In this document: one piece after another, positions 1 to 64,000 of the stretch | Position numbering within the stretch: the first letter of the stretch is position 1 | Layout of the letters: each line of letters starts with the position of its first letter | Source: an uncultured Gammaproteobacteria bacterium | Lineage (GTDB): Bacteria; Patescibacteriota; Patescibacteriia; UBA9570; XYC2-FULL-38-9 | Direction of reading: 5' to 3' | Length of the DNA stretch: 64,000 nt | NCBI GenBank assembly: GCA_964344485.1 | Contig: CAYFNF010000002.1 | Coordinates: 176,273-240,272, forward strand | Position numbers and translations under genes: made by a program | The notes under the pieces: generated by a model | Told to the model about the DNA's origin: nothing | Databases searched by the model: none | What the model saw: only the letters and a program-made list of their open reading frames with translations

Positions 1-971
1 CGTTACATCTATTCACTACTATTATTTTAGACCAGGAAGAGTCCTCATCGCATAAACAGTACCACTTAAATCCGCGCTACCATATCCGTACAGTATTACT
101 ACACGCAACTCAGTTACTTGAAGAAGCACAACGACCAAAACTGATTTTTTCAAGCACAGCTCCGAGTATGTATAGCGCTCACCAAGTCGACAACAAGCAG
201 TTTCAATACATTGACTTGCGACGCCCTTGGAACAACGACCACATCTCTATCATTAATATGGAAGATGAGCGGCAGAATAAGAACTACTCCTGGTTTTCTG
301 ATACACTACGCACCGCAATTGAGGAGTCTGATCACATACTGCTATTCTTAAACAGAACTGGTTCATACGGAGTCTCATTGTGCAAAGATTGCTCTCAGCT
401 GCTCTCAGCTGAAGAAGGACGTTGCAGTAACTGTGGCAGCTCTGAAATACAGCATAAGAGAAAAGGGCTAACCGCCCTCGAAAAGGAACTTTCTGAATTA
501 TTCCCAAGCAAGACCATATTTCGGGTCGACAGTTCAGTTGAAATCTCCGCATCAACAGACCCCCGCTTTTTGAACGCAGATATTGTCATCGCAACTGAAA
601 AAATCTTCCGCCACGTCCCTGTATCATTCTTCGATTGCGTAGGTATTCTGTCAGTAGACCACCTCCTGCTATATCCAGATTTCCGTGCTCACGAGCGCGT
701 GTACCAACTATTAATCAGATTATTTACAACCGGTACTTCAGTAATCCTGCAATCTTCAGCTGTACATCACTCAGTGATTCAGCACGCGTTTCACAATGCA
801 TACGAAAAATTCTCAAAAGAGGAGCTGCGTATCCGTAAAAGCCTAGCGCTACCACCTTTTGCTGAGCGCTTTCGATTAATTAACACAAAAACTAAAGAAG
901 TCTCCGATCCGCAACCACAGGTAGAAACAGAGACGCTGGATTCACACATGGTCATAGACCGCATTGAGTAG
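1..971 (+). CDS. priA: Primosomal protein N' (PriA), C-terminal part. The 5' end is truncated by the window edge; the frame is open from nt 3.
   Basis: The ORF track protein 168..971 carries the PriA C-terminal Cys-rich zinc region (CKDC...CSNCGS) and the conserved DIVIATE / YPDFRAHER / LALPPFAERF motifs. There is no stop in frame between nt 3 and 168. The conserved priA-def-fmt gene order follows. Confidence 0.8.
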   Translation, partial: LHLFTTIILDQEESSSHKQYHLNPRYHIRTVLLHATQLLEEAQRPKLIFSSTAPSMYSAHQVDNKQFQYIDLRRPWNNDHISIINMEDERQNKNYSWFSDTLRTAIEESDHILLFLNRTGSYGVSLCKDCSQLLSAEEGRCSNCGSSEIQHKRKGLTALEKELSELFPSKTIFRVDSSVEISASTDPRFLNADIVIATEKIFRHVPVSFFDCVGILSVDHLLLYPDFRAHERVYQLLIRLFTTGTSVILQSSAVHHSVIQHAFHNAYEKFSKEELRIRKSLALPPFAERFRLINTKTKEVSDPQPQVETETLDSHMVIDRIE

Positions 972-1029
972 TATTGACGAAAAGCTTTTTTTAGCACATG
1001 ATATAAGACGCACTACATTTATACACTCT

Positions 1030-1491
1030 ATGAAATTACGAATATATACAGTAGAAGACCCAGAAGTACGAAAGGTTTCTTCAGAAGTAGACAGTAGTAC
1101 CATTGCACAAGAAGAGATGCAGGAGTTTTTCGATGAGTTGGTCGAGATGATGCTCACCTCTGATGGCATTGGTATTGCAGCACCGCAAGTCGGTCGAAAC
1201 GATCGTATCATTGTTATTTCGAAAGAATTCGCTCTCACGCCCGACCATCAAGTCTTGATTAATCCAACGGTTTCATCTGTTTCAAAAAAAACAACAATTG
1301 CTGAGGAAGGATGCTTGTCTGTTCCAGGAATCGAAGGTAAAGTAGAGCGGCCGTACAAAGCTAGGGTAAAAGCTATTACCAGAGACGGAAACCCGATAGA
1401 TATTAAAGCCAAAGGGATGTATGCACGCATTCTTTTACACGAGATTGATCACTTAGACGGCATACTTTTCATTGATAACATGCTTCCGTAA
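1030..1491 (+). CDS. def: Peptide deformylase
   Basis: Motifs GIGIAAPQVG, EGCLSVPG and HEIDHLDG match the three Def signature motifs. Met at 1030 (MKLRIYTVEDPEV) fits the canonical Def N-terminus. The track ORF begins at 964 and overlaps the priA end. Confidence 0.9.
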   Translation: MKLRIYTVEDPEVRKVSSEVDSSTIAQEEMQEFFDELVEMMLTSDGIGIAAPQVGRNDRIIVISKEFALTPDHQVLINPTVSSVSKKTTIAEEGCLSVPGIEGKVERPYKARVKAITRDGNPIDIKAKGMYARILLHEIDHLDGILFIDNMLP

Positions 1492-2388
1492 ATGAAAAGC
1501 ACAAAAAGTACACAGCAGAAGTCTGGCCTACGGGTTCTTTTTTTTGGAACTCCTGAATTTGCAGTTCCTTCACTACAGCAGTGCATTCAACACTTCAACG
1601 TAGTGGGGTGCGTAACACAGCCGGACAAGCCTGCTGGAAGGAATCGGTCAGTTCAACACTCCGTAATAAAAACCGTAGCATTAGAAAACAATATACCTGT
1701 TCACCAGCCGACATCTATTCGCGAGCGCACATCAGTTGGTAAGGATTTCCTTGAACTCTGTGAATCGTTGCACATTGACATCGCAGTAGTCGTAGCGTAT
1801 GGAAAAATTATCCCACCTGAGCTGCTGAAGATACCTACGCACGGATTTGTGAATGTCCACGCATCGTTATTACCAAAACATCGAGGTGCGTCACCCATTC
1901 AGTCGGCAATACTACAGGGTGACTCATCGACCGGAGTAACAATCATGCTATTAGACGAAGGAATGGATACAGGGCCAATTCTCTCACAAAAAAAAGTTAC
2001 AATATCCCCTGCTGATACCAGCAGTACAGTCCATGACTCATTAAAGGATATCGGCGCTGACTTATTAATACCAACTATGCAACAGTACATTTCGGGCGAA
2101 ATAGAACCGCGACCACAGGATGATGCTGCTGCAACAGAGACGGAGATCATTAAAAAAACTGATGGAGAAATCTGCTGGACTGATTCACCAGAAGTTATTG
2201 ATAGACAAATACGCGCTTATACACCGTGGCCCGGCGCATATACGTTCTGTAATAACAAGCGAATAATAATTCTCTCAGCTCATCTTGAGGAAGATGCAAT
2301 AATCATTGATACAGTACAACCAGAAAACAAAAAACCCATGTCATACACGGATTTTATTCACGGCTATCCTGACTGTTCGTTTCAATAA
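1492..2388 (+). CDS. fmt: Methionyl-tRNA formyltransferase
   Basis: Formyltransferase N-domain motifs (VLFFGTPEFAVPSL, HASLLPKHRGASPIQ) are present. It sits immediately after def, as in most bacteria. Confidence 0.9.
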   Translation: MKSTKSTQQKSGLRVLFFGTPEFAVPSLQQCIQHFNVVGCVTQPDKPAGRNRSVQHSVIKTVALENNIPVHQPTSIRERTSVGKDFLELCESLHIDIAVVVAYGKIIPPELLKIPTHGFVNVHASLLPKHRGASPIQSAILQGDSSTGVTIMLLDEGMDTGPILSQKKVTISPADTSSTVHDSLKDIGADLLIPTMQQYISGEIEPRPQDDAAATETEIIKKTDGEICWTDSPEVIDRQIRAYTPWPGAYTFCNNKRIIILSAHLEEDAIIIDTVQPENKKPMSYTDFIHGYPDCSFQ

Positions 2389-3891
2389 CTACGTCGAAGG
2401 CACGCGTTTTTTTCGCGTTTTTTTTGTTGTATAGAAACCGAGGTACCGTCCAAGTGCAAGCCTGGTCTGGGCATCAATAGCTGGAATAGATCCGAAAATA
2501 ATCAGCACTACTGGAAGCAAGATCCATTGCACGATCATCACGCCGATTTTTACTAAGCGATTTCCTGGGATGTTTGACGGAAGCATATAGACGTTCAACA
2601 CTGCGGACGCAAATATTCCTATCATTGCTGCTCGCATCAACCACTCAAGGACATATGGAGCATATTGTGCAACAACTGTCGCTTTTTCAACATCACCAGC
2701 AAACCACAATGGCAAGTATCCGAGAACTAGAATCAACACCGGAGCGGTTGCCCATGAATACATTCCTTCTGATAAGTTGAATACTAAATGCCTGCTACGC
2801 TTTCCGAATCGCTTGCCTTGTCTCCAAAAGTGCCAAATCATGTACGGAAAGTGCTCAATCCCCCATGCCCAACGTCGCTGTTGCTTATATAAATTCTTTA
2901 CGGTCTGCCAAAAGCTTCCTGCATGGGCTGTATCCATATTCACCGGAATATACATCGGCGTTACTTCGTAGTCACCGTCGTAATGTACATAGCACTGCAA
3001 GAAGATACGAGAATCTTCGGTAACAATATCATTCTGCCAAAATCCGACATCTACTAATGCACGGAAGCTCATGCTATGTGAAGAGAACGTCCACAGCGGT
3101 TTTGGTCGAGCTAACTCTGCCATTAACCAAAACGTTGTGGAATTTGCAGCTACTCGGGCAAAAGACGGTGACTCCCATACATTGGTATTGTATAATGCGA
3201 GCGGTTGATAACTAGAACGTGTCGGGTTCGGATGCTCTAGATACGCATTCGATAAATACGCAAAGTACTGAGGATGTACGACAGTATCTGCATCAAAAGA
3301 TGAGACGATTACATCATCATAATTCCATCCCTTGTCATCGATGTACTCCTTGACTCTGTGACCTGACCAATGAAGATTCGCACCTTTTGACGCTATCTCA
3401 CCAGGAATATCTTTTGGGTGCAGGGTAATAAGAAAATCATAAAACACATCCGCATACTCTTTCTGTAATTGTGATGAAACTGATCGAAACGATTCAGCAA
3501 CACGCTCCTCTCCAGCGAGCACCACTATCATCTTGTCTTTCGGATACGTCGACTCTTTCAGTGCTGAAAGTGCATGCCGTAACACATTAATATCTTCATC
3601 CACGGTTGGTAGAAAGATGACGTGATAGAGATTGCTCCAGTTCGAATGCTCCTGCACCTTATTCATCCAGTTGATATCTTTCTGTTTCTGATACTCTCTC
3701 CAGGAGAAAGAGAGATAAATAATAAAGTATGTCACACGCAGCAGCCAATATAGATCAAACAGAATAGCAAAGTAAATCATCCAAAGCGGTTTTACAAAAG
3801 ACAAACCGATAATAACAATAAGTGTGGTCCACACAGTGGTTGCTGGCCAAATTTCGAGCAATCTATATTTGAAATACGGAGAGATCTTCAT
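2389..3891 (-). CDS. Processive family-2 membrane glycosyltransferase (cellulose/chitin-synthase-like)
   Basis: DxD-type motifs (SFDADT) and the QxxRW processivity motif (QQRRWAWG) sit between N- and C-terminal transmembrane helices. Confidence 0.7.
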   Translation of the reverse strand: MKISPYFKYRLLEIWPATTVWTTLIVIIGLSFVKPLWMIYFAILFDLYWLLRVTYFIIYLSFSWREYQKQKDINWMNKVQEHSNWSNLYHVIFLPTVDEDINVLRHALSALKESTYPKDKMIVVLAGEERVAESFRSVSSQLQKEYADVFYDFLITLHPKDIPGEIASKGANLHWSGHRVKEYIDDKGWNYDDVIVSSFDADTVVHPQYFAYLSNAYLEHPNPTRSSYQPLALYNTNVWESPSFARVAANSTTFWLMAELARPKPLWTFSSHSMSFRALVDVGFWQNDIVTEDSRIFLQCYVHYDGDYEVTPMYIPVNMDTAHAGSFWQTVKNLYKQQRRWAWGIEHFPYMIWHFWRQGKRFGKRSRHLVFNLSEGMYSWATAPVLILVLGYLPLWFAGDVEKATVVAQYAPYVLEWLMRAAMIGIFASAVLNVYMLPSNIPGNRLVKIGVMIVQWILLPVVLIIFGSIPAIDAQTRLALGRYLGFYTTKKTRKKRVPST

Positions 3892-5087
3892 AAAAAGGAG
3901 GATAGTATGTGATATATTTCATATAGAATACCGAAAATGAACAAAATAATAAATACCCAACGTATATACGGCGGAATAGTAAATGAATACTCTGGTCGTC
4001 GTTTTGATTTCTTTCCTGCTTTTTTATGCATAAGCCATATAAGAATCCCCTGAAATCCGATAGTAAACGCTCCTACGATGCCAATAATCTGAATGAAGCT
4101 TACTAGACCTAGGAAGTATATCAGCAGTGGTGGCACAACGGTTATACACCAAGCAATGTATCGCTTCTGTTTAAAGTCATATTGATACATCTGCTTGAGA
4201 GCTAGTCCGATAATGAGAAATGAACTTCCCATGGCTAATATACCGAACACTGCACCAACCGTGGTTACTGTGGGCCCGAGAAATGGAAGTAATCCAGTGA
4301 TAGCACTCTCGCTGGTTTGATCTCCGGATATACCAAACACGACTAGAGAAAAAATGAGATAGAATACAGCCGTAATAATAATTCCGCTGATAATAACACG
4401 CGGGAACAGATTGCACTTTCTTTGTTTAGCTAGCAATCGTCGTATCTCGGGAATAGCTCCTGATCCAGACAGTGCAAACAGAATAACTCCATACGGTAAA
4501 AACCACTGTGACACATGCAAGGTAGTGTAGTGTTCTGTTTGAATGTGCGGGGCTCCAATAATGAATAGTACGACTAATAACAGTACCATGCCTACTACTA
4601 TAGCGATCTCCATACGTGTGATTACTTGAAGACCACCGTAAATTGAAATACTTGCGAGCAACCAGAACGCCATAGCGTAGTGTAACTCGCTGCCACCAAC
4701 ATAGATCTGTAGCGTATTATGAAGAAAATGCCCAACCTCAGTAATATATGCAATCAGTGCACCGTACATACCAAATATTAACGACACTGCGGCTATGAAT
4801 TTACCTGTTCTTCCCAAATAGATGGAAGCGTATCCAGGAAACTGATGTATACCACGCGTGCGTAATACCACTTCAGCATACGCAAGCAGTGTAACAATCA
4901 CTACTACAGCTAGCAGAGCAACATGAATAGTGCCGATTGCAGCACCGGACTGCATAAAAACAAACGGAATTCCAAAAATCCCAGCACCAATCGCATATCC
5001 AATTAATGTACTGGTGGCTCCGAAATACGGATTACGCAGCGCTTTCATGATCTTTTGAGCGTTGATGAAGAGTAATAGAAACAGCAA
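3888..5087 (-). CDS. Polytopic membrane transporter (amino-acid permease-like, APC/Trp-Tyr permease superfamily)
   Basis: There are about 11 predicted TM helices, and the N-terminus STLIGYAIGAGIFGIPF resembles amino-acid transporter families. Substrate not determinable. Confidence 0.55.
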   Translation of the reverse strand: MLFLLLFINAQKIMKALRNPYFGATSTLIGYAIGAGIFGIPFVFMQSGAAIGTIHVALLAVVVIVTLLAYAEVVLRTRGIHQFPGYASIYLGRTGKFIAAVSLIFGMYGALIAYITEVGHFLHNTLQIYVGGSELHYAMAFWLLASISIYGGLQVITRMEIAIVVGMVLLLVVLFIIGAPHIQTEHYTTLHVSQWFLPYGVILFALSGSGAIPEIRRLLAKQRKCNLFPRVIISGIIITAVFYLIFSLVVFGISGDQTSESAITGLLPFLGPTVTTVGAVFGILAMGSSFLIIGLALKQMYQYDFKQKRYIAWCITVVPPLLIYFLGLVSFIQIIGIVGAFTIGFQGILIWLMHKKAGKKSKRRPEYSFTIPPYIRWVFIILFIFGILYEIYHILSSFL

Positions 5088-6159
5088 TACCGACTATAGC
5101 TGCTACAACGAAAAAGGCTCCGACAACAAAGAAGAATGCTGCAAAGTCTTTTATGTACGCGTCCGCTACAGTCATTAACCAAGAATTAATCAACGGTGGC
5201 ATCATGGAGAATACCGGGCTTGCAGTGAAAATAATTGAGACTAAGAAATAGTACGCTGCACCAGTACACAGTAACAATAGACCCGGAACCCCGACGGCTG
5301 CAGTGCACCAGCGAATCAGACTAGGAACGTTCTTCATCAGCAGCAATACAAGAATTCCATAGAGCATAAGAATCAATATAGCCATCACTGGAACGATCTG
5401 TTTTAATCGATATGCGACAGTTTGAGCAGAGTCTACTCCTTGCTGATACTCCTGTAAATGGTAGTACTCCATCTCTGAGAGCGGTTGATCATGCATGTAC
5501 AATTCTTGACTTGTGCCTGAAATCGGCATGATAAATCTAAGCACCTGTAATTGGTTTGGTATCTCTGAAATAATAAACGCCGGATCAAATGGAAGGTTTC
5601 CGCCGATGATAAACGCATCAGACGGGTCCACTTCAGCTGGTAGACAACCAGTATTAATAAGGGAGCTAAACGGTGTGGTTTCGATAGTCGTTGCAAGTGC
5701 AGTGAGTTGCTCATCAGTACACGCTGGCAGAGATTGAATTTCTGCCTCAAGAGATTCCATTTTTTTATGCACCTCATCAGTAAACAGTTGTTTCGGTTCT
5801 TGTAACGAAATTACTGGATTGATTTCTGAAAAAGTCGTATTGGGTTGCAGAAGTGTGTACAGCTCAGTGACAACTGTTGAGACGTTAGTCTGTATCCATT
5901 GCTCTGGAAAAATTGAAAGAGCCAATTGCTCAATTTCTTGTTCAGTAAAGAAATAGATCTCCATTTCTTCTAATGTACCAGAGGTAATATACTGCTCAAT
6001 TGCATCTTGAATAAATTGACTATATACACCCTGTTCTTCAAGTGTCTCTAATAACGGCTCTGGTTGTAGCACAAAAGTATTAATGCGGTAGACAAACGCA
6101 CCAACAGGAACGAGAATCGTCAGTAGAACGATGATGAATACTGATGCGACTTTGTTCAT
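5032..6159 (-). CDS. Hypothetical membrane protein
   Basis: Long ORF with an N-terminal TM helix, an acidic central domain and C-terminal TM helices. No recognisable family. Confidence 0.5.
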   Translation of the reverse strand: MNKVASVFIIVLLTILVPVGAFVYRINTFVLQPEPLLETLEEQGVYSQFIQDAIEQYITSGTLEEMEIYFFTEQEIEQLALSIFPEQWIQTNVSTVVTELYTLLQPNTTFSEINPVISLQEPKQLFTDEVHKKMESLEAEIQSLPACTDEQLTALATTIETTPFSSLINTGCLPAEVDPSDAFIIGGNLPFDPAFIISEIPNQLQVLRFIMPISGTSQELYMHDQPLSEMEYYHLQEYQQGVDSAQTVAYRLKQIVPVMAILILMLYGILVLLLMKNVPSLIRWCTAAVGVPGLLLLCTGAAYYFLVSIIFTASPVFSMMPPLINSWLMTVADAYIKDFAAFFFVVGAFFVVAAIVGIAVSITLHQRSKDHESAA

Positions 6160-6163
6160 GTCT

Positions 6164-7453
6164 TTAAAATTCGACTGTTATATGCTCGGGCACGATCTCT
6201 ACCCACGTATTTCCACGCACAAGCGGGATTTCATCTCCATCCTCATCTAAGAATACTGTTCGGCTCTCTCTATCCTTCTTTTCCCATGTTCCAGTAGTAC
6301 GCACACCTTCGCGGATAACGTCGACAGTCCCCTCTCCCGTCACTGGCCAATTGATTCGTCCTTTTCCTTCAATTGGAATTCCAGCGCCGACGTGCTGAAC
6401 AATGATATTACGTGTGGTGAGTACTTTACCTGTTACTGCATCAATATGATCGATCCCGCCGTTTTTTCGCGTGTAATACAATTCATCCACGTCGTAGTTG
6501 AATTCTACATCATATGAACCTCCAAAACCGATGTACACTCTGGTACTCACTACATCTTGCTCCTGATCCACCGCCTCTTCAGTGAGCTCACCTTCTGACT
6601 CTTCATTGCTTACTTCAGCTTGTTCGGGTTGCTCTATCTCATCAACAAATAACCAAGACTCAAAATCAGGTGGTTCTTCTTGATCCCAACCGTGAGCGCG
6701 TATTGCGTCTTCCAGCTTCGATGTCGATGTAAAGAAGTTATGCGGTGCTGCTTTGCCGGACTGTCTCCAGAAAAAGGACGGCTCGCGCAGCCCATCTACA
6801 TCTCTCATACTAAATCGTTGTAGCGCTTGCATCGCAGTAAAACTCCCACCTGCGTGATAGTATGCACAGTCCATCTCAGATGCAAATTCCAAATAGGTAT
6901 CTCGTGCTGATCGTACTGGACCAACGGTATCACTTTGCTCGCCCGCAAACACTGCCATAAATCGTGTAATTCCACCTTCTACTATTACTTCGTACATCAC
7001 CAACGCTTTGGACAAGCCAGATTGTGGCCGCACACCACCGAACGCTGCGTTTTCAATCATGACACATGCTGGGACATTATTCGCTTCTTCGCGATCAACG
7101 ATAATACCATCCAGTTTTCTTGGGATTGTTGCTGACAGTTCTTCATCCTCATCATCTTCAAACAATTCAGATATGACTGGAGTGTCAAAAAACGTGCTTG
7201 CTAAAAACGACTTCACACCGGCAACTGCAAGAACGATGTTCACTCCGGCAATAATCAGTATTAAAAAAGACACGATGCTAATGACAAGTATCTTTTTCTT
7301 GTGTGTACGAAAAAAAGATTCCTTCGACTCTACTTCTTTTTCTTTCTTGGGTTGTTCCTCTTTGTTTTTTTTGGACTGCGTTTCTGCTTTTTTTGCTTGT
7401 TCTTTGCTTTCCTTTTTTTCGTCCTTTTTCGTTGAGTTCTTTTTAGTAGCCAT
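6164..7453 (-). CDS. DUF3048 (YerB-like) family protein, membrane-anchored, paralog A
   Basis: N-terminal K/E-rich tail plus a TM helix. Conserved GGITRFMAVFAG and GPVRSARDTYLEF blocks are shared with the adjacent paralog and are typical of DUF3048. Confidence 0.55.
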   Translation of the reverse strand: MATKKNSTKKDEKKESKEQAKKAETQSKKNKEEQPKKEKEVESKESFFRTHKKKILVISIVSFLILIIAGVNIVLAVAGVKSFLASTFFDTPVISELFEDDEDEELSATIPRKLDGIIVDREEANNVPACVMIENAAFGGVRPQSGLSKALVMYEVIVEGGITRFMAVFAGEQSDTVGPVRSARDTYLEFASEMDCAYYHAGGSFTAMQALQRFSMRDVDGLREPSFFWRQSGKAAPHNFFTSTSKLEDAIRAHGWDQEEPPDFESWLFVDEIEQPEQAEVSNEESEGELTEEAVDQEQDVVSTRVYIGFGGSYDVEFNYDVDELYYTRKNGGIDHIDAVTGKVLTTRNIIVQHVGAGIPIEGKGRINWPVTGEGTVDVIREGVRTTGTWEKKDRESRTVFLDEDGDEIPLVRGNTWVEIVPEHITVEF

Positions 7454-7456
7454 ACA

Positions 7457-8578
7457 TTAATTATACTCTATTGTATGATCTTCTGGAAGCACCTCAATCC
7501 AGATGTTTCCGGGAATAAAAGAGAATTCATCTTCTTGATCAGTAAAAAAGCGTGTTCGCTCTGCTTCTTCCTTTTTCCACGTACCGCTCGTTGCTCGACC
7601 GTTATTAAAGAACACTGCTGATCCCTCCCCTTGCGTATCAATCTGTAATCGACCGGTATCCGCTTCCAATAGACTGGTTGGAGCGTACATACACACAATA
7701 TTTCGTACTGATAGTTGCTTACTTGAAAGTGCATCAGTATGGGGCTCACCACCATTACTACGTAGATAGTGGTTTTCATCTCGATCATAGACATACTCTA
7801 CATCGTAACTATAGCTAGAAAAATTCAGCGAAATCTTCTTCTCTTCTTTTGGTCGCTCTTTTTTCTTTAACTGCTTCTCAAAACGCCATGGTGTATACGT
7901 GCCAATTACCTCGTCACCTTTTTTATCTCTCATTGCATAGCCTAATAGCTCAGATGACGTAAATACGTTGTGCGGTGCTGAAAGGGATTGCTCTCTCCAA
8001 AAATATGCGTGATCACCACTAATTTGATCTAGATCTTCTATATACTCATTACCGTATAACTGAGATAGCGCTTGTGGACTGCCACCAACGTGCGCATACA
8101 TTCCTTCATATTCTTCTGCCCAATCCACATAATACGGACGCGCAGAACGTACTGGTCCAATTGATGATATCTCTTCACCACCAGCGTATACTGCAAGAAA
8201 GCGTGTAATCCCACCCTCTGCAAGAGCCTCATACACTACCTGTGCGTTCTGCAATCCGGATTGTGGTCGCACGGATACTAGATTCTCAATCATTACTCCT
8301 ACTGGATAGATATTCTCTTTACCAAATTCAACTTCTACTCCATCGATAAAGCGTGCTACTTCAGCAGAAGGAACATCGTCAGGCTCTTGGTTTGTTAGTT
8401 CTACAACCGCAGTCTGATCTTGTTCAGCCGAATCGAGATTTAATACGGTGACTCCGATACCCACAACTACCACAACAATCAGCAGTATTACAATAGCGGC
8501 AACTAGTTGATATTTCTGGTTCTCTTTAAGAGAAGTAAACATAGAACGCATCAACTCGTTGAATGATTTCTTTTTCAT
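7457..8578 (-). CDS. DUF3048 (YerB-like) family protein, membrane-anchored, paralog B
   Basis: GGITRFLAVYAG and GPVRSARPYYVDW blocks pair with 6164..7453. The two genes are in tandem. Confidence 0.55.
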   Translation of the reverse strand: MKKKSFNELMRSMFTSLKENQKYQLVAAIVILLIVVVVVGIGVTVLNLDSAEQDQTAVVELTNQEPDDVPSAEVARFIDGVEVEFGKENIYPVGVMIENLVSVRPQSGLQNAQVVYEALAEGGITRFLAVYAGGEEISSIGPVRSARPYYVDWAEEYEGMYAHVGGSPQALSQLYGNEYIEDLDQISGDHAYFWREQSLSAPHNVFTSSELLGYAMRDKKGDEVIGTYTPWRFEKQLKKKERPKEEKKISLNFSSYSYDVEYVYDRDENHYLRSNGGEPHTDALSSKQLSVRNIVCMYAPTSLLEADTGRLQIDTQGEGSAVFFNNGRATSGTWKKEEAERTRFFTDQEDEFSFIPGNIWIEVLPEDHTIEYN

Positions 8579-8596
8579 ATACTCTCCTCAGTTTGT

Positions 8597-9325
8597 TTAT
8601 TCTTTCTTTTCTTCAGCAGGCTCTTCTTGTTCCTTTTCCTGTGCGGCTTCACCCTCTTCAGCTCCTTCACCTTCTGCTTCATCCTCTTCAGCTCCTTCTT
8701 CAACTTCTACGCTGTCTACATCCTCGACTACATCCTCTTCAAGTGCTTGTAACTCTTCCTCACTTCGAGGTTCAGAGACTGATACCACTGTTTCTTCTGC
8801 ATCATGAAGTGCCTCCACACCTTCAGGTAATTGGAGGTCTTTAATGCGGATCATATCATCAAAGGTCTTGAGTCCATCTAATGAAACCACAATATTTTGC
8901 GGAAGGTCTTTTGGTAGACATTCGATTTCAAGCGAAGACGCATTCTTTACCACGATACCGCCAAGCTCTTTCTCTGCTGGAGCCAGGCCAGTGAATTCAA
9001 TCTCGACTTCTGTTTTCAGTTTCTCACCCATCTTTACCTGATAAAAGTCGATGTGAGTAATGTCATCCGTCAATGCATCTCGCTGCACTTCTTGGATAAT
9101 AACTTTGACTGGCTCTTGCTCATCTACAACTAAATCAATTAACGAGCTCTCTCCGACCGAAGAGTACACTTTCATAAATAATGGAAAATCCATCTCTAAT
9201 GGTTGAGTTTCAATCTCAGAACCATATATCACGGCGGGAATCTTCTTTTCTTCGCGCGTTTTCTTAGAATTCAACCTTCCAGTTGCATCCCGTTTTTTCG
9301 CTTGTAATATTGTTGCGTCCGACAT
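8597..9325 (-). CDS. rplY: Ribosomal protein L25 / general stress protein Ctc, with an acidic C-terminal tail
   Basis: The N-terminus (ILQAKKRDATGRLNSKKTREEKKIPAVIYG) is the L25/Ctc signature. There is an E/A-rich C-terminal extension. Confidence 0.8.
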   Translation of the reverse strand: MSDATILQAKKRDATGRLNSKKTREEKKIPAVIYGSEIETQPLEMDFPLFMKVYSSVGESSLIDLVVDEQEPVKVIIQEVQRDALTDDITHIDFYQVKMGEKLKTEVEIEFTGLAPAEKELGGIVVKNASSLEIECLPKDLPQNIVVSLDGLKTFDDMIRIKDLQLPEGVEALHDAEETVVSVSEPRSEEELQALEEDVVEDVDSVEVEEGAEEDEAEGEGAEEGEAAQEKEQEEPAEEKKE

Positions 9326-9374
9326 AGTATACTGTATTCATTTATAATTAATAACGCATAAATGCGCCTGAAAA

Positions 9375-9403
9375 AGTATAGGAAATATTGGTTTTTTTGT
9401 CAA
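9375..9403 (-). promoter_or_regulatory. Sigma70-like promoter for rplY: TTGACA, 17-nt spacer, TATACT
   Basis: On the minus strand the sequence reads TTGACAaaaaaaccaatatttccTATACT, about 50 nt upstream of the rplY ATG. The -35 hexamer overlaps the stop codon of the upstream SEDS gene. Confidence 0.55.
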
Positions 9404-10482
9404 TCTGTTGGTCTACCAGCAGCATGAGCAATACCAAGAAGCAAAATTGTCATAACTAATGAGGAGCCGCCTGCACTTAACAACGGAAGTGGAACGCCGG
9501 TAACTGGCAGTACCCCAAGATTCATGCCTATGACGAGTATGCTCTGCACTCCAAGGTATCCAACCGTCCCGAGAATTAATAAAAAGCTATAATTATCTTT
9601 GACTTGGCTCATCCACACCCAAAGACGGAAAAAAAGAATACCAAAAGCAACAAAGAGCACAGTGATACCGAGGAATCCAAACTCTTCAGCGATGACTGCA
9701 AAGATGAAGTCAGAGCTCGCCTCAGGCAGAAAGTGTAACTGACTCTGTGTTCCAAACCCTAATCCCCTTCCCCAAAATGATCCTGAACCGATTGCCACAA
9801 TAGATTGAGAGATATTATATCCTGCTCCAAGCGGATCATTCTCTGCATGCAGGAACGTGGTCAAGCGTTCTTTCTGATAGTCTTGAAAGATAAAAAACCA
9901 CCCGATCAATCCGCTGACGATCACTCCGGCAATCACTGTTCCGATAATCCATTTTGGTGATTTCAACGCGATAAGAAAGATACACCAGATCGAAAAGATG
10001 ATGAACGCAGAACCTAGGTCGGGCTGTAGAAAAATTAATCCGCACAGAATCAGTGTGACCACTCCGGTGATAGCAGCGTATTTTTTCTGTTGTAGCAGCG
10101 CTGGATCTTTTTCAACGTACGCTGCCATAAATAGAATGAACAACAACTTGACGAACTCAACTGGTTGAAATGATGCACCGCCAATAATGAACCAGCCAGT
10201 AGTGCCGCGCACTGTGGTACCAAATAGTAATACAGCGATGAGCAACAGTACCGCGACTATTACATATAACGCGGCATGAGTTTTAATCACTCGATAGTTT
10301 CCAACTGTGATTGCGGCAAAACCGACCAACCCGATGATCGCAATAACTAGCTGCTTAGAAAAATGCTGCCCTATACTATACTGGGCTAATAATCCTAGTC
10401 CAATTAAAAACAGCACTGCCCCCACAAACCACCAATCAACTACTGCAGCGCTGGCTCTGCTTTTCTCAATAAACTGTCTCAT
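9400..10482 (-). CDS. SEDS-family peptidoglycan glycosyltransferase (FtsW/RodA/SpoVE)
   Basis: Ten TM helices, with the conserved C-terminal block GVLPVTGVPLPLLSAGGSSL. Confidence 0.85.
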   Translation of the reverse strand: MRQFIEKSRASAAVVDWWFVGAVLFLIGLGLLAQYSIGQHFSKQLVIAIIGLVGFAAITVGNYRVIKTHAALYVIVAVLLLIAVLLFGTTVRGTTGWFIIGGASFQPVEFVKLLFILFMAAYVEKDPALLQQKKYAAITGVVTLILCGLIFLQPDLGSAFIIFSIWCIFLIALKSPKWIIGTVIAGVIVSGLIGWFFIFQDYQKERLTTFLHAENDPLGAGYNISQSIVAIGSGSFWGRGLGFGTQSQLHFLPEASSDFIFAVIAEEFGFLGITVLFVAFGILFFRLWVWMSQVKDNYSFLLILGTVGYLGVQSILVIGMNLGVLPVTGVPLPLLSAGGSSLVMTILLLGIAHAAGRPTD

Positions 10483-10485
10483 ATA

Positions 10486-11418
10486 CTAATCACTCAGTTT
10501 CCTGATAATAAGCTCTTCATTCAATTTGTCAATATTCACATGCACGGTTGGCTTCAGATCTTTCGACAACTTTAGAGGCCAAAAAAATGTCACGTCTCTG
10601 GTTTCGAGTGATGATATTTCGTCGATGTAAAAACTATCAATAGCTTGTATCTCATTTTCTGGATCGATCATTAAGGCCACCACCTGCGTCTGCCGATACC
10701 CCCAGATCGATTTATTCTTGATAGTGAGGCTTAGTTTAGTTTGAAATGATAAGCTCCCTTCCTCTGAGTTTATAAAATCATACTCAGCGTTTAGATACTC
10801 CCAATTCTCTTCTGGTAATTTATCAGGACGTTGAATGCGTTTCCAAATCACATCGCCCATGACTATGCTCACTGCAGGTGCATCGTCTCCGGAGAAAGCT
10901 AAGTCTGTTTTTGTAATATACCGTTCTTGCAACGGTGCGAGTGTAATCTCCTCTGTACCTGCGGAAATTCCACCGATAAAAACTTCATACTCAATCTTAG
11001 TTGCGCCCCAAATGGTATTTGGATTATAGAGATTTGCAACCACAGAGACACTATCTTCACTATGAATAACTGAGGTAGCAAGACGCTGTTGAATGTCCTG
11101 CGGCGGATTCTTTGCATCATATCGAACAATAGACCCACTCACAATCTGCATGATTTCGTTCGTCTGCTTAATATGCGAGAGCCAATCCACTAACTGAAAT
11201 ACTGCCATGCCAATCATGCACGCAGCTACAACACCAACACAGCTCGTATAGAATATTTTAATGAGTTTTCGGTGTGTGGTTATCCAAAAACCAATCTTAA
11301 ACTTGCTCTCCGAAATATTATTCTGCGATGTCTCCATGTACGTATTGTACCATTGTTGTGGTTTGACTTCAATTATGTTATGATCATAACGCGATAAAAA
11401 AACAAAATTATTAATCAT
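10486..11418 (-). CDS. Hypothetical membrane-anchored protein
   Basis: Long ORF with one N-terminal TM helix (residues ~55-80). No recognisable family. Confidence 0.5.
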   Translation of the reverse strand: MINNFVFLSRYDHNIIEVKPQQWYNTYMETSQNNISESKFKIGFWITTHRKLIKIFYTSCVGVVAACMIGMAVFQLVDWLSHIKQTNEIMQIVSGSIVRYDAKNPPQDIQQRLATSVIHSEDSVSVVANLYNPNTIWGATKIEYEVFIGGISAGTEEITLAPLQERYITKTDLAFSGDDAPAVSIVMGDVIWKRIQRPDKLPEENWEYLNAEYDFINSEEGSLSFQTKLSLTIKNKSIWGYRQTQVVALMIDPENEIQAIDSFYIDEISSLETRDVTFFWPLKLSKDLKPTVHVNIDKLNEELIIRKLSD

Positions 11419-11427
11419 ACATATTAT

Positions 11428-11724
11428 ATGTACGATACAAGCGTCGATGTTATGTACGGAGTGATATCACTCTGCATACTCATTTTTACCGGTTTTTTAG
11501 TATGGATGATGTATTACGTAGTACAAATATTGAAGCAAGGGAACGAAGTTATCACAGAAATCCGTGAAAAAATCGTAGAATTTGAAGAAGCGCTCGCAAG
11601 TATTAAAGAGAAAGTGATTACATCAGCGACCTCGATCTCATTTATTGCATCACAGATTAGTACTGTAGTGGATGCGGTAAAAGCAAAGAAAGCCACACCG
11701 AAGCGTACGAGTAAGAAAAAATAG
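11428..11724 (+). CDS. Small hypothetical membrane protein
   Basis: 98-aa ORF with an N-terminal TM helix and a K-rich C-terminus, followed by a clear intrinsic terminator. Confidence 0.4.
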   Translation: MYDTSVDVMYGVISLCILIFTGFLVWMMYYVVQILKQGNEVITEIREKIVEFEEALASIKEKVITSATSISFIASQISTVVDAVKAKKATPKRTSKKK

Positions 11725-11737
11725 CTCTATAAGAAAA

Positions 11738-11769
11738 CACCGCGTTCGAATGCGCGGTGTTTTTATTTC
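11738..11769 (+). terminator. Rho-independent terminator
   Basis: ACACCGCG-ttcgaatg-CGCGGTGT is a perfect 8-bp stem, followed by TTTTTATTT. Confidence 0.7.
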
Positions 11770-11960
11770 TGAGATTTGTCCTCTTTTATCGCGTCTATGA
11801 TTCGTGAATCCTCTCGAAGATTTTGCCAATATAGCACATGGTCAGAGTTGAGAACCATACTATTCTGCGGTTGGTGCAGCTCCTCTCCAGCATGAATTAA
11901 TGTAAACTGTGTGGATGGCTCTGTTTCTGAATCTGTACTAACCTCAGACCATTCTTGAAT

Positions 11961-12209
11961 CTAATAGACATAATGGAGTTGAAGATAAGAGCGAGAGAGT
12001 GGTTCTAGTTGTCCGATGTAGACCTGCCCGTTCGTTAGGAACACTACTTGATACGTAGTGTCCGGAATCGTCTGTTGAAATTGTCTCTGCTGAAGTATTA
12101 AGATCGCCCCGAATATAATGACCGCACACGCAATAACCGCATACGGTAAAAAAAGAATATCAAATCGGGGTTGCGTGTTTTTCTTTTTTGTGGAACTATT
12201 TCTTCCCAT
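11961..12209 (-). CDS. Small hypothetical membrane protein
   Basis: 82-aa ORF with one TM helix. Weak call. Confidence 0.3.
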   Translation of the reverse strand: MGRNSSTKKKNTQPRFDILFLPYAVIACAVIIFGAILILQQRQFQQTIPDTTYQVVFLTNGQVYIGQLEPLSRSYLQLHYVY

Positions 12210-12253
12210 ACCTTTATAATCAAGTGTAGAAATGATATCATAGTTCTACCATT

Positions 12254-15200
12254 ATGTCATTTGTCCACCTTCATACTCATAGCCATTATTCTCTACTTGA
12301 CGGTGTTCCAAAAATTCCTGAGCTGATCGATAGAGTAAAGCAACTCAAAATGCCGGCAATCGCCTTAACTGACCATGGAAATCTCTATGGTGCTATTGAA
12401 TTTTATCAGCAAGCGAAGAAACGTGGCGTCAAACCGATCATCGGTGTAGAAGCGTATCTGGCTCCGTCTTCGATGCATGAGCGCACACCAAAGGAGCGAC
12501 CGTTCCACATCGTACTACTAGCCGAGAATAATACTGGATATGAAAATCTCATAAAGCTAGTGACCACTTCACACTTAGAAGGATTCTACCAGAAGCCCAG
12601 GATTGATCTGGATCTCCTGCAACAGCATTCAGACGGTCTAATCGCTCTCTCTGCGTGCCTGGCTGGAGAGATCCCACGCACTATACTTACTAAAGGATAT
12701 GAAGATGCAGTGGAGGTCGTAAAAAAATATTTGAATATCTTCGATACAGATCACTTTTATTTAGAGGTACAGCACAAGCCCAGCACTCCTGAACAACAAC
12801 AAGTAAACGACGTATTACTTCAACTGCACAATGACCTGGGAGTAAAATTAGTTGCAACCAATGATACGCATTACATCGACCCGTCAGATAATGAAGCACA
12901 AGACGTGCTGGTCTGCATCCAAACTAAACAGCTGCTCTCTGAAGAGAATCGCCTATCCATGCGTAATGAAGATTACTCATTACGCCCACCGCAAGAGATG
13001 CAAGAACTGTTCAGTGCATATCCTGGAGCAATTCAGAATACTATAGAAATAGCTGAGCGAGTACAGGTTGACCTAGAATTCGGAAAAATACAGATGCCGT
13101 ACTATCATCTACCAGAAGGCGCTACTCCAGAGCAAGAGCTACGAACACTTTGTGAGAATGGATTACAGAAGCGGTATGGGAACATCACTGATGAAGTGCA
13201 GAAACGATTAGAGTATGAGCTAGAGATAATCAATAAAACCGGTTTTGCTTCGTACTTCCTGATTGTGCAAGACTTTATTAATTGGGCGAAAGAGAAGGGA
13301 GTTGCAGTTGGACCTGGGCGTGGTTCAGCAGCTGGTTCCCTGGTGTCTTTCTTAACTAACATCACTGATATCGATCCTATAAAATATCAACTGCTCTTTG
13401 AGCGCTTCTTAAACCCAGAACGCGTCTCTCAACCTGATATTGATACAGACTTTGCGGATATTCGCCGTGATGATGTGTTGCGATACGTTGAAGAGAAGTA
13501 CGGAAAGGATCATGTTGCGCAAATTATCACGTTTGGAACTATGGCAGCACGCGCTGTCGTTCGAGACGTCGGTCGTGTATTAGGTCTATCGTATGGATAT
13601 TGTGATCGCATCGCTAAGCTCATACCGATGTTTACTTCATTGGAACAAGCACTGAAAACCGTTCCAGAGCTATCGGAGATTATTGACAATGACCCAGACG
13701 CAGAACGCCTCATGACTATTGCGAGAAAATTAGAAGGAGTAGTCCGACATACATCAACGCATGCATGTGCAGTGGTAATCACTAAAGATCCACTCACTAC
13801 TACCGTGCCACTGCAATACGTCGACCAGGAAGATAAAACCATAGTCACACAATACTCAATGAATCCTATTGAGTCTCTGGGTCTCTTAAAAATGGATTTT
13901 CTAGGATTAAAGAATCTGACGATTATTGAAAACACATTAGACGTCGTTCAAGCAACAACTAACACTGAAATCAGCATTGAGGACATACCTCTTAATGATA
14001 AAAAAACATACGCGTTATTAAAGCAGGCAAACACTATTGGGGTGTTTCAATTAGAAAGCTCTGGTATGCGCCGCTATCTTAAACAGCTGAAGCCAACGGA
14101 ATTTGAGGACATCATTGCAATGGTTGCTCTATATCGCCCAGGGCCAATGGAATTTATCCCAGAGTACATTCAAGGAAAACACGGGAAACGGACTATTACT
14201 TATCTCGATAAACGGTTAAAACCGATACTGGAAAAAACGTATGGCATTGCGGTCTATCAAGAGCAAGTCGCAGAGATTGCGCGTCAACTCGCGAACTTCT
14301 CTTACGGTGAGGCAGATGTTCTCAGAAAAGCAGTAGGAAAAAAGATTAAATCGCTGTTAGATGAGCAAGGACAAAAATTAATCTCTGGAATGATTCAAAA
14401 CGGGATTTCACAAAGTGTCGCTCAAAAAATCTGGAACTTTATACTACCGTTTGCTCGCTATGGATTCAATCGTTCGCATGCAGCGTGCTATGCCATGATT
14501 GCCTACCGTACGGCGTACTTGAAAGCAAACTACCCTGCTCAGTTTATGGCTGCGTTAATGACATCTGATGACGAGAATACTGATCGAATTGCAATTGAAG
14601 TAAATCACGCTGAGCAGATGGGACTAACTGTGCTCCCGCCAGACATTAATGAAAGTTTTGCAGATTTCTCAGTAGTAAAGGACAGTCTGGAGGAGGAATC
14701 CCCGCGTATCCGTTTTGGATTGCGCGCAGTTAAGAATGTCGGAGATCATATCGTGGACGTCATCATTAAAGAGAGAAAGCAGAACGGTCCATATAAGAGT
14801 ATGGAAGATCTGCTGACTCGAGTGCAGGACAAGGATCTAAATAAGAAATCATTAGAAAGTTTAATCAAATGCGGAGCGTGCGATGCATTCACTGAACGGA
14901 ACACACTGTTAATGAATATAGAATCACTACTACATTTCTCTAAACGAACACAGGAAGAGAAACGCAGCGGACAAGGTAATCTCTTTGGGTCTGTACAAGG
15001 TTTGCAGGCCCCGGCTCTGCGACTAGCGGAAGCGCCGCCAGTCACTGACCAAGAACAACTGTCATGGGAAAAGGAACTGCTAGGCCTCTATATTTCAGGA
15101 CACCCACTTGCTGATTACCGCACAACACTCGAGCGAGACTCAATACCGTTTGAAACACTGAAAAAACATCCGAAAGGACGAGTAGTAACACTCATCGGAA

Positions 15201-15640
15201 TGGTTACTACTATTAAGCGAGTCACTACAAAAAATGGAGAGATGATGCTATTTGCAGGATTTGCGGACCATACGAGCGAAATAGAAGCTCTAGTATTTCC
15301 AAAAGTAGTCCAGCAGTACTCTACGTTCTGGCAAGAGGATGCGTTACTCAAAGTAAGAGGCAAGCTCGACGATAAAGATGGTTCGATTAAAATCCTAGTT
15401 GAAGAAGTCGAGCGCTGGAAGCCCATATCGGAAAAAAAAGTGATTATTACCGTACCTACAGAGATTAAAAAGACAGTCTTTGAAGAGTTTCAACAGTTAC
15501 TCAAAGAATCAGAAGGAGAATACGCTGTTGAATTGCACTCTGATGAAAAACAAATTGACACACGGCAAAAAATTGACCAGCAAACTATTGAAAAAGTAGA
15601 AAAGATCTTTGGACAGCAAAATGTCGATGTGATACACTGA
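12254..15640 (+). CDS. dnaE: DNA polymerase III alpha subunit
   Basis: PHP domain at the N-terminus (HLHTHSHYSLLDG). Conserved polymerase core blocks (GPGRGSAAGSLV, PDIDTDF). Length is 1128 aa. Confidence 0.95.
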   Translation: MSFVHLHTHSHYSLLDGVPKIPELIDRVKQLKMPAIALTDHGNLYGAIEFYQQAKKRGVKPIIGVEAYLAPSSMHERTPKERPFHIVLLAENNTGYENLIKLVTTSHLEGFYQKPRIDLDLLQQHSDGLIALSACLAGEIPRTILTKGYEDAVEVVKKYLNIFDTDHFYLEVQHKPSTPEQQQVNDVLLQLHNDLGVKLVATNDTHYIDPSDNEAQDVLVCIQTKQLLSEENRLSMRNEDYSLRPPQEMQELFSAYPGAIQNTIEIAERVQVDLEFGKIQMPYYHLPEGATPEQELRTLCENGLQKRYGNITDEVQKRLEYELEIINKTGFASYFLIVQDFINWAKEKGVAVGPGRGSAAGSLVSFLTNITDIDPIKYQLLFERFLNPERVSQPDIDTDFADIRRDDVLRYVEEKYGKDHVAQIITFGTMAARAVVRDVGRVLGLSYGYCDRIAKLIPMFTSLEQALKTVPELSEIIDNDPDAERLMTIARKLEGVVRHTSTHACAVVITKDPLTTTVPLQYVDQEDKTIVTQYSMNPIESLGLLKMDFLGLKNLTIIENTLDVVQATTNTEISIEDIPLNDKKTYALLKQANTIGVFQLESSGMRRYLKQLKPTEFEDIIAMVALYRPGPMEFIPEYIQGKHGKRTITYLDKRLKPILEKTYGIAVYQEQVAEIARQLANFSYGEADVLRKAVGKKIKSLLDEQGQKLISGMIQNGISQSVAQKIWNFILPFARYGFNRSHAACYAMIAYRTAYLKANYPAQFMAALMTSDDENTDRIAIEVNHAEQMGLTVLPPDINESFADFSVVKDSLEEESPRIRFGLRAVKNVGDHIVDVIIKERKQNGPYKSMEDLLTRVQDKDLNKKSLESLIKCGACDAFTERNTLLMNIESLLHFSKRTQEEKRSGQGNLFGSVQGLQAPALRLAEAPPVTDQEQLSWEKELLGLYISGHPLADYRTTLERDSIPFETLKKHPKGRVVTLIGMVTTIKRVTTKNGEMMLFAGFADHTSEIEALVFPKVVQQYSTFWQEDALLKVRGKLDDKDGSIKILVEEVERWKPISEKKVIITVPTEIKKTVFEEFQQLLKESEGEYAVELHSDEKQIDTRQKIDQQTIEKVEKIFGQQNVDVIH

Positions 15641-15659
15641 GGTATATTAATTTTTTTTT

Positions 15660-16859
15660 ATGACTAAAACAAAGAAGAAAGACACGCCGCATATCTCTAC
15701 TACAAAAACCAAACGAAAAGCATCTATAGCGAACTCTCGCATTGAGAAGTACTACAACAAAATCGTCATCGGATTCGTTGTGCTCACTTGTATTCTCGTG
15801 TGTGCAATTGTCTACTTTTCTTTTTCAAATACAACTATCACCGTGACCCCAGCACAGATCCAAAGCGATCTCTCATTTGTCACAAGCGTGAGTGAATTGT
15901 CAGCAACGGTCGTATTCACTGATGTTGAAGGAAGCAAAACCATTACTAATATTCAAAGTTCAGAGTCGAAACCAGCAAAAGCAACTGGAACTGTCACTAT
16001 TATCAATAACTACTCTCAAAATCAACCTCTAGTAGAAACCACGCGCTTACTATCAAAAGAAGGAGTGTTATTTAGAACTCAAGAGACTGTTACAGTCCCG
16101 GCCGGAGGGTCGGTCGAAGTCCCGGTCATGGCTGATGAAGAAGGCGCAAAAGGTAATATCGATGCATCTACGTTCGAGATTGTTGCGCTCTGGGACGGAC
16201 TCAAGGACGATATCTATGCTGAAAGCGATTCCGCAATGACCGGCGGGCTAGTTAATGTCGGCGTCGTCAGTCAAACAGACATTGCTAATGCTCAAGAAGA
16301 ACTGGAAAACGATCTGACCACCCAAGCTCTGGAAACACTTAACCAGGAGATACAGGATACCGAAGGTCTACCAGCTGAACCGTATATCCCAACAAATGCA
16401 TACCGTATTACCTCTGTCACAGAAGAATCATCGGTTCAAGGCGGTGAAGAGGTCGATAACTTTGAAGTACATGCAACTATGACAGTCGCAGCAGTCGTGG
16501 TCAACAAACCGGATTTCATTACATAGATCCAAACAAAAAGCGACGAGGCAATCCCAGAAGGCATCGCAGCAAAAAGCGCAATCGTGTTAAGCGAAGTACA
16601 AGGCACTGTCGGTGAATTGGAGCTCGACAATACCGAAGCAGAAGTCACGTTCTCTATCACCATACCAACAATTATTGACGAGGAGAATGAAGTATTGAAC
16701 GCTGAGTCGCTCACCAATATGTCAGCGCAAGAAGTGGATGCCTATCTCACTGCATTTGATGAAATCCAGGCAATACAAGTAGAGTTCTCTCCATTTTGGG
16801 TCACACGCACACCGAGCTTATCAAAGAATATCACTGTTGATATTGCGCGCACGCAGTAA
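15660..16859 (+). pseudogene. Hypothetical membrane-anchored protein interrupted by one in-frame TAG (16524..16526). Either a pseudogene or a read-through/recoding candidate.
   Basis: ORFs 15660..16526 and 16584..16859 are in the same frame. Translation continues directly after the TAG (…KPDFIT*IQTKSDEAIPEG…) with similar composition. Confidence 0.5.
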
Positions 16860-16861
16860 TC

Positions 16862-17113
16862 TTGACAAAGTTCATATACCGATTACACTGTAACTACAGA
16901 ACGCATTCCTAGTGATGCCCTTACAGAGAACAAGAGGCGTAGGCTGAGACCTCTTCAAGGTAGTACACTAGTAATACCATCTGGTCCATGCACAGTATGC
17001 TGGAACAATAGAACACGGTTTCAATAAGCGCTCATCAGTAATGATGAGAAATTGGGTGGAACCGCCCTTCAGGGTCCCAATACAGGGGCTTTTTATGTAT
17101 AAATAAGTAATAA
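16862..17113 (+). promoter_or_regulatory. T-box riboswitch leader (tRNA-Thr sensing) with an upstream promoter
   Basis: At 17049..17066, AAATTGGGTGGAACCGCC matches the T-box consensus AATTAGGGTGGNACCGCG. It is immediately preceded by a stem III-like hairpin, CTCATCA-gtaa-TGATGAG (17032..17049). A candidate promoter TTGACA-16 nt-TACACT lies at 16862..16889. A GGGGCTTTTT tract follows just before the thrS ATG. ACC triplets are present in the Stem I region (e.g. the ATACCA context near 16975). Confidence 0.6.
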
Positions 17114-18886
17114 ATGTATCATATGGCAGATGAACAGTTAGAAAAAATACGCCACTCTATATCTCACTTGATGAGTATGGCAGTGCAAGAGCTCTATCGG
17201 GATGTCGGATTAGGAGTCGGGCCAGTAATCGAGGATGGTTTTTATCAAGACTACGGCCTTCCCGAAAGCATCTCGGAAGATCTCTTTCCAAAGTTGGAAA
17301 AGCGCATAAAAGAGATGATCGCGCAAGAGATTGACTTTGTTCAGCATGATATTCTTGCTGATAAAGCATTAGATGAGTATAAAGATGATCCGTACAAGAC
17401 CGAGTTGATCAAGGAATTACAGTCGCAAGGGAAACGTAAAGTCAGCTTTTATAAGTCAGATTGGTTTGAGAATCTCTGTAGCGGTCCGCACGTTGAAAAT
17501 ACTCGTGAAATAGACCCAGAAGCATTTGCATTAACAAAAGTTGCTGGCGCATATTGGAAAGGTGATGAGAACAGAGATATGCTCACGCGTATCTATGGTG
17601 TGGCATTTCACAACAAAAAAGAGTTAGATGAATACTTTGAACGACTGGAGCAAGCCAAGAAGAGGGATCATAGAAAGCTTGGTAAGGATCTCGACCTGTT
17701 TACGTTTTCCGAGGTAGTCGGAAAAGGCCTACCGATGTTCACAGAGCGAGGTGCAACCATACGTCGTGAATTAGAACGCGCTATTACTGACGAAGAGATT
17801 CGTCGAGGATACAAACATGTCTGCACGCCGGATCTTGCAAATGTGGACCTGTATCGTAAGTCAGGACATTACCCGTACTACAAAGACAGTATGTATGCAC
17901 CCATAACAGTGGATGATGAAGAGATTATCCTACGACCAATGTCGTGCCCACATCACTTCATGATGTTTGACGATCGTCCTCGAAGTTATCGCGAGCTTCC
18001 ACTGCGCATTGCAGAATTAGCAAAACTCTATCGATATGAAAAATCCGGCGAGCTCTCTGGCTTAATGCGTGTACGTGGATTCTGCTTGGCAGATTCTCAC
18101 ATATTCTGTACTGAGGATCAGGTTAAAGACGAAGTCAAGGGAGTGATAGACCTGATTGAGTACTTCGCCACTGTCTTTGGCTTAGAGCGAGGGAAAGACT
18201 ATACGTACCGCCTCTCGCTTGGAGATCGCGACAACGAAGAGAAGTACTACAAAAACGACAAGATGTGGGATATAAGCGAGGAGGCGTTACGACAAGCATT
18301 ACAAGAGATCGACGCACCGTACTATGAAGCTGAACATGAAGCAGCGTTTTACGGGCCGAAGATCGATATTCAGATGAAGAACGTTCTCGGCAAAGAAGAG
18401 ACGGCATTTACTGTTCAGTACGACTTCTGCTTGCCTGAACGGTTTGGTGTAACGTACGTTGATGACAAAGGAAAAGAACGTCAACCAGTTGTCGTACATC
18501 GTTCATCCATTGGCGCAATTGAGCGAACTATTGCTTTCTTAATTGAATTCTATGCAGGAGAATTTCCACTCTGGCTCTCCCCTGCTCACGTTGCCGTATT
18601 ATCAGTTGGAGCTGATCATAAAGAGTATTGTTCAGAGTTATCGAAACGATTTATGGAAAATGGATTGCGTGTTGACTTGGATATCTCGAATGAGACTGTG
18701 GGAAACAAGATTAGAAAAGCATCGAAGTTAAAGACTCCGTATATCTTAGTGATTGGAGACAAGGAGATGGACTCTGATAACCTAATGGTACGAAAGCGGG
18801 GTGAAAAGGAAGTTGTAGAGATTGCTGAAGCAGAGTTTATTAAGCAGGCACAACAGATTATTTCAGAAAAATCACTGGAGTTGTAA
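17114..18886 (+). CDS. thrS: Threonyl-tRNA synthetase (short form lacking the N-terminal TGS region)
   Basis: Class II aaRS core motifs and ThrRS-specific blocks (HRKLGKDLDLF, FTERGATIRRELE, the CPHH zinc site), plus a C-terminal anticodon-binding domain. Confidence 0.9.
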   Translation: MYHMADEQLEKIRHSISHLMSMAVQELYRDVGLGVGPVIEDGFYQDYGLPESISEDLFPKLEKRIKEMIAQEIDFVQHDILADKALDEYKDDPYKTELIKELQSQGKRKVSFYKSDWFENLCSGPHVENTREIDPEAFALTKVAGAYWKGDENRDMLTRIYGVAFHNKKELDEYFERLEQAKKRDHRKLGKDLDLFTFSEVVGKGLPMFTERGATIRRELERAITDEEIRRGYKHVCTPDLANVDLYRKSGHYPYYKDSMYAPITVDDEEIILRPMSCPHHFMMFDDRPRSYRELPLRIAELAKLYRYEKSGELSGLMRVRGFCLADSHIFCTEDQVKDEVKGVIDLIEYFATVFGLERGKDYTYRLSLGDRDNEEKYYKNDKMWDISEEALRQALQEIDAPYYEAEHEAAFYGPKIDIQMKNVLGKEETAFTVQYDFCLPERFGVTYVDDKGKERQPVVVHRSSIGAIERTIAFLIEFYAGEFPLWLSPAHVAVLSVGADHKEYCSELSKRFMENGLRVDLDISNETVGNKIRKASKLKTPYILVIGDKEMDSDNLMVRKRGEKEVVEIAEAEFIKQAQQIISEKSLEL

Positions 18887-18945
18887 CTTGACTTTTTACA
18901 ACTTTTATGATATTCTTTAGTGGTTAATAATTCATAGCATAAAAT

Positions 18946-19707
18946 ATGCGAAGCGATCTACCACAACGACTGCGCGCTCATGAGCTCGCAGCAATTCCAG
19001 GACATACTGGACTTAACAGAACCAAGATAATTGATGGTGCGCGATATTTTGTGATTGAAGCTATTGGAAATGAAATTGTAGGGCCACGAGGAAGTCAGTG
19101 CGGCAGCACTGCACTGCCAGTTGTTGGCTTATATCGTGTTGATGAAACGACTGCACGAGACTTAATTGAAGACCCTGTAACTGGGGAAATGCGCAGAAAG
19201 AGAACTCATGAGTTAGATGTAGAGTTAGTTCCAGAAGCGGAATTCACTGCGTTAAAAGAACATATTGAGGGTAGTCGCCAAACATCTGAGTCAAGACCAG
19301 ATAGCGCAGTAGGACGTAGAATTGGCGGAAGAAGGCGTACGGGTGCCGCTCATGCTCAAGAAGATGGAATGATTGACCATTTGGACCGCAAACGAGGTGC
19401 AGGACGCGCAGACAGAATTCTACTCGATTATGAACAATCAATTCCGGATGGGCCGCTTGATAAGTTGCCTGGTAGAGAGCCTGCTCAAGGCCCAATTGCA
19501 TGGGACCGTGAATTGGATGGCGGAGTTAAAGAGCGACGACGAGGTGGGGTCATTAGAAGACGACCACCGAAAGAAGCAGCTGCAGCACTTGATGAATCTG
19601 ATGATGCAACCGTTACAGAATTACCCGTCCCAGACGAAGAACCAGAGGTACGACCGGACGATAATAGACCACAAGACATTCCTCGACCAAGACGACAAGC
19701 TCGATAA
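18946..19707 (+). CDS. Hypothetical Arg/Asp/Glu-rich protein
   Basis: 253-aa ORF with locally elevated GC (about 50%). No recognisable domain. Confidence 0.4.
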   Translation: MRSDLPQRLRAHELAAIPGHTGLNRTKIIDGARYFVIEAIGNEIVGPRGSQCGSTALPVVGLYRVDETTARDLIEDPVTGEMRRKRTHELDVELVPEAEFTALKEHIEGSRQTSESRPDSAVGRRIGGRRRTGAAHAQEDGMIDHLDRKRGAGRADRILLDYEQSIPDGPLDKLPGREPAQGPIAWDRELDGGVKERRRGGVIRRRPPKEAAAALDESDDATVTELPVPDEEPEVRPDDNRPQDIPRPRRQAR

Positions 19708-19755
19708 TATATACACATTGCAAATCACTCTTCAGTTTGGTAGGATAAGCCAGAC

Positions 19756-21036
19756 ATGAAGTATTTTATTGTTTCATTAGGGTGTGCCACAAATAAGTCT
19801 GATGCAGAACGTATTGCAGCTGTGTTGGATTCTATTGGATATACCCCGGCGGAATCCGAGCAGGACGCAGATCTTCTTGGGTTAGTTGCGTGTTCTATTC
19901 GTCAGTCGGCCATTGACCGAGTAATCGGCCGCGCCAAGCATTGGAACGAATGGAAGCAAGAGAAGAAGTTAATCACTTTTGTTTCTGGATGCGTACTCCC
20001 GGATGATAAAAAGCGTTTTACTAAGTCATTTGACTTTGTCATTGAACTAGAGAAAATACTTGAACTTCCTCAATTACTGCAACAGTACGGTATCGGCACT
20101 CCAAAAGAGTTTTGGGATATTGAACCACATCGAGACTCCTCGTTTCGAGCGTTTGTCCCGATTCAAAACGGATGCAATAACTTCTGCACGTATTGTGCTG
20201 TACCGTATACGCGTGGACGTGAGGTATCACGCCCATCTGAAAGTATCTATAAGGAAATCCAAACACTTCTAGATAAAGGGTATAAACAAATCACCATTCT
20301 TGGACAAAATGTTAATTCATACGGTTTAGACGTACCAGAAAAAGAACCCACATTTGCCGAACTGCTGCGAACTATTGGACAAATGGCAGATACTTCGTCT
20401 CAGCAGGTTCGAGTGTACTACACGAGCCCTCATCCAAAAGATATGAACAAAGAGGTCTATGAAGTACAGTCAGAATATGAATCTCTTGCCCCGTACTTAA
20501 ACTTGCCCCTGCAATCAGGAAATACCCAAGTACTCAAGCGCATGAACAGACGCTATACTGTCGAAGAGTTCATGAGTAAATTATCTTTAGCACGTGAAAT
20601 CATTCCAGATATCACTGTCTCTACAGATATTATCGTTGGTTTTTGCGGAGAAACTGATGAGCAATTTCAAGATACGGTTGATGTGATGGAGAAAGCAGCG
20701 TTTGATATGGCATACATTGCGCAGTACTCCCCTCGCCCGAACGCGGTTGCAAATGAACGTTTCAAGGATGATGTTCCAAAAGACGAAAAAAAGAAACGCG
20801 ATCAGCACGCAACTGAAGTGCTGAAAAAAACTGCACTTGCATCTAATGACAAGCTCGTCAAAACTACACAGCAGGTTCTTGTTGAATCTCAAAGCCGCAA
20901 ACAAGGAAAACTTGTAGGTAGAACCCAAGGATTGAAATCCGTAGAGTTCTTTGGGGACCCTTCCTTAATTGGAGAATATGTAAACGTTAAGATCACTGGA
21001 TGTGATCCGTGGCGATTATTCGCGGAACAGATTTAA
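19756..21036 (+). CDS. Radical-SAM methylthiotransferase (MiaB/RimO/MtaB family)
   Basis: UPF0004 N-domain, radical-SAM CNNFCTYCAVP motif and a C-terminal TRAM-like region. Confidence 0.85.
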   Translation: MKYFIVSLGCATNKSDAERIAAVLDSIGYTPAESEQDADLLGLVACSIRQSAIDRVIGRAKHWNEWKQEKKLITFVSGCVLPDDKKRFTKSFDFVIELEKILELPQLLQQYGIGTPKEFWDIEPHRDSSFRAFVPIQNGCNNFCTYCAVPYTRGREVSRPSESIYKEIQTLLDKGYKQITILGQNVNSYGLDVPEKEPTFAELLRTIGQMADTSSQQVRVYYTSPHPKDMNKEVYEVQSEYESLAPYLNLPLQSGNTQVLKRMNRRYTVEEFMSKLSLAREIIPDITVSTDIIVGFCGETDEQFQDTVDVMEKAAFDMAYIAQYSPRPNAVANERFKDDVPKDEKKKRDQHATEVLKKTALASNDKLVKTTQQVLVESQSRKQGKLVGRTQGLKSVEFFGDPSLIGEYVNVKITGCDPWRLFAEQI

Positions 21037-21893
21037 CCTCCATTTCTAAGATCGAGTATTTCATCTAACACCTCTAGCGAGACGACATAATCAAAATCTG
21101 ATTCATAATCGGATGGTAATCCGCGACGCGCTCGCTCTCGCGGAGTCAGACGGCTAAGATCAAGCGGATGCAATGGATAGTGCTCGCCGATTGCACGACG
21201 TAATGTTTGTGAACGAACAAAAAACTGATCATCGAACCCACAATGCCGCAACTGTGCGAGTTGCAAGAGAAATCCGTACTGTGTATTAGTAGTAAAGTGC
21301 CGGTCTTGATATTGCGAAACCACTAGTGAAGGGTGTCGGGAACGTCTATGAGGAAATGTTCTCTCCAACACAAATCGTTGTAGCATCATCGTACTCGGTT
21401 TCAACCACCCCCTCCTCGATGCATCGTGAAGGTATCTTCGATCGACCCTGTCGAGTATCTCCCAGTCATACTCGTCCCATGATTCACGGTCAGAATGATT
21501 GAATTCAACCACCATGAGGTCAGAATATCGCGCATCAGAAAATACTGGCATGACCCCTACATTTCTCGGATCATTTGCAAATTCCAATACCTCTCTTGGT
21601 ATCAGTCCCATGGCTGCTCGATGATCAATATCAATATGTGGACGTCCAACGTGACGATCGATATAGCGATCCAGCTCTCGACGATGCACATCTTGCAGAG
21701 ATTCTATCAAACGACGGCGCTGCTCCTCCAGTTCATCGCGATTATCCTGTTCATCAGAATCCGGAGTAGCATCACGCTCTTTTCTTTTTTTTGCTACCAT
21801 AAAAGCTCGCCGTCTCTGAGCTTCAACACGTTGTGCTCGTTGAGGATCCCCGTGAACAACTAATGACTGCTTTGCTCTTCGGCCTAGTGCCAT
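21033..21893 (-). CDS. Hypothetical protein (R/D-rich). The likely start is the Met at 21893, which avoids overlap with pyrF.
   Basis: Long minus-strand ORF convergent with the MiaB-like gene. Composition is moderately GC-elevated. No recognisable family. Confidence 0.4.
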   Translation of the reverse strand: MALGRRAKQSLVVHGDPQRAQRVEAQRRRAFMVAKKRKERDATPDSDEQDNRDELEEQRRRLIESLQDVHRRELDRYIDRHVGRPHIDIDHRAAMGLIPREVLEFANDPRNVGVMPVFSDARYSDLMVVEFNHSDRESWDEYDWEILDRVDRRYLHDASRRGWLKPSTMMLQRFVLERTFPHRRSRHPSLVVSQYQDRHFTTNTQYGFLLQLAQLRHCGFDDQFFVRSQTLRRAIGEHYPLHPLDLSRLTPRERARRGLPSDYESDFDYVVSLEVLDEILDLRNGG

Positions 21894-21895
21894 GT

Positions 21896-22654
21896 TTATC
21901 GGGTATTGGTATACGCCTCCCACGCAGCAGCTCTATACTCTTGTGCTGCTGCTTTTTGATCATCAGCGCCGTAAATGCCTCGGCCTACGATAATAATGTC
22001 TGAACCACCTGAAATGGCCTTCTCCGGCGTATTATACTGCTGTTTCAGTGCATCTCCTCCACCACCGATCTTTACGCCAGGAGTCATAGTAATAAATTTT
22101 GGATCATCTACTAGCTTCTTCATTCCGATAAATCCAATTACGAACTCATCGTACTCTTGCGCCCACTTCACAGCAGTTGCAGTGTAATCATCTGTAGCAA
22201 GATTTCCCTCAGAACTCATCTCCGCTAATAACAACAACCCGCGACCCTTCTCTAGCCCTACTTCTTGCAATCCTTCAATAATTCCAGGACCTGGAACTAC
22301 GTGCGCATTTGTGATGTCTGCCCAATCCGCAATATGATAGACCCCTGCGCTGTACTGCATCTTTACAGTATTGCCGATATCAGCGAATTTTCTATCCTCA
22401 AAGATAAGAAAATTATGCTTTTCTTTCAACTCCAGTAATGATTCTACTAACTCTTGTGAGTAATCCTCCACCACATCAATATGCGTTTTTAATACGCATA
22501 TTTCATCACCAACTGCTTGAACTAACGATAGTAGCTCATCAGCTGTCATAACGTCCGCTGCTACTGCTAGATTCGTTTGCTTCTCATCCATTAATTGAAA
22601 CAGCTCTTTTGCAGCTGGATTTGTTGTGGTCTCTGCTCGTTCACTATACTTCAT
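21896..22654 (-). CDS. pyrF: Orotidine-5'-phosphate decarboxylase
   Basis: OMPdecase motifs (VLKTHIDVV, FEDRKFADIGNTV). It is the last gene of the pyr cluster. Confidence 0.85.
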   Translation of the reverse strand: MKYSERAETTTNPAAKELFQLMDEKQTNLAVAADVMTADELLSLVQAVGDEICVLKTHIDVVEDYSQELVESLLELKEKHNFLIFEDRKFADIGNTVKMQYSAGVYHIADWADITNAHVVPGPGIIEGLQEVGLEKGRGLLLLAEMSSEGNLATDDYTATAVKWAQEYDEFVIGFIGMKKLVDDPKFITMTPGVKIGGGGDALKQQYNTPEKAISGGSDIIIVGRGIYGADDQKAAAQEYRAAAWEAYTNTR

Positions 22655-22660
22655 ATGATT

Positions 22661-23302
22661 CTATTCTAAACCCATCTTCTTTCCCCATCCACTCGGATCG
22701 GTATTCCATTCCAATACCTTCTCTTTCTCTTCTTCGGTGATGTACTCTTTCTCGGATGCTACTTCCACTAACGTGGTAAAATTCGTTAGCGTATGAAGTG
22801 CGACATCGACCTCTGCAAATTTCTCTTTTGCTGCTTGCATTTCATAAGTGAAGATTGCAACGCAGTCTGTTACCTCTCCTCCTTCATTTCTCACCGCTTC
22901 GCATGCGCCAACCGAGCTCCCTCCAGTACTGATCAAGTCTTCAATCACCAGTGCTTTTACACCCTTTTCTAGCTTGCCTTCGACTTGATTCTTTTTTCCA
23001 TGCTCCTTTGCTTTACCACGAACATAGACCATCGGAATCTCCAATTTATCTGCCACCCACGCTGCATGCGGAATGCCAGCAGTTGCAGTTCCGGCTACAA
23101 TATCAAATTGCAGCTCTTTTTCTTTGATCACTGACAAAAATCCATCAATTATTACTCCTCGTTTGTCCGGATAAGACATGATCAACCGATTATCGCAGTA
23201 GATTGGGCTCAAAATGCCCGATGTATAGCGGTACGGCTCTTTTGCATTAAGAGTCACTGCTTGAATCTCTAACAGCAGCGACGCAATCTCTTTTGAATTC
23301 AT
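22661..23302 (-). CDS. pyrE: Orotate phosphoribosyltransferase
   Basis: PRTase type I PRPP-binding motif (VIEDLISTGGS). Confidence 0.85.
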   Translation of the reverse strand: MNSKEIASLLLEIQAVTLNAKEPYRYTSGILSPIYCDNRLIMSYPDKRGVIIDGFLSVIKEKELQFDIVAGTATAGIPHAAWVADKLEIPMVYVRGKAKEHGKKNQVEGKLEKGVKALVIEDLISTGGSSVGACEAVRNEGGEVTDCVAIFTYEMQAAKEKFAEVDVALHTLTNFTTLVEVASEKEYITEEEKEKVLEWNTDPSGWGKKMGLE

Positions 23303-23305
23303 ATA

Positions 23306-24121
23306 TTAAAATTCATGTTTAAGTCCTGATTTATCGCGATGGTACGCTCCGAATTCCGGCATCTTCAGTGCACGGTCTCCGAGAATAACTGGTCCGTGCT
23401 GACAAAGCGTAATTCCTTCATCGTCAATGCAGCAGTTTCCGCAGATGCCGAACCCACATTTCATGTAACGCTCGACCGAGACTTCGCTCTGCACGCCGTA
23501 CTCCTGGGCTATCTCAGCAACTTTCTTCTGCATCAATTCCGGTCCGCAGGTAAAGACCTTCACTTTCTCAAGCGTTCCTTCTTTCTTGTTCTTTTCCAGC
23601 AGCTCGACAAGTATTTCAGTGACATACCCTTTATGACCTTTTGATCCGTCATCAGTGGCTACTTGGACGTTTGCTCCTGCTTGCGTCATGCGCTCTTCAA
23701 AGAGTAGTAAATCAGCGTTACGTGCACCTACAAGAAAGTCTACGGTACAATTATCTGCTAGTGCGTTATCTGCTAAATATCCGAGCGGTGCAGCACCGTA
23801 GCCACCTGCAACTGTAATCACGTGCGATTCTTTTTTATGACGGTAGCATGAGCCATACGGTCCGGTAATGCCAATAGAATCACCTTGTTTCAGTTCAAAC
23901 AAGGCTTCAGTAGCTTTACCGACGCGACAAATTGTTAATTCGAACTCCTCTCCAGCATCTTTACCAATAGAGAACGGCTTCATATCCACTCCTGGGACCC
24001 ATAACATCACAAACTGTCCAGGCCTGGAATTGAGTTTATACTCAAATGTATACGTTCGGATACAATCCGTCTCTTCCTGAATCTTTTTAATTGGTAGCAT
24101 AGTTGGGGTGTCTTGTGGCAT
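23306..24121 (-). CDS. pyrK: Dihydroorotate dehydrogenase electron-transfer subunit (FAD/2Fe-2S)
   Basis: Ferredoxin-reductase-like fold with a C-terminal CGFGICGNCC 2Fe-2S cluster motif, adjacent to pyrD. Confidence 0.85.
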   Translation of the reverse strand: MPQDTPTMLPIKKIQEETDCIRTYTFEYKLNSRPGQFVMLWVPGVDMKPFSIGKDAGEEFELTICRVGKATEALFELKQGDSIGITGPYGSCYRHKKESHVITVAGGYGAAPLGYLADNALADNCTVDFLVGARNADLLLFEERMTQAGANVQVATDDGSKGHKGYVTEILVELLEKNKKEGTLEKVKVFTCGPELMQKKVAEIAQEYGVQSEVSVERYMKCGFGICGNCCIDDEGITLCQHGPVILGDRALKMPEFGAYHRDKSGLKHEF

Positions 24122-24125
24122 AGTA

Positions 24126-25049
24126 TTATTCGTTATGTGCTAAACCGATGATCTCCTCTATGGTTGAAAATCCTTGTTGTTCCATGATCTCCTGCATCTC
24201 TTTTACTATCAAGGATGGCGTTTTTGGCCCTCGATAGTAGAACGCAGAACCGACACCGAGCAAGCGAGCTCCGACCATGAGCATCTCAATTGCATCTTCT
24301 CCGTTGGTGATACCACCGGTACCGATAATCGGGATCTTCACTGCTTGATAGATGTCCCATACTGCTTTTAATGCCATTGGTTTAATCGCTGGCCCAGATA
24401 CCCCGCCGACTTTATTCGACAGCACTGGTCGCCTTGCTTGAATATTCACCTTCATGCCAGTGATGGTATTTACTGCAGAGATTGCATCCGCACCCGCTGC
24501 TTCTGCTGCTTTAGCGTATTCAGCTATCTGGTAGGTATTCGGTGAAAGCTTGATAGAAAACGGCACTGTAGTATGCTCTTTAACTGTCTTTGTGATTTTC
24601 TCTATAGATTCCGTATCGTGCGCAAAGGGTTTTTTATACAAATGCGATGCATGTGGACACGATACATTCACTTCTAAGAGGTCAATCGGTGCTTGGCACA
24701 ATGTCTCTGTTGCTTGTCCAAACTCCTCGATGGTGCGCCCAAAGATAGATCCAATCATCATTCCTTCCTTATTCAGCTCTTTAAACTTTTTCACTTCATC
24801 AATAGACGCGGAAGCTCCAGGCCCTGGCAACCCAACTGCATTAAGGAAATACCCTTCCTCTCCCAGCATAATTGGACTGGGATTTCCTTCTATGGGCTCA
24901 ACAGTCACTGACTTCATAATCACTCCACCTGCACCATCTCGAATGACTTTTGCCATGCAGGCACCAGTCACTCCCAAGATACCGGAAGCTAATACAATCG
25001 GATTAGTAAATGGCTTATCGAGAAATGTAACTTCAGTACTCACGCTCAT
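24126..25049 (-). CDS. pyrD: Dihydroorotate dehydrogenase catalytic subunit (class 1B)
   Basis: DHODH TIM-barrel motifs (GGVIMKSVT, IIGTGGITNGEDA). Paired with pyrK. Confidence 0.9.
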   Translation of the reverse strand: MSVSTEVTFLDKPFTNPIVLASGILGVTGACMAKVIRDGAGGVIMKSVTVEPIEGNPSPIMLGEEGYFLNAVGLPGPGASASIDEVKKFKELNKEGMMIGSIFGRTIEEFGQATETLCQAPIDLLEVNVSCPHASHLYKKPFAHDTESIEKITKTVKEHTTVPFSIKLSPNTYQIAEYAKAAEAAGADAISAVNTITGMKVNIQARRPVLSNKVGGVSGPAIKPMALKAVWDIYQAVKIPIIGTGGITNGEDAIEMLMVGARLLGVGSAFYYRGPKTPSLIVKEMQEIMEQQGFSTIEEIIGLAHNE

Positions 25050-25067
25050 ACGCCCGTTCGTTACTGA

Positions 25068-26009
25068 TTATTTTTGATTCTGCATCAACCATACCATAAG
25101 ACCGTTCTGTGCGTGCATGCGGTTTTCTGCTTGGTCAAATATCTTCGAGTTCTTATGGTGGATAGCATCTTTTGTTATCTCATACCCGACGTGACACGGC
25201 ATACAGTGCATGATTCCAGCATTTGGTGCATGTGTGTCCACAAGCTCAGCGCTGACTTGATACGGTTTAAACTTCTCATTACGAGCATCATATTGATCCT
25301 TAAACTCAGGCTTCACTTTACCGTCCTCAAAGAATTCCATGTCCATCCATGTGTCAGTGTGAATATAGTCTGCTCCTTTTAGGCCCTCAGCGATATCATC
25401 GGTTTTTGTAATTAAGCCTGTCTCTTCTGCCATGGTGTTCAACTCTTCATCTACACTTGCTGGATTGGCTTCTGGGGCGAGTAACACCAGTTCAATTCCG
25501 AGTTTTGCACATAACAGTTTTAATGTGTTAGAAACGTTATTCTCAATACCGAGCCATGCTATCTTTTTAATATTCTCTAATCCATTGGAGTGCTCAATCA
25601 TGGTCAGCATGTCGCCGATTGCCTGACATGGGTGGTATTTCTCACTGCATGCGTCAATAACTGGAATCGCGTTAAAAGATGCAGCAGTCTCTACATCGTC
25701 TGCTTTCAGAGCTCGAAACATTAACAGGTCACCGAAACGCATAATTGCTTGGATTTCGTCATCGAAATCCGTAAGTGATACCTGAGTCGTGCGTTGATCT
25801 AGAAAAATTCCATGCCCGCCTAAACGTGTCATGCCGCTTTCAAATGATAGACGTGTGCGAGTAGAAGTCTTTTGAAATAACATGATTAATGTCTTGTCTT
25901 TCAATGCTTCAGAATGCGCCGCAGGATCTTTCTTGATGGTCTGCGCAAGTTCGATAATTTCTTTCAGCTCTTCAGCTGAGTACTCTTTGAGATGAATAAA
26001 ATGCCTCAT
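25068..26009 (-). CDS. Ornithine-carbamoyltransferase-family enzyme (ArgF/ArcB-like) embedded in the pyr cluster
   Basis: Carbamoyl-P binding STRTRLSFE motif, an HTDTWMDME block (analogous to OTC YTDVWVSMG) and HCMP (OTC HCLP, not the ATCase HPLP motif). Confidence 0.65.
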   Translation of the reverse strand: MRHFIHLKEYSAEELKEIIELAQTIKKDPAAHSEALKDKTLIMLFQKTSTRTRLSFESGMTRLGGHGIFLDQRTTQVSLTDFDDEIQAIMRFGDLLMFRALKADDVETAASFNAIPVIDACSEKYHPCQAIGDMLTMIEHSNGLENIKKIAWLGIENNVSNTLKLLCAKLGIELVLLAPEANPASVDEELNTMAEETGLITKTDDIAEGLKGADYIHTDTWMDMEFFEDGKVKPEFKDQYDARNEKFKPYQVSAELVDTHAPNAGIMHCMPCHVGYEITKDAIHHKNSKIFDQAENRMHAQNGLMVWLMQNQK

Positions 26010-26018
26010 AATGTACTG

Positions 26019-27233
26019 TTAGTTATTAATAGTTATGACGTTATTATCTATAATAGTATATATCGGCCAACCTTGCAGCTCCCAATCCACATACGGACTC
26101 CATCCGCATTTTGAGTTAATGCGTTCTTGCTTCACGTTCTGCTGCTTGCTCATATCCACGACTACTCCGCACTGCTCAAGTCCATGCAAATCAAAGAGCC
26201 GGATCGGATTCGTATGCATGAGCTCGATGGTTAACTTTCCCTCGTTAATAGCGTTCAACATCAATGGAACTACAGTATCTATCTCTGGAATTCCAGACGG
26301 AGCTTCATCATACTCTAGCTCTTTTTCTTCAGATGTGTGCGGCGCATGATCAGTACCAATATAGTCAACTACTCCGTCAGTGATTGCTTGCCACAACGCA
26401 CGATTATCTTCTTCTGTACGTAGCGGTGGATTAACGCGCACGTAGTTTTCCCACTGTTCATAGTCACTGTCATTTAAGAACAAGTGATGTGGGGTTACTT
26501 CAATATGCACTGGCAGTCCTTCTTGCTTTGCGTTGCTTAATAGTTCAATCTCTTCTTTCGTAGAAACATGAGCAAAGATCGTTGGTTTTTTATGTTTGCG
26601 CACAATTTCAATGAGTTCTTTAGTTGCTTGCACCGCTGCTTCTCTGCTTCGTATTTTTGAATGTACACTCGGATTTGAACGATCTGTGTACTGTTCTAGA
26701 TTCTTCTGAATTACTTCCTCGGATTCAGCGTGTATAGTGATAATACGCGGCCATGAGGTATACAACTGCTCGAGGGTATTTTGAGTATTCGTCAACAAAT
26801 TTCCTGTAGAAGATCCGTAATAAACCTTTACACCAACAGCAAATTCAGCGCATGACGGATCTGGCGCTGCATCACTCTGGCACGCAACATAAAAGTACGA
26901 TCGAAGGCCGTGCTTTTTCTGTCCTTCAACGATCTGGATTTTCTCTTCTAATTCTTTCTTAGTAAAGGTCGGTGGGGAGGTATTCGGCATATCAACCACA
27001 CCGCAGAGCCCTCCTTGCACTGCAGCTTCTGAACCTGTTTCCCAATCTTCTTTATGTTCTGCTCCTGGAACACGGAAATGCACATGCGCATCTACGAGCG
27101 CTGGCAATAATAACAACCCTCGTTCTTGTACACGTGTTTCGACTTCCTCCCATTTCAGTGTCTGTAACCACTCAGTCAACTGCTGAGCTGATAACTTACT
27201 CATGAATCTCCTCAGGATTAAATAGCTTTTCAC
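26019..27233 (-). CDS. pyrC: Dihydroorotase
   Basis: Metal-binding motifs LVDAHVHFR and …HAES…, amidohydrolase fold. Confidence 0.85.
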   Translation of the reverse strand: MKSYLILRRFMSKLSAQQLTEWLQTLKWEEVETRVQERGLLLLPALVDAHVHFRVPGAEHKEDWETGSEAAVQGGLCGVVDMPNTSPPTFTKKELEEKIQIVEGQKKHGLRSYFYVACQSDAAPDPSCAEFAVGVKVYYGSSTGNLLTNTQNTLEQLYTSWPRIITIHAESEEVIQKNLEQYTDRSNPSVHSKIRSREAAVQATKELIEIVRKHKKPTIFAHVSTKEEIELLSNAKQEGLPVHIEVTPHHLFLNDSDYEQWENYVRVNPPLRTEEDNRALWQAITDGVVDYIGTDHAPHTSEEKELEYDEAPSGIPEIDTVVPLMLNAINEGKLTIELMHTNPIRLFDLHGLEQCGVVVDMSKQQNVKQERINSKCGWSPYVDWELQGWPIYTIIDNNVITINN

Positions 27234-27648
27234 AGTAGTGACACTTGACCTTCATCTCCTTGTTCTCGAAAAACGGATAGAATTTTGCACCGTGCGGTTG
27301 ATCATTAGTGATACACTTCGGATTAGGGCACGAACCGATGTTTTCAAAAATTTCTGGAAGCTCTACCGTGAATTTCTTAGCAATTTTATAGTCCCGAATA
27401 ATGTTGATCGTTGCCTGTGGGGCAATAAGTGCTACTTGATTTACCTCCTCGGGTGTTAACTCCTTTTTTTCAATCTTGATCAGGTCTTTGCCTTTAGAAT
27501 TCTTTTTGGACTTGAAATTCGCACCCATAGTGACAATGTTCCCGTTCTGAATGAGCTTCAACAACTGAATAAGTCGAATTGCCTGTCCGCCTGGAATATG
27601 GTCAATGACCGTACCGTCTTGAATTGCAAATACTTTAAATGCTCTCAT
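27196..27648 (-). CDS. pyrI: Aspartate carbamoyltransferase regulatory subunit
   Basis: C-terminal zinc domain CPNPKC…CHYC. Located directly downstream of pyrB. Confidence 0.85.
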   Translation of the reverse strand: MRAFKVFAIQDGTVIDHIPGGQAIRLIQLLKLIQNGNIVTMGANFKSKKNSKGKDLIKIEKKELTPEEVNQVALIAPQATINIIRDYKIAKKFTVELPEIFENIGSCPNPKCITNDQPHGAKFYPFFENKEMKVKCHYCEKLFNPEEIHE

Positions 27649-27652
27649 ATAA

Positions 27653-28573
27653 TTATGATTTAATTTTACCTAAGACTAATCCGAGTAGTGCCTGTCGGAC
27701 AAATAGTCCATTCTCCGCTTGGTTGAAGTAGTATGCGTGCGGACTCGCATCAATGCGATAGTCAATCTCATTCACGCGTGGCAGTGGATGCAGCACTCTC
27801 ATATTTTTCTTTACACCGGTCAACATGTCTTCAGTTAATATATACACACTCTTTACTCGTTCATACTCTAAAGGATCTGGAAAACGTTCTTTCTGAATAC
27901 GCGTCATATAGAGAACATCCACTTTCTTGATGACGTTCTCAATCTTTTCGTGTACTGAGTACTTAATCTTGTGCTCTTTCAGATACTTCAATACATATGG
28001 TGGCATCTGTAGGACGTCTGGAGCAATGAAGTATAGTCGTGGGTTATAGTGCACGAGCGCTTGAGCTAGAGAGTGAACAGTTCTTCCGTACTTTAAGTCC
28101 CCCACCATAGCAATTGAAAGACTAGACAACTTCTTTTGCGATTCCTTAATCGAAAACAGATCTAGCAATGTCTGTGTTGGGTGTTGATTTGCTCCATCTC
28201 CACCATTTAACACTGGTTTATCAGTTGATTCTGATGCAAGTCGGGCCGCACCTTCTAACGGATGCCGCATAGCGATCACGTCCACGTATAAACCGATATT
28301 CTTTGCAGTATCGTGCAAGGTCTCCCCTTTTGCGCCTGAAGTAATACCTGCTTCTGCAAAACCGATTACACGCATGCCAATGCGTTGCGCAGCGGTTTCA
28401 AATGATAGCCGAGTTCTAGTAGACGGTTCAAAGAACAAACTCCCCATTACTTTGTCTTTGAGCAACGTCGGATTCGGCTTTTTCTTTAACTTCGCAGCTT
28501 CAGCTAGCACCAAATTGATCTCCTGCTTAGTTAAGTCTGTGATAGAGATAATATCTCTTCCTTTAAAGCTCAT
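27653..28573 (-). CDS. pyrB: Aspartate carbamoyltransferase catalytic subunit
   Basis: STRTRLSFE and HPLPR motifs, followed by pyrI. Confidence 0.9.
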
Positions 28574-28638
28574 ATTGTGCTCTTACTTATTAATTATTTC
28601 GTAATTATTATACCAGATTTAATCAGTTCTTCGTAGCG

Positions 28639-31600
28639 CTACTTCTCATATTCATCCCATGCTTTAATCTGCAAACCCATATTTCGCTCATTGTAGTCAT
28701 ACAACGCCATGATAATAGTCTTTGCAAGCTGTGTATTTGCAACTAACGCTACATTATGATCAATAGCAGTTCGTCGTATTCTAAACCCATCGCTAACGGT
28801 CTTGCGATTATATTGACGTGGAATGTTAATAATGAAATCAATTTTCCCCTGCTCTAGATACTCCAGAACGTTCGGGGATTTCTTCTCAGAGACCTTATGC
28901 AGTCTCTTGGCCGGAATCTTAAGCTTCTCCTTTAAGAACTCACCCGTGTGTTCTGTAGCGTAGATCGTATACCCCATGGTATGCAATTGCCGAATATATT
29001 TACCCAAGCGTGCTTTATCTTCATCACGACCAATGGACACTAATACATTCTTCTTTGGTAGCTGTAACTCAGCAGACAACAGCGCTTTGAGAACTGCCTC
29101 ATGATACGAGTCTCCAAAACTCGCTACCTCTCCAGTTGACCCCATCTCTACATACAGTACTGGGTCTGCCCCCTTAATACGTGAATATGAGAACTGCGGA
29201 GCTTTGACTACTACGTAATCAAGATCAATCGTATTATAATCTCCGCGTATATCATTTCCGAGCATGGCTTTGGTCGCAAACTCGATAAAATTGTATTTAC
29301 TCGCCTTAGAAACAAACGGAAAACTCCGCGATGCGCGCAAATTCAGCTCAATTACTTTTAATCTATTACCTTTTGCAAGGAATTGAATGTTGAACGGCCC
29401 GGTGATCTCTAACTCTTTCACGATCGCCCTGGTACGCATTTTTAAGCGGCGAATTGTCTCTAAATATGACTTCTGCGGTGGCATAACCACGGTGGCGTCT
29501 CCGGAGTGTACACCGGCATTTTCAATATGCTCAGTGATGGCGTATAGCACCATCTCGCCTTTTTGTGCCACACCGTCAATTTCGATCTCCTTTGCTCCTT
29601 CTATAAATTTTGATATCACTACAGGGTGCTCTTTTGAGACATGTGATGCTGATTCTAAATACTCGTCCAACCCCTCTTCATTGTACGCAATATTCATTGC
29701 CGCGCCTGACAGTACGTATGATGGTCTGATCAACACTGGGTATCCCACACGTTTGGCGAATGACTTCGCTTGATCAATGGTAGTTAACTCTTTCCATTGT
29801 GGTTGCTCAACTCCCAGCCGGTCTAGCAACGTTGAGAATTTATGTCGATCTTCAGCTCGATCAATATTCACAGGTGACGTTCCAAGAATCTTCACTTTTT
29901 CTTTGTGCAATGGAAGAGCTAGAGTGTTCGGTATCTGTCCGCCCATGGACACTACTGTCCCTGTTGCCTTCTCATAATCAATAATATCCATCACTCGCTC
30001 AAACGTCAGTTCTTCAAAGTACAACCGATCACAAATATCGAAGTCTGTTGAGACTGTCTCTGGATTGCAGTTAATCATAATCGTCTTCTTGCCGAGTTGC
30101 GCTGCGGTTTTTACTGTTTGCACACAACACCAATCGAATTCTACTGATGAGCCGATCCGATACGGCCCTCCACCAATCACTGCTAGAGAATTCTTATCCG
30201 GCTTTACATCATTCTCTTCGCCGTTATAGGTCATGTATAAATAATTTGTTCTTGCTGGAAACTCTCCGGCAAGAGTATCAATCTGCTTCACTACTGGTAG
30301 AATTTGGTTCTTTTTCCTCTGCTGTCGAATAGCTGCTTCTGAGGTATTGCGGATATCTGCAATTTGTTTGTCCGAAAAACCGCACTGTTTAGCTCGACGT
30401 AGAAGTTCAGATGACAACATCGTTTCCTTCTTCAGCTGCTGCTCCTGCGCTACAATGTTTCTAATCTTATATAGAAACCACCTATCAATTTTTGTTTTCT
30501 TATACAGCTCTTCAACTGAAGACCCTCGCATCATGGCCCGTGCTAATGCATAGAGTCGCTTATCAGTGGGATGGGTGATGTCTTGATTAGTGCCTTGAAA
30601 TTCTTTTACGTTACCAACTACCCCTTCAGCCCCGATATTTAGCATGCGCACTGCTTTCTGGATCGCCTCCTCAAATGTTCTACCTAGAGCCATGATCTCG
30701 CCTACACTCTTCATCTCTGTGCCAATTCGTCTGTTCGCTGCTTTAAACTTCTGTAAATCCCATCTCGGCATTTTGATAGCCACATAATCCAACGCGGGCT
30801 CAAAACATGCTTGTGTTTTCTTCGTGACCATATTCTGAATCTCGACAAGGCTGTATCCTAAGGCTAGTTTCGCAGCTACCCATGCTAGTGGATATCCTGT
30901 TGCTTTTGATGCTAGTGCAGAGGATCGAGAAAGTCGTGCATTGATTTCAATGACACGGTAATCCCCATTTTTCGGATTTAATGCATATTGAATATTGCAC
31001 TCTCCAATAATTCCAAGATGACGAACTGTATTCATTGCGATGGTTCGCAACGAGTGATACTCATCATTATTCAAAGTCTGCGACGGCGCAATAACGATGC
31101 TCTCTCCAGTATGTATACCCATAGGGTCAAAATTCTCCATATTACACACCGTCACACAGTTGTCATACGCGTCTCGTACTACCTCGTATTCGACTTCTTT
31201 CCAGCCTTCCAAGTACTCTTCAAGCAAAACCTGAGGGACTGATGCAAACGCTTCTTGCAACTTCTGAGTTAGTTCTTTCATTGACCCAATGCGTCCTGAT
31301 CCTTTACCTCCCAGCGAATACGCTGAGCGAACCATGAGTGGGAAACCGAGCTTCTTTGCTGCTTGCTTTGCTTGAGCAATAGTCGTGACCGCAAAACTTC
31401 GAGCGGTTTTGACTTGAATCTGTTTTAAATTCTTTGTGAACAGATCACGATCTTCTGTTTGCTCAATGGATCGTACTGGCGTACCCAACACAGCAACCTG
31501 ATGCTTCTTCAGCACTCCAGCGGTATCCAATTCTACCCCAACATTTAAAGCAGTCTGTCCGCCGAAGCTCAGGAGTATACCGTCAGGCTTCTCTTTTTCG

Positions 31601-31845
31601 ATTATTTGTTCAACGAATGTTTTTGTGAGCGGCAGGAAATAGACCCGATCTGCCATATCTGAATTCGTTTGTACTGTCGCAATATTAGGATTCACCAACA
31701 CAGTCTGAATTCCCTCTTCTTGCATGGCTTTTATAGCTTGAGAGCCCGAGTAGTCAAACTCACCTGCCTGGCCAATACGCAACCCTCCTGACCCGAGTAT
31801 CAGTACTTTCTTTGGTTTTCTAATTCTTTTTGACGCGCTACTCAT
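28639..31845 (-). CDS. carB: Carbamoyl-phosphate synthase large subunit
   Basis: Duplicated ATP-grasp halves and an MGS-like C-terminal domain. Length is 1068 aa. Confidence 0.95.
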   Translation of the reverse strand: MSSASKRIRKPKKVLILGSGGLRIGQAGEFDYSGSQAIKAMQEEGIQTVLVNPNIATVQTNSDMADRVYFLPLTKTFVEQIIEKEKPDGILLSFGGQTALNVGVELDTAGVLKKHQVAVLGTPVRSIEQTEDRDLFTKNLKQIQVKTARSFAVTTIAQAKQAAKKLGFPLMVRSAYSLGGKGSGRIGSMKELTQKLQEAFASVPQVLLEEYLEGWKEVEYEVVRDAYDNCVTVCNMENFDPMGIHTGESIVIAPSQTLNNDEYHSLRTIAMNTVRHLGIIGECNIQYALNPKNGDYRVIEINARLSRSSALASKATGYPLAWVAAKLALGYSLVEIQNMVTKKTQACFEPALDYVAIKMPRWDLQKFKAANRRIGTEMKSVGEIMALGRTFEEAIQKAVRMLNIGAEGVVGNVKEFQGTNQDITHPTDKRLYALARAMMRGSSVEELYKKTKIDRWFLYKIRNIVAQEQQLKKETMLSSELLRRAKQCGFSDKQIADIRNTSEAAIRQQRKKNQILPVVKQIDTLAGEFPARTNYLYMTYNGEENDVKPDKNSLAVIGGGPYRIGSSVEFDWCCVQTVKTAAQLGKKTIMINCNPETVSTDFDICDRLYFEELTFERVMDIIDYEKATGTVVSMGGQIPNTLALPLHKEKVKILGTSPVNIDRAEDRHKFSTLLDRLGVEQPQWKELTTIDQAKSFAKRVGYPVLIRPSYVLSGAAMNIAYNEEGLDEYLESASHVSKEHPVVISKFIEGAKEIEIDGVAQKGEMVLYAITEHIENAGVHSGDATVVMPPQKSYLETIRRLKMRTRAIVKELEITGPFNIQFLAKGNRLKVIELNLRASRSFPFVSKASKYNFIEFATKAMLGNDIRGDYNTIDLDYVVVKAPQFSYSRIKGADPVLYVEMGSTGEVASFGDSYHEAVLKALLSAELQLPKKNVLVSIGRDEDKARLGKYIRQLHTMGYTIYATEHTGEFLKEKLKIPAKRLHKVSEKKSPNVLEYLEQGKIDFIINIPRQYNRKTVSDGFRIRRTAIDHNVALVANTQLAKTIIMALYDYNERNMGLQIKAWDEYEK

Positions 31846-32903
31846 TTTTTTACTAAGTCAACAAATTGATCAAACAGAAACTCGGTGTCCTGTGGTCCAG
31901 GCGTTGCTTCTGGATGGAACTGAGTGGAAAAAAACGGCTTGCTTCTATGACGAATACCTTCAACTGTATTATCATTTGCATTCTTGAACCATAATTTCCA
32001 CTCCCTTGGAATCGACTCCTCTTTTACTGCGTATCCATGATTCTGTGTGGTGAGATAGCATCGATCTGTTCCTACTTCAATGCATGGTTGATTTTGCGCT
32101 CGATGACCGTACTTCATCTTGTACGTCTTTGCTCCAGCAGCGAGGCCCATGATCTGTGTACCTAAACAAATCCCAAAAATGGGCTTGTGTTGTGTCAGCG
32201 CTTTACGTAAGTACTCAACAGACTCTTTCGCCATGGTAGGGTCACCAGGCCCATTAGTAAGAAATAATCCGTCCCATCTTTCATCAAGGTAGTTATAATC
32301 CCACGGCACTCGCTTCACCTGTACTCCGCGATTTACAAGACAACGGATAATATTCTCTTTTGCACCAGTGTCCACAACAAGCACGCGTTTCCTTCCTTTT
32401 CCGATTACACGAGGACGAGAGATGCTAACTTCCGCAACTAGGTTTCGCTTATTTGGATCTTCAATTTTTACGTGAGGCACTGGCTCATCATCACCTACGA
32501 CAATCTGACCAAGCATGACTCCGTGCTTTCGTAATCGTTTAGTGACAGCTCGTGTATCTATACCAGTAATCGCCGGAATATCATGTTCTTTTAACCACTC
32601 GTCTAGGGATCGAGTAGCAGATGCATGAGAGTAATCGTAGGAGTAATCTTGGACGATCAATCCTTTAATTTGAATCTCTTTTGATTCAAACGGCCCCTTA
32701 CTTACACCGTAATTGCCTACCAGTGGGTAGGTCATAGTCAAAATTTGTCCACGAAATGAAGGGTCAGTAAAGGCTTCAGGGTACCCCACCATGCCAGTGG
32801 CAAAGACTGCTTCACCGGTCGTGCTCCTGGCTGCACCAAACGAATACCCATGATACGTAGTACCGTCAGTGAGTATTAATGCTGCTGGAGTGCGTTTTTT
32901 CAT
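31842..32903 (-). CDS. carA: Carbamoyl-phosphate synthase small (glutaminase) subunit
   Basis: Class I glutamine amidotransferase catalytic Cys block (GICLGTQ) and the CPSase small-subunit N-domain. There is a 4-nt overlap with carB. Confidence 0.9.
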   Translation of the reverse strand: MKKRTPAALILTDGTTYHGYSFGAARSTTGEAVFATGMVGYPEAFTDPSFRGQILTMTYPLVGNYGVSKGPFESKEIQIKGLIVQDYSYDYSHASATRSLDEWLKEHDIPAITGIDTRAVTKRLRKHGVMLGQIVVGDDEPVPHVKIEDPNKRNLVAEVSISRPRVIGKGRKRVLVVDTGAKENIIRCLVNRGVQVKRVPWDYNYLDERWDGLFLTNGPGDPTMAKESVEYLRKALTQHKPIFGICLGTQIMGLAAGAKTYKMKYGHRAQNQPCIEVGTDRCYLTTQNHGYAVKEESIPREWKLWFKNANDNTVEGIRHRSKPFFSTQFHPEATPGPQDTEFLFDQFVDLVKK

Positions 32904-32918
32904 GTGAGTATAAAAGAA

Positions 32919-32939
32919 AAGCCCCTCATGGCTAGAGGG
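32919..32939 (-). promoter_or_regulatory. Leader hairpin plus U-tract immediately upstream of the carA ATG (candidate attenuator)
   Basis: The minus strand reads CCCTC-tagccat-GAGGG followed by GCTTTTCTTTTATACTCAC-ATG. The loop, CCAUGAGGGGCU, loosely resembles a PyrR-binding loop. Confidence 0.3.
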
Positions 32940-33160
32940 ACGAATAAACGATGTGATTATATTGTATCAATGCTGGAGCTTTATAGAATTGTTGTTGTGT
33001 CATATTCATGCCACGAAACAGTATATCATAAAAAAATATTTTTGCAATGCTCGAGTGCACCTGTGGAAAACCGCACCCATGCATCCTTCATCTGCGTATT
33101 TTTTCAAGGGCGCTTGACAGAAGGGCAATATATCTGCAAGGTGCAGGTGAGGGGGTAGCA

Positions 33161-33379
33161 ATGTCGACAGAATCAAAGCCGACTACGTTCTTCTGCCCGG
33201 AATGCTCTGAGGAGCTGGCGCCCACCCGCGCGGTGGCGGCGAACCGGGCCGGAGTTTTTCTCGTCTATCGATGCACTACTTGCGATGAACGCCGATACGT
33301 TCAGGTACGCTGCATCGAAGCTGGCGGTCTCGCGCCTGTCAGGCGCTTCCGAGTGATGAGGCCGTCAGAAGTCAGATGA
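33161..33379 (+). CDS. Small zinc-ribbon protein (CxxC-17 aa-CxxC) in a GC-rich mini-cassette
   Basis: The ATG at 33161 is preceded by the strong RBS GGTGAGGGGG with a 5-nt spacer. The 72-aa product contains CPEC…CTTC. Local GC is about 58% versus about 42% in flanking DNA. The track ORF 33047..33379 is in the same frame and starts from an upstream Met. Confidence 0.5.
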   Translation: MSTESKPTTFFCPECSEELAPTRAVAANRAGVFLVYRCTTCDERRYVQVRCIEAGGLAPVRRFRVMRPSEVR

Positions 33380-33418
33380 ACTCCCTTTTTTTTTGAGAAA
33401 AGAGAAAAATCTTGTATA

Positions 33419-34642
33419 GTGGATCTAGAGCTCTCTATGAAAAAAGACGAATACTGCCCACATTGCTTACCAACAAAAAAGAAGCGACATACATCGTATC
33501 ATCTTGAATATTATATCGATCGTTGTGCAGCGCCTTTTTTAAAACTCACTCACATACTACGGCACCCATTCATCTTACGAGTCGCGGATCTGGTGTTTGA
33601 TGCGCTGTTTGACCTCTTCCGCTTCTTTAGAATTCTTTCATGTTCAAAAAACCCAAAACCAGAGATGCTCTATAATCGAAGTCTTCTGTTTTTCGACGAA
33701 GCAAAGAAACGAGGTATTGATATCTGCAATCTTCACTTCTTTGGCGCAAACACTAATGAATTTTTCTTTCGGCACAACGGAAAACGATATTACTATGAGG
33801 GTATCCCATTAAAAAATCATGACCATCCTATTATTGACATTGATAATAAATTCGATGTAAAACACCTGCTTCAAAAAAATGATATTCCAGTGCCTCGAGG
33901 ACGAGTATTTACATCGAAGAAGAACGCATTACGATACGGTGCTGAGTTGCACTTCCCACTTGTCGTGAAACCGAACGGTGGATCGTTGAGTTTTCATACT
34001 ACTGTCGATATACGAACATATGAGGAGTTGGAGCAAGCGTTCGATATTGGAAAGATCTTTCGACCAGATGTAATCGTGGAGGAGTTTATTACTGGCGACC
34101 TCTATCGTGCGACAGTCATCGGGCAAAAGCAAGTATTTGTCTGCAAAAAAGACAAAGCCAATGTAGTGGGCGATGGCGCTTCCACTATTGCACAGCTGAT
34201 CGAAGAAAAGAACGCTGATCCAAATCGAGGCGGAACTGACCAAAAAAATACCACATTGCATGTGATCGAAATTGATGAGCAAGTACAGCATCATTTGTTC
34301 GAACAACAGCTGACACTAGATTCCGTCTTACCGACTGGTAAAAAAGTGTACCTACACGACAAGTACATTCTGTCGCAAGGATGCGATATTATTGGATGCA
34401 CGGAAAAAACGCATCAGAAGAATAAAGACCTGTTCATACGCGTAGCAAGACTACTGCGAACCAACCTTGTCGGCATTGACATCATTATGCAAGATCCTGC
34501 TATTCCTTATACAGAGCAGAAATTTGGTATTATCGAAACCAATAGTCTTCCGTATATCGATATGCATCAAATCGTCTCGGACGGTGAGCCGGACAATGTT
34601 GCAGAAGCAGTATGGGACACCATGCTCGAACAACTTAAATAG
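33419..34642 (+). CDS. Stand-alone ATP-grasp ligase resembling the N-terminal and ATP-grasp domains of cyanophycin synthetase (CphA); it lacks the Mur-ligase half
   Basis: The blocks DIPVPRG…LVVKPNGGS…VIVEEFITGDLYR…NVVGDGASTIAQLIEEKNADPNRGG…IETNSLPYIDMH align with the CphA ATP-grasp segment (…HVTGDGTSTITELIDQENADPHRGDG…). Confidence 0.65.
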   Translation: MDLELSMKKDEYCPHCLPTKKKRHTSYHLEYYIDRCAAPFLKLTHILRHPFILRVADLVFDALFDLFRFFRILSCSKNPKPEMLYNRSLLFFDEAKKRGIDICNLHFFGANTNEFFFRHNGKRYYYEGIPLKNHDHPIIDIDNKFDVKHLLQKNDIPVPRGRVFTSKKNALRYGAELHFPLVVKPNGGSLSFHTTVDIRTYEELEQAFDIGKIFRPDVIVEEFITGDLYRATVIGQKQVFVCKKDKANVVGDGASTIAQLIEEKNADPNRGGTDQKNTTLHVIEIDEQVQHHLFEQQLTLDSVLPTGKKVYLHDKYILSQGCDIIGCTEKTHQKNKDLFIRVARLLRTNLVGIDIIMQDPAIPYTEQKFGIIETNSLPYIDMHQIVSDGEPDNVAEAVWDTMLEQLK

Positions 34643-34676
34643 AACGCAGGTAGCAACTATTCGCTTTTCAGCATAG

Positions 34677-36194
34677 CTAAACGTCGAGCTTTTCTTTTAG
34701 TAGTTGTGTCGCTGCTTCAGGGTTGATCTTTCCTTTTGTCTGCTTCATCACCTGTCCGACTAAGTACATTAACGCTTTATCTTTTCCATTCTGATAGTCT
34801 TGTACTACTTCAGAATTGTCAGCAATGATTGCATCTACGATTTTCTCTGTTTCTGCTTCATCAGAGATTTGTGTTAAGTCATGTTCCTCCATAATGATGC
34901 TTGGATCACCACCAGATTTAAACATGATACGGAGGATCTTCTGCGCTGCTGAGGAATTCACCTTTTTTTCATATACTAACGTGAGTAGTTCTGCAAAATT
35001 CTCTCGTGTAAACTGTATCTCAGAAAAATCTTTTCCTGATTCTTTTAACAAGCCGAATAACTCGGATGTAATCCACGACGTAGTCAGTCGGCCAATTTTC
35101 TTCCTATACTTTTTCCAAATCTCCTGGTCAGAACCTACGGTATCATCCAGCGAATTCAACCAGCCACGTAGCTCTGATATCACATCCTCGAAAAATTCAC
35201 CTACACGCGGGTCGGCGGTTAGTACCTTTGCATCGTTGTAACTCAGCTCATACTCTTCTGTAAAGCGATTTCTGCGCTCATATGGGAGTTCTGGCACTTG
35301 ATTACGCAATTGATCAAGTTCTTCTTGTGTGCGGATTATTGGCGGGATATCGGGCTCTGGAAAGTATCGATAGTCTGCCTCCCCTTCTTTTGTTCGCTGC
35401 GCAACCGTTATTCCTCGCTTATCATCCCATCCGCGCGTGGTCGTTTGTTCTGGTGCTTCATTCTTCTCCCATAACTCAGTCTGCCTCTCAATTTCATACT
35501 GCAGTGCTCGCTCGATGGAACGCGTAGAGTTCATATTCTTAATCTCTGTTTTTGGATACAACGCTGAATCGCCAAACTTTCTCAGCGAAATGTTTGCATC
35601 ACATCGAAGGTGCCCCTTTTCCATATCGGCCTGAGATGCACGTACATAGCGTGCGACTTGCTGTAACTCCTGAACAAAGACTCGTGCTTCTTGTGGTGAC
35701 CTGATATCAGGTTTGGTAACTAATTCTACCAGCGGTGTGCCCGCACGATTAAAATCTACAAGCGACTCTCCATCAGGACTGTGCTTTAACTTAGCTGCGT
35801 CTTCCTCTAAATGCACCCGCTCAATACGCACCCGTTTTGAATGCATGTCGTCTGGTAGGATATCGATATATCCATGTACCGCGAGTGGCTCATCATACTG
35901 AGAGATCTGATACCCTTTTGGTAGATCTGGATAGAAGTAGTTCTTGCGATCAAACTTTGTGAACAACGGGATCTCACAGTTCAACGCCAGAGCAAAAATC
36001 GTCCCTAGGCGAATCGCTTCTTGGTTCACTTGCGGCAAAGTGCCAGGGTGTCCGAGACAGATTGGACATGTAAATACATTTGGTTCATCACTATCTTGAT
36101 TCTCTGTACCGCAAAACATCTTAGACTTGGTATCTAGTCGAATATGAATCTCTAGTCCAATAACTACTTCATATTGTTCTTCGCGCTTTTCCAT
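34677..36194 (-). CDS. gatB: Asp-tRNA(Asn)/Glu-tRNA(Gln) amidotransferase subunit B
   Basis: GatB signature blocks (TKPDIRSPQEA, YFPEPDIPP) and a C-terminal GatB/YqeY domain. Confidence 0.95.
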   Translation of the reverse strand: MEKREEQYEVVIGLEIHIRLDTKSKMFCGTENQDSDEPNVFTCPICLGHPGTLPQVNQEAIRLGTIFALALNCEIPLFTKFDRKNYFYPDLPKGYQISQYDEPLAVHGYIDILPDDMHSKRVRIERVHLEEDAAKLKHSPDGESLVDFNRAGTPLVELVTKPDIRSPQEARVFVQELQQVARYVRASQADMEKGHLRCDANISLRKFGDSALYPKTEIKNMNSTRSIERALQYEIERQTELWEKNEAPEQTTTRGWDDKRGITVAQRTKEGEADYRYFPEPDIPPIIRTQEELDQLRNQVPELPYERRNRFTEEYELSYNDAKVLTADPRVGEFFEDVISELRGWLNSLDDTVGSDQEIWKKYRKKIGRLTTSWITSELFGLLKESGKDFSEIQFTRENFAELLTLVYEKKVNSSAAQKILRIMFKSGGDPSIIMEEHDLTQISDEAETEKIVDAIIADNSEVVQDYQNGKDKALMYLVGQVMKQTKGKINPEAATQLLKEKLDV

Positions 36195-36199
36195 ATGTG

Positions 36200-36622
36200 T
36201 TATAATCCTGTACTACCAAATCCCCCTTCGCCTCGAGCCGTGTCGTCAAGCTCTTCCACCTCTGAAACAGTTGCTGATTGTATGGGTTGAATCAACATCT
36301 GCGCAATCTTTTGATGCTTCTCCACTTGCACTGGTTCTTGACTGAGATTAATGAGTACTATTTTCACTTCACCCCGATAACCAGAATCAACCACACCAGC
36401 CATAGTAGTAATCCCCTCCTTAATTGCTCTGCCGCTCTTGTCCCATACTAATCCAACGTATCCGTCTGGTATTTGCATTGCAATACCTGTCGCTACTGCG
36501 TGTCGCTCTCCTGGTTTCAATGTAATCTCCTCTACAGAGAAAATGTCCATTCCTGCGTCCCCAGGGTGTGCATACTCAGGAATCTTTGCTTGATCATTGA
36601 TTTTCTTGATATTGATGTTCAT
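36200..36622 (-). CDS. dut: dUTP diphosphatase
   Basis: dUTPase motifs (GLVWDKSGRA, RGEGGFGSTG). Confidence 0.9.
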   Translation of the reverse strand: MNINIKKINDQAKIPEYAHPGDAGMDIFSVEEITLKPGERHAVATGIAMQIPDGYVGLVWDKSGRAIKEGITTMAGVVDSGYRGEVKIVLINLSQEPVQVEKHQKIAQMLIQPIQSATVSEVEELDDTARGEGGFGSTGL

Positions 36623-37245
36623 GATAATAGACGTTTAGATACTTCGTTATAAATAGTATTTGCATTTTCCTGCTTCGGTCCTTCTGAAGATACCTGTACC
36701 CAGGTGTCTTGTGATGTTGCGTATTCCTGAAAAAACGCACGTACTTTCCTATGAAATGCAAGCTCTTCTCTGTCCATCCGATTGAGCTCTTCCTCTTTCT
36801 TTCTTGCAATACCAACTTCAGGATCGATGTCTAAGTAGACCACAACATCAGGCTCCAGGCCATTGCGTGCATATTCATCCATAGTGAAAATAATATCCGC
36901 ATTCTCTAACTCTCGTCCACCAATTTGATACGCATATGTGGACCCAGAAAACCGATCACAAATCACTGTTTTCCCTTCTTCTAATGCTGGTATAATTACT
37001 TGCTCGATATGTTGCGACCGGTCGGCAAGAAAAAGAAATAATTCGGTCCGCGGATGCACTGCCTCATGATTCTCATGAAGAATCACATTACGAATCAGCT
37101 CTCCAACGCGTGTACCGCCTGGCTCATGCGTGATAATCACTTCCTGCCCTTCGTCCTGCAAGCGTTCAGCTAATAGATCAGAATGCTTAGTCTTTCCGCT
37201 GCCTTCACCGCCTTCAAATACAATAAAATGTCCCTTGTTACTCAT
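36619..37245 (-). CDS. tmk: Thymidylate kinase
   Basis: P-loop FEGGEGSGKT and a dTMP-kinase DRF-like block (CDRFSGS). Confidence 0.9.
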   Translation of the reverse strand: MSNKGHFIVFEGGEGSGKTKHSDLLAERLQDEGQEVIITHEPGGTRVGELIRNVILHENHEAVHPRTELFLFLADRSQHIEQVIIPALEEGKTVICDRFSGSTYAYQIGGRELENADIIFTMDEYARNGLEPDVVVYLDIDPEVGIARKKEEELNRMDREELAFHRKVRAFFQEYATSQDTWVQVSSEGPKQENANTIYNEVSKRLLS

Positions 37246-38686
37246 GCTTCTTAATGTCCTTTAATGGTAGTGGCCGATCTTGAGTATACTCTATTCCAAG
37301 TGTTAACGCAATCTCTGCTTTTTGTAGTTCAGCACCTAAATCACATGCATGAGAGAAGACAGAGACGCCCTGATCTCTAACAATGGTATTCATGAGCTCT
37401 ACTGCTGTTGTTCCAGTATAACGATCGAGCTTTTTTCCGCTCGGACTTAAATGCAACACCTCAATCTCGTGTTCCGGGATAATGCGAATCACGTAATTAC
37501 CGCGCGGATCTTGTTCGCACGGAAGTGATGGATAGAATCGAGAAATAATTTCTTGTGCTCGTTGATAGCTCTCTTCATAGATATGTGCTGATCCTGAAAT
37601 TGTAATTAAGTGCCCCATCTCCTTATCCAACGCATCTGCTATCTCTTTTTGCATAGTACGCAGAGCTAATGCATTTTCTGGCCACGCACGGAACATATCA
37701 TTTGACCGAAAGTACGCTGTAAGGAAAAGTAAATCATCCTTGATACATGCATGAACTAAGTTCAAACACGGTGGATGAGATGAGTCATTGTCGAGTTGTA
37801 CATTCCATAACATACCAATACCGCGGCGGGAGAATGGTTCTTTTTGTAATTTCGCAATAATCTTCTGAACTTGATTGATGCCATCTGCATTTCGTAGTCG
37901 CTTTCCATAGGTGTAACTTAAAGAGGGCTCTTCTTTTGCGGTCATTATTTGCGATTTGTATTTTTCGAAGTGTTCTTTTGTAAATGGAAAATACTCAGCG
38001 AAATCGATGTTCGTTGGGCACTCTTGAGTGATAATTGCTGCAATGTTGAGCAACTCACGCTGAGTTCCGCTCGTATGATGTGATTGCTTCTCTTCTCCGA
38101 ATCTCATAATAGTATGCAACAACTTCGGCCACACCTCAGCAACTGTTTTTCCACGATAGGTAAATAACGTTCCTTCAGATGGGTATCGATTGGTTTCAAT
38201 ATCTATCTCAGGATAAATCTGAGCCTCAGCCCATGGATGGGTGTCTTGAGTGCATTTATCAATAGCCTTCTGAACGTTCTTTGCGTCTAGTTCTTCTCGC
38301 ATATCAATAATCTCAATCTGCTGTCGCATATGGTCTAAATCTTTCTTTGGAATCTCCTTATCAATAACCACCTCTTCCTTGCCTATGACTTCTCGTCGCT
38401 CGTTGATTCCGTTTGCAAAGAACTGCACGAGTGCTTCTGCGGATTGGATCTTGTCCTGGCCACAGATAATAATTGTCCGGATAGTCGGATTTGCTAGAGT
38501 ATTGCGAATCAACGGGTTTATTCCTGTATTAGAATAGAGCTGCCCGATCACTTTAAATGACTGTTCGTCAAGTTTTGAAGCAAACACTTCGCGCGGAGTC
38601 CATAATGTCGCAATTCCAATACTCGACTGCTCGCTTCCAAGCACTAGATTCTCCTTATAGTAGATTGGCCATCCCGCAGTGTCCAT
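37238..38686 (-). CDS. Thymidylate-synthase-fold enzyme (ThyA/dCMP-hydroxymethylase family) with a ~170-aa N-terminal and ~80-aa C-terminal extension
   Basis: The core aligns with ThyA: HTSGTQRE (DRTGTGT), SRRGIGMLWN (SRRIIVSAWN), PPCL…FRSNDMFRAWPEN (PCH…YQRSCD…LGLPFN) and GSAHIY (GDTHLY). At 482 aa it is about twice the length of ThyA. Confidence 0.65.
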   Translation of the reverse strand: MDTAGWPIYYKENLVLGSEQSSIGIATLWTPREVFASKLDEQSFKVIGQLYSNTGINPLIRNTLANPTIRTIIICGQDKIQSAEALVQFFANGINERREVIGKEEVVIDKEIPKKDLDHMRQQIEIIDMREELDAKNVQKAIDKCTQDTHPWAEAQIYPEIDIETNRYPSEGTLFTYRGKTVAEVWPKLLHTIMRFGEEKQSHHTSGTQRELLNIAAIITQECPTNIDFAEYFPFTKEHFEKYKSQIMTAKEEPSLSYTYGKRLRNADGINQVQKIIAKLQKEPFSRRGIGMLWNVQLDNDSSHPPCLNLVHACIKDDLLFLTAYFRSNDMFRAWPENALALRTMQKEIADALDKEMGHLITISGSAHIYEESYQRAQEIISRFYPSLPCEQDPRGNYVIRIIPEHEIEVLHLSPSGKKLDRYTGTTAVELMNTIVRDQGVSVFSHACDLGAELQKAEIALTLGIEYTQDRPLPLKDIKKHE

Positions 38687-38742
38687 TACTCAGATCATAC
38701 TAAAAAACCACTGCAAATTCAATGGTTATGTACTCGATGACG

Positions 38743-39300
38743 TTACAATGTGTTTAATACCTCCTGGATGCGTTTATACAATGCATCAAAAGAACTATCA
38801 TTCTGAATCGTAGCGTCAGCGTGCTTATGTAACTCTGAGATACGTTTCTCAGTGACTGCATTCTCCTCTTTGGAAAAATCTTCGAACGATTGTGTGTTCT
38901 CTCCAACTTTTTCAGTTCGCTGTTGGCTCCGCTTATAGCGCTCTTCAAGCGGTGCGTCAATATAGATCAGATGAAAGTCCGGCAACTGCTTAAAACAATC
39001 AATCTCGTCCATGAAACGTATGCCGTCAATAATGCTGATCTCATGGTCTAGCATTTTGATGTCTTTCGACAGTACTTGTGCGAGTATGTCAGTTCCAAAT
39101 GCTTCACGCAGATTTGTTGCTAGCGCTATTAGATTTTTTCTCGAACATTCAATGTGAAGACGATTCGCGATATCAACTAATACCCCGGACATGGAAAACG
39201 CCTTTGCATTACAATGCTGTTGTAGAAATTCAGATGTGGTTCCCTTTCCCGATAGCTTTGGGCCAGTCAATCCAATCACCATACAATTATTTCTCTCCAT
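38743..39300 (-). CDS. P-loop nucleotide/nucleoside kinase-like protein
   Basis: Walker A motif GLTGPKLSGKGT. Small (185 aa), placed between the ThyA-like gene and dCMP deaminase. Confidence 0.5.
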   Translation of the reverse strand: MERNNCMVIGLTGPKLSGKGTTSEFLQQHCNAKAFSMSGVLVDIANRLHIECSRKNLIALATNLREAFGTDILAQVLSKDIKMLDHEISIIDGIRFMDEIDCFKQLPDFHLIYIDAPLEERYKRSQQRTEKVGENTQSFEDFSKEENAVTEKRISELHKHADATIQNDSSFDALYKRIQEVLNTL

Positions 39301-39817
39301 TACTCAATTGAATCTCCGGGCCGTCTCGCTCTTCAATGTCGCTTGAAAAAATATCAATCACATGATTGTACCAGTTCTCAGTTGGTGCATAGATATCAAA
39401 CTCTACTCCTGCTTTCTCTAAGTACTCCTGTACTTCTGTATTACGATAGATCTTTCCGACCACTACTCTCTGTACCCCTGCTGCAGCGATATACTTTGCA
39501 CAGTGAATGCACGGACTATAGAGTGTGTACAGTGTAGTCTCTTTTGTAGACGTACCTCCGATGACCGCTGCTTGAAGCAGTGCATTATGCTCAGCATGAA
39601 TCGTTCGTACGCAATGCCCATCTTCTAGCAAATGACCTTCGTTATCACAATGCTCCAGTTTGGGGGGTGCACCGTTGTACCCAGTAGAAACAATCCGCTT
39701 ATCTTTTACTAATACCGCCCCAGCGTGAAGACGGTCACACGTGGCGCGTGTAGAAACGATACGAGCGATCGCCATGAAGTAGTCGTCCCAGGAAGGTCTT
39801 GTTGTGTCTGCACTCAT
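39287..39817 (-). CDS. Deoxycytidylate (dCMP) deaminase
   Basis: Cytidine/dCMP deaminase zinc motifs HAEHNAL and PCIHCAKYI. Confidence 0.85.
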   Translation of the reverse strand: MSADTTRPSWDDYFMAIARIVSTRATCDRLHAGAVLVKDKRIVSTGYNGAPPKLEHCDNEGHLLEDGHCVRTIHAEHNALLQAAVIGGTSTKETTLYTLYSPCIHCAKYIAAAGVQRVVVGKIYRNTEVQEYLEKAGVEFDIYAPTENWYNHVIDIFSSDIEERDGPEIQLSNGEK

Positions 39818-39843
39818 AATTCTTCTTATATCATTATCAGTAT

Positions 39844-39872
39844 AATAAAAAATACGGGGTTGTAAACCCCGT
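39844..39872 (-). terminator. Rho-independent terminator after rplA
   Basis: The minus strand reads ACGGGG-tttacaa-CCCCGT followed by ATTTTTTATT. Confidence 0.7.
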
Positions 39873-39876
39873 AATC

Positions 39877-40560
39877 CTATGCATCAATCTGAACTTGTAT
39901 TCCTGGCCCCATGCTAGAACAGATAGTGACGGTTTGAAGAAACACGCCTTTTGATTCAGCTGGTTTGGCTTTTTTTACTGAGTCTAAACACGTTGTAATA
40001 TTCTCTTTCAATTGTTCTGGCTCAAACGAAACTCTTCCAACGAGTATATGTACATTTCCGCTGTCATCGCTCCGATACGCAGTTTTTCCTGTTTTTAACT
40101 CACTCACCATAGTTTTTACATCCTCTCCAACTGTATCTGTCTTTGGCGACGGCATTAACCCTTGCTGACCAAGAATCTTTGCAATTGGTCCAAGCTGCTT
40201 CATCATGTTCGGAGTAGCGACCGCAACATCGAATGCGCACTTTTTTGTAGATTTAATTTGGTCAATATACTCTTGATTTCCGATAATGTCTGCACCAGCT
40301 TCCTTTGCCTCTGCTTCTTTTTCAGGCGGAACAAATGCAGCAACGGTCTTGGTCTTTCCAGATCCGTGAGGAAGAATGACTGTCCCGCGAACAATTTGAT
40401 CGGATTTCTCTATATCAATGCCGAGGTGTAAATGAATTTCAACACCGGCATCAAATTTTACTGGAGACTGCTTCACCATAGTGATTGCTTCATCCAGCGT
40501 GTACGTGTTGCTGCTATCGAACTTGTCAGCAGCATCTGTGTAGCGTTTAGAACGTTTCAT
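39877..40560 (-). CDS. rplA: Ribosomal protein L1
   Basis: L1 family blocks, and its position downstream of rplK. Confidence 0.95.
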   Translation of the reverse strand: MKRSKRYTDAADKFDSSNTYTLDEAITMVKQSPVKFDAGVEIHLHLGIDIEKSDQIVRGTVILPHGSGKTKTVAAFVPPEKEAEAKEAGADIIGNQEYIDQIKSTKKCAFDVAVATPNMMKQLGPIAKILGQQGLMPSPKTDTVGEDVKTMVSELKTGKTAYRSDDSGNVHILVGRVSFEPEQLKENITTCLDSVKKAKPAESKGVFLQTVTICSSMGPGIQVQIDA

Positions 40561-40614
40561 AGTTGTTGGTGGTACAAACGAATGCGTATCTGCACTCTCC
40601 CACTAATATATTAA

Positions 40615-41037
40615 TTAGTCTTTTACTTCTAACCCCATTTGTCGAGCAGTCCCCTCGATGATCTTCATTGCAGCTTCAACATCATTTGCGTTTAAGTCCG
40701 GCATCTTGCGTTCTGCGATTTCTCGAACCTGATCGCGAGTTACTGTTCCACTTTTTTCTGTTAATGGTGATCCTGAGCCTTTCTTAATTCCAGCGGCTTT
40801 CTTAAGCAACTCTGCTGCTGGCGGTGTTTTTATAATGAAGTCGAAAGAACGATCATCATATACCGTGATAACTACAGGCAAGATATCTCCTCGTTGGTCT
40901 TGGGTCTTTTCATTAAATTGCGTACAAAAATCCTGAATGTTTAACCCATGCTGACCTAATGCAGGTCCAACTGGTGGTGCAGGGTTTGCTGCGCCTGCAG
41001 GGATTTGTAGTTTAATTTGTGCTTTTACTTCTGCCAT
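40615..41037 (-). CDS. rplK: Ribosomal protein L11
   Basis: The L11 N-terminus ([26 protein letters not shown]). Confidence 0.95.
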
Positions 41038-41040
41038 ATA

Positions 41041-41586
41041 TTATATTTTTTTCACTTGTAATGAATCTAATTCAATAGGTGTCTCGCGTCCGAACATGGA
41101 TACCATCACCTTAATCTTGCCGCGACCGCTGTCAACTTCTGCGACCTTGCCTTCCAATTCTTTAAACGGTCCGTCCACAATACGAACTGTCTCTCCGATC
41201 TCTACATCGATAGTGTACGTTGGCTCTTCAATACCCATTCGACGCTGTAGAGATTTCATTTCAGACTCATCAATTGGGGTAGGTGTGGTTCCAGTACCAA
41301 TGAAACCTGTTACATTTGGTGTATTTCGGACTACATACCACGAATCGTCTGTTACCACCATATTCACTAAGACATATCCGGGAAAAATCTTCTCTTCAAC
41401 TACTTTTCGTTTTCCATTTTTAATCTTAATTTTCTTCTCTTTTGGCACGAGTACATCAAAAATCTTGTCATCCATGTCTAATGACTCAATACGTTGTCGC
41501 AAGTTATGCGCCACGTTCTCCTCATATCCGGAGTAGGTATGAATCACATACCACCGCCTTCCATGTCGAGCTGTTTGTTTTGGCAT
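41041..41586 (-). CDS. nusG: Transcription termination/antitermination factor NusG
   Basis: NGN domain (WYVIHTYSGYE) and C-terminal KOW motif (GETVRIVDGPFKELEGKV). Confidence 0.95.
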   Translation of the reverse strand: MPKQTARHGRRWYVIHTYSGYEENVAHNLRQRIESLDMDDKIFDVLVPKEKKIKIKNGKRKVVEEKIFPGYVLVNMVVTDDSWYVVRNTPNVTGFIGTGTTPTPIDESEMKSLQRRMGIEEPTYTIDVEIGETVRIVDGPFKELEGKVAEVDSGRGKIKVMVSMFGRETPIELDSLQVKKI

Positions 41587-41591
41587 ATTCG

Positions 41592-41783
41592 TTAGACAAT
41601 TATTTCAATTATTTCATTCATGATGTAGTCTAATGACCCCAGAAATATTGCGAATCCGAGACTAAACCAAATAACAATCCAGGACTTTCTCCATGTCTCT
41701 TTTTTTGTTGGCCATGTGACCTTTTTTACCTCTGTATACGCACCTTTTAAGTACGTAGTAAGCGGATTTCCTTTGTTTTCCAT
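41592..41783 (-). CDS. secE: Preprotein translocase subunit SecE
   Basis: 63-aa single-TM protein upstream of nusG (the secE-nusG-rplK-rplA synteny). The sequence VKKVTWPTKKET is SecE-like. Confidence 0.85.
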   Translation of the reverse strand: MENKGNPLTTYLKGAYTEVKKVTWPTKKETWRKSWIVIWFSLGFAIFLGSLDYIMNEIIEIIV

Positions 41784-41837
41784 ATGTTTTTTTGTGTAGT
41801 AATCGATTCAAAAAACCCCTGCCGGGATTCGAACTGT

Positions 41838-41866
41838 ACTATAGCGGCATTCCATTTTATTGTCAA
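41838..41866 (-). promoter_or_regulatory. Near-consensus sigma70-like promoter for the secE-nusG-rplKA operon
   Basis: The minus strand reads TTGACA-ataaaatggaatgccgc (17 nt)-TATAGT, about 50 nt upstream of the secE ATG. Confidence 0.65.
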
Positions 41867-41952
41867 CTACTCATACTGAATACTATTGACAGAAACAGTA
41901 GCTATGGTACGAAACAATAGTTCAGCAGGTTGTGATGTGCTAGCAGCGTCAT

Positions 41953-42046
41953 TGGTGGATCCGCGGCAACCTACAAACGGGACTCATAGTGGCACGGATA
42001 ATGCCCCGAGGCTCAGGCCGAGCTCTACCCGACTCCGTACGGATCC
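41953..42046 (-). ncRNA. GC-rich tRNA-like structured element (94 nt) ending in ACCA; cloverleaf not fully resolved
   Basis: The minus strand reads GGAUCCG-UA-CGGAGUCGGGUAGAGCUCGG…CGGAUCC-A-CCA. There is a perfect 7-bp terminal helix with discriminator A and 3' CCA, a U8, and a D-loop-like AGUCGGGUAGAGC segment. GC is about 60% in a 42% GC background. It lies in the glpK/secE intergenic region, where bacteria commonly carry a tRNA gene. No canonical T-arm or anticodon arm was found by eye. Confidence 0.3.
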
Positions 42047-42085
42047 CACCAAACACCTCTCGCCTCATAACTTGCTGGACATTTT

Positions 42086-43543
42086 TTATTTGCTGCACTT
42101 AGCTTGAGTCACGGCATTCTGCCAACCATCGATCAGTTCTTTTCTTTTCGCAGTATCTATGGATGGAGTAAACATTCTTTCGTGCTGCTGTTTTTGCGTG
42201 AGTGTAGCCAATGAATCCCAAAAACCACTATGCAACCCCGCAAGCATTGCTGCGCCACGAACAGTGGTTTCGATATCCTTTGGTCGAGTCACTGTCCGGT
42301 GCAGAATATCAGCTTGAAACTGTAGTAAAAAGTCATCACGCGCTGCCCCGCCGTCAACAAATATAGTACGCAGTGAACTCCCTGAGTCTTTCTCCATTGC
42401 ACGCACTAAATCATGCACTTGATATGCCGTAGATTCTACTGCGGCACGAATGATGTGCTTCTTGTTTGCGCCACGTGTCAATCCAGTAAGCACTCCACGC
42501 GCGTCTGGCTCCCAATGCGGAGCTCCAAGCCCTGTAAATGCAGGTATGAAATAGACGCCATTTGTATCCGGGACGGATGCGGCTATAATGCCGCTCTGTT
42601 TTGAATCGTCAATCATCTCGAGCTCATCTCGTAACCACTGCACTACAGCACCACCAACAAATACCGAACCTTCAAACGCATACACCGGTTTTCCGTTTGC
42701 ATCTGGTGTCAACGTGGTAATCAATCCATTCTTTGAACGTAAAAACTTCTTTCCGATATTCATGAGTAGAAAACATCCAGTTCCGTACGTATTCTTTGCG
42801 TCTCCTTTACGCACCGCTCCCTGACCAAAAAGCGCTGCTTGCTGGTCTCCGGCCACTCCTGTAATGGGAATACCTTGATACTCACCGAAAAGATCTTGTG
42901 ATTGTCTCACTTCAGGCATCATGTGCTCAGGAATATTGAACAAGTTCATCAATTTACTATCCCACTGATGAGAGCGAATATTGTAGCACATGGTCCTTGA
43001 AGCATTGGTGAAATCCGTTACATGCTCAGCTCCTTGCGTCATGTTCCAAATCAACCAACTATCGATGGTGCCGAATAACAAATCACTCGTGCTGCCGGAG
43101 TAGTTACGTAACAACCACTGAATCTTTGTCCCAGAAAGATATGGATCGATTGGTAGCCCAGTTTTATTTCTGATTTCATTTTCATTTCCGGCGTTTTTCA
43201 GTCGATCACATAGATCAGCAGTTCGTCGACACTGCCAGACGATCGCATTATGAATCGGCTGCCCAGTCTTCTTATCCCACACTACTGCAGTTTCTCGTTG
43301 ATTCGTAATACCAATTGCTGCAACTGATTCTTCTTTTTCTCGAAGCACTCTATTGAGCAGCTTCTGAGTTACTGCCCATATCTCTTGGGCATCGTGCTCC
43401 ACCCAACCTGGCTGTGGATAGTGCTGAGTGAACTCCTGCTGTGCTTTCTGTATAACGGAAAGATTCTTATCATAACAGACTACTCGCACACTCGTGGTAC
43501 CAGCATCTATTGCAATGATATACTTTTTCTTTCTCATGGGCAT
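42086..43543 (-). CDS. glpK: Glycerol kinase
   Basis: FGGY-family motifs (YIIAIDAGTTSVR…, …GGGAARDDFLLQFQADI). The likely start is the Met at 43543 or 43537; the track ORF extends to 43633. Confidence 0.9.
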   Translation of the reverse strand: MPMRKKKYIIAIDAGTTSVRVVCYDKNLSVIQKAQQEFTQHYPQPGWVEHDAQEIWAVTQKLLNRVLREKEESVAAIGITNQRETAVVWDKKTGQPIHNAIVWQCRRTADLCDRLKNAGNENEIRNKTGLPIDPYLSGTKIQWLLRNYSGSTSDLLFGTIDSWLIWNMTQGAEHVTDFTNASRTMCYNIRSHQWDSKLMNLFNIPEHMMPEVRQSQDLFGEYQGIPITGVAGDQQAALFGQGAVRKGDAKNTYGTGCFLLMNIGKKFLRSKNGLITTLTPDANGKPVYAFEGSVFVGGAVVQWLRDELEMIDDSKQSGIIAASVPDTNGVYFIPAFTGLGAPHWEPDARGVLTGLTRGANKKHIIRAAVESTAYQVHDLVRAMEKDSGSSLRTIFVDGGAARDDFLLQFQADILHRTVTRPKDIETTVRGAAMLAGLHSGFWDSLATLTQKQQHERMFTPSIDTAKRKELIDGWQNAVTQAKCSK

Positions 43544-44094
43544 TACCACGGTGAATCTTTTATCTTTAACCAGTATCCGATGTGATTCACTAAAATATGA
43601 AAGAAAATTCCAATTGAGATAATCAACACCCACATTAATAATGTGATGTCGAAGAATAGCATTGCTACTACTGTGGAGCCAACGAGAAAATCTATCTGAT
43701 CGAAGGGAAACCAGGTTTTTCCAGGCGCAACAGCGATGCGTCGCTTAAAAAATGATTTAATAAGATCTCCCAAGAGCGCTCCAGCTGCAAATACGAAACC
43801 AAACCACACCGGTACTTCCGTAATATCAAACGGTGTCCATGAAACAGTTTGTGGATAGATGACTGCTGCTCCGTATTGTACAATAAATAACAAGCCACCC
43901 ATGATAGTACCAACAATTAGCCCTCTCCATGTTTTATGAGCTCCAAAGAGCGGCTGCTTGGCAAACGTTGCGCCACCGTCAACTGGTTTCGCTAAAAAGT
44001 GCAGCGTATCTTTAAATAACACTGGAGACATATTCGCTAAACCAGTTGGGAGATAGAAGTAAAAAAGTTTTGCAATGAGAATAAAAACAAACAT
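43543..44094 (-). CDS. Small polytopic membrane protein, CTP-transferase-like (CdsA/CarS-related)
   Basis: Five to six TM helices. The GAHKTWRG and KRRIAVAPGKTWFPFDQIDFL blocks resemble cytidylyltransferase-family signatures. It sits next to glpK, consistent with glycerolipid metabolism. Confidence 0.4.
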   Translation of the reverse strand: MFVFILIAKLFYFYLPTGLANMSPVLFKDTLHFLAKPVDGGATFAKQPLFGAHKTWRGLIVGTIMGGLLFIVQYGAAVIYPQTVSWTPFDITEVPVWFGFVFAAGALLGDLIKSFFKRRIAVAPGKTWFPFDQIDFLVGSTVVAMLFFDITLLMWVLIISIGIFFHILVNHIGYWLKIKDSPW

Positions 44095-44124
44095 ACGATT
44101 AGTTACAGTATAACAGATTCTATC

Positions 44125-44146
44125 AAAAAAAGGGTGTACACACCCC
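44125..44146 (-). terminator. Rho-independent terminator after gyrB
   Basis: The minus strand has a GGGTGTGTACACCC palindrome followed by TTTTTTT. Confidence 0.55.
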
Positions 44147-44167
44147 TTTTAGATAACTTTCTGAATG

Positions 44168-46264
<2,097 letters not shown>

Positions 46265-46275
46265 TTACCCGACTC

Positions 46276-46304
46276 ATTGTATCACATTTTTTCAAGAGTG
46301 ACAA
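46276..46304 (-). promoter_or_regulatory. Sigma70-like promoter with extended -10 for gyrB
   Basis: The minus strand reads TTGTCA-17 nt-TACAAT with TGa immediately upstream of the -10 (TGaTACAAT), about 25 nt from the ATG. Confidence 0.5.
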
Positions 46305-46350
46305 GCAAAAAAACATGCATTTTCTTTGCTAATATTAGCTCAAAAAATAC

Positions 46351-48735
46351 TTATTTCTCCCGCAATTCTGCGGATAATTTCTTTGCGAGTTTTTTTACTA
46401 AATCATCGCGCCATTTCTCGATCTCTGCCATCTCTAACGTGCGATCAAATGACTGTAATACCAGATGGAATGCAACACTTTTTGTGCCTTGCTCAATTCC
46501 CTTTCCTCGATAGACATCAAACACCTCAATAGACTGGAGCATCTCTTTTGCGTGCGATTGTACAACTCGGTTAATATCTTCCCATTGAACGGATTCAGGA
46601 ACGATTATCGATAGATCTAACGGAATCTCTGGATACGGGGAGATGGGCTTCATTGGTTCTGCTAACGAATGTACTTTTAATAAACTAGCAACCGAAAGTG
46701 CAGCGAAGCCAACTCCGGACTTAATCTTCATCTGTTGTAATACTTCGTTATCAATCACTCCTACTGTTCCGAGCATCTGATCGCTACTAGATAACAATAG
46801 AGCGTGATCATCTTGATACATGCCCCAGTACTCACACGGGACGCTCTTCTTAGACACAGAAGTATCAACGTCAATATGCAGAGCGTGCATAAGACTCTCT
46901 ACGATTCCACGAATTGCACGAAACGGATCATCGTCTCCGAATGTTAGAATCCCACACTGACGTACTTCTCTATCAGAAAAATAGACATGACCAATTTCAA
47001 ATAAGGAAAACTGATTGCGGTGGTGTTGATTTAATTGAACGTTTTCTACCATGCGCGGCAACACCGATGTACGAAGATATCGAAGATCATCTGATAAAGG
47101 GTTCAATATCTCAATATGCTCCTTATCGGGCAATAACCCAATTTTGCTCATCAATTCCTCACCGTAAAAAGAGTAGTTATACACTTCTACACACCGACGC
47201 AGTCGTAGCTCCTCTCGAATCTTCCCGACTAATGGTAAGTCCTGCTCTTGATCCGGCACTTCTAGCTCTCCACTTACTTTCTGCTCGGGTAAATTATTCA
47301 CTCCATACAACCGAATAATCTCCTCGATGAAGTCTTCTTGAATTCCAAGATCCATTCGATACCACGGAGGTGTTACCTGAAATACCGTATCTTTTGCTTT
47401 ATTCATCTTCACCTCGCATCCAAGACGCTGCAAAATGTCTTTCACGGTCTTATTCGGCAGAGGCATTCCTGCTAACCGATTAATATGCAAAGCATGTAGA
47501 CTGACTGCCTCTGGCTTTGTATTGTTCTCAGGATACTCTTCTTTCTTTGCAATAACTTTTGCATCTGCATACTGTTCTAGCAATTCAACTGCTCTCATTG
47601 CTGCGTATTCAGCGAGCTCAGGAGGCACACCTTTCTCCCAGCGAATAACACCCTCTGTACGCGTTGCCAGCTTCTGTGCGGTCTTCCGGACTTGGATGGG
47701 TTCAAAATTCGCAGCTTCTAGTAGAATCCTCTTTGTCTCTTTAGTGACACTAGTTTCAATATCGCCAATGACTCCAGCAATTGCTACTGGCTTAGTCTTA
47801 TCAGCAATAACCAGCATGCTATCATCTAAAAGCTTTTTATCGTTATCTAGCGTGGTAATCACTTCACCTTTTTTTGCCCTTCGAACTACAATCTGCTCGC
47901 CGTCTAGTTTGTCCAAATCAAATGCATGCAGCGGCTCTCCCATTTCGAGCATGACGTAATTCGTGATATCAACAACGTTATTGATAGTCTTTACTCCGCA
48001 CGCTCGTAATCGCCGCAGAATGAAATCTGGCGAATCCTCCACTGTGACTTCAATCTCTGTTCCAATATACCGTGGGCAAAGATCATGGTCTTGTATTTTA
48101 ACGTTTACATCTCCGTCAGATACCGTGTTTGTCTTGTACTCTGGAAGCTGTGCTTGGATGCTAAATACTGCCGCGATCTCTTGAGCCATATTGTTATGAC
48201 AGAACAAGTCCGAACGATGCGTCATAGACTTATTATCAATATCGATTAACACCTGACCGGCCCCTAGAATATCCTGAATTGGAGTGCCATTCTTTTCATT
48301 TGCATCAAACGTATGCACATCATCTTGTTTATCTAGAATCCCTAATTCCGAGTTCAGACAACACATGCCTTGTGACTCTTCACCTCGTAACTTCACTTTT
48401 TTAATCTTTACACCGCCGGGCAAAGTTGTCGGTGCTAAAGCAATAGGAATCTTTTGACCTACTTCTAGCTCTGCGACGCCTCCAAAAATGATCTGTCGCG
48501 GAGCCTTTTCTCCAACATCGAACTTTCCGATATGCAATGAGTCTGCTTTAGGATGGCCTTGTACTTCAAGCAGCTCCCCTACTACCACATCTTCCATTGA
48601 CTGAGAGCTGTCAATAATCTCCTCAACTTCAACAGAATGGGATGTCATGGTCTCTAAAATCTCCTCAGGGCTCGGAATTTCAGGAAGTAACTCTTTTAAC
48701 CACTCGTAAGAAAAAATCATATTAAAACTGCTCAA
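46351..48735 (-). CDS. pheT: Phenylalanyl-tRNA synthetase beta subunit
   Basis: 794 aa with tRNA-binding, B3/B4, B5 and FDX-ACB-like regions. Overlaps pheS by 14 nt. Confidence 0.9.
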   Translation of the reverse strand: MSSFNMIFSYEWLKELLPEIPSPEEILETMTSHSVEVEEIIDSSQSMEDVVVGELLEVQGHPKADSLHIGKFDVGEKAPRQIIFGGVAELEVGQKIPIALAPTTLPGGVKIKKVKLRGEESQGMCCLNSELGILDKQDDVHTFDANEKNGTPIQDILGAGQVLIDIDNKSMTHRSDLFCHNNMAQEIAAVFSIQAQLPEYKTNTVSDGDVNVKIQDHDLCPRYIGTEIEVTVEDSPDFILRRLRACGVKTINNVVDITNYVMLEMGEPLHAFDLDKLDGEQIVVRRAKKGEVITTLDNDKKLLDDSMLVIADKTKPVAIAGVIGDIETSVTKETKRILLEAANFEPIQVRKTAQKLATRTEGVIRWEKGVPPELAEYAAMRAVELLEQYADAKVIAKKEEYPENNTKPEAVSLHALHINRLAGMPLPNKTVKDILQRLGCEVKMNKAKDTVFQVTPPWYRMDLGIQEDFIEEIIRLYGVNNLPEQKVSGELEVPDQEQDLPLVGKIREELRLRRCVEVYNYSFYGEELMSKIGLLPDKEHIEILNPLSDDLRYLRTSVLPRMVENVQLNQHHRNQFSLFEIGHVYFSDREVRQCGILTFGDDDPFRAIRGIVESLMHALHIDVDTSVSKKSVPCEYWGMYQDDHALLLSSSDQMLGTVGVIDNEVLQQMKIKSGVGFAALSVASLLKVHSLAEPMKPISPYPEIPLDLSIIVPESVQWEDINRVVQSHAKEMLQSIEVFDVYRGKGIEQGTKSVAFHLVLQSFDRTLEMAEIEKWRDDLVKKLAKKLSAELREK

Positions 48736-49777
48736 GGAATCTTATATCGTTCTGTAAAAACATGCGGATATCTGGAATGTGATGTTTTAGCATTGTGAGT
48801 CGGTCGTAACCCATGCCAAATGCAAATCCGGTGTATTTCCCAGGCTCATACCCTGCTGCTTCTAGTACTCGCGGATGAATCATTCCTGAGCCTCCGATCT
48901 CAATCCATCCGGTTTTCTTGCAGATCGGACACCCTTTTTGATTGCAGAACACACAGGAGATGTCTGGCTCGTAACTCGGCTCTGTAAAAGGAAAGTATCC
49001 TGGGCGTAATCGCACCTTCACATCCTCATGAAAAAACTGCTTGAACGTTTCCCTCATGGTCCATACTAGCTGACCGACAGAAACGTCTGTATCCACTACA
49101 AACGCTTCTAATTGATGAAATGTATGTTCATGGGACGCGTCAGTGGCTTCATTGCGGAACGACCGGCCTGGAATCACGCAGCGGAGTGGTGGTTCATACT
49201 GCTCCATGACTCTCACCTGCATATTAGAGGTATGCGTTCTCATGACCCAGTCATCATGCTCAAACTTACGATCGTTTTTTCTCTCAATTGCAGATTTGAT
49301 GAAGAATGTATCCTGTATGTCTCTGGCTGGATGCCCTGGAGGAAAATTCAACGCTTCAAAGTTGTAAAAGTCGTTATCCAGCTCCGGTCCTTCAAACACC
49401 ATGTAACCCATAGAACGGAAAATCTCAACCAATTCATTTCGTGTTTGAGTCAATGGATGCAGATGCCCGGTATGAACTGGAATTCCTGGCAATGTAATAT
49501 CTGATTGTGGAGCTTGTGATTCTGATGCATCTGAAGTAATGGATGCACGCACTTCTTCAAGTGCTTCTTGCATGTGCTCACGCAATTCGTTTGCTTTTGG
49601 ACCGATTTCACGCTTTGCTTCGTCTGACAGTGTTTTTAACGACTTCAGAACCATGGTGAGCTTCCCATTTTTCCTACCTAAAAACTGTACGCGTAACTGC
49701 TCGAGTTCTTCGCTATTTCGTATCTCTTTAATAGCGTCTTGAAAATCCTTTTTTACTTGGTCTATCTCTTTTTTCAT
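48722..49777 (-). CDS. pheS: Phenylalanyl-tRNA synthetase alpha subunit
   Basis: Class II core motifs (…FRNE…, GFAFGMGYDRL). Confidence 0.95.
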   Translation of the reverse strand: MKKEIDQVKKDFQDAIKEIRNSEELEQLRVQFLGRKNGKLTMVLKSLKTLSDEAKREIGPKANELREHMQEALEEVRASITSDASESQAPQSDITLPGIPVHTGHLHPLTQTRNELVEIFRSMGYMVFEGPELDNDFYNFEALNFPPGHPARDIQDTFFIKSAIERKNDRKFEHDDWVMRTHTSNMQVRVMEQYEPPLRCVIPGRSFRNEATDASHEHTFHQLEAFVVDTDVSVGQLVWTMRETFKQFFHEDVKVRLRPGYFPFTEPSYEPDISCVFCNQKGCPICKKTGWIEIGGSGMIHPRVLEAAGYEPGKYTGFAFGMGYDRLTMLKHHIPDIRMFLQNDIRFLEQF

Positions 49778-50190
49778 TTTGACTTATTTAGCTTTCTTCG
49801 CTTCTGAATTCGAGATTCAATCGAGCGTGCGAGAAAAAAACCTTCTAATATGGTCAATCCTGCAACTAAGAACAACGCCATCCACCATATCAGTAACGAT
49901 TGGCTCACCAGGAATAGTGTTAAACAGATCAGAATAGCAAACCATAGTGCTTGTCGCAGAGAGATTCCAATATGTCGAAATGGTACAGTATTGCGCTTAA
50001 AAAGCAACCGAATGAAGAAACCAAGTAAACTGATAGAGCCCCAGAGTGCAAAAAATAGCGCGATAAAAAACAGTCCGAGCCCGATCACCCCTCCGTCACT
50101 AGGATCAATACGAAACAGTACTACTGCAAAACACCCCCAGCAGATGATAGTGGTGAATGCCATTGTTATTAAATACCTCCGTAATGTCAT
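49774..50190 (-). CDS. Small hypothetical 4-TM membrane protein, translationally coupled to pheS
   Basis: 138-aa ORF with an ATGA overlap onto the pheS start. Confidence 0.45.
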   Translation of the reverse strand: MTLRRYLITMAFTTIICWGCFAVVLFRIDPSDGGVIGLGLFFIALFFALWGSISLLGFFIRLLFKRNTVPFRHIGISLRQALWFAILICLTLFLVSQSLLIWWMALFLVAGLTILEGFFLARSIESRIQKRRKLNKSK

Positions 50191-50261
50191 ATCAGACGCT
50201 GCTTTAACACTACAAAATTATACACGTGTGGACACGTCGCACATAGTATAACATTTTTTAG

Positions 50262-50298
50262 AAAAAAAAACAGCCTCGCTGTCACGCTGATGTGACAG
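50262..50298 (-). terminator. Intrinsic terminator at the 3' end of the GC-rich foreign gene
   Basis: The minus strand reads CTGTCAC-atcagc-GTGACAG followed by CGAGGCTG-TTTTTTTTT, 25 nt after the stop codon. Confidence 0.7.
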
Positions 50299-50322
50299 GG
50301 GCCTTGTAGCGATTGTTGCGTC

Positions 50323-51573
50323 TCAGTCCTCCACCTCCGGGAGGTCCGGCATCCAGCCTTCTGCTTGGCACTGCCCGAACTCGAACGGGATGCCCGTGTC
50401 CAGGCACTGGAGCTCGCCCATGCAGTGACGGTCGTACATGCAGGGCTGCCCGCGCGCGACCTTGCCGTGCACCCCGTGGCGATCGTAGAAGTCCTTCTCG
50501 AACGCCGGGGTCTGGTGGTACCGATGCTGGTTCCACCGGATCCAGAGCTCGTGGTCTCGACCGACCGGTGGGGCCTTGAGCCACTTGCGGTACGGCTGAC
50601 CCGGGACGTGCTCCGTCAGGTAGCGAGCGAGCTGCTCGCCGCTGTCCACCGCGTACTCCACGTACTCGTCGCCGTCGGCGTCGAGCACCAGTACAGGTGG
50701 CGGTGGCAGCTCCGTGTCCTCGGTGAGCACCAGGATCTCGTCCTCGGGCGCGACGTAGAAGTAACCGGAGTAGAAGAAGTCACCTCGTTCCACGGTGTAC
50801 GGCGGACCGAAGCCCTTGTTGAACTGCCGTAGTGCCTTCTTCTTGCCCGGGCTTCTCGCCGGACCGTCCAGGACCAGGTCGTCCCCGATCCGGACGCCGC
50901 GGAGCACCTGGGGCTTGGGCATGGTCTGCACGCGCCGCAGGTCCTCGGTCCGGACCTCGAGGTCGTTCGAGATGTCGGTCAGGTACTCGGAGCCCCACGG
51001 CTGTCCGTCGAAGACCCACAGGTCGGTGCCGAGTTCGCGCGGGATCCATGCGTTCGAGACCGGGTCGGCCTCCACGGGCTGCGGGAAGACATTCTCGGGC
51101 GGGGAGCCCAGCACCAGTTCCTCGGGCGGCACGTACGGGACGCGCATGTGAGTGCCCGGGATGGTGAGTCCACCACAGCTTGCGGGTCGACGGTCGTCGA
51201 GCTCCCGGACCACGTGACCGAACCGGTTGACCAGGTAGCCCGGGACCGGATCGTTGTCCGGACCAGCGTCGTGGAAGCACGGGTGGTGGTGCTCGTGGTG
51301 ATCCTGCTGCCAGACGCAGTGGCCCCACTCGATGCGGATCGAGCGGCCTTCGGGCAGGGTCTCGAGGCAGTAGCCCGAGCGGCACTGGCTGTCCACCTGA
51401 CACTGTGCTCCGATGGCCAGGTTGTGGGTGGTGCCGATCGCCGCGTCCCGGGTGTAGCCCTCGTACCGGTAGCCGTCCCAGGACCGTTCGCGGATGTGCA
51501 CGGACATCGAAGCCGCGCATCCACAGATGCAGAGCATCAACGCAACGCTCGCGAGTGCGTAAGTCTTACGCAT
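50323..51573 (-). CDS. Compositionally foreign (about 66% GC) secreted protein. Signal peptide, two terminal 4-Cys knots, a His-rich patch and an acidic Pro-rich core. No family recognised.
   Basis: The ATG at 51573 is preceded by GGAGGTGGAGGAGGA with a 6-nt spacer. The N-terminus MRKTYALASVALMLCICGCAAS is signal-peptide-like. Cys patterns are QC-x5-C-x4-C-x15-C near the N-terminus and PC-x5-C-x5-C-x11-C at the C-terminus. It also has HHEHHH and PPPPVLVLDADGDEY segments. The track's 434-aa version begins at an upstream non-ATG codon. Confidence 0.7.
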   Translation of the reverse strand: MRKTYALASVALMLCICGCAASMSVHIRERSWDGYRYEGYTRDAAIGTTHNLAIGAQCQVDSQCRSGYCLETLPEGRSIRIEWGHCVWQQDHHEHHHPCFHDAGPDNDPVPGYLVNRFGHVVRELDDRRPASCGGLTIPGTHMRVPYVPPEELVLGSPPENVFPQPVEADPVSNAWIPRELGTDLWVFDGQPWGSEYLTDISNDLEVRTEDLRRVQTMPKPQVLRGVRIGDDLVLDGPARSPGKKKALRQFNKGFGPPYTVERGDFFYSGYFYVAPEDEILVLTEDTELPPPPVLVLDADGDEYVEYAVDSGEQLARYLTEHVPGQPYRKWLKAPPVGRDHELWIRWNQHRYHQTPAFEKDFYDRHGVHGKVARGQPCMYDRHCMGELQCLDTGIPFEFGQCQAEGWMPDLPEVED

Positions 51574-51777
51574 GTCGCTTCCTCCTCCACCTCCGAAAAG
51601 CTCGAAGGTGTTCGTGTCGAAGTACAATCGATTCTTGCTACAGCAAAAGCACCCAAAGAGTGAACCTCTGCAGTAACAAGAATCTACATTAAAATACCGG
51701 CCTCTTTAGAGCTAAAGAGACACTATAAAATAGCAGTATTTTCCGTTTTTGTCAAACCGTATGAGCAAGACTATTCA

Positions 51778-54744
51778 CTACGAGCGAAACTCGCAGATAT
51801 CCCGATAATCACAGTATTTACAGTGAAATCCGGGTGTTGGCGTAAAATCCGCTGTATGTATGGCAGCTCCTAACTGCTCTATCCATTCTATTACTTGCGC
51901 TGTATCTTTTTCAGTCACATCCACACTCAACGGCTTGTTCTCTTCTACGTAATAATATGTCAGCGCACTTGGTAGCTCACCGAGGATGTCTTGAAGTGCG
52001 AGCGCATAGATATAGAGCTGTTCTGCGTCTTTCTTTCCTTTCTTTGGGTACTGACCAGTTTTGTAATCCAGAATCTCAATACCGCTTTCTGTTTTATCTA
52101 CTCGGTCTATTGCTCCTTTTATAGAGTAATCACCAACTGGAATAGTAAACCCCTTTTCCAGCATCTGTACGTCCGGCCAATTCTCTTCATGGATCTTGTA
52201 AAACTCTTTTAACGCTTGCTTCCCTTTTGTGCGGTACTCCTGTTTCTGCTTCTTAGAGTAGTACCAGTCGTCTATCCATTTTGATTCGTATATCTCTAAC
52301 AGTTCTTCGACAGATGGGATTGAACCTTTTTTTGTCCCGCTTTTTTTCTCTGATTCATCAAACAATCCAGCTTGCGTAGTATCGCTCCCCTCTTTTATGC
52401 GTCTAAAAAATTCAAATAAGGTGTTATGAATAGTCTTACCGAATGAAAAACTTGGCTTACCAGGGCACGGAACTTGTAGTACAAATGCGAATCGATACTG
52501 CCACGGGCAGGTTTCATACGCTTTCAGTTGCGTGAAGCTCAATGTCTTAGGAATGTACTCACTCTCTTGTTTGCTGAATTCTTTTGGAGTATCAGATGAG
52601 GCAAATACCACCTCCCCAGTTGGTGCTGGCTTAGTGTCTACAAAACCGGATTCCACTAGAAACCTGGATGGCTTCTTTTTCCTAGCACCGCCGTAATCTT
52701 CGCCACTCGTTAAGTAGAGCCCTTTCTTTGCACGTGTCATTGCTACATAGAACAGTCGCCGCTCTTCTTGTAAGTGCCAATCTCCTTCAGGAAGCACATC
52801 TTTTACGATCTCATCAGGAATCGGAATAGCTTCCTTACGACTTATAGATGGAAATCGTTTGTCTACTAAATTCACTACAAATACATAATCAAATTCCAAA
52901 CCCTTCGCTGCATGTACGGTCATAATCTTTACGGACTCCGGACCTTGATCAAAATCTGGTTGCAACCGTCCTTCATCACCTGCGTCGATCATTAAAGACA
53001 GTTCGTGAATGAATTCGATAGTGGATGTGTCCGAATGCGCGCGTTCAAACGCTTCGATATACTTATAAAACTGATTGATATAGAGTATCTGCTCAGTAGC
53101 AGCAGCGGTTTCTTTCCCAGTAAGCTGCTTCAAATACCCTGACTGATCTAAGAAATCTAATACCACTTCTCCAACACTTTTGGTCTTGGCTTTCTCAGTG
53201 AGAGCATCTACTAAGTGTAGGATACTATCGATGGTCGCATGGGTGTTCTTTTGCAGCTGCTTGACCGCGCGTATCGATCTGCACGTTTCAAATAGTGATT
53301 CAGTTTTTTTGTGTGCGTGCTGCACAATACGAATCACATCTTCATGCGGAATCTTCCAGATATCATACGTTAATACTCGATACATTGCTCGAGACTCATG
53401 GTAGTTGTCCAGTAGTTTTAGGAATGCAATCACATCCATGATCACTGGCTTGGCGAACAATCCTTGTGAAGCCAAGAACTGATACGGAATTCCAGCGCGA
53501 TCTAGGTATGGAATAAATGTCTTTGCTTGATCGTTTGCACGTACCAGAACAGCAAAATCATTCCACGACGCTTTCTTATCTTTCTTCTTTATATCAATAA
53601 TCGTATCTAGCACCATCTTGGCTTCTCCTTCTAGCGATTGCGAATGCAAGTGCTTGATTTCAGCTTTTCCCGTGACTGTACTGTTCAGTTGTTTATTGAT
53701 GTGTAACTTCTTTTCTAGACGATTTGGATTATTATTCTGTATGAATGTATATGAGAGGTCTAGAATATTCTGCGATGAACGATAGTTCTTTATTAGTGAC
53801 ACCTCCTCAGCATCCGCGTAATCATCTTTGAAGATAAGGATATTACTCATAGCTGCACCACGGAAACTGTAAATTGATTGATCGTCATCTGCAACCACTG
53901 TTAAGTTATTACGGGGTGCTGCCAGCATCTTTACTAATTCATACTGCGCATAGTTCGTATCTTGAAACTCATCGACAAGAATGTACTTAAACTGTTTGCG
54001 ATACTGTTCTAGAATGCCTGGTCGCTGCTTGAATAAATGAATTGGTTCGGTGATAAGATCGCCAAAATCAAGTGCATTCTGTGCACGCAGTAATTGCTCG
54101 TACTTCTTATATGCATGAGCAACTTCTAGCGTTCTCTGCGCTTCATCTATTTGTGCTTTCTCTTCATCACTCAGCCCTTTCTTTTTCTTTTTGAATTCGG
54201 AATCAGTATCGAGCTGAAGCTTCTCTGCATACTCCAGGTACTCTTCTGGGGTGATATCCTCATCTTTGAGTCGCGAAAAATGAGAGACTAACGCTTGAAC
54301 AAATTTGGTTGGATTTCCTTTTGGTCGATAGTAATCAAGATCGAATTCATCAATATGCTCTCGCAGTAACAACCACTGCTCAGTATCCGAAAGGAGCTTG
54401 AAATCATTCGACAGCCCAATGTGGAGCGCATGGTCGCGTAGTACTCTGTCACCAAATGCGTGAAACGTTGAGATCCATAGATCAAAAAAGCCCATGGGTA
54501 ACAAGGACTGTACTCGCTCTTCCATCTCCCCTGCTGCTTTATCTGTAAACGTGAGCGCTAGGATTTCGTCTGAAGATGCATGCTCCTGCTCAATAAGATG
54601 TGCGATTCGTCTGGTAATCACTGTGGTCTTTCCTGTACCAGCACCAGCGATAATCAACAATGGCCCGTCTTTCTTAGTAACCGCCTTTTGTTGCTCTATA
54701 TTTAAACCTTCGGTACTTGCTGTTGCCATACCGTCATCATACAC
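51778..54744 (-). CDS. UvrD/PcrA/AddA-family helicase fused to a C-terminal Cas4/AddB-type PD-(D/E)xK nuclease with a predicted 4Fe-4S cluster
   Basis: Walker A AGAGTGKT and UvrD motifs (TFH, DEFQDTN). The C-terminal 250 aa carry …CPWQYRF…, DRVDK…ILDYKTG and C-x2-C-x5-C (HCKYCDYRDIC). Confidence 0.85.
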   Translation of the reverse strand: MYDDGMATASTEGLNIEQQKAVTKKDGPLLIIAGAGTGKTTVITRRIAHLIEQEHASSDEILALTFTDKAAGEMEERVQSLLPMGFFDLWISTFHAFGDRVLRDHALHIGLSNDFKLLSDTEQWLLLREHIDEFDLDYYRPKGNPTKFVQALVSHFSRLKDEDITPEEYLEYAEKLQLDTDSEFKKKKKGLSDEEKAQIDEAQRTLEVAHAYKKYEQLLRAQNALDFGDLITEPIHLFKQRPGILEQYRKQFKYILVDEFQDTNYAQYELVKMLAAPRNNLTVVADDDQSIYSFRGAAMSNILIFKDDYADAEEVSLIKNYRSSQNILDLSYTFIQNNNPNRLEKKLHINKQLNSTVTGKAEIKHLHSQSLEGEAKMVLDTIIDIKKKDKKASWNDFAVLVRANDQAKTFIPYLDRAGIPYQFLASQGLFAKPVIMDVIAFLKLLDNYHESRAMYRVLTYDIWKIPHEDVIRIVQHAHKKTESLFETCRSIRAVKQLQKNTHATIDSILHLVDALTEKAKTKSVGEVVLDFLDQSGYLKQLTGKETAAATEQILYINQFYKYIEAFERAHSDTSTIEFIHELSLMIDAGDEGRLQPDFDQGPESVKIMTVHAAKGLEFDYVFVVNLVDKRFPSISRKEAIPIPDEIVKDVLPEGDWHLQEERRLFYVAMTRAKKGLYLTSGEDYGGARKKKPSRFLVESGFVDTKPAPTGEVVFASSDTPKEFSKQESEYIPKTLSFTQLKAYETCPWQYRFAFVLQVPCPGKPSFSFGKTIHNTLFEFFRRIKEGSDTTQAGLFDESEKKSGTKKGSIPSVEELLEIYESKWIDDWYYSKKQKQEYRTKGKQALKEFYKIHEENWPDVQMLEKGFTIPVGDYSIKGAIDRVDKTESGIEILDYKTGQYPKKGKKDAEQLYIYALALQDILGELPSALTYYYVEENKPLSVDVTEKDTAQVIEWIEQLGAAIHTADFTPTPGFHCKYCDYRDICEFRS

Positions 54745-54768
54745 CGTGCAATCGGTGTTCGCAACTGA

Positions 54769-57597
54769 TTATCGGACTCCTGGAGCTGGCCCAGAACCGA
54801 CTTTAATAAACTTTCCTAATGCGCTCTTTGCTGCTGAACCTGGAGAGACTTTTCCGTAGTCCGGATCGTCTGCAATGATATGTCCGTATCGCCGTAGCAT
54901 GCGTACTCCTTTATCAATGTCCCTATTCACTGCAGCAAATTCATCAGTACCTGTTAGACCCTGGCGCATCATCTCGTCACGTACTTCACGCAATGACGCG
55001 AGTAACTGAATATCTTGATGAGCATCTTGAATACGACCAGTCGCTTCTTCTATCGGAATTCCGAAGTTACGAGCGATGATCTCTTCGTGTTCAGGACCGA
55101 GTAAATCAACTGCATCATCTATTGGTACTCGTCCATGATACTCTATCTTTATTCTACCACCTCGTTCTGTAAAGGAAGCCATCACATTATCACTAGTGAA
55201 TGTTCCGCTGTCCTCTAACGCTGCACGCGCTTCTGCGATCTCTGCTGGGTCAAGTTCCACGTCAATATCTAATGCATCACGTTGTGCTTGAGCTGCGAGT
55301 TCAGCGGCTTGTACTGCTTCTTGCCTCTCTGCGAACCGCTCTATATCACCGGCGACTTGCTCTCCAGCAAATTCCCGGACTCGCTCAGCGCGGGGTATAG
55401 ACGGGTCATAATCCGGCAAGTAATCACTTTCTCGCGGAAGCGGCACTTCGTCTGGATGCACACCTTCATCTCCCCACCCAGCTATACCTTTCTTTGCATG
55501 ATACTCAGGAATATCTAACGCACGGTTTAACGCTTCACCGGGTGCTTTGATAATGTCTGCTGGAGTTGGGAGATCTCTGGTTGGCATGCGTCGTGCTCTG
55601 CGTATTGCTCGATCTGCTTCATCTTCAAAAAACCCAGTAGCTTGCGGGCCGGTATCCGTAGCAGGAACTTCAGTGCCATCTACTACAACAGCATCTGGGC
55701 CCCCGTCTAATCCGGTTACGTCAATAACACCGCCTTCCGCATGCATTTGATCTAGCATATCAGCTGACAGCGTGCTAGCGTGCGGAGGCTCTGGAAGCTC
55801 CACTGCATGTGGCGGCTCTCCAGGTGGGCCTTCTTGGAATAGGACTTCTGTTGCACCAGATGGACCGCCGCTCATTTCAATTCGCAATTTTCGTATATTT
55901 CCTTGAGCGTAGTACGCGGCATCCATTTCACCAGAACGAAGAGCAGTGGTTTCAATTCTCTGTGCTTCATCTAGCTCAGCTTGCATTTCATCTACTGTCA
56001 CTGTGCCGTCACGATACCCTGCTATCAATTGATCGCATCGTTCGGTTTGTGCAGCAGCAATTCCACGTAGCTCATCTAAATATGTATCATGCATATCACT
56101 CATTAGTTCTTGCGGTGTTGTTCCTGAATACTCTGTAACTCGCCCATCAGAGTCTATGACTGACATAAAGAGTGAATTCCCGTCTGACCGAAACTCTACT
56201 TGTTCTGTTATACCTAATCCATGTGGAAAGTCTTCGGATGAAGAGGTAATGAATGACGCGTAGCGCTGATCTCCGATCATTAAATAGCCATCATCTGATA
56301 TATCCATTCCCATCTCTCTCATCTGGGCAGCTGCATCGCTAGTAATATTAAAATCCACCCCATTGATCGTCTCTTGTTGAGTAAAGACTGCTTCGCGACG
56401 AATATCTGGTGCGTTTCTATCAACAGTACGCGGTTCATCCTCAGGTTGAACTGGTACATCATCAGGGAGGTCATCTCCACCTGTCTCACCTAGATCCGGA
56501 TCGTGCACCTCACCTGGGTCTACTTGCGCGACACCATCGAGCTCTGCATCATCCTCTAAAAAAGCTGCAGCTGAGCTATCCGGCAAGTCTTCTGGTGGAA
56601 GTGGAGTATTCATGACTGTCTCACCACCATCAACCAACGGCTCATCCACTGCAATGTCTGCTGGAAGGTGCGGAGTTCCTTCGACTGGAGTTACTGCTGG
56701 GCCGGCGACTCCAGCATCAAGTTCAGGTTCTGGAACAGGCACATCAGGCTCAAGCTCACCAAGCATAGTATCGCCACCAGGGAGCTCATCAACGTCCATG
56801 GCTACTGCCTCTCCATCACCTACTGCGACGTGTCTTATTTCAATATCACCATGGTCTCCAAGTTCAGCTGCTGCGTCCGCTTGAGAACGGAGTAATTGCC
56901 CTCCAACTGATCTAACTTCTTTTCCGTACGTGGCTGCAGGTGATGCAACATCATCAGTCAATGCCTCAGCAGCTTGCGCTTCTCCGATAAATAGTTTTCC
57001 AGCTGTACCAACAACTCCACGAACCATCTCAGCGTATAGACCAGACCCGAATGCTGCACCGACAGTGGTTGCCCATAAACGCAATCGCTCATCCTCACGT
57101 GCTGCTTGTTCTCGTACTACCACAATACGATCAGATTCTGCTTGTAGTAAGTCCGCTAACGCATCGCTCATTTCATCAGCGCGTTCAGCTTGCTGCTCTG
57201 GTAGCTGTTCATTCAAGTGATGGATCCGCTCTTCTCGCAACTGAATCATGAGTGGATTATCTCCCATTTGCTGTCCATTCAACTCTCCCCATGCAAGCAG
57301 AGTGTCCATATGCTCCTCTACTTCATCTGGGGTAAGATTCTCTACGCCTTTAGCTTTCGCAATAGCTTTCTCTACACCACTTATACGTTTTTTTGAACGC
57401 TTCTCATACGACGCCATGCCCATGGTGCCGCCAGTCATCAATCTTCGTCCCAAGTACAGCCCACCAAGCACGCCAGCGCCTGCGCCCGTTAATGCAGCAA
57501 CTGTCACTCCAGCAAGCACTCCTTTCTTAATTAAATTCTGTACAGTAAATTGATTTGCAATAACTTTGCCAATTTTTCCTTTTGGCTGCCACTTCAA
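54769..57597 (-). CDS. Large acidic membrane-anchored hypothetical protein (first of a five-gene cluster)
   Basis: 942 aa with an N-terminal TM helix (VLAGVTVAALTGAGAGVLGGLYL) and D/E/P/A/G-rich low complexity. The C-terminal ~250 aa are paralogous to 59088..60155 and end …VGSGPAPGVR. Apparent TTG start overlapping the upstream stop (TTGA). Confidence 0.6.
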   Translation of the reverse strand: MKWQPKGKIGKVIANQFTVQNLIKKGVLAGVTVAALTGAGAGVLGGLYLGRRLMTGGTMGMASYEKRSKKRISGVEKAIAKAKGVENLTPDEVEEHMDTLLAWGELNGQQMGDNPLMIQLREERIHHLNEQLPEQQAERADEMSDALADLLQAESDRIVVVREQAAREDERLRLWATTVGAAFGSGLYAEMVRGVVGTAGKLFIGEAQAAEALTDDVASPAATYGKEVRSVGGQLLRSQADAAAELGDHGDIEIRHVAVGDGEAVAMDVDELPGGDTMLGELEPDVPVPEPELDAGVAGPAVTPVEGTPHLPADIAVDEPLVDGGETVMNTPLPPEDLPDSSAAAFLEDDAELDGVAQVDPGEVHDPDLGETGGDDLPDDVPVQPEDEPRTVDRNAPDIRREAVFTQQETINGVDFNITSDAAAQMREMGMDISDDGYLMIGDQRYASFITSSSEDFPHGLGITEQVEFRSDGNSLFMSVIDSDGRVTEYSGTTPQELMSDMHDTYLDELRGIAAAQTERCDQLIAGYRDGTVTVDEMQAELDEAQRIETTALRSGEMDAAYYAQGNIRKLRIEMSGGPSGATEVLFQEGPPGEPPHAVELPEPPHASTLSADMLDQMHAEGGVIDVTGLDGGPDAVVVDGTEVPATDTGPQATGFFEDEADRAIRRARRMPTRDLPTPADIIKAPGEALNRALDIPEYHAKKGIAGWGDEGVHPDEVPLPRESDYLPDYDPSIPRAERVREFAGEQVAGDIERFAERQEAVQAAELAAQAQRDALDIDVELDPAEIAEARAALEDSGTFTSDNVMASFTERGGRIKIEYHGRVPIDDAVDLLGPEHEEIIARNFGIPIEEATGRIQDAHQDIQLLASLREVRDEMMRQGLTGTDEFAAVNRDIDKGVRMLRRYGHIIADDPDYGKVSPGSAAKSALGKFIKVGSGPAPGVR

Positions 57598-58397
57598 TAC
57601 ATATGGGCCAAATTTACTCCACCTAAATCTTTATACAGTTGATATATAGGCGCAGCGTCTGCAAACTGCTCTTGTGCGCGAGCATCAGCAAGTGCGATCT
57701 GTTCATGGACCGCTGCATCCACGCTATCTGCCATGAGTTCTGCGCGAGCTTCATCGTACTGCTCTTCTGCTTCAAATCGATCTACCATCGCAGCGTATTT
57801 GTCTTCAGCTCCTTTACCGCGCAGCATTCGGCCCAAATCTTGTTTAAAGAATCCTCGAATACCTTTACTTCGTTTCTCGGTAGTATCTGCTTGAGCTAAG
57901 CGCTGTCGTGCTTCATGGAGCTCTACTGCACGACCACCCTCTTCTGCGCCCCGATGTTCATCTAATAGCATTTGATATCGCTCTTGTGCTTCAGCGAGCT
58001 CATCTTTCACTTGCTCATGCTGCCACTTCTTTTCACGAGAAAAAAGTGCAGAGACACGTAGCTTTCTTCGTTCCGCTTCTTTTTGTGCAATTAATCGCTT
58101 TGCTGCGTCTATCTGTAAAACTAAACTTTGCTCGGCTGATAATGAGTGTGTATACACGGTCTCTATGGTTTGTTGCTCCGGAGGCTCCACTGCAACATCT
58201 GCTGCTGTGGCTTCTGCTATGACGTCTGCGCCCTCTCCGCGCACCTCTTCACCCATATCATGAGCACGACCCACCATCTCATCAGCAGCGTTGTCAACTA
58301 CTTCCAATGTTAACTCAGGACCATCCGGCTCCACCTCCGGTGGAACGTCGGGTTGTCGCTCTGCCTCCGCTTCTCGTCGTCGTGCGGGATCGCCCAT
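57594..58397 (-). CDS. Acidic coiled-coil hypothetical protein
   Basis: 267 aa, E/R/A-rich with predicted coiled coil, tightly linked in the cluster. Confidence 0.5.
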   Translation of the reverse strand: MGDPARRREAEAERQPDVPPEVEPDGPELTLEVVDNAADEMVGRAHDMGEEVRGEGADVIAEATAADVAVEPPEQQTIETVYTHSLSAEQSLVLQIDAAKRLIAQKEAERRKLRVSALFSREKKWQHEQVKDELAEAQERYQMLLDEHRGAEEGGRAVELHEARQRLAQADTTEKRSKGIRGFFKQDLGRMLRGKGAEDKYAAMVDRFEAEEQYDEARAELMADSVDAAVHEQIALADARAQEQFADAAPIYQLYKDLGGVNLAHMY

Positions 58398-58403
58398 ATG
58401 ATT

Positions 58404-58760
58404 TTAACTCGTCTGACTTAGTGTATTTTTTATCTCGTCAATTTTCTTCTGGTCTATTCTGGATCGAATATGTGAAATCACATCTTGTTGTTGTTTTTTC
58501 AGTTGCGTGATTTGTGCATGGAATTCGTTGAACGCATTTGTCATCTGCTCTAAACAGTCGCGCAAATCTTTCTGCTCTTGCTCTTTTTCGTTTGGTTGTT
58601 CAGCTGAAGGTGCCTGCGGTGGTGATTGCTGCTGGGGAGTCGCCTGAGGCTGCGCTGGTTGTGGTGGTACTCCTTGCTGAGCAGGTGCTTGAACAGTAGC
58701 GACCGGTTGCTGCGGCGCCTGTTGAACTGGTTGTGGTGGTACCCCTTGCTGGACAGTCAT
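58404..58760 (-). CDS. Gln/Pro-rich small hypothetical protein with a C-terminal coiled coil
   Basis: N-terminal QQGVPPQPxQQ repeats, then a helical segment. Confidence 0.45.
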   Translation of the reverse strand: MTVQQGVPPQPVQQAPQQPVATVQAPAQQGVPPQPAQPQATPQQQSPPQAPSAEQPNEKEQEQKDLRDCLEQMTNAFNEFHAQITQLKKQQQDVISHIRSRIDQKKIDEIKNTLSQTS

Positions 58761-58764
58761 AGTG

Positions 58765-59067
58765 TTATTTTTTTGCCGAGGTCATTAACTCTTGCTTCAT
58801 CTGTTGAATCTCCTCAAGGATAATCTCAGGTAAATTTGGAACATGTTGTAGCACTACTTTCATCTGCTCTTCTTCTCCTAATCCTTGCATCTGCTGTAGT
58901 GTCTGCTCGGTCTGCTGCTCTGGAATCGCTGCCATCACTCGCAACATCACACGCTTGTGAATGAGTTCATTCATTTGTTGAAGCATCTGAAGCTTTCGCT
59001 CTTCAGGTAGATTTGCTAAGCCAAGTTCGACAAATATATTTCCTTGAACATATGTAGTTGCAGACAT
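58765..59067 (-). CDS. Small Gln/Glu-rich helical hypothetical protein
   Basis: 100 aa, with a 4-nt gap to its neighbours. Confidence 0.45.
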   Translation of the reverse strand: MSATTYVQGNIFVELGLANLPEERKLQMLQQMNELIHKRVMLRVMAAIPEQQTEQTLQQMQGLGEEEQMKVVLQHVPNLPEIILEEIQQMKQELMTSAKK

Positions 59068-59087
59068 ATGAAAATATTACTTATGAA

Positions 59088-60155
59088 TTATCTTGGTGCT
59101 GGGCCAGACCCAGTTTGAATAAGTGCTTTGGCTTTTTGCGCATCAGACTGCTCGCCGTATCGCGGATCATCAAATATCACGTGGCCTGCACGTCGAGTGA
59201 TCTGCTGTAGTAGTCGCTCGGCTTCAGCCACAACTGCTTCGTACTCCTTTGTGTCGTGTAGTCCTTGGGCCAACATTGCATCACGGACTTGTAAGAGAAA
59301 TGCCAACTGTCCGCACTGTAACTCTACTTGTGCAATCAGCGTGCTGAGCTCCCCACGACCTAAGCCAGTAGTTCGAGCCATTACTTGTTCATAATTGTTC
59401 GGTCCTTCTGTTACTAACAATCTACTTCTTCCAAGCTCTACTGCTCGAGCAAGTGAATCGTCTGATTCATAGTCTCCTAACCATTCAGTGATGCGTGCTT
59501 TTTTCTTTCCGACTTTAAAAGCTAATCCGTGCTCTCCAACTGTAAATGTTCCAGACGTTGCTAGTTGATCATGTGCTGCTTGAACCGCTGCTGCGTCTAA
59601 GCCTGCAGGTGGTTGCAACGCTGCTTCTTGTGCTGCTAATGCAGTGCGTGCAGCGAGCAACTCTTCTTGCTGCTCTGTGAGCTCTGCTGCTTGCTCTGCT
59701 CCGCGCTCTGCACGATGTTCTATGCGACGGTCTTCGAGAGGTACTCCTGGCTCAACATCAGGCAATGTGTCACGAGGCTCTGGTACTGGTACATCCTCTG
59801 GACCCATACCCTGGTCCGTCATACTAGCTACTCCTTTATGTGCTTGATACTCTGCTTGATCCAATCCTCGATTCACTGCATCATCCGCAGCACGGATTCC
59901 TCCAGCTACTGCCTCTCCCACGTCTTGAAGCGACCCTGGATGCTCTGCTCGTTTCACGCGTTTTTTTGCCTGATCGACAAAAAGACCAGTTGCGCGTCGT
60001 ACGTCATCTTCTAGCATTTCGCCTGATTCTACGCCTCTGGCAGCAGTTCCGTCACGAGGCTCCTCAGCGAATGCAGGGCTAGAAGTTGCTGCAGCAAGAG
60101 TTGCTGCTAGCCCTATTCTTCGTAATGGATGCATTCTTCCACGCCGTCTAGCCAT
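59088..60155 (-). CDS. Secreted hypothetical protein, paralog of the C-terminal module of 54769..57597
   Basis: N-terminal signal peptide (MARRRGRMHPLRRIGLAATLAAATSSPAFA). Shared blocks include NRGLDQAEYQAHKGV (~NRALDIPEYHAKKGI), ATSGTFTVGEHGLAFKVGKKKARITEW (~EDSGTFTSDNVMASFTERGGRIKIEY), and VRDAMLAQGL…RRAGHVIFDDPRYGE…GSGPAPR (~VRDEMMRQGL…RRYGHIIADDPDYGK…GSGPAPGVR). Confidence 0.6.
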   Translation of the reverse strand: MARRRGRMHPLRRIGLAATLAAATSSPAFAEEPRDGTAARGVESGEMLEDDVRRATGLFVDQAKKRVKRAEHPGSLQDVGEAVAGGIRAADDAVNRGLDQAEYQAHKGVASMTDQGMGPEDVPVPEPRDTLPDVEPGVPLEDRRIEHRAERGAEQAAELTEQQEELLAARTALAAQEAALQPPAGLDAAAVQAAHDQLATSGTFTVGEHGLAFKVGKKKARITEWLGDYESDDSLARAVELGRSRLLVTEGPNNYEQVMARTTGLGRGELSTLIAQVELQCGQLAFLLQVRDAMLAQGLHDTKEYEAVVAEAERLLQQITRRAGHVIFDDPRYGEQSDAQKAKALIQTGSGPAPR

Positions 60156-60274
60156 ATATATTTTCGTTAATTCTATCTATCATAATTTAACACATTTTTT
60201 CATTTTTTGCAAGTCCTCCTGTGTATGCAAACTACTCCTCCATCCATCTCTCTACATCTCAGCTCTTCTGCTTG

Positions 60275-61537
60275 CTACGATAAATAGCGAATCCACACAT
60301 ATGCGGTTGATATGATCATCGTGACGATCATAATCACAAACCCCATCTTGAAAAAGTCTTTAAACGACATGCGATGACCCGCTTTCTCCGCAAGTCCTGC
60401 GCCCACTAAGTTTGCTGATGCACCAATGATAGTTCCATTTCCTCCCATGTCTGCCCCGAGTGCCAATGCCCACCATAAAATTTCTATATTCAAATTTGCA
60501 GCTCCCAACTCTTGGACTAACGGAATCATAGTTGCGACAAATGGAATATTATCAATAAATGCAGAGAAGATCGCTGAGCCCCACATAATCGAGAGCGTGG
60601 TTGCGACCATTGATCCTTGTGTTACATCTAACAATCCATGTGCCAGCATATCAATAAACCCAACGTGCTCGATTCCAGCAACTAACACAAACAACCCTGC
60701 AAAGAATACAATCGTTGTCCACTCTAATTCTTTTAGAATCTCTTCAGGATGTGTGTTTGTAATCACCAAGAGCAGTCCAGCACCGAATAATGCAATAGTT
60801 GCGGCCTCTAAATGTAACACTCCGTGAAACAGGAAGCCGATAATCGTGATACCCAAGACCACTAATGACTTCACCAGCAGTTTCTTGTCTTTCAGAGACG
60901 ACCGAGCATCAAATTCCATGATCCGTTTCTTGAGCTCTTCTGTGGTTTGAATGTGCTTTTTATACACTAAAGCAAGAATAACTAGAACAACTGGTGACAT
61001 AATAATCACAATCGGAGCTAAGTTGATAATAAAATCCATAAACGATAACCCTGCTGCTGAACCGATCAGAATATTTGGCGGATCTCCAATTAGTGTTGCA
61101 GTACCACCGACATTGGACATAATAATCTCTGCTATCAGCAATGGAATTGGATTAATACGCAAGTTATCGGCAATAACAAACGTCACAGGAGCGATCAACA
61201 TTATAGTAGTGACGTTGTCGAGTAGAGCTGAAAAGACTGCGGTAATCAGAGATAGGTAAATGAGAATCCGTATTGGATCACCTTTAGCCACTTTTGCTGC
61301 GCGAATCGCTACATACTGAAACAACCCGGTCTTTTTAGTGATCAACACTAAAATCATCATGCCCATTAATAAACCGATGGTATTGAAATCAATAGCAGCA
61401 AATGCGTCTTTTTGGTGAAGGATACCCAACGCCACCATTAACACACCGCCGGCCAAAGCAACAGTGGTCCTGTGGATGCGCTCTGAAACAATGACAATAT
61501 ACGCAACTATGAAAATGGTAACTGCAAGTGCAAACAT
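60275..61537 (-). CDS. ArsB/NhaD-superfamily permease (CitMHS/YbiR-like anion transporter)
   Basis: About 12 TM helices with an internal repeat. Conserved DNVTTIMLIAPV and DNIPFVATMIPL blocks are typical of this superfamily. Confidence 0.7.
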   Translation of the reverse strand: MFALAVTIFIVAYIVIVSERIHRTTVALAGGVLMVALGILHQKDAFAAIDFNTIGLLMGMMILVLITKKTGLFQYVAIRAAKVAKGDPIRILIYLSLITAVFSALLDNVTTIMLIAPVTFVIADNLRINPIPLLIAEIIMSNVGGTATLIGDPPNILIGSAAGLSFMDFIINLAPIVIIMSPVVLVILALVYKKHIQTTEELKKRIMEFDARSSLKDKKLLVKSLVVLGITIIGFLFHGVLHLEAATIALFGAGLLLVITNTHPEEILKELEWTTIVFFAGLFVLVAGIEHVGFIDMLAHGLLDVTQGSMVATTLSIMWGSAIFSAFIDNIPFVATMIPLVQELGAANLNIEILWWALALGADMGGNGTIIGASANLVGAGLAEKAGHRMSFKDFFKMGFVIMIVTMIISTAYVWIRYLS

Positions 61538-61543
61538 ATTGTA

Positions 61544-62011
61544 TTAATTTGGATCGTCGTGCATATGAACAATGGACGCCATTGCACGTTTAATATCAGT
61601 ACGTGAAACTAAGCCAGCCAATTTATCATCTGCATTCATCACTGGAATGTATCTGAAGTTGTACTTTGATGCTAAAGTCGCGACTTTAATAAAACGGTCA
61701 TCCTCTCGCACACAGACACCATTGAATTTCTCCATCATATCAATCACTGGAATATGCAATGCAGCAGAGACGGACTTATGAAACACTCCTTCTGGCTCAT
61801 ACTGAGCAAGGTCAGGATTCTCTCGCAAGTACTGCGGCGTCATATGATTTATGAGATGAAACGAGTCTATAGCTCCAACCGGCGCGTTATTCTTATCAAT
61901 AACTATTAAACCGTTTGTCTTATTGCTGATCATGGTCTTTAACGCATCTCGGAACGTTGCATCATCAGAGATAGTGACTATCTGATTCCGCATATGTTCT
62001 TTTACTAGCAT
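61544..62011 (-). CDS. CBS-domain pair protein
   Basis: 155 aa with two CBS-like repeats (…VIDKNNAPVGAIDSFHLI…, …YIPVMNADDKLAGLVSRTDI…). Confidence 0.7.
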   Translation of the reverse strand: MLVKEHMRNQIVTISDDATFRDALKTMISNKTNGLIVIDKNNAPVGAIDSFHLINHMTPQYLRENPDLAQYEPEGVFHKSVSAALHIPVIDMMEKFNGVCVREDDRFIKVATLASKYNFRYIPVMNADDKLAGLVSRTDIKRAMASIVHMHDDPN

Positions 62012-62128
62012 AATATTGAATCAATAATGATAAATGATAATACGCCCTTTCATAGTCTACTCCTTTATTTATAAAAAACACACCCTGAAACATGTAATGT
62101 TATCCACATCCTTACAAGAAAGTGATCA

Positions 62129-62157
62129 TTGACGTTTATTTTTCATGCCTGTAGAAT
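62129..62157 (+). promoter_or_regulatory. Sigma70-like promoter upstream of the ATPase operon
   Basis: TTGACG-17 nt-TAGAAT, about 55 nt upstream of the 62214 ATG. Confidence 0.5.
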
Positions 62158-62213
62158 AGAGCCCGCTTGCTATCTACATATCAAGTAATCAAAATTGACT
62201 TTTTTAAAAAAAT

Positions 62214-62546
62214 ATGGCGAAAAATACTACGGTAATTGATCAAATCAAACAAGAAGAGGAAAAATCTGATCAAGAGCTAGACAAAGCAAATCAGCAGGTA
62301 GAAAAAGAACTACAGGAATTAAAGAACGCACATGAAGAACGACTGTTAGATATTGATGAGATGGTTGAACAGGAAAAGAAACAGATTTTAGAGAAAGCCA
62401 AGCAAGATATCTCAGCAAAAAAGAAGGAATTTGATTCAAATCAAGAGCAAGCACTGCAGAAACTGGAAGGAATTTCCGATGACCAGATCAAGAAAATTGC
62501 TAGCGATGTAGTGAAGCAGATTATTAGTGGAGCCTCCCAAGCATAG
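62214..62546 (+). CDS. A/V-type ATP synthase subunit H-like small coiled-coil protein
   Basis: A 110-aa K/E/Q-rich coiled coil immediately precedes subunit I, as in ntpH/atpH-I operons. Confidence 0.45.
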   Translation: MAKNTTVIDQIKQEEEKSDQELDKANQQVEKELQELKNAHEERLLDIDEMVEQEKKQILEKAKQDISAKKKEFDSNQEQALQKLEGISDDQIKKIASDVVKQIISGASQA

Positions 62547-62547
62547 T

Positions 62548-64000
62548 ATGGCTGTAGCTGAAGTAAAAAAATTACAACTTGTTGCGTTAAACAACTATAG
62601 AGACGAGATTGTTGAACTGCTTCAAGAGAGTGAAGCAGTTGAATTAATAGGAGAGACAGAACAAGAATCGCTGATTCAGTCTTTAGAATACGATATTGCG
62701 CAGATCGATTTCTCTATTCAGCTGATCTCAGAACACCACGAAGAAAAAACCGCTTTCATAGAAAAGCTGCGTGGTGGTAAAATTCGACTCACCAAAGAGG
62801 AAATTGAAAAAAGTGTAGAATCATTTGAATACAAAAAGATTACTGAGGAGCTAACGGAGATTGATGCAAAACTGACAGAAGCACGGAACATTATTAATAA
62901 GAACAACCAGGAGATTGAAATTCTCACTCCATGGGTTGAACTGCAGACTCCTCCGGTACAATTCAAAGAAACAAAAATGGCTGGTGTTGCGCTAGGCATT
63001 TTTAAAACCGAAGACTTTGACGCGTTCAAACAAAAGGTTTCTTCCATGGAGAACCAGATTGAAATCAATATTGTCTCACGGAATGAAAAATCTACGTACG
63101 TGATGATCGTGTTTACTGAAGCTGTTGGTGAGCAGATGCAGCAACTACTGAATGAGTACCGATTCGAAGCAACGGATCTTCCGTATGAAGACGACAAGCC
63201 AAAACATGTGATTGAAAAACTCAAGAAAGAGATTACAGAAGCAGAAAACACCATTCAAGAACAAGAGAAAGTTGTTGCGACATACGGTAAGCATGTAGAA
63301 AAGCTCAAAATTACACATGATTTTCTCTCCTGGCAGAAAGATCAGAAAGAAGCGGAGCGATACATTGAACACACAAAACGGACATTCATTATTCGATTTT
63401 GGATTCAATCAAACAGCATTCCTGTATTGGAAAAACAGCTGACAAAGATTACGCCAAATTTTGTTACCACAGAGCTAGAAAAGAATGAGGAAGAAGAAAT
63501 TCCTGTCCCATTAAAGAACTCTTCACTGTTCACACCGTTTGAACAAGTCACGAACATCTATGGTGTACCAAAGAACAACGAACCTGATCCAACACCATTA
63601 TTAGCACCATTTTTCGTGGTGTATTTTGGTCTAGCACTCACTGACGCAGCATATGGAATTATTCTTGCAGTTGGAGCATATCTGGCTATTAAAATTTTAA
63701 AGATACCGAAAGAGAACCAGAAATTGTTTATGGTGTTGTTCTGGGGCGGTGTGTCCACATTCATCTTTGGCGCATTATTCGGTGGATGGTTCGGCATTGA
63801 TATCAATGTCATGCCTGAAGCCATTGGAAATGTCCTCAAGTCCGTACGCGTTATGGATCCACTCGCAAACCCTATTGCAGTGTTACTACTTACTTTGGTT
63901 CTTGGAATTATTCAGATTATGATCGGTATCGGTATTAAAGGATATTGGGATATTAAACAGAAAAAAGTTAAAGATGCATTACTAGACTCTGGTACATGGC
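62548..64000 (+). CDS. A/V-type ATP synthase subunit I (116-kDa / a-subunit family), 3' truncated by the window edge
   Basis: An N-terminal ~350-aa soluble coiled-coil domain is followed by multiple TM helices (LAPFFVVYFGLALTDAAYGIILAV…) in the V_ATPase_I arrangement. The ORF is open to the end of the window. Confidence 0.7.
   Translation, partial: MAVAEVKKLQLVALNNYRDEIVELLQESEAVELIGETEQESLIQSLEYDIAQIDFSIQLISEHHEEKTAFIEKLRGGKIRLTKEEIEKSVESFEYKKITEELTEIDAKLTEARNIINKNNQEIEILTPWVELQTPPVQFKETKMAGVALGIFKTEDFDAFKQKVSSMENQIEINIVSRNEKSTYVMIVFTEAVGEQMQQLLNEYRFEATDLPYEDDKPKHVIEKLKKEITEAENTIQEQEKVVATYGKHVEKLKITHDFLSWQKDQKEAERYIEHTKRTFIIRFWIQSNSIPVLEKQLTKITPNFVTTELEKNEEEEIPVPLKNSSLFTPFEQVTNIYGVPKNNEPDPTPLLAPFFVVYFGLALTDAAYGIILAVGAYLAIKILKIPKENQKLFMVLFWGGVSTFIFGALFGGWFGIDINVMPEAIGNVLKSVRVMDPLANPIAVLLLTLVLGIIQIMIGIGIKGYWDIKQKKVKDALLDSGTW

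Follow-up and report, generated by a model that had tools for sequence, protein, structure and literature searches.

A native CphA-like ATP-grasp ligase of a Patescibacteria family beside a GC-rich, probably foreign insert with an orphan, putative zinc-ribbon reading frame

On balance, we favour the reading that two genes lying side by side in a 64,000-nt window (the whole stretch of DNA that was analysed) are unrelated neighbours: a native, stand-alone ATP-grasp ligase and a foreign insert carrying an orphan ORF, whose product does not serve the enzyme as a conserved substrate, carrier or regulator. The insert and the ATP-grasp gene would then be two unrelated things side by side, and their adjacency coincidental. 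The insert (33047–33385) would carry the gene of a probably real, or recently real, zinc-ribbon protein, and this orphan would have arrived by horizontal transfer with its own Shine-Dalgarno (SD) sequence. The ATP-grasp protein, by analogy with its characterised relatives, would be a native and catalytically competent carboxylate-amine ligase.

The ATP-grasp gene (33437–34642, + strand) has the native composition (41.5% GC) and encodes 401 aa. The first-pass annotation had described a 407-aa protein whose gene begins 39 nt downstream of the small ORF, a position that corresponds to GTG 33419. Because its homologues align from M-x4-YCxHC, and because GTG 33419 falls inside a −10-like hexamer, we place the true start at ATG 33437, 57 nt downstream. 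A sigma-70-like promoter sequence for this gene (TTGAGA-16 nt-TATAGT, 33393–33420, + strand; 10 of 12 matches) lies 3′ of the stop codon of the small ORF, between the two genes, and the ATP-grasp gene would use this promoter of its own, with a short leader devoid of an SD. No intrinsic terminator was found between the small ORF and this promoter-like site, so that read-through or co-transcription of the two genes is possible.

In the AF2 model of the ATP-grasp protein (pLDDT 92), residues 1 to ~65 form a predicted Zn knuckle followed by a helical hairpin of two helices, and residues ~65 to 400 form an ATP-grasp domain of the CphA-G/GshF type with its G-omega insertion. The best structural matches are the G domain of TeCphA1 (7wae; E 1e-28, TMq 0.71), GshF and CphA2. 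At the sequence level, residues 136–396 match CphA1 (E 1e-60), and residues 142–404 of the 407-aa version match positions 212–472 of the 862 in the cyanophycin synthetase model (E 1.6e-65). Model, sequence and fold matches all bear out the initial description of a stand-alone protein that resembles the ATP-grasp (G) domain of cyanophycin synthetase (CphA), with its G-lid and G-omega modules, and is free of the Mur-ligase modules. The same description had the protein tracking the N-terminal domain of CphA as well; this half of it has to be dropped, since only the G domain is matched.

For the mapping of residues we relied on the roles reported for TeCphA1 (PMC9427784). K220, K261, R309, D431, E450 and N452 of TeCphA1, whose roles concern ATP, Mg and the acyl-phosphate, correspond to K138, K178, R224, D348, E367 and N369 here, all of them invariant. 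By analogy, the ligase would use ATP and Mg to convert a carboxylate into an acyl-phosphate, to which an amine would then be joined. The P-loop residue His267 of TeCphA1 is replaced by Leu184 in 27 of the 28 aligned family sequences. Of the two residues responsible for aspartate recognition (PMC9427784), Asn394 has become Ile or Val at position 311 and Arg458 has become Asp375, the latter in all 28; G456 is a Tyr in the family, and Arg323 is conservatively Lys or Arg. Lacking the N and M domains of CphA, and with other residues in place of those that recognise aspartate, the protein appears, on this alignment, to be a distinct ligase, and because its acceptor pocket is unlike the one in cyanophycin synthetase, its substrate would be neither aspartate nor cyanophycin. 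The invariant Asp in place of CphA Arg458 suggests a reversed-charge pocket and a nucleophile that is either cationic or without an alpha-carboxylate. Such a nucleophile could lead to an undescribed product, for example a non-ribosomal peptide, a polymer or a modification of the cell envelope. We regard it as likely that this Patescibacteria ATP-grasp family has a distinct, uncharacterised ligase specificity.

More than 186 homologues of the ATP-grasp protein were found. The best 120 of these are mostly full-length (37–54% identity); the organisms named for them are all Patescibacteria or unclassified bacteria, and they are annotated as 'hypothetical', barring automatic JGI labels, among them 'cyanophycin synthetase' and 'D-Ala-D-Ala ligase-like'. 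Another 44 genomic loci that encode the family carry record names of Microgenomates, Parcubacteria, Uhr-, Kerfeld-, Roizman-, Davies-, Doudna-, Yonath- and Falkowbacteria, among others. An alignment of 28 sequences (37–53% identity over 97–99% of their length) defines a family-specific N-terminal motif, YCxHCxPTKRKxHxxxH (encoded at 33455–33502, + strand), and C7, C10 and H18 are invariant in it. The protein of the window, at ~400 aa, carries all the family motifs (YCxHCxPTKRKxH, the GSLSxH P-loop and NSLPYIDMH) and is, judged by its sequence, a member of an unnamed, Patescibacteria-wide family of stand-alone CphA-G-like proteins, of which we found no description in the literature. We also considered gene neighbourhood as a clue to the function of the ligase and rejected it, there being no conserved neighbour in 46 loci.

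The insert occupies part of the 533-bp divergent intergenic region between carA and the ATP-grasp gene. It is a GC-rich segment of ~340 bp (33047–33385, without strand assignment; 52–75% GC in 40-nt windows), AT-rich at both edges (25–35% GC). Within it lies the orphan 72-aa ORF (33161–33379, + strand), whose translation is identical to that originally quoted and whose product is a putative zinc-ribbon protein. The product is basic (pI 9.1, with 11 Arg and 1 Lys), ends in a basic C-terminus (…VMRPSEVR, by direct reading) and has Cys at residues 12, 15, 38, 41 and 51. Its pattern is CxxC-x22-CxxC, and the spacing of x17 given at first was mistaken. The SD-like sequence GGTGAGGGGG (33146–33155, + strand) does stand 5 nt ahead of ATG 33161, as had been noted, and the GC content of the ORF is indeed far above its flanks: at 59.8%, against a window mean of 43.9%, it lies ~4 standard deviations above 200-nt windows, the other GC-rich cassette being left out. 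An alternative reading of 110 aa in the same frame (33047–33379, + strand) begins with ATG 33047 at the left edge of the segment, and the open frame from this codon covers the entire GC-rich segment; a TATTTT box (33037–33042) is positioned 4 nt 5′ of it, as in native genes of leaderless style. A sigma-70-like promoter was sought 5′ of ATG 33161 and none was found. The choice between ATG 33161 and ATG 33047 as the start in use is a matter of inference.

Does this segment encode a protein at all? It might be non-coding foreign or decayed DNA, the remnant of a transfer, in which the ORF is unexpressed and its zinc-ribbon look a relic or a coincidence. The codon-position signal of the small ORF is weak, its GC1/2/3 values (0.59/0.58/0.63) being flat against those of the other cassette (0.69/0.44/0.87). 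When the GC-rich segment was simulated 20,000 times with a composition-matched Markov model, 37% of the runs contained an ORF of 72 aa or longer; the length of the small ORF by itself is unremarkable. The ORF also has neither a homologue nor a detectable promoter for ATG 33161, and its five single-sequence AF2 models disagree, with pLDDT ranging from 42 to 70, the best being 70. What makes this explanation unlikely, in our estimate, is that the frame is open over 110 codons, a length of at least 110 aa being reached in 1.1% of the simulations, and that an ORF of 60 aa or more carrying a CxxC-x10-30-CxxC pattern, which the observed CxxC-x22-CxxC represents, arose in just 0.15%. Because of this last figure, we judge that the zinc-ribbon pattern is not a product of chance. 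Moreover, no ORF in another frame covers the GC-rich segment, the frame of the small ORF alone being open throughout; the SD is correctly spaced; and the AF2 core, residues 11–50, is predicted with pLDDT of ~76–87 (10-residue block means) in a model that contains a beta-sheet. The segment is also not a structured RNA: a gathering-level Rfam scan of the window was negative, Rfam matches at E up to 10 were at chance level only, scans for tRNA and tmRNA were negative, and folding of both strands gave z-scores of −0.93 and −0.51 relative to shuffles. The product, described at first as a zinc ribbon, may be a generic one: 23 Pfam matches were obtained, mostly to zinc-ribbon and zinc-finger families (all below the gathering score, best E 0.004), together with beta strands of pLDDT around 80 in the AF2 core. 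Foldseek returned no match for the model at E up to 0.001. A second cassette bears on a further doubt, which is whether the GC-rich DNA belongs to this genome. This cassette, announced in the first-pass annotation as sharing high GC, a strong SD and a Cys-rich product, is found at 50323–51573 (− strand) and encodes a 416-aa lipoprotein-like orphan with 66.7% GC, the SD GGAGGTGGAGGAGGAAG, 13 Cys, GC1/2/3 of 0.69/0.44/0.87 and a lipobox signal peptide; it is unrelated to the 33-kb insert in sequence or flanks. That both cassettes are artefacts, be they assembly chimeras or sequence added at a later stage, strikes us as improbable. Such an origin would agree with two unrelated segments (60% and 67% GC), each with one ORF and an unusually long SD, in a genome of 44% GC without SD enrichment, with the lack of a homologue of either ORF among billions of proteins, and with sharp boundaries that show no flanking repeats or mobile-element genes. 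However, native sequence is present on both sides of each insert within one contig, which assembly chimeras rarely yield; both inserts are neatly intergenic and disrupt no gene; the protein of the second cassette looks natural, with its lipobox signal peptide and strong GC3 signature; and a suspected polylinker-like cluster of restriction sites occurs at the background rate.

Could the zinc-ribbon protein be a partner of the ligase? The first-pass annotation had raised a RiPP-like precursor/ligase pair or a regulatory partner, and a lineage-specific partner might also be a carrier of the LysW type, its gene co-transcribed with that of the ligase. The two genes share one strand, 57 nt apart with no intrinsic terminator intervening; ArgX-LysW (3vpb) is among the weaker fold matches of the ATP-grasp protein, and there are known ATP-grasp enzymes whose targets are small zinc-ribbon carrier proteins. 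We also count for this reading that G domains of the CphA type elongate a peptide at its C-terminal carboxylate (PMC9427784). The comparison of loci speaks against it. No ORF related to the small ORF is present at 46 other loci encoding the ATP-grasp family, searches of 48 loci by tblastn and blastn, with the small ORF and the insert as queries, gave no match, and clustering of neighbouring ORFs over 46 ATP-grasp loci revealed no shared neighbour. Of the 45 related loci whose upstream sequence is long enough, none has the pairing; small ORFs with at least two CxxC lie upstream of the ATP-grasp gene at three, against 0.85 expected, and these three are mutually unrelated, one of them being a cytidine-deaminase-like ORF of 128 aa. 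It had been stated beforehand that an absence of the pairing in related genomes, together with a small ORF lacking homologues or a predicted fold, would refute the proposal, and this is essentially what we found. The closest homologue of the ATP-grasp protein is just 54% identical, so that a recent, lineage-specific partnership lies beyond the reach of the comparison. Several properties of the two proteins argue against such a partnership as well: no LysW family is found among the Pfam and NCBIfam matches of the small ORF at E up to 1; its C-terminus (…RPSEVR) is basic, not the acidic tail of a carrier protein; the ATP-grasp protein is far from LysX, RimK and the graspetide maturases, its fold match to the last being far weaker than to CphA and GshF, and it has an independent promoter-like site; and the ligase family long predates the insert. 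We give very little credence to a partnership, and scarcely any to the joint claim of a new ligase type with a reversed-charge pocket and the recent capture of a foreign zinc-ribbon protein as its substrate, carrier or regulator. We considered, and rejected, that other genomes might have a GC-rich element conserved 5′ of the ATP-grasp gene, the elevated-GC windows there being unmatched by the insert. At some loci such windows coincide with adjacent tRNA genes, and no shared element was found.

We return to the reading of two unrelated neighbours and to the origin of the insert. The insert at 33047–33385 is compositionally foreign and, going by its sequence, was probably acquired separately, as had been proposed for the small gene: in addition to its GC content, the product has an R/(K+R) of 0.92, compared with 0.31–0.61 in native proteins, and a strong SD is found amid native genes of the window that show no SD enrichment (SD 4-mers in 10 of 51, about the chance expectation). 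No relative of the small ORF was detected in a word-indexed search of 5.8 billion (5.8e9) proteins, in a full HMMER phmmer scan of 1.84 billion (1.84e9) representatives, in tblastn-confirmed scans of viral and metagenome contigs, or by blastn in plasmids and phages; PDB, PHROGs and PADLOC yielded generic Zn-finger noise at most. No donor was identified for either GC-rich cassette. A mobile element or MITE was considered and discarded: the insert has no flanking direct or inverted repeats and no target-site duplication, no second copy of it exists in the window, and its flanks are not shared with the other cassette. A recurring 12-mer proved to be a low-complexity T-run. We likewise set aside a polylinker or cloning scar (XhoI, SalI, ClaI, XbaI and SacI sites within 400 nt), the density of such sites being that of the window background.

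Were the pairing functional, the Patescibacteria, a poorly understood group, would have a new system made up of a ligase and a small protein, and the evidence argues against this. The value of the locus lies in clearly delimiting a ligase family that is conserved, uncharacterised and part of the CphA-G/GshF clade, and in a testable hint on the substrate pocket of its enzymes. The automatic 'cyanophycin synthetase' labels on this family could mislead metabolic reconstructions of Patescibacteria symbionts. If genuine, the two orphan GC-rich, SD-bearing genes would be the mark of recent import from high-GC donors.

How does the locus compare with known systems? Superficially, it resembles LysW with LysX or ArgX, in which a small zinc-ribbon protein is encoded beside an ATP-grasp ligase. 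The LysW carrier protein has an acidic C-terminal tail whose last residue is Glu; this tail is missing from the product of the small ORF, which matches no LysW model (Pfam and NCBIfam, E up to 1). The ligase, for its part, reaches only 36 bits against a LysX cut-off of 276 and a TMq of 0.42 to ArgX, and the pairing of the two genes is not conserved. A small ORF next to an ATP-grasp enzyme is likewise the arrangement of graspetide (omega-ester/amide RiPP) systems. The fold match to the graspetide maturase PsnB (7dro) is weak (E about 1e-10, TMq 0.37, 16–17% identity), the loci of the ATP-grasp family share no precursor, and the small ORF encodes a folded-looking Zn ribbon, not a leader and core peptide. 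RimK is also remote (40 bits on TIGR00768, cut-off 143). Closer is GshF/GshAB (3ln6, 3ln7), the second-best match (fold E 6e-28, TMq 0.71; NCBIfam E 1e-49), which belongs to the same clade with the omega insertion. In contrast to GshF, the ATP-grasp protein has no GshA (glutamate-cysteine ligase) domain, scores 169.5 bits against a cut-off of 425, covering model positions 486–754 only, and has PYIDMH at the position of Arg458, where GshF has Met/Tyr (PMC9427784). The best match remains the G domain of CphA1 and CphA2 (7wae, 7lg5, 7ta5, 8fxh; ~30% identity by fold). The ATP-grasp protein differs from CphA in having neither the polymer-anchoring N domain of about 160 aa nor the C-terminal MurE-like M domain, in its score of 221.6 bits on TIGR02068 (curated cut-off 850) and in its family-specific N-terminal Zn knuckle and helical hairpin. 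It shares with CphA the G-omega insertion block GDG.STI..LI..KN...RG and, by analogy, an expected chemistry of ATP-dependent carboxylate activation followed by amide formation.

How might a zinc-ribbon ORF have come to lie directly upstream of an ATP-grasp gene of different base composition? The description that fits the locus best is an orphan zinc-ribbon ORF (72 aa, 33161–33379, plus strand) on an insert of foreign composition, placed by chance upstream of a native ATP-grasp gene (33437–34642, plus strand), whose product belongs to an uncharacterised ligase family of the Patescibacteria. The observation in the first-pass annotation was largely right, with small corrections, and its compositional inference was right, whereas its functional interpretation is not supported. 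The ATP-grasp gene is divergent from carA, from which it is separated by a 533-bp intergenic region; carB and carA occupy 28639–32903, and gatB, dut, tmk and a thyA-like fusion occupy 34677–38686, all on the minus strand. The core of this region (33047–33385) has a GC content of 52–75%, between edges of 25–35% and against 43.9% for the whole window, and in 200-nt windows the ORF region exceeds the window mean by about 4 SD. The start region of the small ORF (33157–33173) and the CxxC-coding region of the ATP-grasp gene (33451–33467) form an imperfect inverted repeat of 17 nt with 82% complementarity, probably by chance. The thymidylate-synthase fusion (482 aa, 37238–38686, minus strand) joins an MtrA-like N-terminal domain, a thymidylate-synthase domain and a pterin-binding DUF4346. 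Its neighbours carAB, dut and tmk also serve nucleotide metabolism, a grouping that is unusual for many Patescibacteria.

The translation of the small ORF was identical to that reported earlier, and its Shine–Dalgarno (SD) sequence, GGTGAGGGGG, is present 5 nt upstream of ATG 33161. Because its cysteines are residues 12, 15, 38, 41 and 51, the motif is CxxC-x22-CxxC and not CxxC-x17-CxxC as first read. The frame is already open from ATG 33047 (110 aa) and therefore covers the entire GC-rich segment. We considered that the ORF might be dead foreign DNA. Its codon-position GC is flat (0.59/0.58/0.63, compared with a classic 0.69/0.44/0.87 in a second GC-rich cassette at 50323–51573), we found no sigma-70-like promoter ahead of it, and no homologue was detected among 5.8 billion clustered proteins, viral and metagenome contigs, plasmids and phages, the PDB or PADLOC; a full phmmer search of the 110-aa version against 1.84 billion representatives also returned zero homologues, and PHROGs gave weak generic zinc-finger matches only (best E 0.0098). 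However, of 20,000 simulated sequences of matched composition, just 0.15% contained CxxC-x10-30-CxxC within an ORF of 60 aa or longer, and 1.1% a frame open for 110 codons. This frame is also the sole one open over the full segment, which is covered by none of the ORFs in other frames, and the SD spacing is good. Single-sequence AlphaFold predicted a beta-sheet with a pLDDT of 70 overall and about 76–87 over residues 11–50 (10-residue block means), and the many sub-threshold Pfam matches (best E 0.004) were mainly to zinc-ribbon families. We regard dead DNA as rather unlikely, and the small ORF probably is, or was until recently, a genuine coding sequence. RNA searches and folding led us to reject a structured RNA in the segment.

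The proposal that this ORF is foreign and was acquired separately agrees with its GC content, its protein product and its SD. The product contains 11 Arg and 1 Lys, giving an R/(K+R) of 0.92 versus 0.31–0.61 in native proteins. Among 51 window ORFs of at least 150 aa, taken as native genes, weak SD-like 4-mers precede 10, about the chance rate, and in roughly one-quarter of native genes a strong TATAAT-like box lies no more than about 8 nt from the ATG, in leaderless style (e.g., carA, tatactcacATG; the gene at 7453, tataattaatgtATG). This suggests that initiation in the source organism is largely leaderless or SD-independent. Long SDs were found in only two window genes, the small ORF and the 416-aa ORF of the second cassette (minus strand), which bears out the earlier claim of another foreign cassette: it has 66.7% GC, a GC3 of 0.87, the SD GGAGGTGGAGGAGGAAG, a lipoprotein-type signal MRKTYALASVALMLCICGC and 13 Cys. 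On one side of it is a native membrane ORF and on the other a gene for a UvrD/PcrA-like helicase, with flanks at 50230–50322 and 51574–51777; by eye, a TTGACA-containing region lies upstream and a hairpin with a T-run downstream. No homologue was found in 5.8e9 proteins, Pfam, PHROGs, PADLOC or the PDB. The two cassettes have no sequence or flanks in common, and neither shows repeats, a target-site duplication or mobility genes. An artefact is conceivable but unlikely; horizontal acquisition from high-GC donors is the simplest reading, and it is curious that a genome without SD enrichment should hold two GC-rich orphans preceded by an SD. Elsewhere (54769–60155, minus strand), GC is raised to 0.50–0.59 in patches of three big acidic ORFs of low complexity (942, 267 and 355 aa); the 942- and 355-aa ORFs, the two scanned, contain no Pfam domain and resemble each other at the C-terminal end (...GSGPAP[G]VR and ...GSGPAPR).

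Do the two genes form a system? A precursor/ligase or regulatory pairing had been proposed, and it fails on comparison: neither the small ORF nor the insert has a relative in any of 48 related loci. In the 45 loci with sufficient upstream sequence, small same-strand ORFs with at least two CxxC motifs precede the ATP-grasp gene in three, where the loci themselves predict 0.85; these encode a cytidine deaminase-like protein, a DnaJ-type CxxCxGxG protein and one unrelated product, none resembling the window ORF. Clustering of all adjoining ORFs revealed no common neighbour of any kind across 46 loci, and the ligase gene of this family therefore stands alone, carrying a zinc motif of its own and, in the window, a putative promoter of its own. 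A very recent, lineage-specific recruitment of the small ORF by the ligase is unlikely but conceivable, given that the nearest homologue listed is only 54% identical and no terminator separates the two genes. A LysW/LysX analogy is ruled out by family membership, the C-terminal tail and the ligase clade, and a graspetide analogy by the ligase clade and the lack of a conserved precursor.

The search returned more than 186 homologues of the ATP-grasp protein, the best 120 being mostly full-length and 37–54% identical. Where organism names were given among those listed, all were Patescibacteria or unclassified bacteria, and labels were hypothetical, save automatic JGI 'cyanophycin synthetase' or 'D-alanine-D-alanine ligase-like'; 44 further genomic loci span many Patescibacteria classes. 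Alignment places the start at ATG 33437 (401 aa) instead of the GTG 33419 first chosen, which falls within the −10 hexamer of a predicted promoter-like site (TTGAGA-16-TATAGT, 33393–33420) beyond the small ORF stop. The N-terminal motif is M-x4-YCxHCxPTKRKxH, with C7, C10 and H18 invariant. tRNA genes directly adjoin the gene in several Patescibacteria genomes, with tRNA-Ile(tat/gat) or tRNA-Val upstream (loci L032, L036, L039, L041 and L043) or tRNA-Ser downstream (L023, L034 and L035).

The AlphaFold model of the ligase is confident (pLDDT 92), and residues ~1–65 form a knuckle and two long helices. The remainder superposes on the CphA1 G domain (7wae; E 1e-28, TMq 0.71, 30% identity), as well as on GshF and CphA2, whereas D-Ala-D-Ala ligases, the graspetide maturase PsnB and ArgX score lower (E ~1e-10, TMq <0.45); sequence searches concur with this ranking. 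Of the CphA likeness noted at first, the G-domain match and the absence of the Mur-like M domain hold, but the CphA N domain is not present. We rejected cyanophycin synthetase itself, because the N and M domains are lacking and the score is far below the curated cut-off (222 versus 850 bits). Some pipelines give members of this truncated family that name, and 'cyanophycin synthetase' has been reported in some Saccharimonadia MAGs (2026 preprint, bioRxiv 10.64898/2026.09.16.751625); the family merits a correct name. By HMM alignment, with residue roles in nucleotide, Mg, acyl-phosphate and substrate binding taken from TeCphA1 (PMC9427784), K220, K261, R309, D431, E450 and N452 correspond to the family-invariant K138, K178, R224, D348, E367 and N369. 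Since none of these residues for nucleotide, Mg and acyl-phosphate binding varies, the protein should be an active ATP-dependent carboxylate-amine ligase. In contrast, the P-loop His267 of TeCphA1 is replaced by Leu, the aspartate-binding Asn394 by Ile/Val, Gly456 by Tyr, and Arg458, the residue that secures the alpha-carboxylate of the aspartate being added (PMC9427784), by an invariant Asp. The acceptor site suggests that the nucleophile is a different one and may be cationic. Because domains are missing, cut-offs are missed and substrate residues are changed, the family forms a third branch, as yet uncharacterised, alongside CphA and GshF.

Follow-up and report, generated by a model that had tools for sequence, protein, structure and literature searches.

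The window, i.e. the whole 64-kb stretch of DNA analysed here, contains one segment of 1.3 kb (about 50280-51600) whose GC content is 0.65-0.69, compared with 0.40-0.44 outside it. The abrupt rise and fall in GC that a previous sequence-only reading of this DNA had placed at these two points were thus confirmed by the GC profile. Nowhere else in the window is the median GC exceeded by more than 0.15 (median 0.43, sd 0.047), and no second GC island was found in the window or in any related locus. It accommodates a minus-strand gene, hereafter gene X (Table 1), with an overall GC of 0.67, GC1/2/3 values of 0.69/0.44/0.87 and a GC of 0.83 at four-fold sites. As the GC3 of the other 48 ORFs in the window ranged from 0.27 to 0.47 (mostly about 0.40), this pattern identified the ORF as the true reading frame, and the earlier proposal of this ORF as the gene was upheld by the comparison of codon usage. 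The GC3 was even along the whole ORF, and the GC skew over X was close to zero. The GC-rich tract extends from about 40 nt upstream of the ORF to about 40 nt beyond the stop codon, and the leader has host composition. By composition, X therefore has the appearance of an acquired gene (GC of 0.67 versus 0.43, GC3 of 0.87 versus 0.40).

Table 1. Positions of gene X, its expression signals and the domains of its product in the window
Feature	Position	Strand	Description
sigma70-type promoter of X	51727..51755	-	TTGACA (51755-51750), 17 nt, TG-extended TATTTT (51732-51727)
5' leader of X	51574..51726	-	about 150 nt, AT-rich (0.35-0.45 GC), strongly structured
Leader hairpins	51721-51700; long one with arms 51684-51669 and 51645-51630	-	part of the structured leader
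Third leader hairpin	51610-51588	-	CACCUUCGA paired with the first SD copy
Double Shine-Dalgarno (SD)	51580..51594	-	GGAGGTGGAGGAGGA, 6 nt upstream of ATG
Gene X ORF	50323..51573	-	includes stop codon; 416 aa from ATG
Lipoprotein signal peptide	51517..51573	-	MRKTYALASVALMLCICG followed by C; lipobox Cys is residue 19
N-terminal four-Cys module	51316..51402	-	C58-x5-C64-x4-C69-x16-C86
His-rich patch	51268..51300	-	HHEHHHPCFHD; H93, H95, C99, H101 and D102 family-invariant
C-terminal four-Cys module	50368..50442	-	C378-x5-C384-x5-C390-x11-C402
Intrinsic terminator of X	50262..50303	-	GC-rich hairpin then T9; GC-rich tract ends here
Promoter of downstream membrane-protein gene	50245..50259	-	AAAAAATGTTATACT; boundary marker, outside X
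13-mer direct repeat	50327-50339 and 51583-51595	.	TCCTCCACCTCCG (coding strand CGGAGGTGGAGGA); last codons and SD

The sigma70-type promoter noticed earlier is present directly 3' of the stop codon of a helicase-nuclease gene, and matches the consensus at 10 of 12 positions. A comparable element (TTGAC[AT], 17 or 18 nt, TAnnnT) also follows the helicase stop codon in the related loci L034, L036 and L037. Folding of the X leader gave an MFE of -68.5 kcal/mol (z = -4.0), and none of 200 shuffled sequences was equally stable. The SD in front of the ATG was found as described in the sequence-only reading, whose further statement that the native genes are essentially SD-less holds for most of them: the SD core is absent in 38 of the 49 window ORFs, and the sole 6-mer match is that of X. 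The orthologs also possess strong SD sequences (AAGGAGG in L033, AAGGAGA in L034 and TGGAGGA in L036). A TTG start at 51627, giving a 434-aa product with an in-frame G5S stretch, was rejected because the homologs begin at MR(K/N) and the SD is spaced for the ATG.

At the 3' end, the hairpin and T9 run previously taken as an intrinsic terminator are indeed present, and a hairpin followed by a run of 7-8 T also lies 3' of X in L033, L034 and L036. The promoter of the downstream membrane-protein gene is kept as AAAA[AG]TGTTATAnTAT in all seven aligned loci, four with X and three with an empty site. The 13-mer occurs at both ends of the segment as reported. Its pairing at those two positions arose in only 1 of 5000 shuffles, which argues against the chance pairing allowed for earlier, and its absence from all three orthologous loci shows that the suggested duplication junction is not a conserved feature. 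Neither the leader nor the ORF matched any Rfam family, whether at the gathering threshold or at E <= 1. No tRNA was found in the 64-kb window, no conserved repeats flank X, and no mobility genes lie near it, the neighbours being housekeeping genes.

The predicted lipoprotein

X begins with MRK, YALASVALMLCI and CG/C, in which the Cys at -2 is atypical. The basic n-region, hydrophobic h-region and lipobox ([LVI][ASTVI][GAS]-C) of an SPase II signal are all found in X, and the Gly18-Cys19 pair is invariant in the alignment of the four homologs (LAGC, NSGC, VTGC and ICGC). The Kyte-Doolittle (15) value was 2.37 for the signal peptide and at most 0.67 for the rest of X, so the signal peptide is the sole hydrophobic stretch. 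The signal peptide proposed in the sequence-only reading was thus retained, but as one of lipoprotein type. From these features, lipoprotein processing and a surface location of X may be inferred. No lgt or lspA gene was detected among the 30 of the 48 other window ORFs that were scanned against Pfam, with the 64 kb representing part of the genome.

The protein is Cys-rich and acidic with 18 His, and the four-protein alignment contains 45 invariant columns besides the lipobox Gly-Cys. The sequence-only reading had described two four-Cys modules on either side of a Cys-free core bearing an HHEHHH patch. The spacing of the C-terminal module and the His-rich patch were reproduced, while the last interval of the N-terminal module is x16 rather than x15. 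Moreover, the core is not free of Cys, as it contains C99 and C133, both of them family-invariant. C99 probably pairs with C133, and the His-rich patch, with the HxH...CxHD motif common to the four proteins, is a possible candidate for a metal site. The N-terminal module carries the motif C-x2-DSQC-x-SGYC...G-x-C, which is invariant in the four proteins, and the C-terminal module occurs only in the long forms, namely X of the window and P0121.

Consistent with the earlier statement that X could not be placed in any family, sequence and profile searches of Pfam, NCBIfam, PHROGs, PADLOC and PDB gave nothing above threshold. The EB module (PF01683) scored 11.6 bits in the window protein, below its cutoff of 24.3, and was weak in three of the four family members (best E = 0.0085), and prokineticin Bv8 gave E = 4.2. 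Membership of an EB or Dickkopf-prokineticin-type family was rejected, since neither a Pfam gathering-threshold score nor a significant PDB profile match was obtained. A LAS/M23-type zinc peptidase was rejected on the basis of the reversed motif order (HxH...CxHD) and the lack of a Pfam or NCBIfam match, and an HExxH zincin because the motif is not conserved in the X family. The AlphaFold2 models of X were unusable: pLDDT was 34 when X was modelled alone and 32 when the alignment of the four sequences was supplied. We found no account in the literature of the X family or of persistently GC-rich CPR genes.

Relatives of X and the variable slot

An exhaustive HMMER search over 1.84 billion cluster representatives detected only three homologs of X, P0121 (E = 4e-44), P0122 and P0123; because gene callers miss X, homolog counts from such called-protein collections are affected. 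When 5.8 billion proteins were searched by word index, the single X sequence gave 0 matches and the profile re-found P0123 only. Comparison of X peptides with GTDB genomes, JGI metagenomes and IMG/VR revealed no relative, and tblastn of X against phages and plasmids gave no match. Likewise, neither some 15 billion proteins nor the collections of genomes, metagenomes, viruses, phages and plasmids revealed a donor lineage of high GC. An antisense ORF (51148-51663) is included in the protein set of a 317,746-bp NCBI contig which also holds pheS, gyrB and the helicase. The presence of this wrong-strand ORF in a public protein set indicates that the segment belongs to the public assembly and that the X family is under-detected. 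With a wrong-strand ORF put at the segment by the gene caller, protein databases barely show the family.

All three homologs occupy one slot, between the gene for a PD-(D/E)XK helicase-nuclease and that for a small membrane protein followed by pheS and pheT. The homolog-bearing assemblies (Logan SRR27458548 and SRR12687342, JGI 3300037465 and NCBI GCA_042568075.1) all come from related Patescibacteria. The break in the SRR27458548 assembly coincides with the transition from AT-rich to GC-rich DNA. The named homologs of the window helicase are from Candidatus Kerfeldbacteria, and the host lineage was deduced from them, since a pattern-based search of GTDB with pheS yielded only hits of about 45% identity and mixed taxonomy. 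The X-bearing set comprises four genomes and five loci, where L034 and L035 are two assemblies of one sequence and L033 and L037 are taken, by assumption, as neighbouring parts of a single genome. The same arrangement in four independent assemblies, together with the ORF among the proteins of the public contig, speaks strongly against the chimeric assembly that had been considered with the sequence-only reading.

The orthologous X proteins are 30-40% identical, compared with 47-83% for the flanking genes, and those of the window and its sister (L033/L037) share 40%. The pairing of these two sisters received 99.5% bootstrap support and every other clade at most 53%, giving a star-like tree. The X identities and the long and short forms agree with the host grouping. 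Furthermore, the window and L037 can be aligned through the X promoter and the first leader hairpin, which are homologous and AT-rich. The slot is empty in L023, L024 and L038 and contains other genes of host composition in L039 and L040. Some empty-slot relatives are as close to the window as the X-bearing ones. Its absence from part of the relatives makes X an accessory gene, and the empty or otherwise occupied slots in equally close relatives imply several losses or else transfers. The empty-site genomes lack the X promoter and leader as well, which indicates that the whole unit comes and goes together. With the star-like tree, support for vertical descent of X is confined to the window and its sister.

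The sequence-only reading had regarded the segment as a recent horizontal acquisition. However, the closest relative (L033/L037) does have an ortholog of X in the slot, as do two further genomes, and the family occupies this one slot in at least three other Patescibacteria genomes, each copy being GC-rich relative to its host. The usual signatures of a horizontally acquired gene, i.e. a donor or homologs outside the clade, mobility genes, a tRNA and flanking repeats, were all missing. A recent horizontal transfer of X is not supported.

Persistence of the GC excess and its possible causes

X is GC-richer than its host in all four genomes. The GC3 of X and host is 0.87 versus 0.40 in the window, and 0.76 versus 0.33, 0.89 versus 0.69 and 0.79 versus 0.44 in the others. 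At four-fold sites the GC is 0.83 versus 0.37 in the window and 0.73 versus 0.36 and 0.75 versus 0.42 in two others, whereas the excess is modest in L034, a locus with a GC-rich host of about 60% GC (0.89 versus 0.79). Both C and G are enriched at the four-fold sites of X, and R/(R+K) is also shifted relative to the hosts. In the three AT-rich lineages, X lies 20-28 points above the genome in GC (GC3 +0.35 to +0.47).

The third-position identity of the helicase gene with that of the closest relative at conserved four-fold codons was 0.28 against a random value of 0.27, which means saturation, and X was nearly saturated at 0.38 against 0.31. Given the saturated synonymous sites of the flank and the shared AT-rich leader, the ORF-limited GC excess has outlasted complete synonymous turnover. 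Since the anomaly recurs at one locus past synonymous saturation, a local, ORF-limited force must be invoked.

The X mRNA was about 25 kcal/mol more stable than its synonymous-codon permutations, which were used because the dinucleotide-shuffle z of ORF folding is possibly biased. As calculated from 36-40 permutations apiece, three X orthologs had z-scores of -2.35, -3.34 and -3.59 upon gene-wide synonymous permutation (0/40 each) and of -3.3, -3.25 and -3.4 upon permutation within 50-codon blocks (0/36 each). Four host genes ranged from -0.76 to +0.48 against synonymous permutations. The folding excess was absent in the X of L034 (z = -1.0).

Taken together, we lean slightly towards X being an old, clade-restricted surface lipoprotein gene whose GC-richness is actively maintained. 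It would belong to the accessory genes of Kerfeldbacteria-like Patescibacteria (CPR), housed in a variable slot that reaches from the helicase-nuclease gene to the membrane-protein/pheST operon. As a transcription unit it is self-contained, the ORF being preceded by its own sigma70 promoter, an AT-rich structured leader and a strong SD and followed by an intrinsic terminator. Its product may be an extracytoplasmic lipoprotein that is anchored in the membrane and combines Cys modules stabilised by disulfides with a conserved His/Asp/Cys motif, and the fast divergence of X relative to its flanks suggests a role in surface binding, host contact or metal binding. The GC-richness from the SD to the terminator would have been kept in several lineages against hosts of 36-46% GC, most likely by selection on the X transcript or on the coding sequence itself, and we infer that selection on RNA structure or stability maintains it. 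A highly structured and presumably long-lived X mRNA would in turn need the SD for initiation, in contrast to the host's own mRNAs, which are largely SD-less and unstructured. Selection on the transcript as a large, highly structured RNA is offered as a tentative possibility; this RNA would be an mRNA of extreme stability or else have a dual function, with translation dependent on an SD. The Arg/Lys and general amino-acid shift looks more like pervasive GC pressure than like selection on particular RNA helices.

If the slot is a hot spot for accessory genes, AT-rich members might instead have imported X cassettes again and again from GC-rich relatives (L034-like) or from an unsampled GC-rich reservoir; each copy would then be young, and its GC-richness that of the donors. 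Such lateral replacement would agree with a slot that is empty in some relatives and filled with unrelated genes in others, with the patchy presence of X on a star-like tree and with an amino-acid composition bearing a whole-genome-type GC signature, and donors could be hidden as gene finders under-call the family. The X of L034, which is nearly native at four-fold sites, only modestly above its background and without folding excess, fits the expectation for a family that is native to GC-rich relatives. Nevertheless, the AT-rich promoter and leader of the window and its sister are homologous, although identity between the two X proteins is only 40%, and the unit comes and goes whole with a non-coding part that is host-like in composition. 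With 59-74% protein identity and saturated synonymous sites, the flanks are too diverged for swapping by homologous recombination, and there is no integrase, tRNA or conserved flanking repeat. The long and short forms of X track the host grouping, and donor composition leaves the mRNA folding excess in the three AT-rich hosts unexplained. We therefore consider recurrent replacement rather doubtful, but deserving of serious weight.

A single recent, unameliorated acquisition from a distant high-GC organism, e.g. an actinobacterial host, appears very unlikely, as the homologs reside only in the same slot of related Patescibacteria and no relative was found in the GTDB, JGI metagenome, IMG/VR, phage and plasmid collections. 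It would account for the extreme compositional contrast with actinobacterium-like codon usage, for the strong SD in an SD-poor genome and for the several relatives without X, but not for orthologs of 30-40% identity with synonymous-saturated flanks and a shared promoter and leader; mobility features are absent as well. GC-rich islands in AT-rich genomes are often structured RNAs, the X transcript is unusually structured, and the public gene call on the segment is a wrong-strand ORF. Even so, a non-coding GC-rich structured RNA, or an artefact such as a chimeric assembly or contaminant join, is highly improbable in view of the arrangement repeated in four independent assemblies with both flanks running on in conserved synteny. 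The strong codon periodicity (GC3 > GC1 > GC2 in all orthologs), the homology at the protein level (best E = 4e-44), in which the Cys, the lipobox and further motifs are conserved, and the zero Rfam matches even at E <= 1 point in the same direction. Maintenance of the GC of X by GC-biased gene conversion, acting at a hot spot of recombination and resembling antigenic-variation loci such as Borrelia vlsE, was judged unlikely. The GC tract ends at the SD and the terminator, limits that one would not expect a conversion tract to observe, and in the 64-kb window X has neither silent cassettes nor partial copies or template repeats; no related locus shows a second GC island either. The effect on four-fold-site GC (+0.33 to +0.46 in the three AT-rich hosts) also seems large for this process in our own judgement. 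Gene conversion would, on the other hand, suit the predicted product, a fast-evolving surface lipoprotein, and the equal enrichment of C and G at four-fold sites fits a strand-symmetric bias. The break of the SRR27458548 assembly described above hints at strain heterogeneity, and in bacteria GC3 is raised in genes that recombine, an effect driven by GC-ending codons that are not optimal (Lassalle et al. 2015, PMC4450053).

If the GC-richness of X is indeed actively maintained, the locus would exemplify "anti-amelioration": its compositional island would be selected and inherited as a trait rather than left behind by a transfer. Atypical GC and codon usage are widely taken as evidence of recent HGT, a rule that would mislead at the X locus. 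The folding excess, the conserved SD and the structured leader suggest a distinct expression mode in ultra-small CPR bacteria, one that would depend on a stable and structured transcript translated by way of its SD. The surface biology of CPR is almost unknown, and the X product is a plausible, predicted host-contact or metal-binding factor of episymbiotic-type bacteria. By calling the wrong strand, gene finders may systematically overlook comparable GC-rich genes of other AT-rich genomes.

Comparison with known systems

Klein, Misulovin and Eddy reportedly observed in 2002 that GC-rich structured RNA genes stand out in AT-rich genomes. X resembles such genes as a GC island in an AT-rich genome whose transcript is more structured than expected, but it is protein-coding, as judged by codon periodicity and protein homology, and belongs to no Rfam family. 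The N-terminal module of X is comparable to the EB, prokineticin/colipase/Dickkopf and WAP modules in the spacing C-x5-C-x4-C...C and the Gly before the last Cys. Unlike these disulfide-rich modules, it matches below the curated thresholds and contains the X-specific DSQCxSGYC, and the known families are eukaryotic.

According to the model of Lawrence and Ochman, horizontally acquired genes are said to ameliorate. X is similar to a classical acquired islet or ORFan in its atypical GC and codon usage, patchy distribution and accessory slot. It differs in that its composition is unameliorated despite saturated flanks, that the family is found at one site in diverged genomes, and that the anomaly is confined to the ORF, with a host-like leader and no donor or mobility genes found.

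The Borrelia vls locus has about 50% GC in a genome of 28% GC. Like vlsE, X would be a fast-evolving surface lipoprotein gene far GC-richer than the AT-rich genome around it. In contrast to vlsE, the 64 kb around X contains no silent cassette array or repeats, the GC skew is near zero, and the two genes share no sequence similarity. When the remainder of the window was searched with X by blastn and tblastn, nothing meaningful emerged. A diversity-generating retroelement (DGR) target was likewise rejected, as no repeat of X occurs in the window and no RT was found in the 30 Pfam-scanned ORFs, including the ten nearest neighbours.

Lpp of E. coli is an abundant envelope lipoprotein, the mRNA of which is unusually stable. 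X differs from the characterised lipoprotein families in showing no sequence or domain similarity to them and in being Cys-rich, acidic and supplied with 18 His. It nevertheless resembles the substrates of Lgt and LspA, with a signal peptide carrying a lipobox Gly-Cys and no other membrane segment. Its gene is also similar to Lpp-type lipoprotein genes in being monocistronic, with its own promoter, a strong terminator and a transcript seemingly built for stability.

Composition and annotation of the GC-rich segment

In 200-nt windows, GC rose from 0.40-0.44 to 0.65-0.69 across ~50280-51600 and fell back to ~0.41 outside, so that the profile was non-uniform, as the sequence-only reading had described. 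The rest of the window ranged from 0.36 to 0.50 in 1-kb steps, and this segment was the sole stretch lying more than 0.15 over the median GC (median 0.43, sd 0.047). Gene X, the minus-strand ORF within it, gave GC1/GC2/GC3 values of 0.69/0.44/0.87, while GC3 of the remaining 48 ORFs was only 0.27-0.47. The periodicity thus identified the true frame amid the many spurious ORFs that GC-rich DNA yields.

X was absent from the protein collection under all four start codons tried. The collection held the window's pheS, gyrB, helicase and a shorter-called membrane protein, all from one NCBI contig (317,746 bp), as well as the product of an antisense ORF inside X (P0126) from the same contig. Hence, the GC-rich segment is part of the public assembly and an artefactual segment is excluded; an account of X as artefact or non-coding RNA deserves almost no credence. 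Because the antisense ORF was called and X was not, the gene caller picked the wrong strand, which explains the missing self-match. The miscalled gene is GC-rich against an AT-rich genomic background.

Features of the window and of the X slot in related genomes
Feature	Location	Coordinates	Strand	Remarks
Gene X	window	50323..51573	-	416 aa
Antisense ORF (P0126)	window	51148..51663	+	171 aa
X 5' leader	window	51574-51726	-	AT-rich; strongly structured, folding z = -4.0
SD of X	window		-	GGAGGTGGAGGAGGA, 6 nt 5' of ATG
13-mer direct repeat, first copy	window	50327-50339		CGGAGGTGGAGGA, exact; just 5' of stop codon
13-mer direct repeat, second copy	window	51583-51595		CGGAGGTGGAGGA, exact; in SD
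CarS-like gene	window	43543-44094	-	CDP-archaeol synthase family, PF01864; adjoins gyrB
CarS-like gene	L036	8205-8765		position kept
Three consecutive ORFs 5' of helicase	window	54769-60155	-	942, 267, 355 aa; Ala/Glu/Asp/Arg/Gly-rich; GC1 ~0.7, GC3 ~0.33; no Pfam match
Two tandem DUF3048 paralogs	window	6164-8578	-	N- and C-terminal domains in each
ORF adjoining dnaE	window	15660-16526	+	288 aa; weak Baseplate_J-like match (E = 1.6e-7)
Arg/Asp/Glu/Pro-rich ORF	window	18946-19707	+	253 aa; GC1 0.69, GC3 0.27; no Pfam match
Slot occupant	L039	8951-9736		unrelated 261-aa gene, host composition
Slot occupants	L040 (Kerfeldbacteria genome)	9052-10262		unrelated 243-aa and 156-aa genes, host composition

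Predicted lipoprotein family and its genomic slot

The X protein had no significant match in Pfam, NCBIfam, PHROGs, PADLOC or PDB, in agreement with the earlier failure to place it, and AlphaFold2 yielded no usable model (pLDDT 34 for the single sequence, 32 for the family alignment). A word-indexed search found zero homologs. Three emerged when 1.84 billion cluster representatives were searched exhaustively with HMMER, a lower bound given the wrong-strand calling: P0121 (424 aa, full length, 39% identity to X, E = 4e-44), P0122 (286 aa, 34%, E = 7e-9) and P0123 (276 aa, 28%, E = 4e-7; "hypothetical protein [Patescibacteria group bacterium]" in NCBI). The family is new and uncharacterised. Invariant in all four sequences were the Gly-Cys closing the signal peptide (LAGC, NSGC, VTGC, ICGC), the module C-x2-DSQC-x-SGYC...G-x-C, H-x-H...C-x-HD, a further Cys (C133), and VFD-x2-PWG, ND and G-x-G-x-PY-x3-RGD. 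Window X and P0121 are long forms, with ~130 extra residues including a second four-Cys module. No hydrophobic segment occurs apart from the signal peptide, and the mature chain carries 10 Cys and 18 His at a net charge of -25. We infer that X is an extracytoplasmic lipoprotein, anchored in the membrane and stabilised by disulfides, which may bind metal. The signal peptide noticed earlier was present, with its type corrected to lipoprotein; the first Cys module was likewise present, spaced x5/x4/x16 instead of ending in x15, while the supposedly Cys-free core contains C99 and C133.

X lies downstream of a UvrD/PD-(D/E)XK helicase-nuclease gene, whose nearest named homologs are from Candidatus Kerfeldbacteria and "Patescibacteria group", and is followed by genes for a conserved 138-aa membrane protein, pheS, pheT, gyrB and a CarS-like protein. 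All three X homologs occupy exactly the same slot, and gene order in L036 matches the window up to L11 and L1. Among relatives without X (helicase identity 65-69%), the slot was empty in L023, L024-26 and L038, with 42-55 bp from helicase stop to membrane-protein start, or held unrelated genes. Thus the slot varies in content and is a hot spot for accessory genes, X being one occupant. Large charged ORFs of unassigned function also lie 5' of the helicase in L023 (815 aa), L024 (1965 aa), L039 (1647 aa) and L040 (888 aa). Four patescibacterial helicase-nuclease homologs (P0047, P0048, P0085, P0109) are ~350 aa longer with Hint/intein-type Pfam matches (PF14890, PF01079), which suggests intein insertions into this gene in other lineages.

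Expression signals of the X unit

X belongs to a single, conserved transcription unit. Three loci extend far enough upstream to show all of it (window, L034/L035 and L036). In each, the end of the helicase gene gives way to a promoter (TTGAC[AT]-17/18-TAnnnT) and a leader, whose length is ~85 nt in L034 and ~150-170 nt in the other two. Next come a strong SD and X itself, then a terminator (hairpin with T-run) and finally the membrane-protein promoter (AAAA[AG]TGTTATAnTAT), which empty-site genomes also keep. The window's TTGACA-17-TATTTT promoter, its SD and its hairpin with T9 terminator were all found where the sequence-only reading had placed them. Its view of an SD-poor host was also borne out, as 38 of the 49 window ORFs have no SD core and the single 6-mer SD match belongs to X. 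A TAnnnT (-10-like) box lies within 16 nt 5' of the start codon in 15/49 ORFs; together with the rare SDs, this suggests that leaderless or near-leaderless mRNAs are widespread in this lineage.

In the X leader, which matched no Rfam family, an anti-SD-like CACCUUCGA pairs with the first SD copy, and this hairpin could be a translational control element. The 13-mer repeat is improbable by chance (such pairing at these positions in 1/5000 shuffles); it was found in none of the orthologous loci and so is not a conserved junction.

L033 starts 68 nt 5' of its X ATG, with promoter and leader on a separate contig, L037, from the same sample. The window's helicase has its closest counterpart in L037 (74% identity), and the membrane protein of L033 is 83% identical to that of the window; we infer that the two contigs are one genome, hereafter the sister. 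The end of L037 can be aligned with the window through the X promoter and the first hairpin of the leader. The break in this short-read assembly falls exactly between AT-rich leader and GC-rich X, and could stem from strain heterogeneity or from a drop in coverage that depends on GC.

Age and proposed maintenance of the GC-rich composition

A tree built by neighbour joining from the helicase, membrane protein, pheS and pheT was star-like except for the grouping of window and sister (99.5% bootstrap). X identities were congruent with it: 40% between long forms (window, L033), 42% between short forms (L034, L036) and 30-36% across. Where four-fold codons are conserved between window and sister, their third positions matched at the rate expected by chance in the flanking genes (helicase, 0.28 vs 0.27 expected; membrane protein, 0.35 vs 0.28; pheS, 0.23 vs 0.27), and nearly so in X (0.38 vs 0.31). 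The shared promoter and leader indicate that the two genomes' common ancestor already had X; if so, all synonymous sites have turned over since. Four-fold-site GC of X is nevertheless 0.70-0.83 in both, vs about 0.35 for host sites. An un-ameliorated recent import does not accord with these data. X is not recent, contrary to the sequence-only reading, and a single recent distant transfer is highly unlikely.

Composition of X and host in the four genomes
Genome	Source	GC3, X	GC3, host	Four-fold GC, X	Four-fold GC, host
Window	CAYFNF010000002.1	0.87	0.40	0.83	0.37
L033	Logan SRR27458548	0.76	0.33	0.73	0.36
L034 (with L035)	JGI 3300037465, Logan SRR12687342	0.89	0.69	0.89	0.79
L036	NCBI GCA_042568075.1	0.79	0.44	0.75	0.42

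The anomaly belongs to the X family and not to the window genome alone. C and G were about equally enriched at four-fold sites, and R/(R+K) was 0.65-0.93 in X vs 0.34-0.39 in the three AT-rich hosts. The extent of the GC-rich tract was alike in each of the four genomes, from ~40 nt 5' of the ATG to ~40 nt past the stop, with uniform GC3 along the ORF and host composition in the leader upstream. No second GC island was found in any related locus.

When synonymous codons were permuted with protein, codon usage and GC3 held constant, X mRNA proved more stably folded than the permuted versions in the window (z = -2.35), L033 (z = -3.34) and L036 (z = -3.59), with 0/40 permutations as stable in each. 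Permutation inside 50-codon blocks gave z = -3.3, -3.25 and -3.4, respectively (0/36 each). For four host genes z lay between -0.76 and +0.48, and for X of the GC-rich host L034 it was -1.0. Dinucleotide shuffles, less trustworthy for coding sequence, pointed in the same direction. Excess folding, the confinement of the GC-rich tract to the ORF, the conservation of a strong SD and the marked structure of the leader together suggest selection on the transcript. The X mRNA would then be highly structured and probably long-lived, and would need an SD in a genome of AT-rich, SD-less mRNAs. The shifted amino-acid composition of X also fits a more general GC-biased process.

On balance we lean towards X being an old surface-lipoprotein gene, restricted to one clade, in which high GC is actively maintained; transcript selection is the force that we propose as most likely. 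The main rival, repeated import of X into this slot with GC-rich relatives or an unsampled reservoir as donors, is possible but considerably less probable. We consider biased gene conversion at a hot spot of the vls kind unlikely. The sequence-only reading was right in its observation and in part of its interpretation: X looks foreign, is exported and accessory, and belongs to no known family. X is not recent, however, and the 13-mer is not a conserved junction. Known from four genomes, X is a surprising and testable phenomenon, an uncommon form of the "compositional island" theme.

What the first reader, a model, noticed from the sequence alone, without database searches (positions are those of the whole stretch)
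54769..60155. Five-gene minus-strand operon of acidic low-complexity/coiled-coil proteins with an internally duplicated secreted module (…GSGPAPxR C-terminus), at elevated GC
Operon structure: five ORFs with 0-24 nt gaps or overlaps lie in one orientation, directly upstream of (and probably co-transcribed with) the UvrD-nuclease fusion gene. The gene sizes are 942, 267, 118, 100 and 355 aa.

Seen in sequence:
- The 942-aa protein has one N-terminal TM helix.
- The 355-aa protein has a cleavable signal peptide.
- Its last ~290 aa align block-for-block with the last ~250 aa of the 942-aa protein. Shared motifs are NR[AG]LD.[PA]EY[HQ]A[KH]KG, GTFT…(basic)…I[KT]EW/IEY, VRD[EA]M[ML].QGL and RR.GH[IV]I.DDP.YG…GSGPAP.R.
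- The middle genes are a long acidic coiled-coil protein, a QQGVPPQP-repeat protein and a small Q/E-rich helical protein.
- Local GC is about 53-57% versus about 42% in the housekeeping genes.

None of these proteins matches a family I can name. A membrane-anchored giant protein, a secreted paralog and coiled-coil accessories together resemble a cell-surface, adhesion or appendage module of the kind found in episymbiotic small-genome bacteria. It could equally be a mobile or phage-derived block.
Basis: partly seen in the sequence, partly recalled or inferred. Interest (0 to 1): 0.65.

Follow-up and report, generated by a model that had tools for sequence, protein, structure and literature searches.

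The report
Uncharacterised CPR envelope-protein gene cluster, one gene split
This is a chromosomal gene cluster, found only in a small group of ultra-small (CPR/Patescibacteria) bacteria, that encodes a fast-evolving ~1,200-aa membrane protein (broken into two ORFs here), two small helical partner proteins and an extra secreted copy of its tail domain; its function is unknown, and it is neither foreign nor phage DNA.

Summary
The five ORFs and the paralogy are real (BLASTP E=2e-35), but three parts of the description need correcting.

1. The 267-aa and 942-aa ORFs are two halves of one ~1,200-aa gene. It is a single ORF in every relative recovered. In the window a 1-nt frame change creates the overlapping TGA stop and TTG start.
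2. GC is 41-51%, not 53-57%. The excess comes from codon positions 1 and 2, i.e. Ala/Glu/Asp/Gly-rich proteins. GC3 is normal to low, and orthologs show the same pattern, so this is not a foreign island.
3. The 100-aa protein belongs to Pfam DUF5663.

The conserved core is DUF5663, a small coiled-coil protein and the large protein, directly upstream of the UvrD-nuclease gene. It sits in the same housekeeping gene order in at least five relatives, one labelled Candidatus Kerfeldbacteria. The 355-aa signal-peptide paralog is specific to the window's lineage.

The large-protein family is very rare: 11 true members among 1.84 billion cluster representatives. It has no match in Pfam, NCBIfam, PHROGs, PADLOC, PDB, phages or plasmids. 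A confident AlphaFold model of the C-terminal module has no Foldseek match.

Best reading: an envelope-spanning protein with a cytoplasmic helical scaffold, a variable stalk and an exposed tip module. Function is inferred, not shown.

The parts
59088..60155 (-). 355-aa lineage-specific paralog of the C-terminal module, carrying its own signal-peptide-like N-terminus (residues 1-29, nt 60069-60155)
   Evidence: ORF. 36% identity, E=2e-35 to residues 652-939 of the 942-aa protein. Signal heuristics. Absent from the same slot in L112, L126 and L125. The arrangement is reproduced in independent ENA contigs at 99.9-100% DNA identity.
58765..59067 (-). 100-aa DUF5663 protein (small, helical, no hydrophobic segment); first gene of the conserved core
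   Evidence: PF18908, E=1.9e-7, 32 bits against GA 23.7, covering profile positions 1-83 of 84. Orthologs at 44-53% identity in L001, L112, L124-L126 and P0007.
58404..58760 (-). 118-aa protein: a window-specific ~55-aa Gln/Pro-rich N-terminal extension plus the conserved ~60-aa coiled-coil core (AFNEFH...QQDV..HI...IDQKKI)
   Evidence: 49% identity, E=7e-21 to the 66-aa ortholog in L001. Orthologs are 66-72 aa in L001, L112 and L125.
57594..58397 (-). 267-aa ORF: the N-terminal acidic, all-helical (inferred cytoplasmic) part of the large protein
   Evidence: 31% identity, E=9e-28 to residues 19-268 of the single long ORF in L001. Aligns to the N-termini of P0009-P0017. AF2 predicts an all-helical region, pLDDT 70-89 for residues 70-260.
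57594..57597 (-). Split point of the large gene: TGA stop of the 267-aa ORF overlapping the TTG start of the 942-aa ORF, which is in the -1 frame
   Evidence: Sequence ...CAT ATG TAT TGA / TTG AAG TGG. Homology to the single-ORF relatives runs up to the stop in one frame and resumes at (L)KWQP in the other. One extra nucleotide, e.g. TAT TTG AAG, would restore a single ORF.
54769..57597 (-). 942-aa ORF: the remainder of the large protein. Hydrophobic segment 1 (aa 26-49, nt 57451-57522); helical region; hydrophobic segment 2 (aa 174-192, nt 57022-57078); variable acidic/Pro-rich region (aa ~215-650, nt 55648-56955); conserved C-terminal module (aa 652-942, nt 54772-55644)
   Evidence: AF2 model of the C-module: pLDDT 77, pTM 0.65, residues 85-275 at pLDDT 85-96.
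51778..54744 (-). UvrD helicase / PD-(D/E)XK nuclease fusion gene; a conserved downstream neighbour (context, not shown to be functionally linked)
   Evidence: Pfam UvrD-helicase, UvrD_C and PDDEXK_1. Lies 4-24 nt after the large gene in the window, L112, L123, L125 and L126.

Best explanation
This is a vertically inherited, lineage-restricted envelope gene cluster of a Kerfeldbacteria-like CPR bacterium. Its centrepiece is one ~1,200-aa membrane protein, here split into 267-aa and 942-aa ORFs.

Proposed layout: an N-terminal ~270-450-aa acidic helical-bundle / coiled-coil region stays in the cytoplasm, next to Gly/Ala-rich membrane-inserting segments. A length-variable (139-511 aa), acidic, Pro-rich stalk follows, and the conserved ~290-aa C-terminal module lies outside the membrane. 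That module is a long helix, a three-stranded beta-meander and a helical bundle, ending in the invariant DDPxY motif. The two small soluble helical proteins encoded just upstream (DUF5663 and the 66-118-aa coiled-coil protein) most likely bind the cytoplasmic part.

The complex would link the cytoplasm to an exposed, rapidly diverging tip. Such a tip would suit a structural or binding role at the cell surface (contact with wall, partner or host) better than catalysis. The window's lineage has additionally duplicated the tip module as a free secreted protein.

Shown here: the family, its architecture, the conserved gene order, the split, native codon composition, and the absence of any known homolog.
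Inferred: topology, interaction between the three core proteins, and any surface or binding function.
For: Single-gene ancestry:
- L001, L112/L126, L123 and L124/L125 each carry one ORF, as do P0009, P0010, P0011, P0013 and P0014 at 1,133-1,288 aa, against 267+942=1,209 aa.

Conserved order:
- CBS, CitMHS, [slot], DUF5663, small coil, large protein, UvrD-nuclease, [slot], 138-aa membrane protein, PheS.

Native composition:
- GC3 z from +0.2 to -2.2, with the same GC1-driven excess in orthologs.

C-terminus outside the membrane:
- the free paralog has a signal peptide;
- segment 2 has more Lys+Arg upstream than downstream in 8 of 8 members;
- the Kerfeldbacteria member keeps only segment 2 as a hydrophobic segment (KD 1.57 against 0.61 for segment 1).

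Surface-like evolution:
- the variable region is 139-511 aa long at ~20% identity, against 29-31% for the N-terminal region and C-module;
- the large protein is 25-35% identical where UvrD, CitMHS and PheS are 57-73% identical;
- some members carry extra internal copies of the helical sub-unit.

Non-enzymatic tip:
- invariant residues are mostly Gly, Leu, Met, Pro and Phe plus the DDPxY motif, and the motif His is Arg in P0009 and P0011.

Background: most CPR-enriched families are poorly annotated membrane or extracellular proteins (PMC6744442, read).
Against: - No homology or fold match ties any of the proteins to a known surface, adhesion or appendage system.
- Topology rests on heuristics. 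Most members have two hydrophobic segments. If both span the membrane, the N-terminus and the C-module lie on the same side. In the window's own protein, segment 2 is only weakly hydrophobic (KD 0.99).
- The AF2 model of the N-terminal region is weak (pLDDT 60, pTM 0.41).
- There is no cell-wall sorting signal.
- The alignments behind the models hold only 8-10 sequences.
- All relatives recovered share gene order across the whole neighbourhood, so the gene-order conservation may reflect relatedness, not a functional link.
Confidence: 0.45

Rival explanations
1. A cytoplasmic, membrane-associated scaffold (in the manner of BAR, EzrA or PspA proteins). Both Gly/Ala-rich segments span or dip into the membrane as a hairpin, so both the N-terminal helical bundle and the C-module face the cytoplasm. 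The complex would then shape or monitor the membrane, or take part in division, and would not be surface-exposed.
For: - Most members have two hydrophobic segments ~140 aa apart.
- Both flanks of segment 1 are basic.
- The best, though non-significant, fold hits for the N-terminal model are BAR/F-BAR long-helix bundles (E 0.08-0.5), plus a weak syndapin profile hit (E 0.35).
- DUF5663 and the small coil protein have no signal peptide or TM segment.
Against: - The free paralog of the C-module has a signal-peptide-like N-terminus.
- The Lys+Arg bias at segment 2 points to N-in/C-out in 8 of 8 members.
- The Kerfeldbacteria member has only one hydrophobic segment.
- TM-scores of 0.14-0.16 and rmsd above 24 A mean the BAR similarity is just generic long helices.
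- No PspA/Vipp1/ESCRT-III entry is among the 50 best matches listed, and Pfam gives no such hit at E<=1.
Confidence: 0.2
2. An accessory of the downstream UvrD-nuclease. The membrane protein and its two small partners would tether or regulate the helicase-nuclease at the membrane, for example for processing of incoming DNA, or for repair or defence.
For: - The large gene ends 4-24 nt before the UvrD/PD-(D/E)XK gene in the window, L112, L123, L125 and L126.
- The UvrD protein matches GajB-type helicase models in PADLOC.
Against: - All these genomes share gene order across the whole neighbourhood from CBS to PheS, so adjacency may be inherited.
- The GajB hits are generic UvrD-superfamily matches, and no GajA or other defence partner is present.
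- None of the five proteins hits PADLOC.
- UvrD is conserved at 59-67% identity while the large protein diverges to ~25-35%, which is unlike tightly co-evolving partners.
Confidence: 0.1
3. A mobile, phage-derived or horizontally acquired block (for example, a tape-measure-like protein with accessory genes), as the first reader offered as an alternative.
For: - Modestly raised GC.
- A long helical protein with Gly/Ala-rich hydrophobic segments superficially resembles a phage tape-measure protein (my own recollection, not tested as membership).
- Variable gene slots lie on both sides of the cluster.
Against: - GC3 is native, and the GC excess comes from amino-acid composition and is shared by orthologs.
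- The cluster holds a fixed chromosomal position in at least five relatives.
- No PHROGs hit at E<0.03 for the large proteins.
- No IMG/VR pattern hit, no INPHARED or PLSDB tblastn hit, and no BFVD fold hit.
- No integrase, tRNA or repeat boundaries.
Confidence: 0.03
4. In this particular genome the large gene is a pseudogene in early decay, or the split is a sequencing or assembly error. The 'operon of five proteins' would then be partly an artefact.
For: - Only the window has the frame change; every relative recovered has one ORF.
- The lesion is a single-nucleotide event next to a short T run.
- The nearest Shine-Dalgarno-like GGAG lies ~20 nt upstream of the TTG start, which is poorly placed (my reading).
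Against: - Both halves remain fully open (267 and 942 codons) with no second lesion.
- The stop and start overlap (TTGA), which is compatible with translational coupling, so two functional polypeptides are possible.
- The ENA contigs do not cover the junction, so an error cannot be checked.
Confidence: 0.5

Closest known systems
Pfam DUF5663 (PF18908)
   Same: The 100-aa protein matches the full-length profile above the gathering score. Its orthologs in the related loci also carry the precomputed PF18908 label.
   Different: The family is uncharacterised. No paper in the searchable library mentions it, so membership says nothing about function. The other four ORFs are not covered by any Pfam or NCBIfam model.
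[quoted passage not shown] 2019, PMC6744442)
   Same: CPR-restricted and membrane-associated, with no functional annotation and a proposed role in cell-cell interaction.
   Different: Those 106 families are widespread across CPR. This one is very rare, with 11 true members among 1.84 billion cluster representatives, and was found only in a few loci that share the same gene order. Whether it is one of the published families was not checked.
Gram-positive surface proteins with a coiled-coil or Pro-rich stalk (e.g. sortase-anchored LPXTG adhesins)
   Same: Acidic, Pro-rich, length-variable region; repeated sub-units in some members; rapid divergence; a conserved terminal module.
   Different: There is no LPXTG motif or C-terminal anchor. 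Anchoring would instead be through N-proximal membrane segments, with a large cytoplasmic domain. There is no sequence or fold similarity.
BAR/F-BAR and other long-helix membrane scaffolds; PspA/IM30/Vipp1
   Same: The N-terminal ~270 aa is predicted as a bundle of long helices next to membrane segments. BAR/F-BAR domains are the top Foldseek hits.
   Different: Those hits are not significant (E>=0.08, TM~0.15). PspA/Vipp1 does not appear in the listed Foldseek matches, in Pfam or in the PDB profile search.

Membership tests
Pfam DUF5663 (PF18908), 100-aa protein | Whole-protein HMM score at or above the gathering threshold, with near full-length profile coverage | tested here: met
   32.0 bits against GA 23.7, E=1.9e-7, profile positions 1-83 of 84.
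PspA / IM30 / Vipp1 (ESCRT-III-like), 267-aa ORF and N-terminal domain | Match to the PspA_IM30 profile, or an ESCRT-III-like helical hairpin fold | tested here: not met
   No Pfam or NCBIfam hit at E<=1. No PDB profile hit. No PspA/Vipp1/ESCRT-III entry among the 50 best Foldseek matches listed. The model is only moderate (pLDDT 60).
S-layer / SLH-anchored proteins | SLH or another S-layer domain detectable by profile | tested here: not met
   No such Pfam or NCBIfam hit in the five proteins or in eight family members.
Flagellar or type IV pilus components | Profile match above the curated cut-off to any flagellar or pilus family | tested here: not met
   Only noise for the low-complexity 118-aa protein: FlhF 13.5 bits against cut-off 174, MotD 10.1 against 283, FlgM 10.2 against 40.8.
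Phage tape-measure protein / prophage block | PHROG or phage homology, with neighbouring phage structural genes | tested here: not met
   - No meaningful PHROGs hit.
- No phage, plasmid or IMG/VR match.
- No BFVD fold match.
- The neighbours are CitMHS, UvrD and PheS.
Sortase-anchored LPXTG surface proteins | C-terminal LPXTG motif followed by a hydrophobic segment and a basic tail | tested here: not met
   No [LIV]Px[TSA]G motif near any C-terminus in nine members. The only match, LPESG, is internal in P0015.
Gabija or other known defence systems (with the adjacent UvrD-nuclease) | A GajA-type partner, or any PADLOC model hit in the accessory genes | tested here: not met
   Zero PADLOC hits for the five proteins. 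Only the generic UvrD helicase matches GajB models.
Horizontally acquired genomic island | Deviant synonymous-site composition and absence from the same site in relatives | tested here: not met
   GC3 z from +0.2 to -2.2. The core cluster is present at the same site in at least five relatives. The 434-aa gene at 50323-51627, by contrast, does meet both criteria.
Sec-type secreted protein (355-aa paralog) | An n-, h- and c-region signal peptide with a signal-peptidase I site | tested here: inconclusive
   Heuristic only: 6 Arg in the first 13 residues, an 11-aa h-region with KD 1.75, and AFA|EE. No SignalP or DeepTMHMM was available.

The most novel reading that the evidence does not exclude
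The DUF5663 / small coil / large-protein trio is a previously undescribed envelope-spanning apparatus specific to a Kerfeldbacteria-like CPR clade. A cytoplasmic helical scaffold would be coupled through the membrane to a rapidly diversifying stalk. The stalk carries a tip module with a fold not represented in the PDB, used to attach to or sense a host cell. The window's lineage would have released a soluble copy of the tip as a secreted effector or decoy.
Probability: 0.2. Interest if true: 0.6.

Novelty: new variant of a known kind. Interest (0 to 1): 0.35.

Why it matters
If the surface reading is right, the family would be a candidate host- or partner-contact structure in a CPR lineage with no cultured members. 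Apart from type IV pili, almost nothing is known about how such cells attach. The confidently modelled C-terminal module had no Foldseek match in the PDB or BFVD, so it might turn out to be a new fold. In practical terms, the result corrects the annotation: one split gene instead of two, composition explained by amino-acid content, and no horizontal transfer. It also defines a small, clean family with conserved motifs (TGLF, R..DD..NR.LD, LPDYDP, VRDxM..GL..T.QF, GHVxxDDPxYG) that could be turned into a profile. As it stands, it is one of many uncharacterised CPR membrane-protein clusters. It is moderately interesting but not exceptional.

Tried and rejected
- Word-indexed protein searches with the 355-aa protein and with the full-family alignment returned only the query itself. 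Low-complexity words saturated the 8,000-candidate limit, so two of the three searches were effectively wasted.
Only 2 of 120 loci (L112, L123) were genuine, as shown by local tblastn. The taxonomic spread of the family is therefore under-sampled.
- The look-up of encoding contigs has no record of the window's 355-aa protein.
- PDB sequence-profile searches with the C-module, the N-terminal region and DUF5663 gave nothing below E=0.029.
- Promoter and terminator scans were not above shuffled expectation, so they give no operon boundaries.
- There are no significant tandem repeats in the block. The QQGVPPQP 'repeat' is low-complexity protein sequence, not a DNA tandem array.
- I considered a programmed -1 frameshift at the A-AAT-TTG heptamer 12 nt upstream of the stop. 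It is unlikely, because homology to relatives continues in the zero frame right up to the stop codon.
- I considered a catalytic role for the GHVxxDDPxYG motif. It is unlikely, because the His is Arg in two members.

Full report
**1. What is in the sequence**

The five minus-strand ORFs exist exactly as listed:
- 355 aa, 59088-60155
- 100 aa, 58765-59067
- 118 aa, 58404-58760
- 267 aa, 57594-58397
- 942 aa, 54769-57597

The gaps between them are 20, 4 and 6 nt, followed by a 4-nt coordinate overlap. A 988-aa UvrD-helicase / PD-(D/E)XK-nuclease gene follows 24 nt downstream.

The claimed paralogy is real.

The rest of the window is ordinary chromosomal housekeeping DNA: DnaE, CarB, PheS/PheT, GyrB, GlpK, GatB and ThrS. 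It contains no tRNA or Rfam hits.

**2. The composition claim is wrong in size and in meaning**

Per-gene GC is 0.41-0.51, and the highest 250-nt window is 0.54. It is not 53-57%.

Against 43 other genes of the window (GC 0.432 +/- 0.018), four of the five genes are raised (z +2.4 to +4.2). All of the excess sits in codon position 1 (0.60-0.74 against 0.537) and position 2. This reflects proteins rich in Ala, Glu, Asp, Gly and Val. GC3 is normal or low (0.32-0.41 against 0.399 +/- 0.035; z +0.2 to -2.2).

The orthologous large genes in L125 and L112 show the same offset from their own uvrD genes: 0.491 against 0.446, and 0.451 against 0.395. The feature is therefore inherited with the protein and does not indicate foreign origin.

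**3. Five ORFs are really four genes**

A relative found through the DUF5663 protein (L001, GCA_005239655.1) has this order: DUF5663, a 66-aa coiled-coil gene, then one long ORF. The first ~270 residues of that long ORF match the window's 267-aa protein (31% identity, E=9e-28). The next ~220 residues match the start of the 942-aa protein (E=7e-18).

An exhaustive HMMER search of 1.84 billion cluster representatives, using a profile of the two window paralogs, found only 13 hits. The last two are unrelated repeat proteins. The true members are mostly 1,133-1,288 aa long, against 267+942=1,209 aa.

The large gene is a single ORF in L112/L126, L123 and L124/L125.

In the window the sequence reads ...CAT ATG TAT TGA in one frame and TTG AAG TGG CAG... 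in the -1 frame. Homology to the relatives runs up to the stop in the first frame and resumes at (L)KWQP in the second. One extra nucleotide would restore a single ORF.

I cannot tell whether this is an assembly error, a recent mutation or a working split. Both halves are otherwise intact, and the overlapping stop and start would allow translational coupling.

**4. Conserved core and lineage-specific additions**

Local tblastn of the window proteins against the fetched loci gives one common gene order: CBS-domain protein, CitMHS transporter, [slot 1], DUF5663, small coiled-coil protein, large protein, UvrD-nuclease, [slot 2], 138-aa membrane protein, PheS.

| Slot | Window | L112 / L126 | L124 / L125 |
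|---|---|---|---|
| Slot 1 | 355-aa paralog | 143-aa gene (L112) | 160-aa and 491-aa genes |
| Slot 2 | GC-rich 434-aa gene | empty | two other small genes |

The 355-aa secreted paralog is therefore a derived feature of the window's lineage, as is the 55-aa Gln/Pro-rich extension of the 118-aa protein. Two independent ENA assemblies reproduce the 355 → DUF5663 → 118 arrangement at 99.9-100% DNA identity.

One related locus is labelled Candidatus Kerfeldbacteria (L123). UvrD identities of 59-67% among all these loci put them in one moderately deep clade.

**5. Anatomy of the large protein**

The family alignment shows these regions in order:
- an acidic N-terminal region of about 270 aa;
- a conserved W(E/Q)P.S..GK junction;
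- a Gly/Ala-rich hydrophobic segment 1, followed by RRLM and SYD.LRMRR..EK;
- about 120 aa of helix;
- a second Gly/Ala-rich hydrophobic segment;
- a region of 139-511 aa that is barely alignable (about 20% identity), acidic and Pro-rich;
- a conserved C-terminal module of about 290 aa (29-31% identity).

P0009, P0010 and P0011 carry extra partial copies of the module's helical sub-unit.

AlphaFold2 with a 10-sequence alignment models the module well: pLDDT 77, pTM 0.65, and pLDDT 85-96 for residues 85-275. The model is a 40-residue helix, a short helix, a three-stranded beta-meander and a bundle of three helices ending in the invariant DDPxY loop.

The N-terminal 470 aa is predicted to be all-helical. 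Confidence is moderate for residues 70-260 and poor around the hydrophobic segments (pLDDT 60, pTM 0.41).

**6. Topology (inference)**

Three observations bear on topology:
- Segment 2 has more Lys+Arg upstream than downstream in 8 of 8 members. Segment 1 has basic flanks on both sides.
- The Kerfeldbacteria member has no hydrophobic segment 1 (KD 0.61) but keeps segment 2 (KD 1.57), followed by an AxA-like FAHA|QD.
- The free 355-aa paralog begins with a signal-peptide-like sequence.

Together these favour a cytoplasmic N-terminus and an extracytoplasmic stalk and C-module. Either segment 1 only dips into the membrane, or one of the two segments is not a true TM helix in a given member.

A two-TM hairpin with both ends in the cytoplasm cannot be excluded without experiments. 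In the window's own protein, segment 2 is weak (KD 0.99).

**7. Comparison with known families**

Only the 100-aa protein belongs to a described family, DUF5663. That family is itself uncharacterised, and no searchable paper mentions it.

No significant match was found in any of the following:

| Resource searched |
|---|
| Pfam, for the five proteins and eight other family members |
| NCBIfam |
| PHROGs |
| PADLOC |
| PDB sequences, using profiles |
| Foldseek against PDB, C-module (best E=0.68, TM <= 0.15) |
| Foldseek against BFVD |
| Foldseek against PDB, N-terminal model (best E=0.08) |
| IMG/VR |
| INPHARED phages |
| PLSDB plasmids |

The best hits for the N-terminal model are BAR/F-BAR, 14-3-3 and designed helical bundles with TM-scores around 0.15, and no PspA/Vipp1/ESCRT-III entry appears in the listing. 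There is no LPXTG sorting signal.

None of these was found.

**8. Most likely function**

I commit, at about 0.45, to this reading: an envelope-spanning protein whose cytoplasmic helical scaffold is bound by two small helical partners, and whose variable stalk presents a conserved, probably non-enzymatic tip module outside the cell.

Three points support it:
- the topology argument in section 7 above;
- the surface-like evolutionary pattern (25-35% identity where neighbouring housekeeping genes are 57-73% identical);
- the mostly structural set of invariant residues, with the motif His replaced by Arg in two members.

This agrees with the general picture that CPR-enriched families are mostly unannotated membrane or extracellular proteins, possibly involved in cell-cell interaction (PMC6744442).

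The main rival, at about 0.2, is a purely cytoplasmic membrane scaffold. A functional link to the UvrD-nuclease is possible (about 0.1), but shared gene order among related genomes explains the adjacency equally well. A phage or mobile origin is essentially excluded.

**9. Verdict**

The cluster is a genuine, very rare and uncharacterised family, with a well-modelled C-terminal module that has no Foldseek match in the PDB or BFVD. However, there is no evidence of an unusual mechanism, and many such clusters exist in CPR genomes.

I rate interest at 0.35 and novelty as a new variant of a known kind, namely poorly annotated CPR envelope proteins.

Noticed in passing
window 50323-51627 (minus strand): A 434-aa Cys/His-rich ORF with GC 0.66 and GC3 0.86 (z=+13 against 43 window genes) lies between the UvrD-nuclease gene and the 138-aa membrane protein. 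That slot is empty in L112/L126 and holds other genes in L124/L125. The likely true start is an internal ATG giving a lipoprotein-like signal (MRKTYALASVALMLCICGC). The gene has its own promoter-like and terminator-like sites. It has no family match apart from a sub-threshold EB-module hit, and no plasmid match. It is either a recent transfer from a high-GC donor or an assembly chimera.
   Followed up: partly
window 50327-50339 and 51583-51595: A perfect 13-nt direct repeat, TCCTCCACCTCCG, sits at both edges of the GC-rich block, 1,256 nt apart. Only 3% of composition-matched shuffles contain any 13-nt exact repeat. It could mark the insertion or recombination junctions, or a chimeric join.
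   Followed up: partly
window 58596-58760 (N-terminal ~55 codons of the 118-aa ORF): The Gln/Pro-rich extension (QQGVPPQP...) is present only in the window. The orthologs in L001, L112 and L125 are 66-72 aa long and begin just before the conserved AFNEFH coiled-coil core. It is not a DNA tandem repeat.
   Followed up: yes
window 49774-50190 (minus strand); L112 6711-7127; L125 18109-18564: A conserved 138-151-aa multi-pass membrane protein (66-70% identical across relatives) always lies between the uvrD region and pheS. It has no NCBIfam hit.
   Followed up: no
L112 (CAZMTW010000008.1): This contig is labelled 'uncultured Gammaproteobacteria', but it shares gene order and 57-73% protein identity with the window and with a Candidatus Kerfeldbacteria locus. 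The taxonomic label of that MAG contig is probably wrong.
   Followed up: partly
window 37238-38686 (minus strand): A 482-aa ORF combines an MtrA-like (tetrahydromethanopterin S-methyltransferase subunit A-like) N-terminal region with an archaeal-type thymidylate synthase domain. This is an unusual fusion for a bacterium.
   Followed up: no
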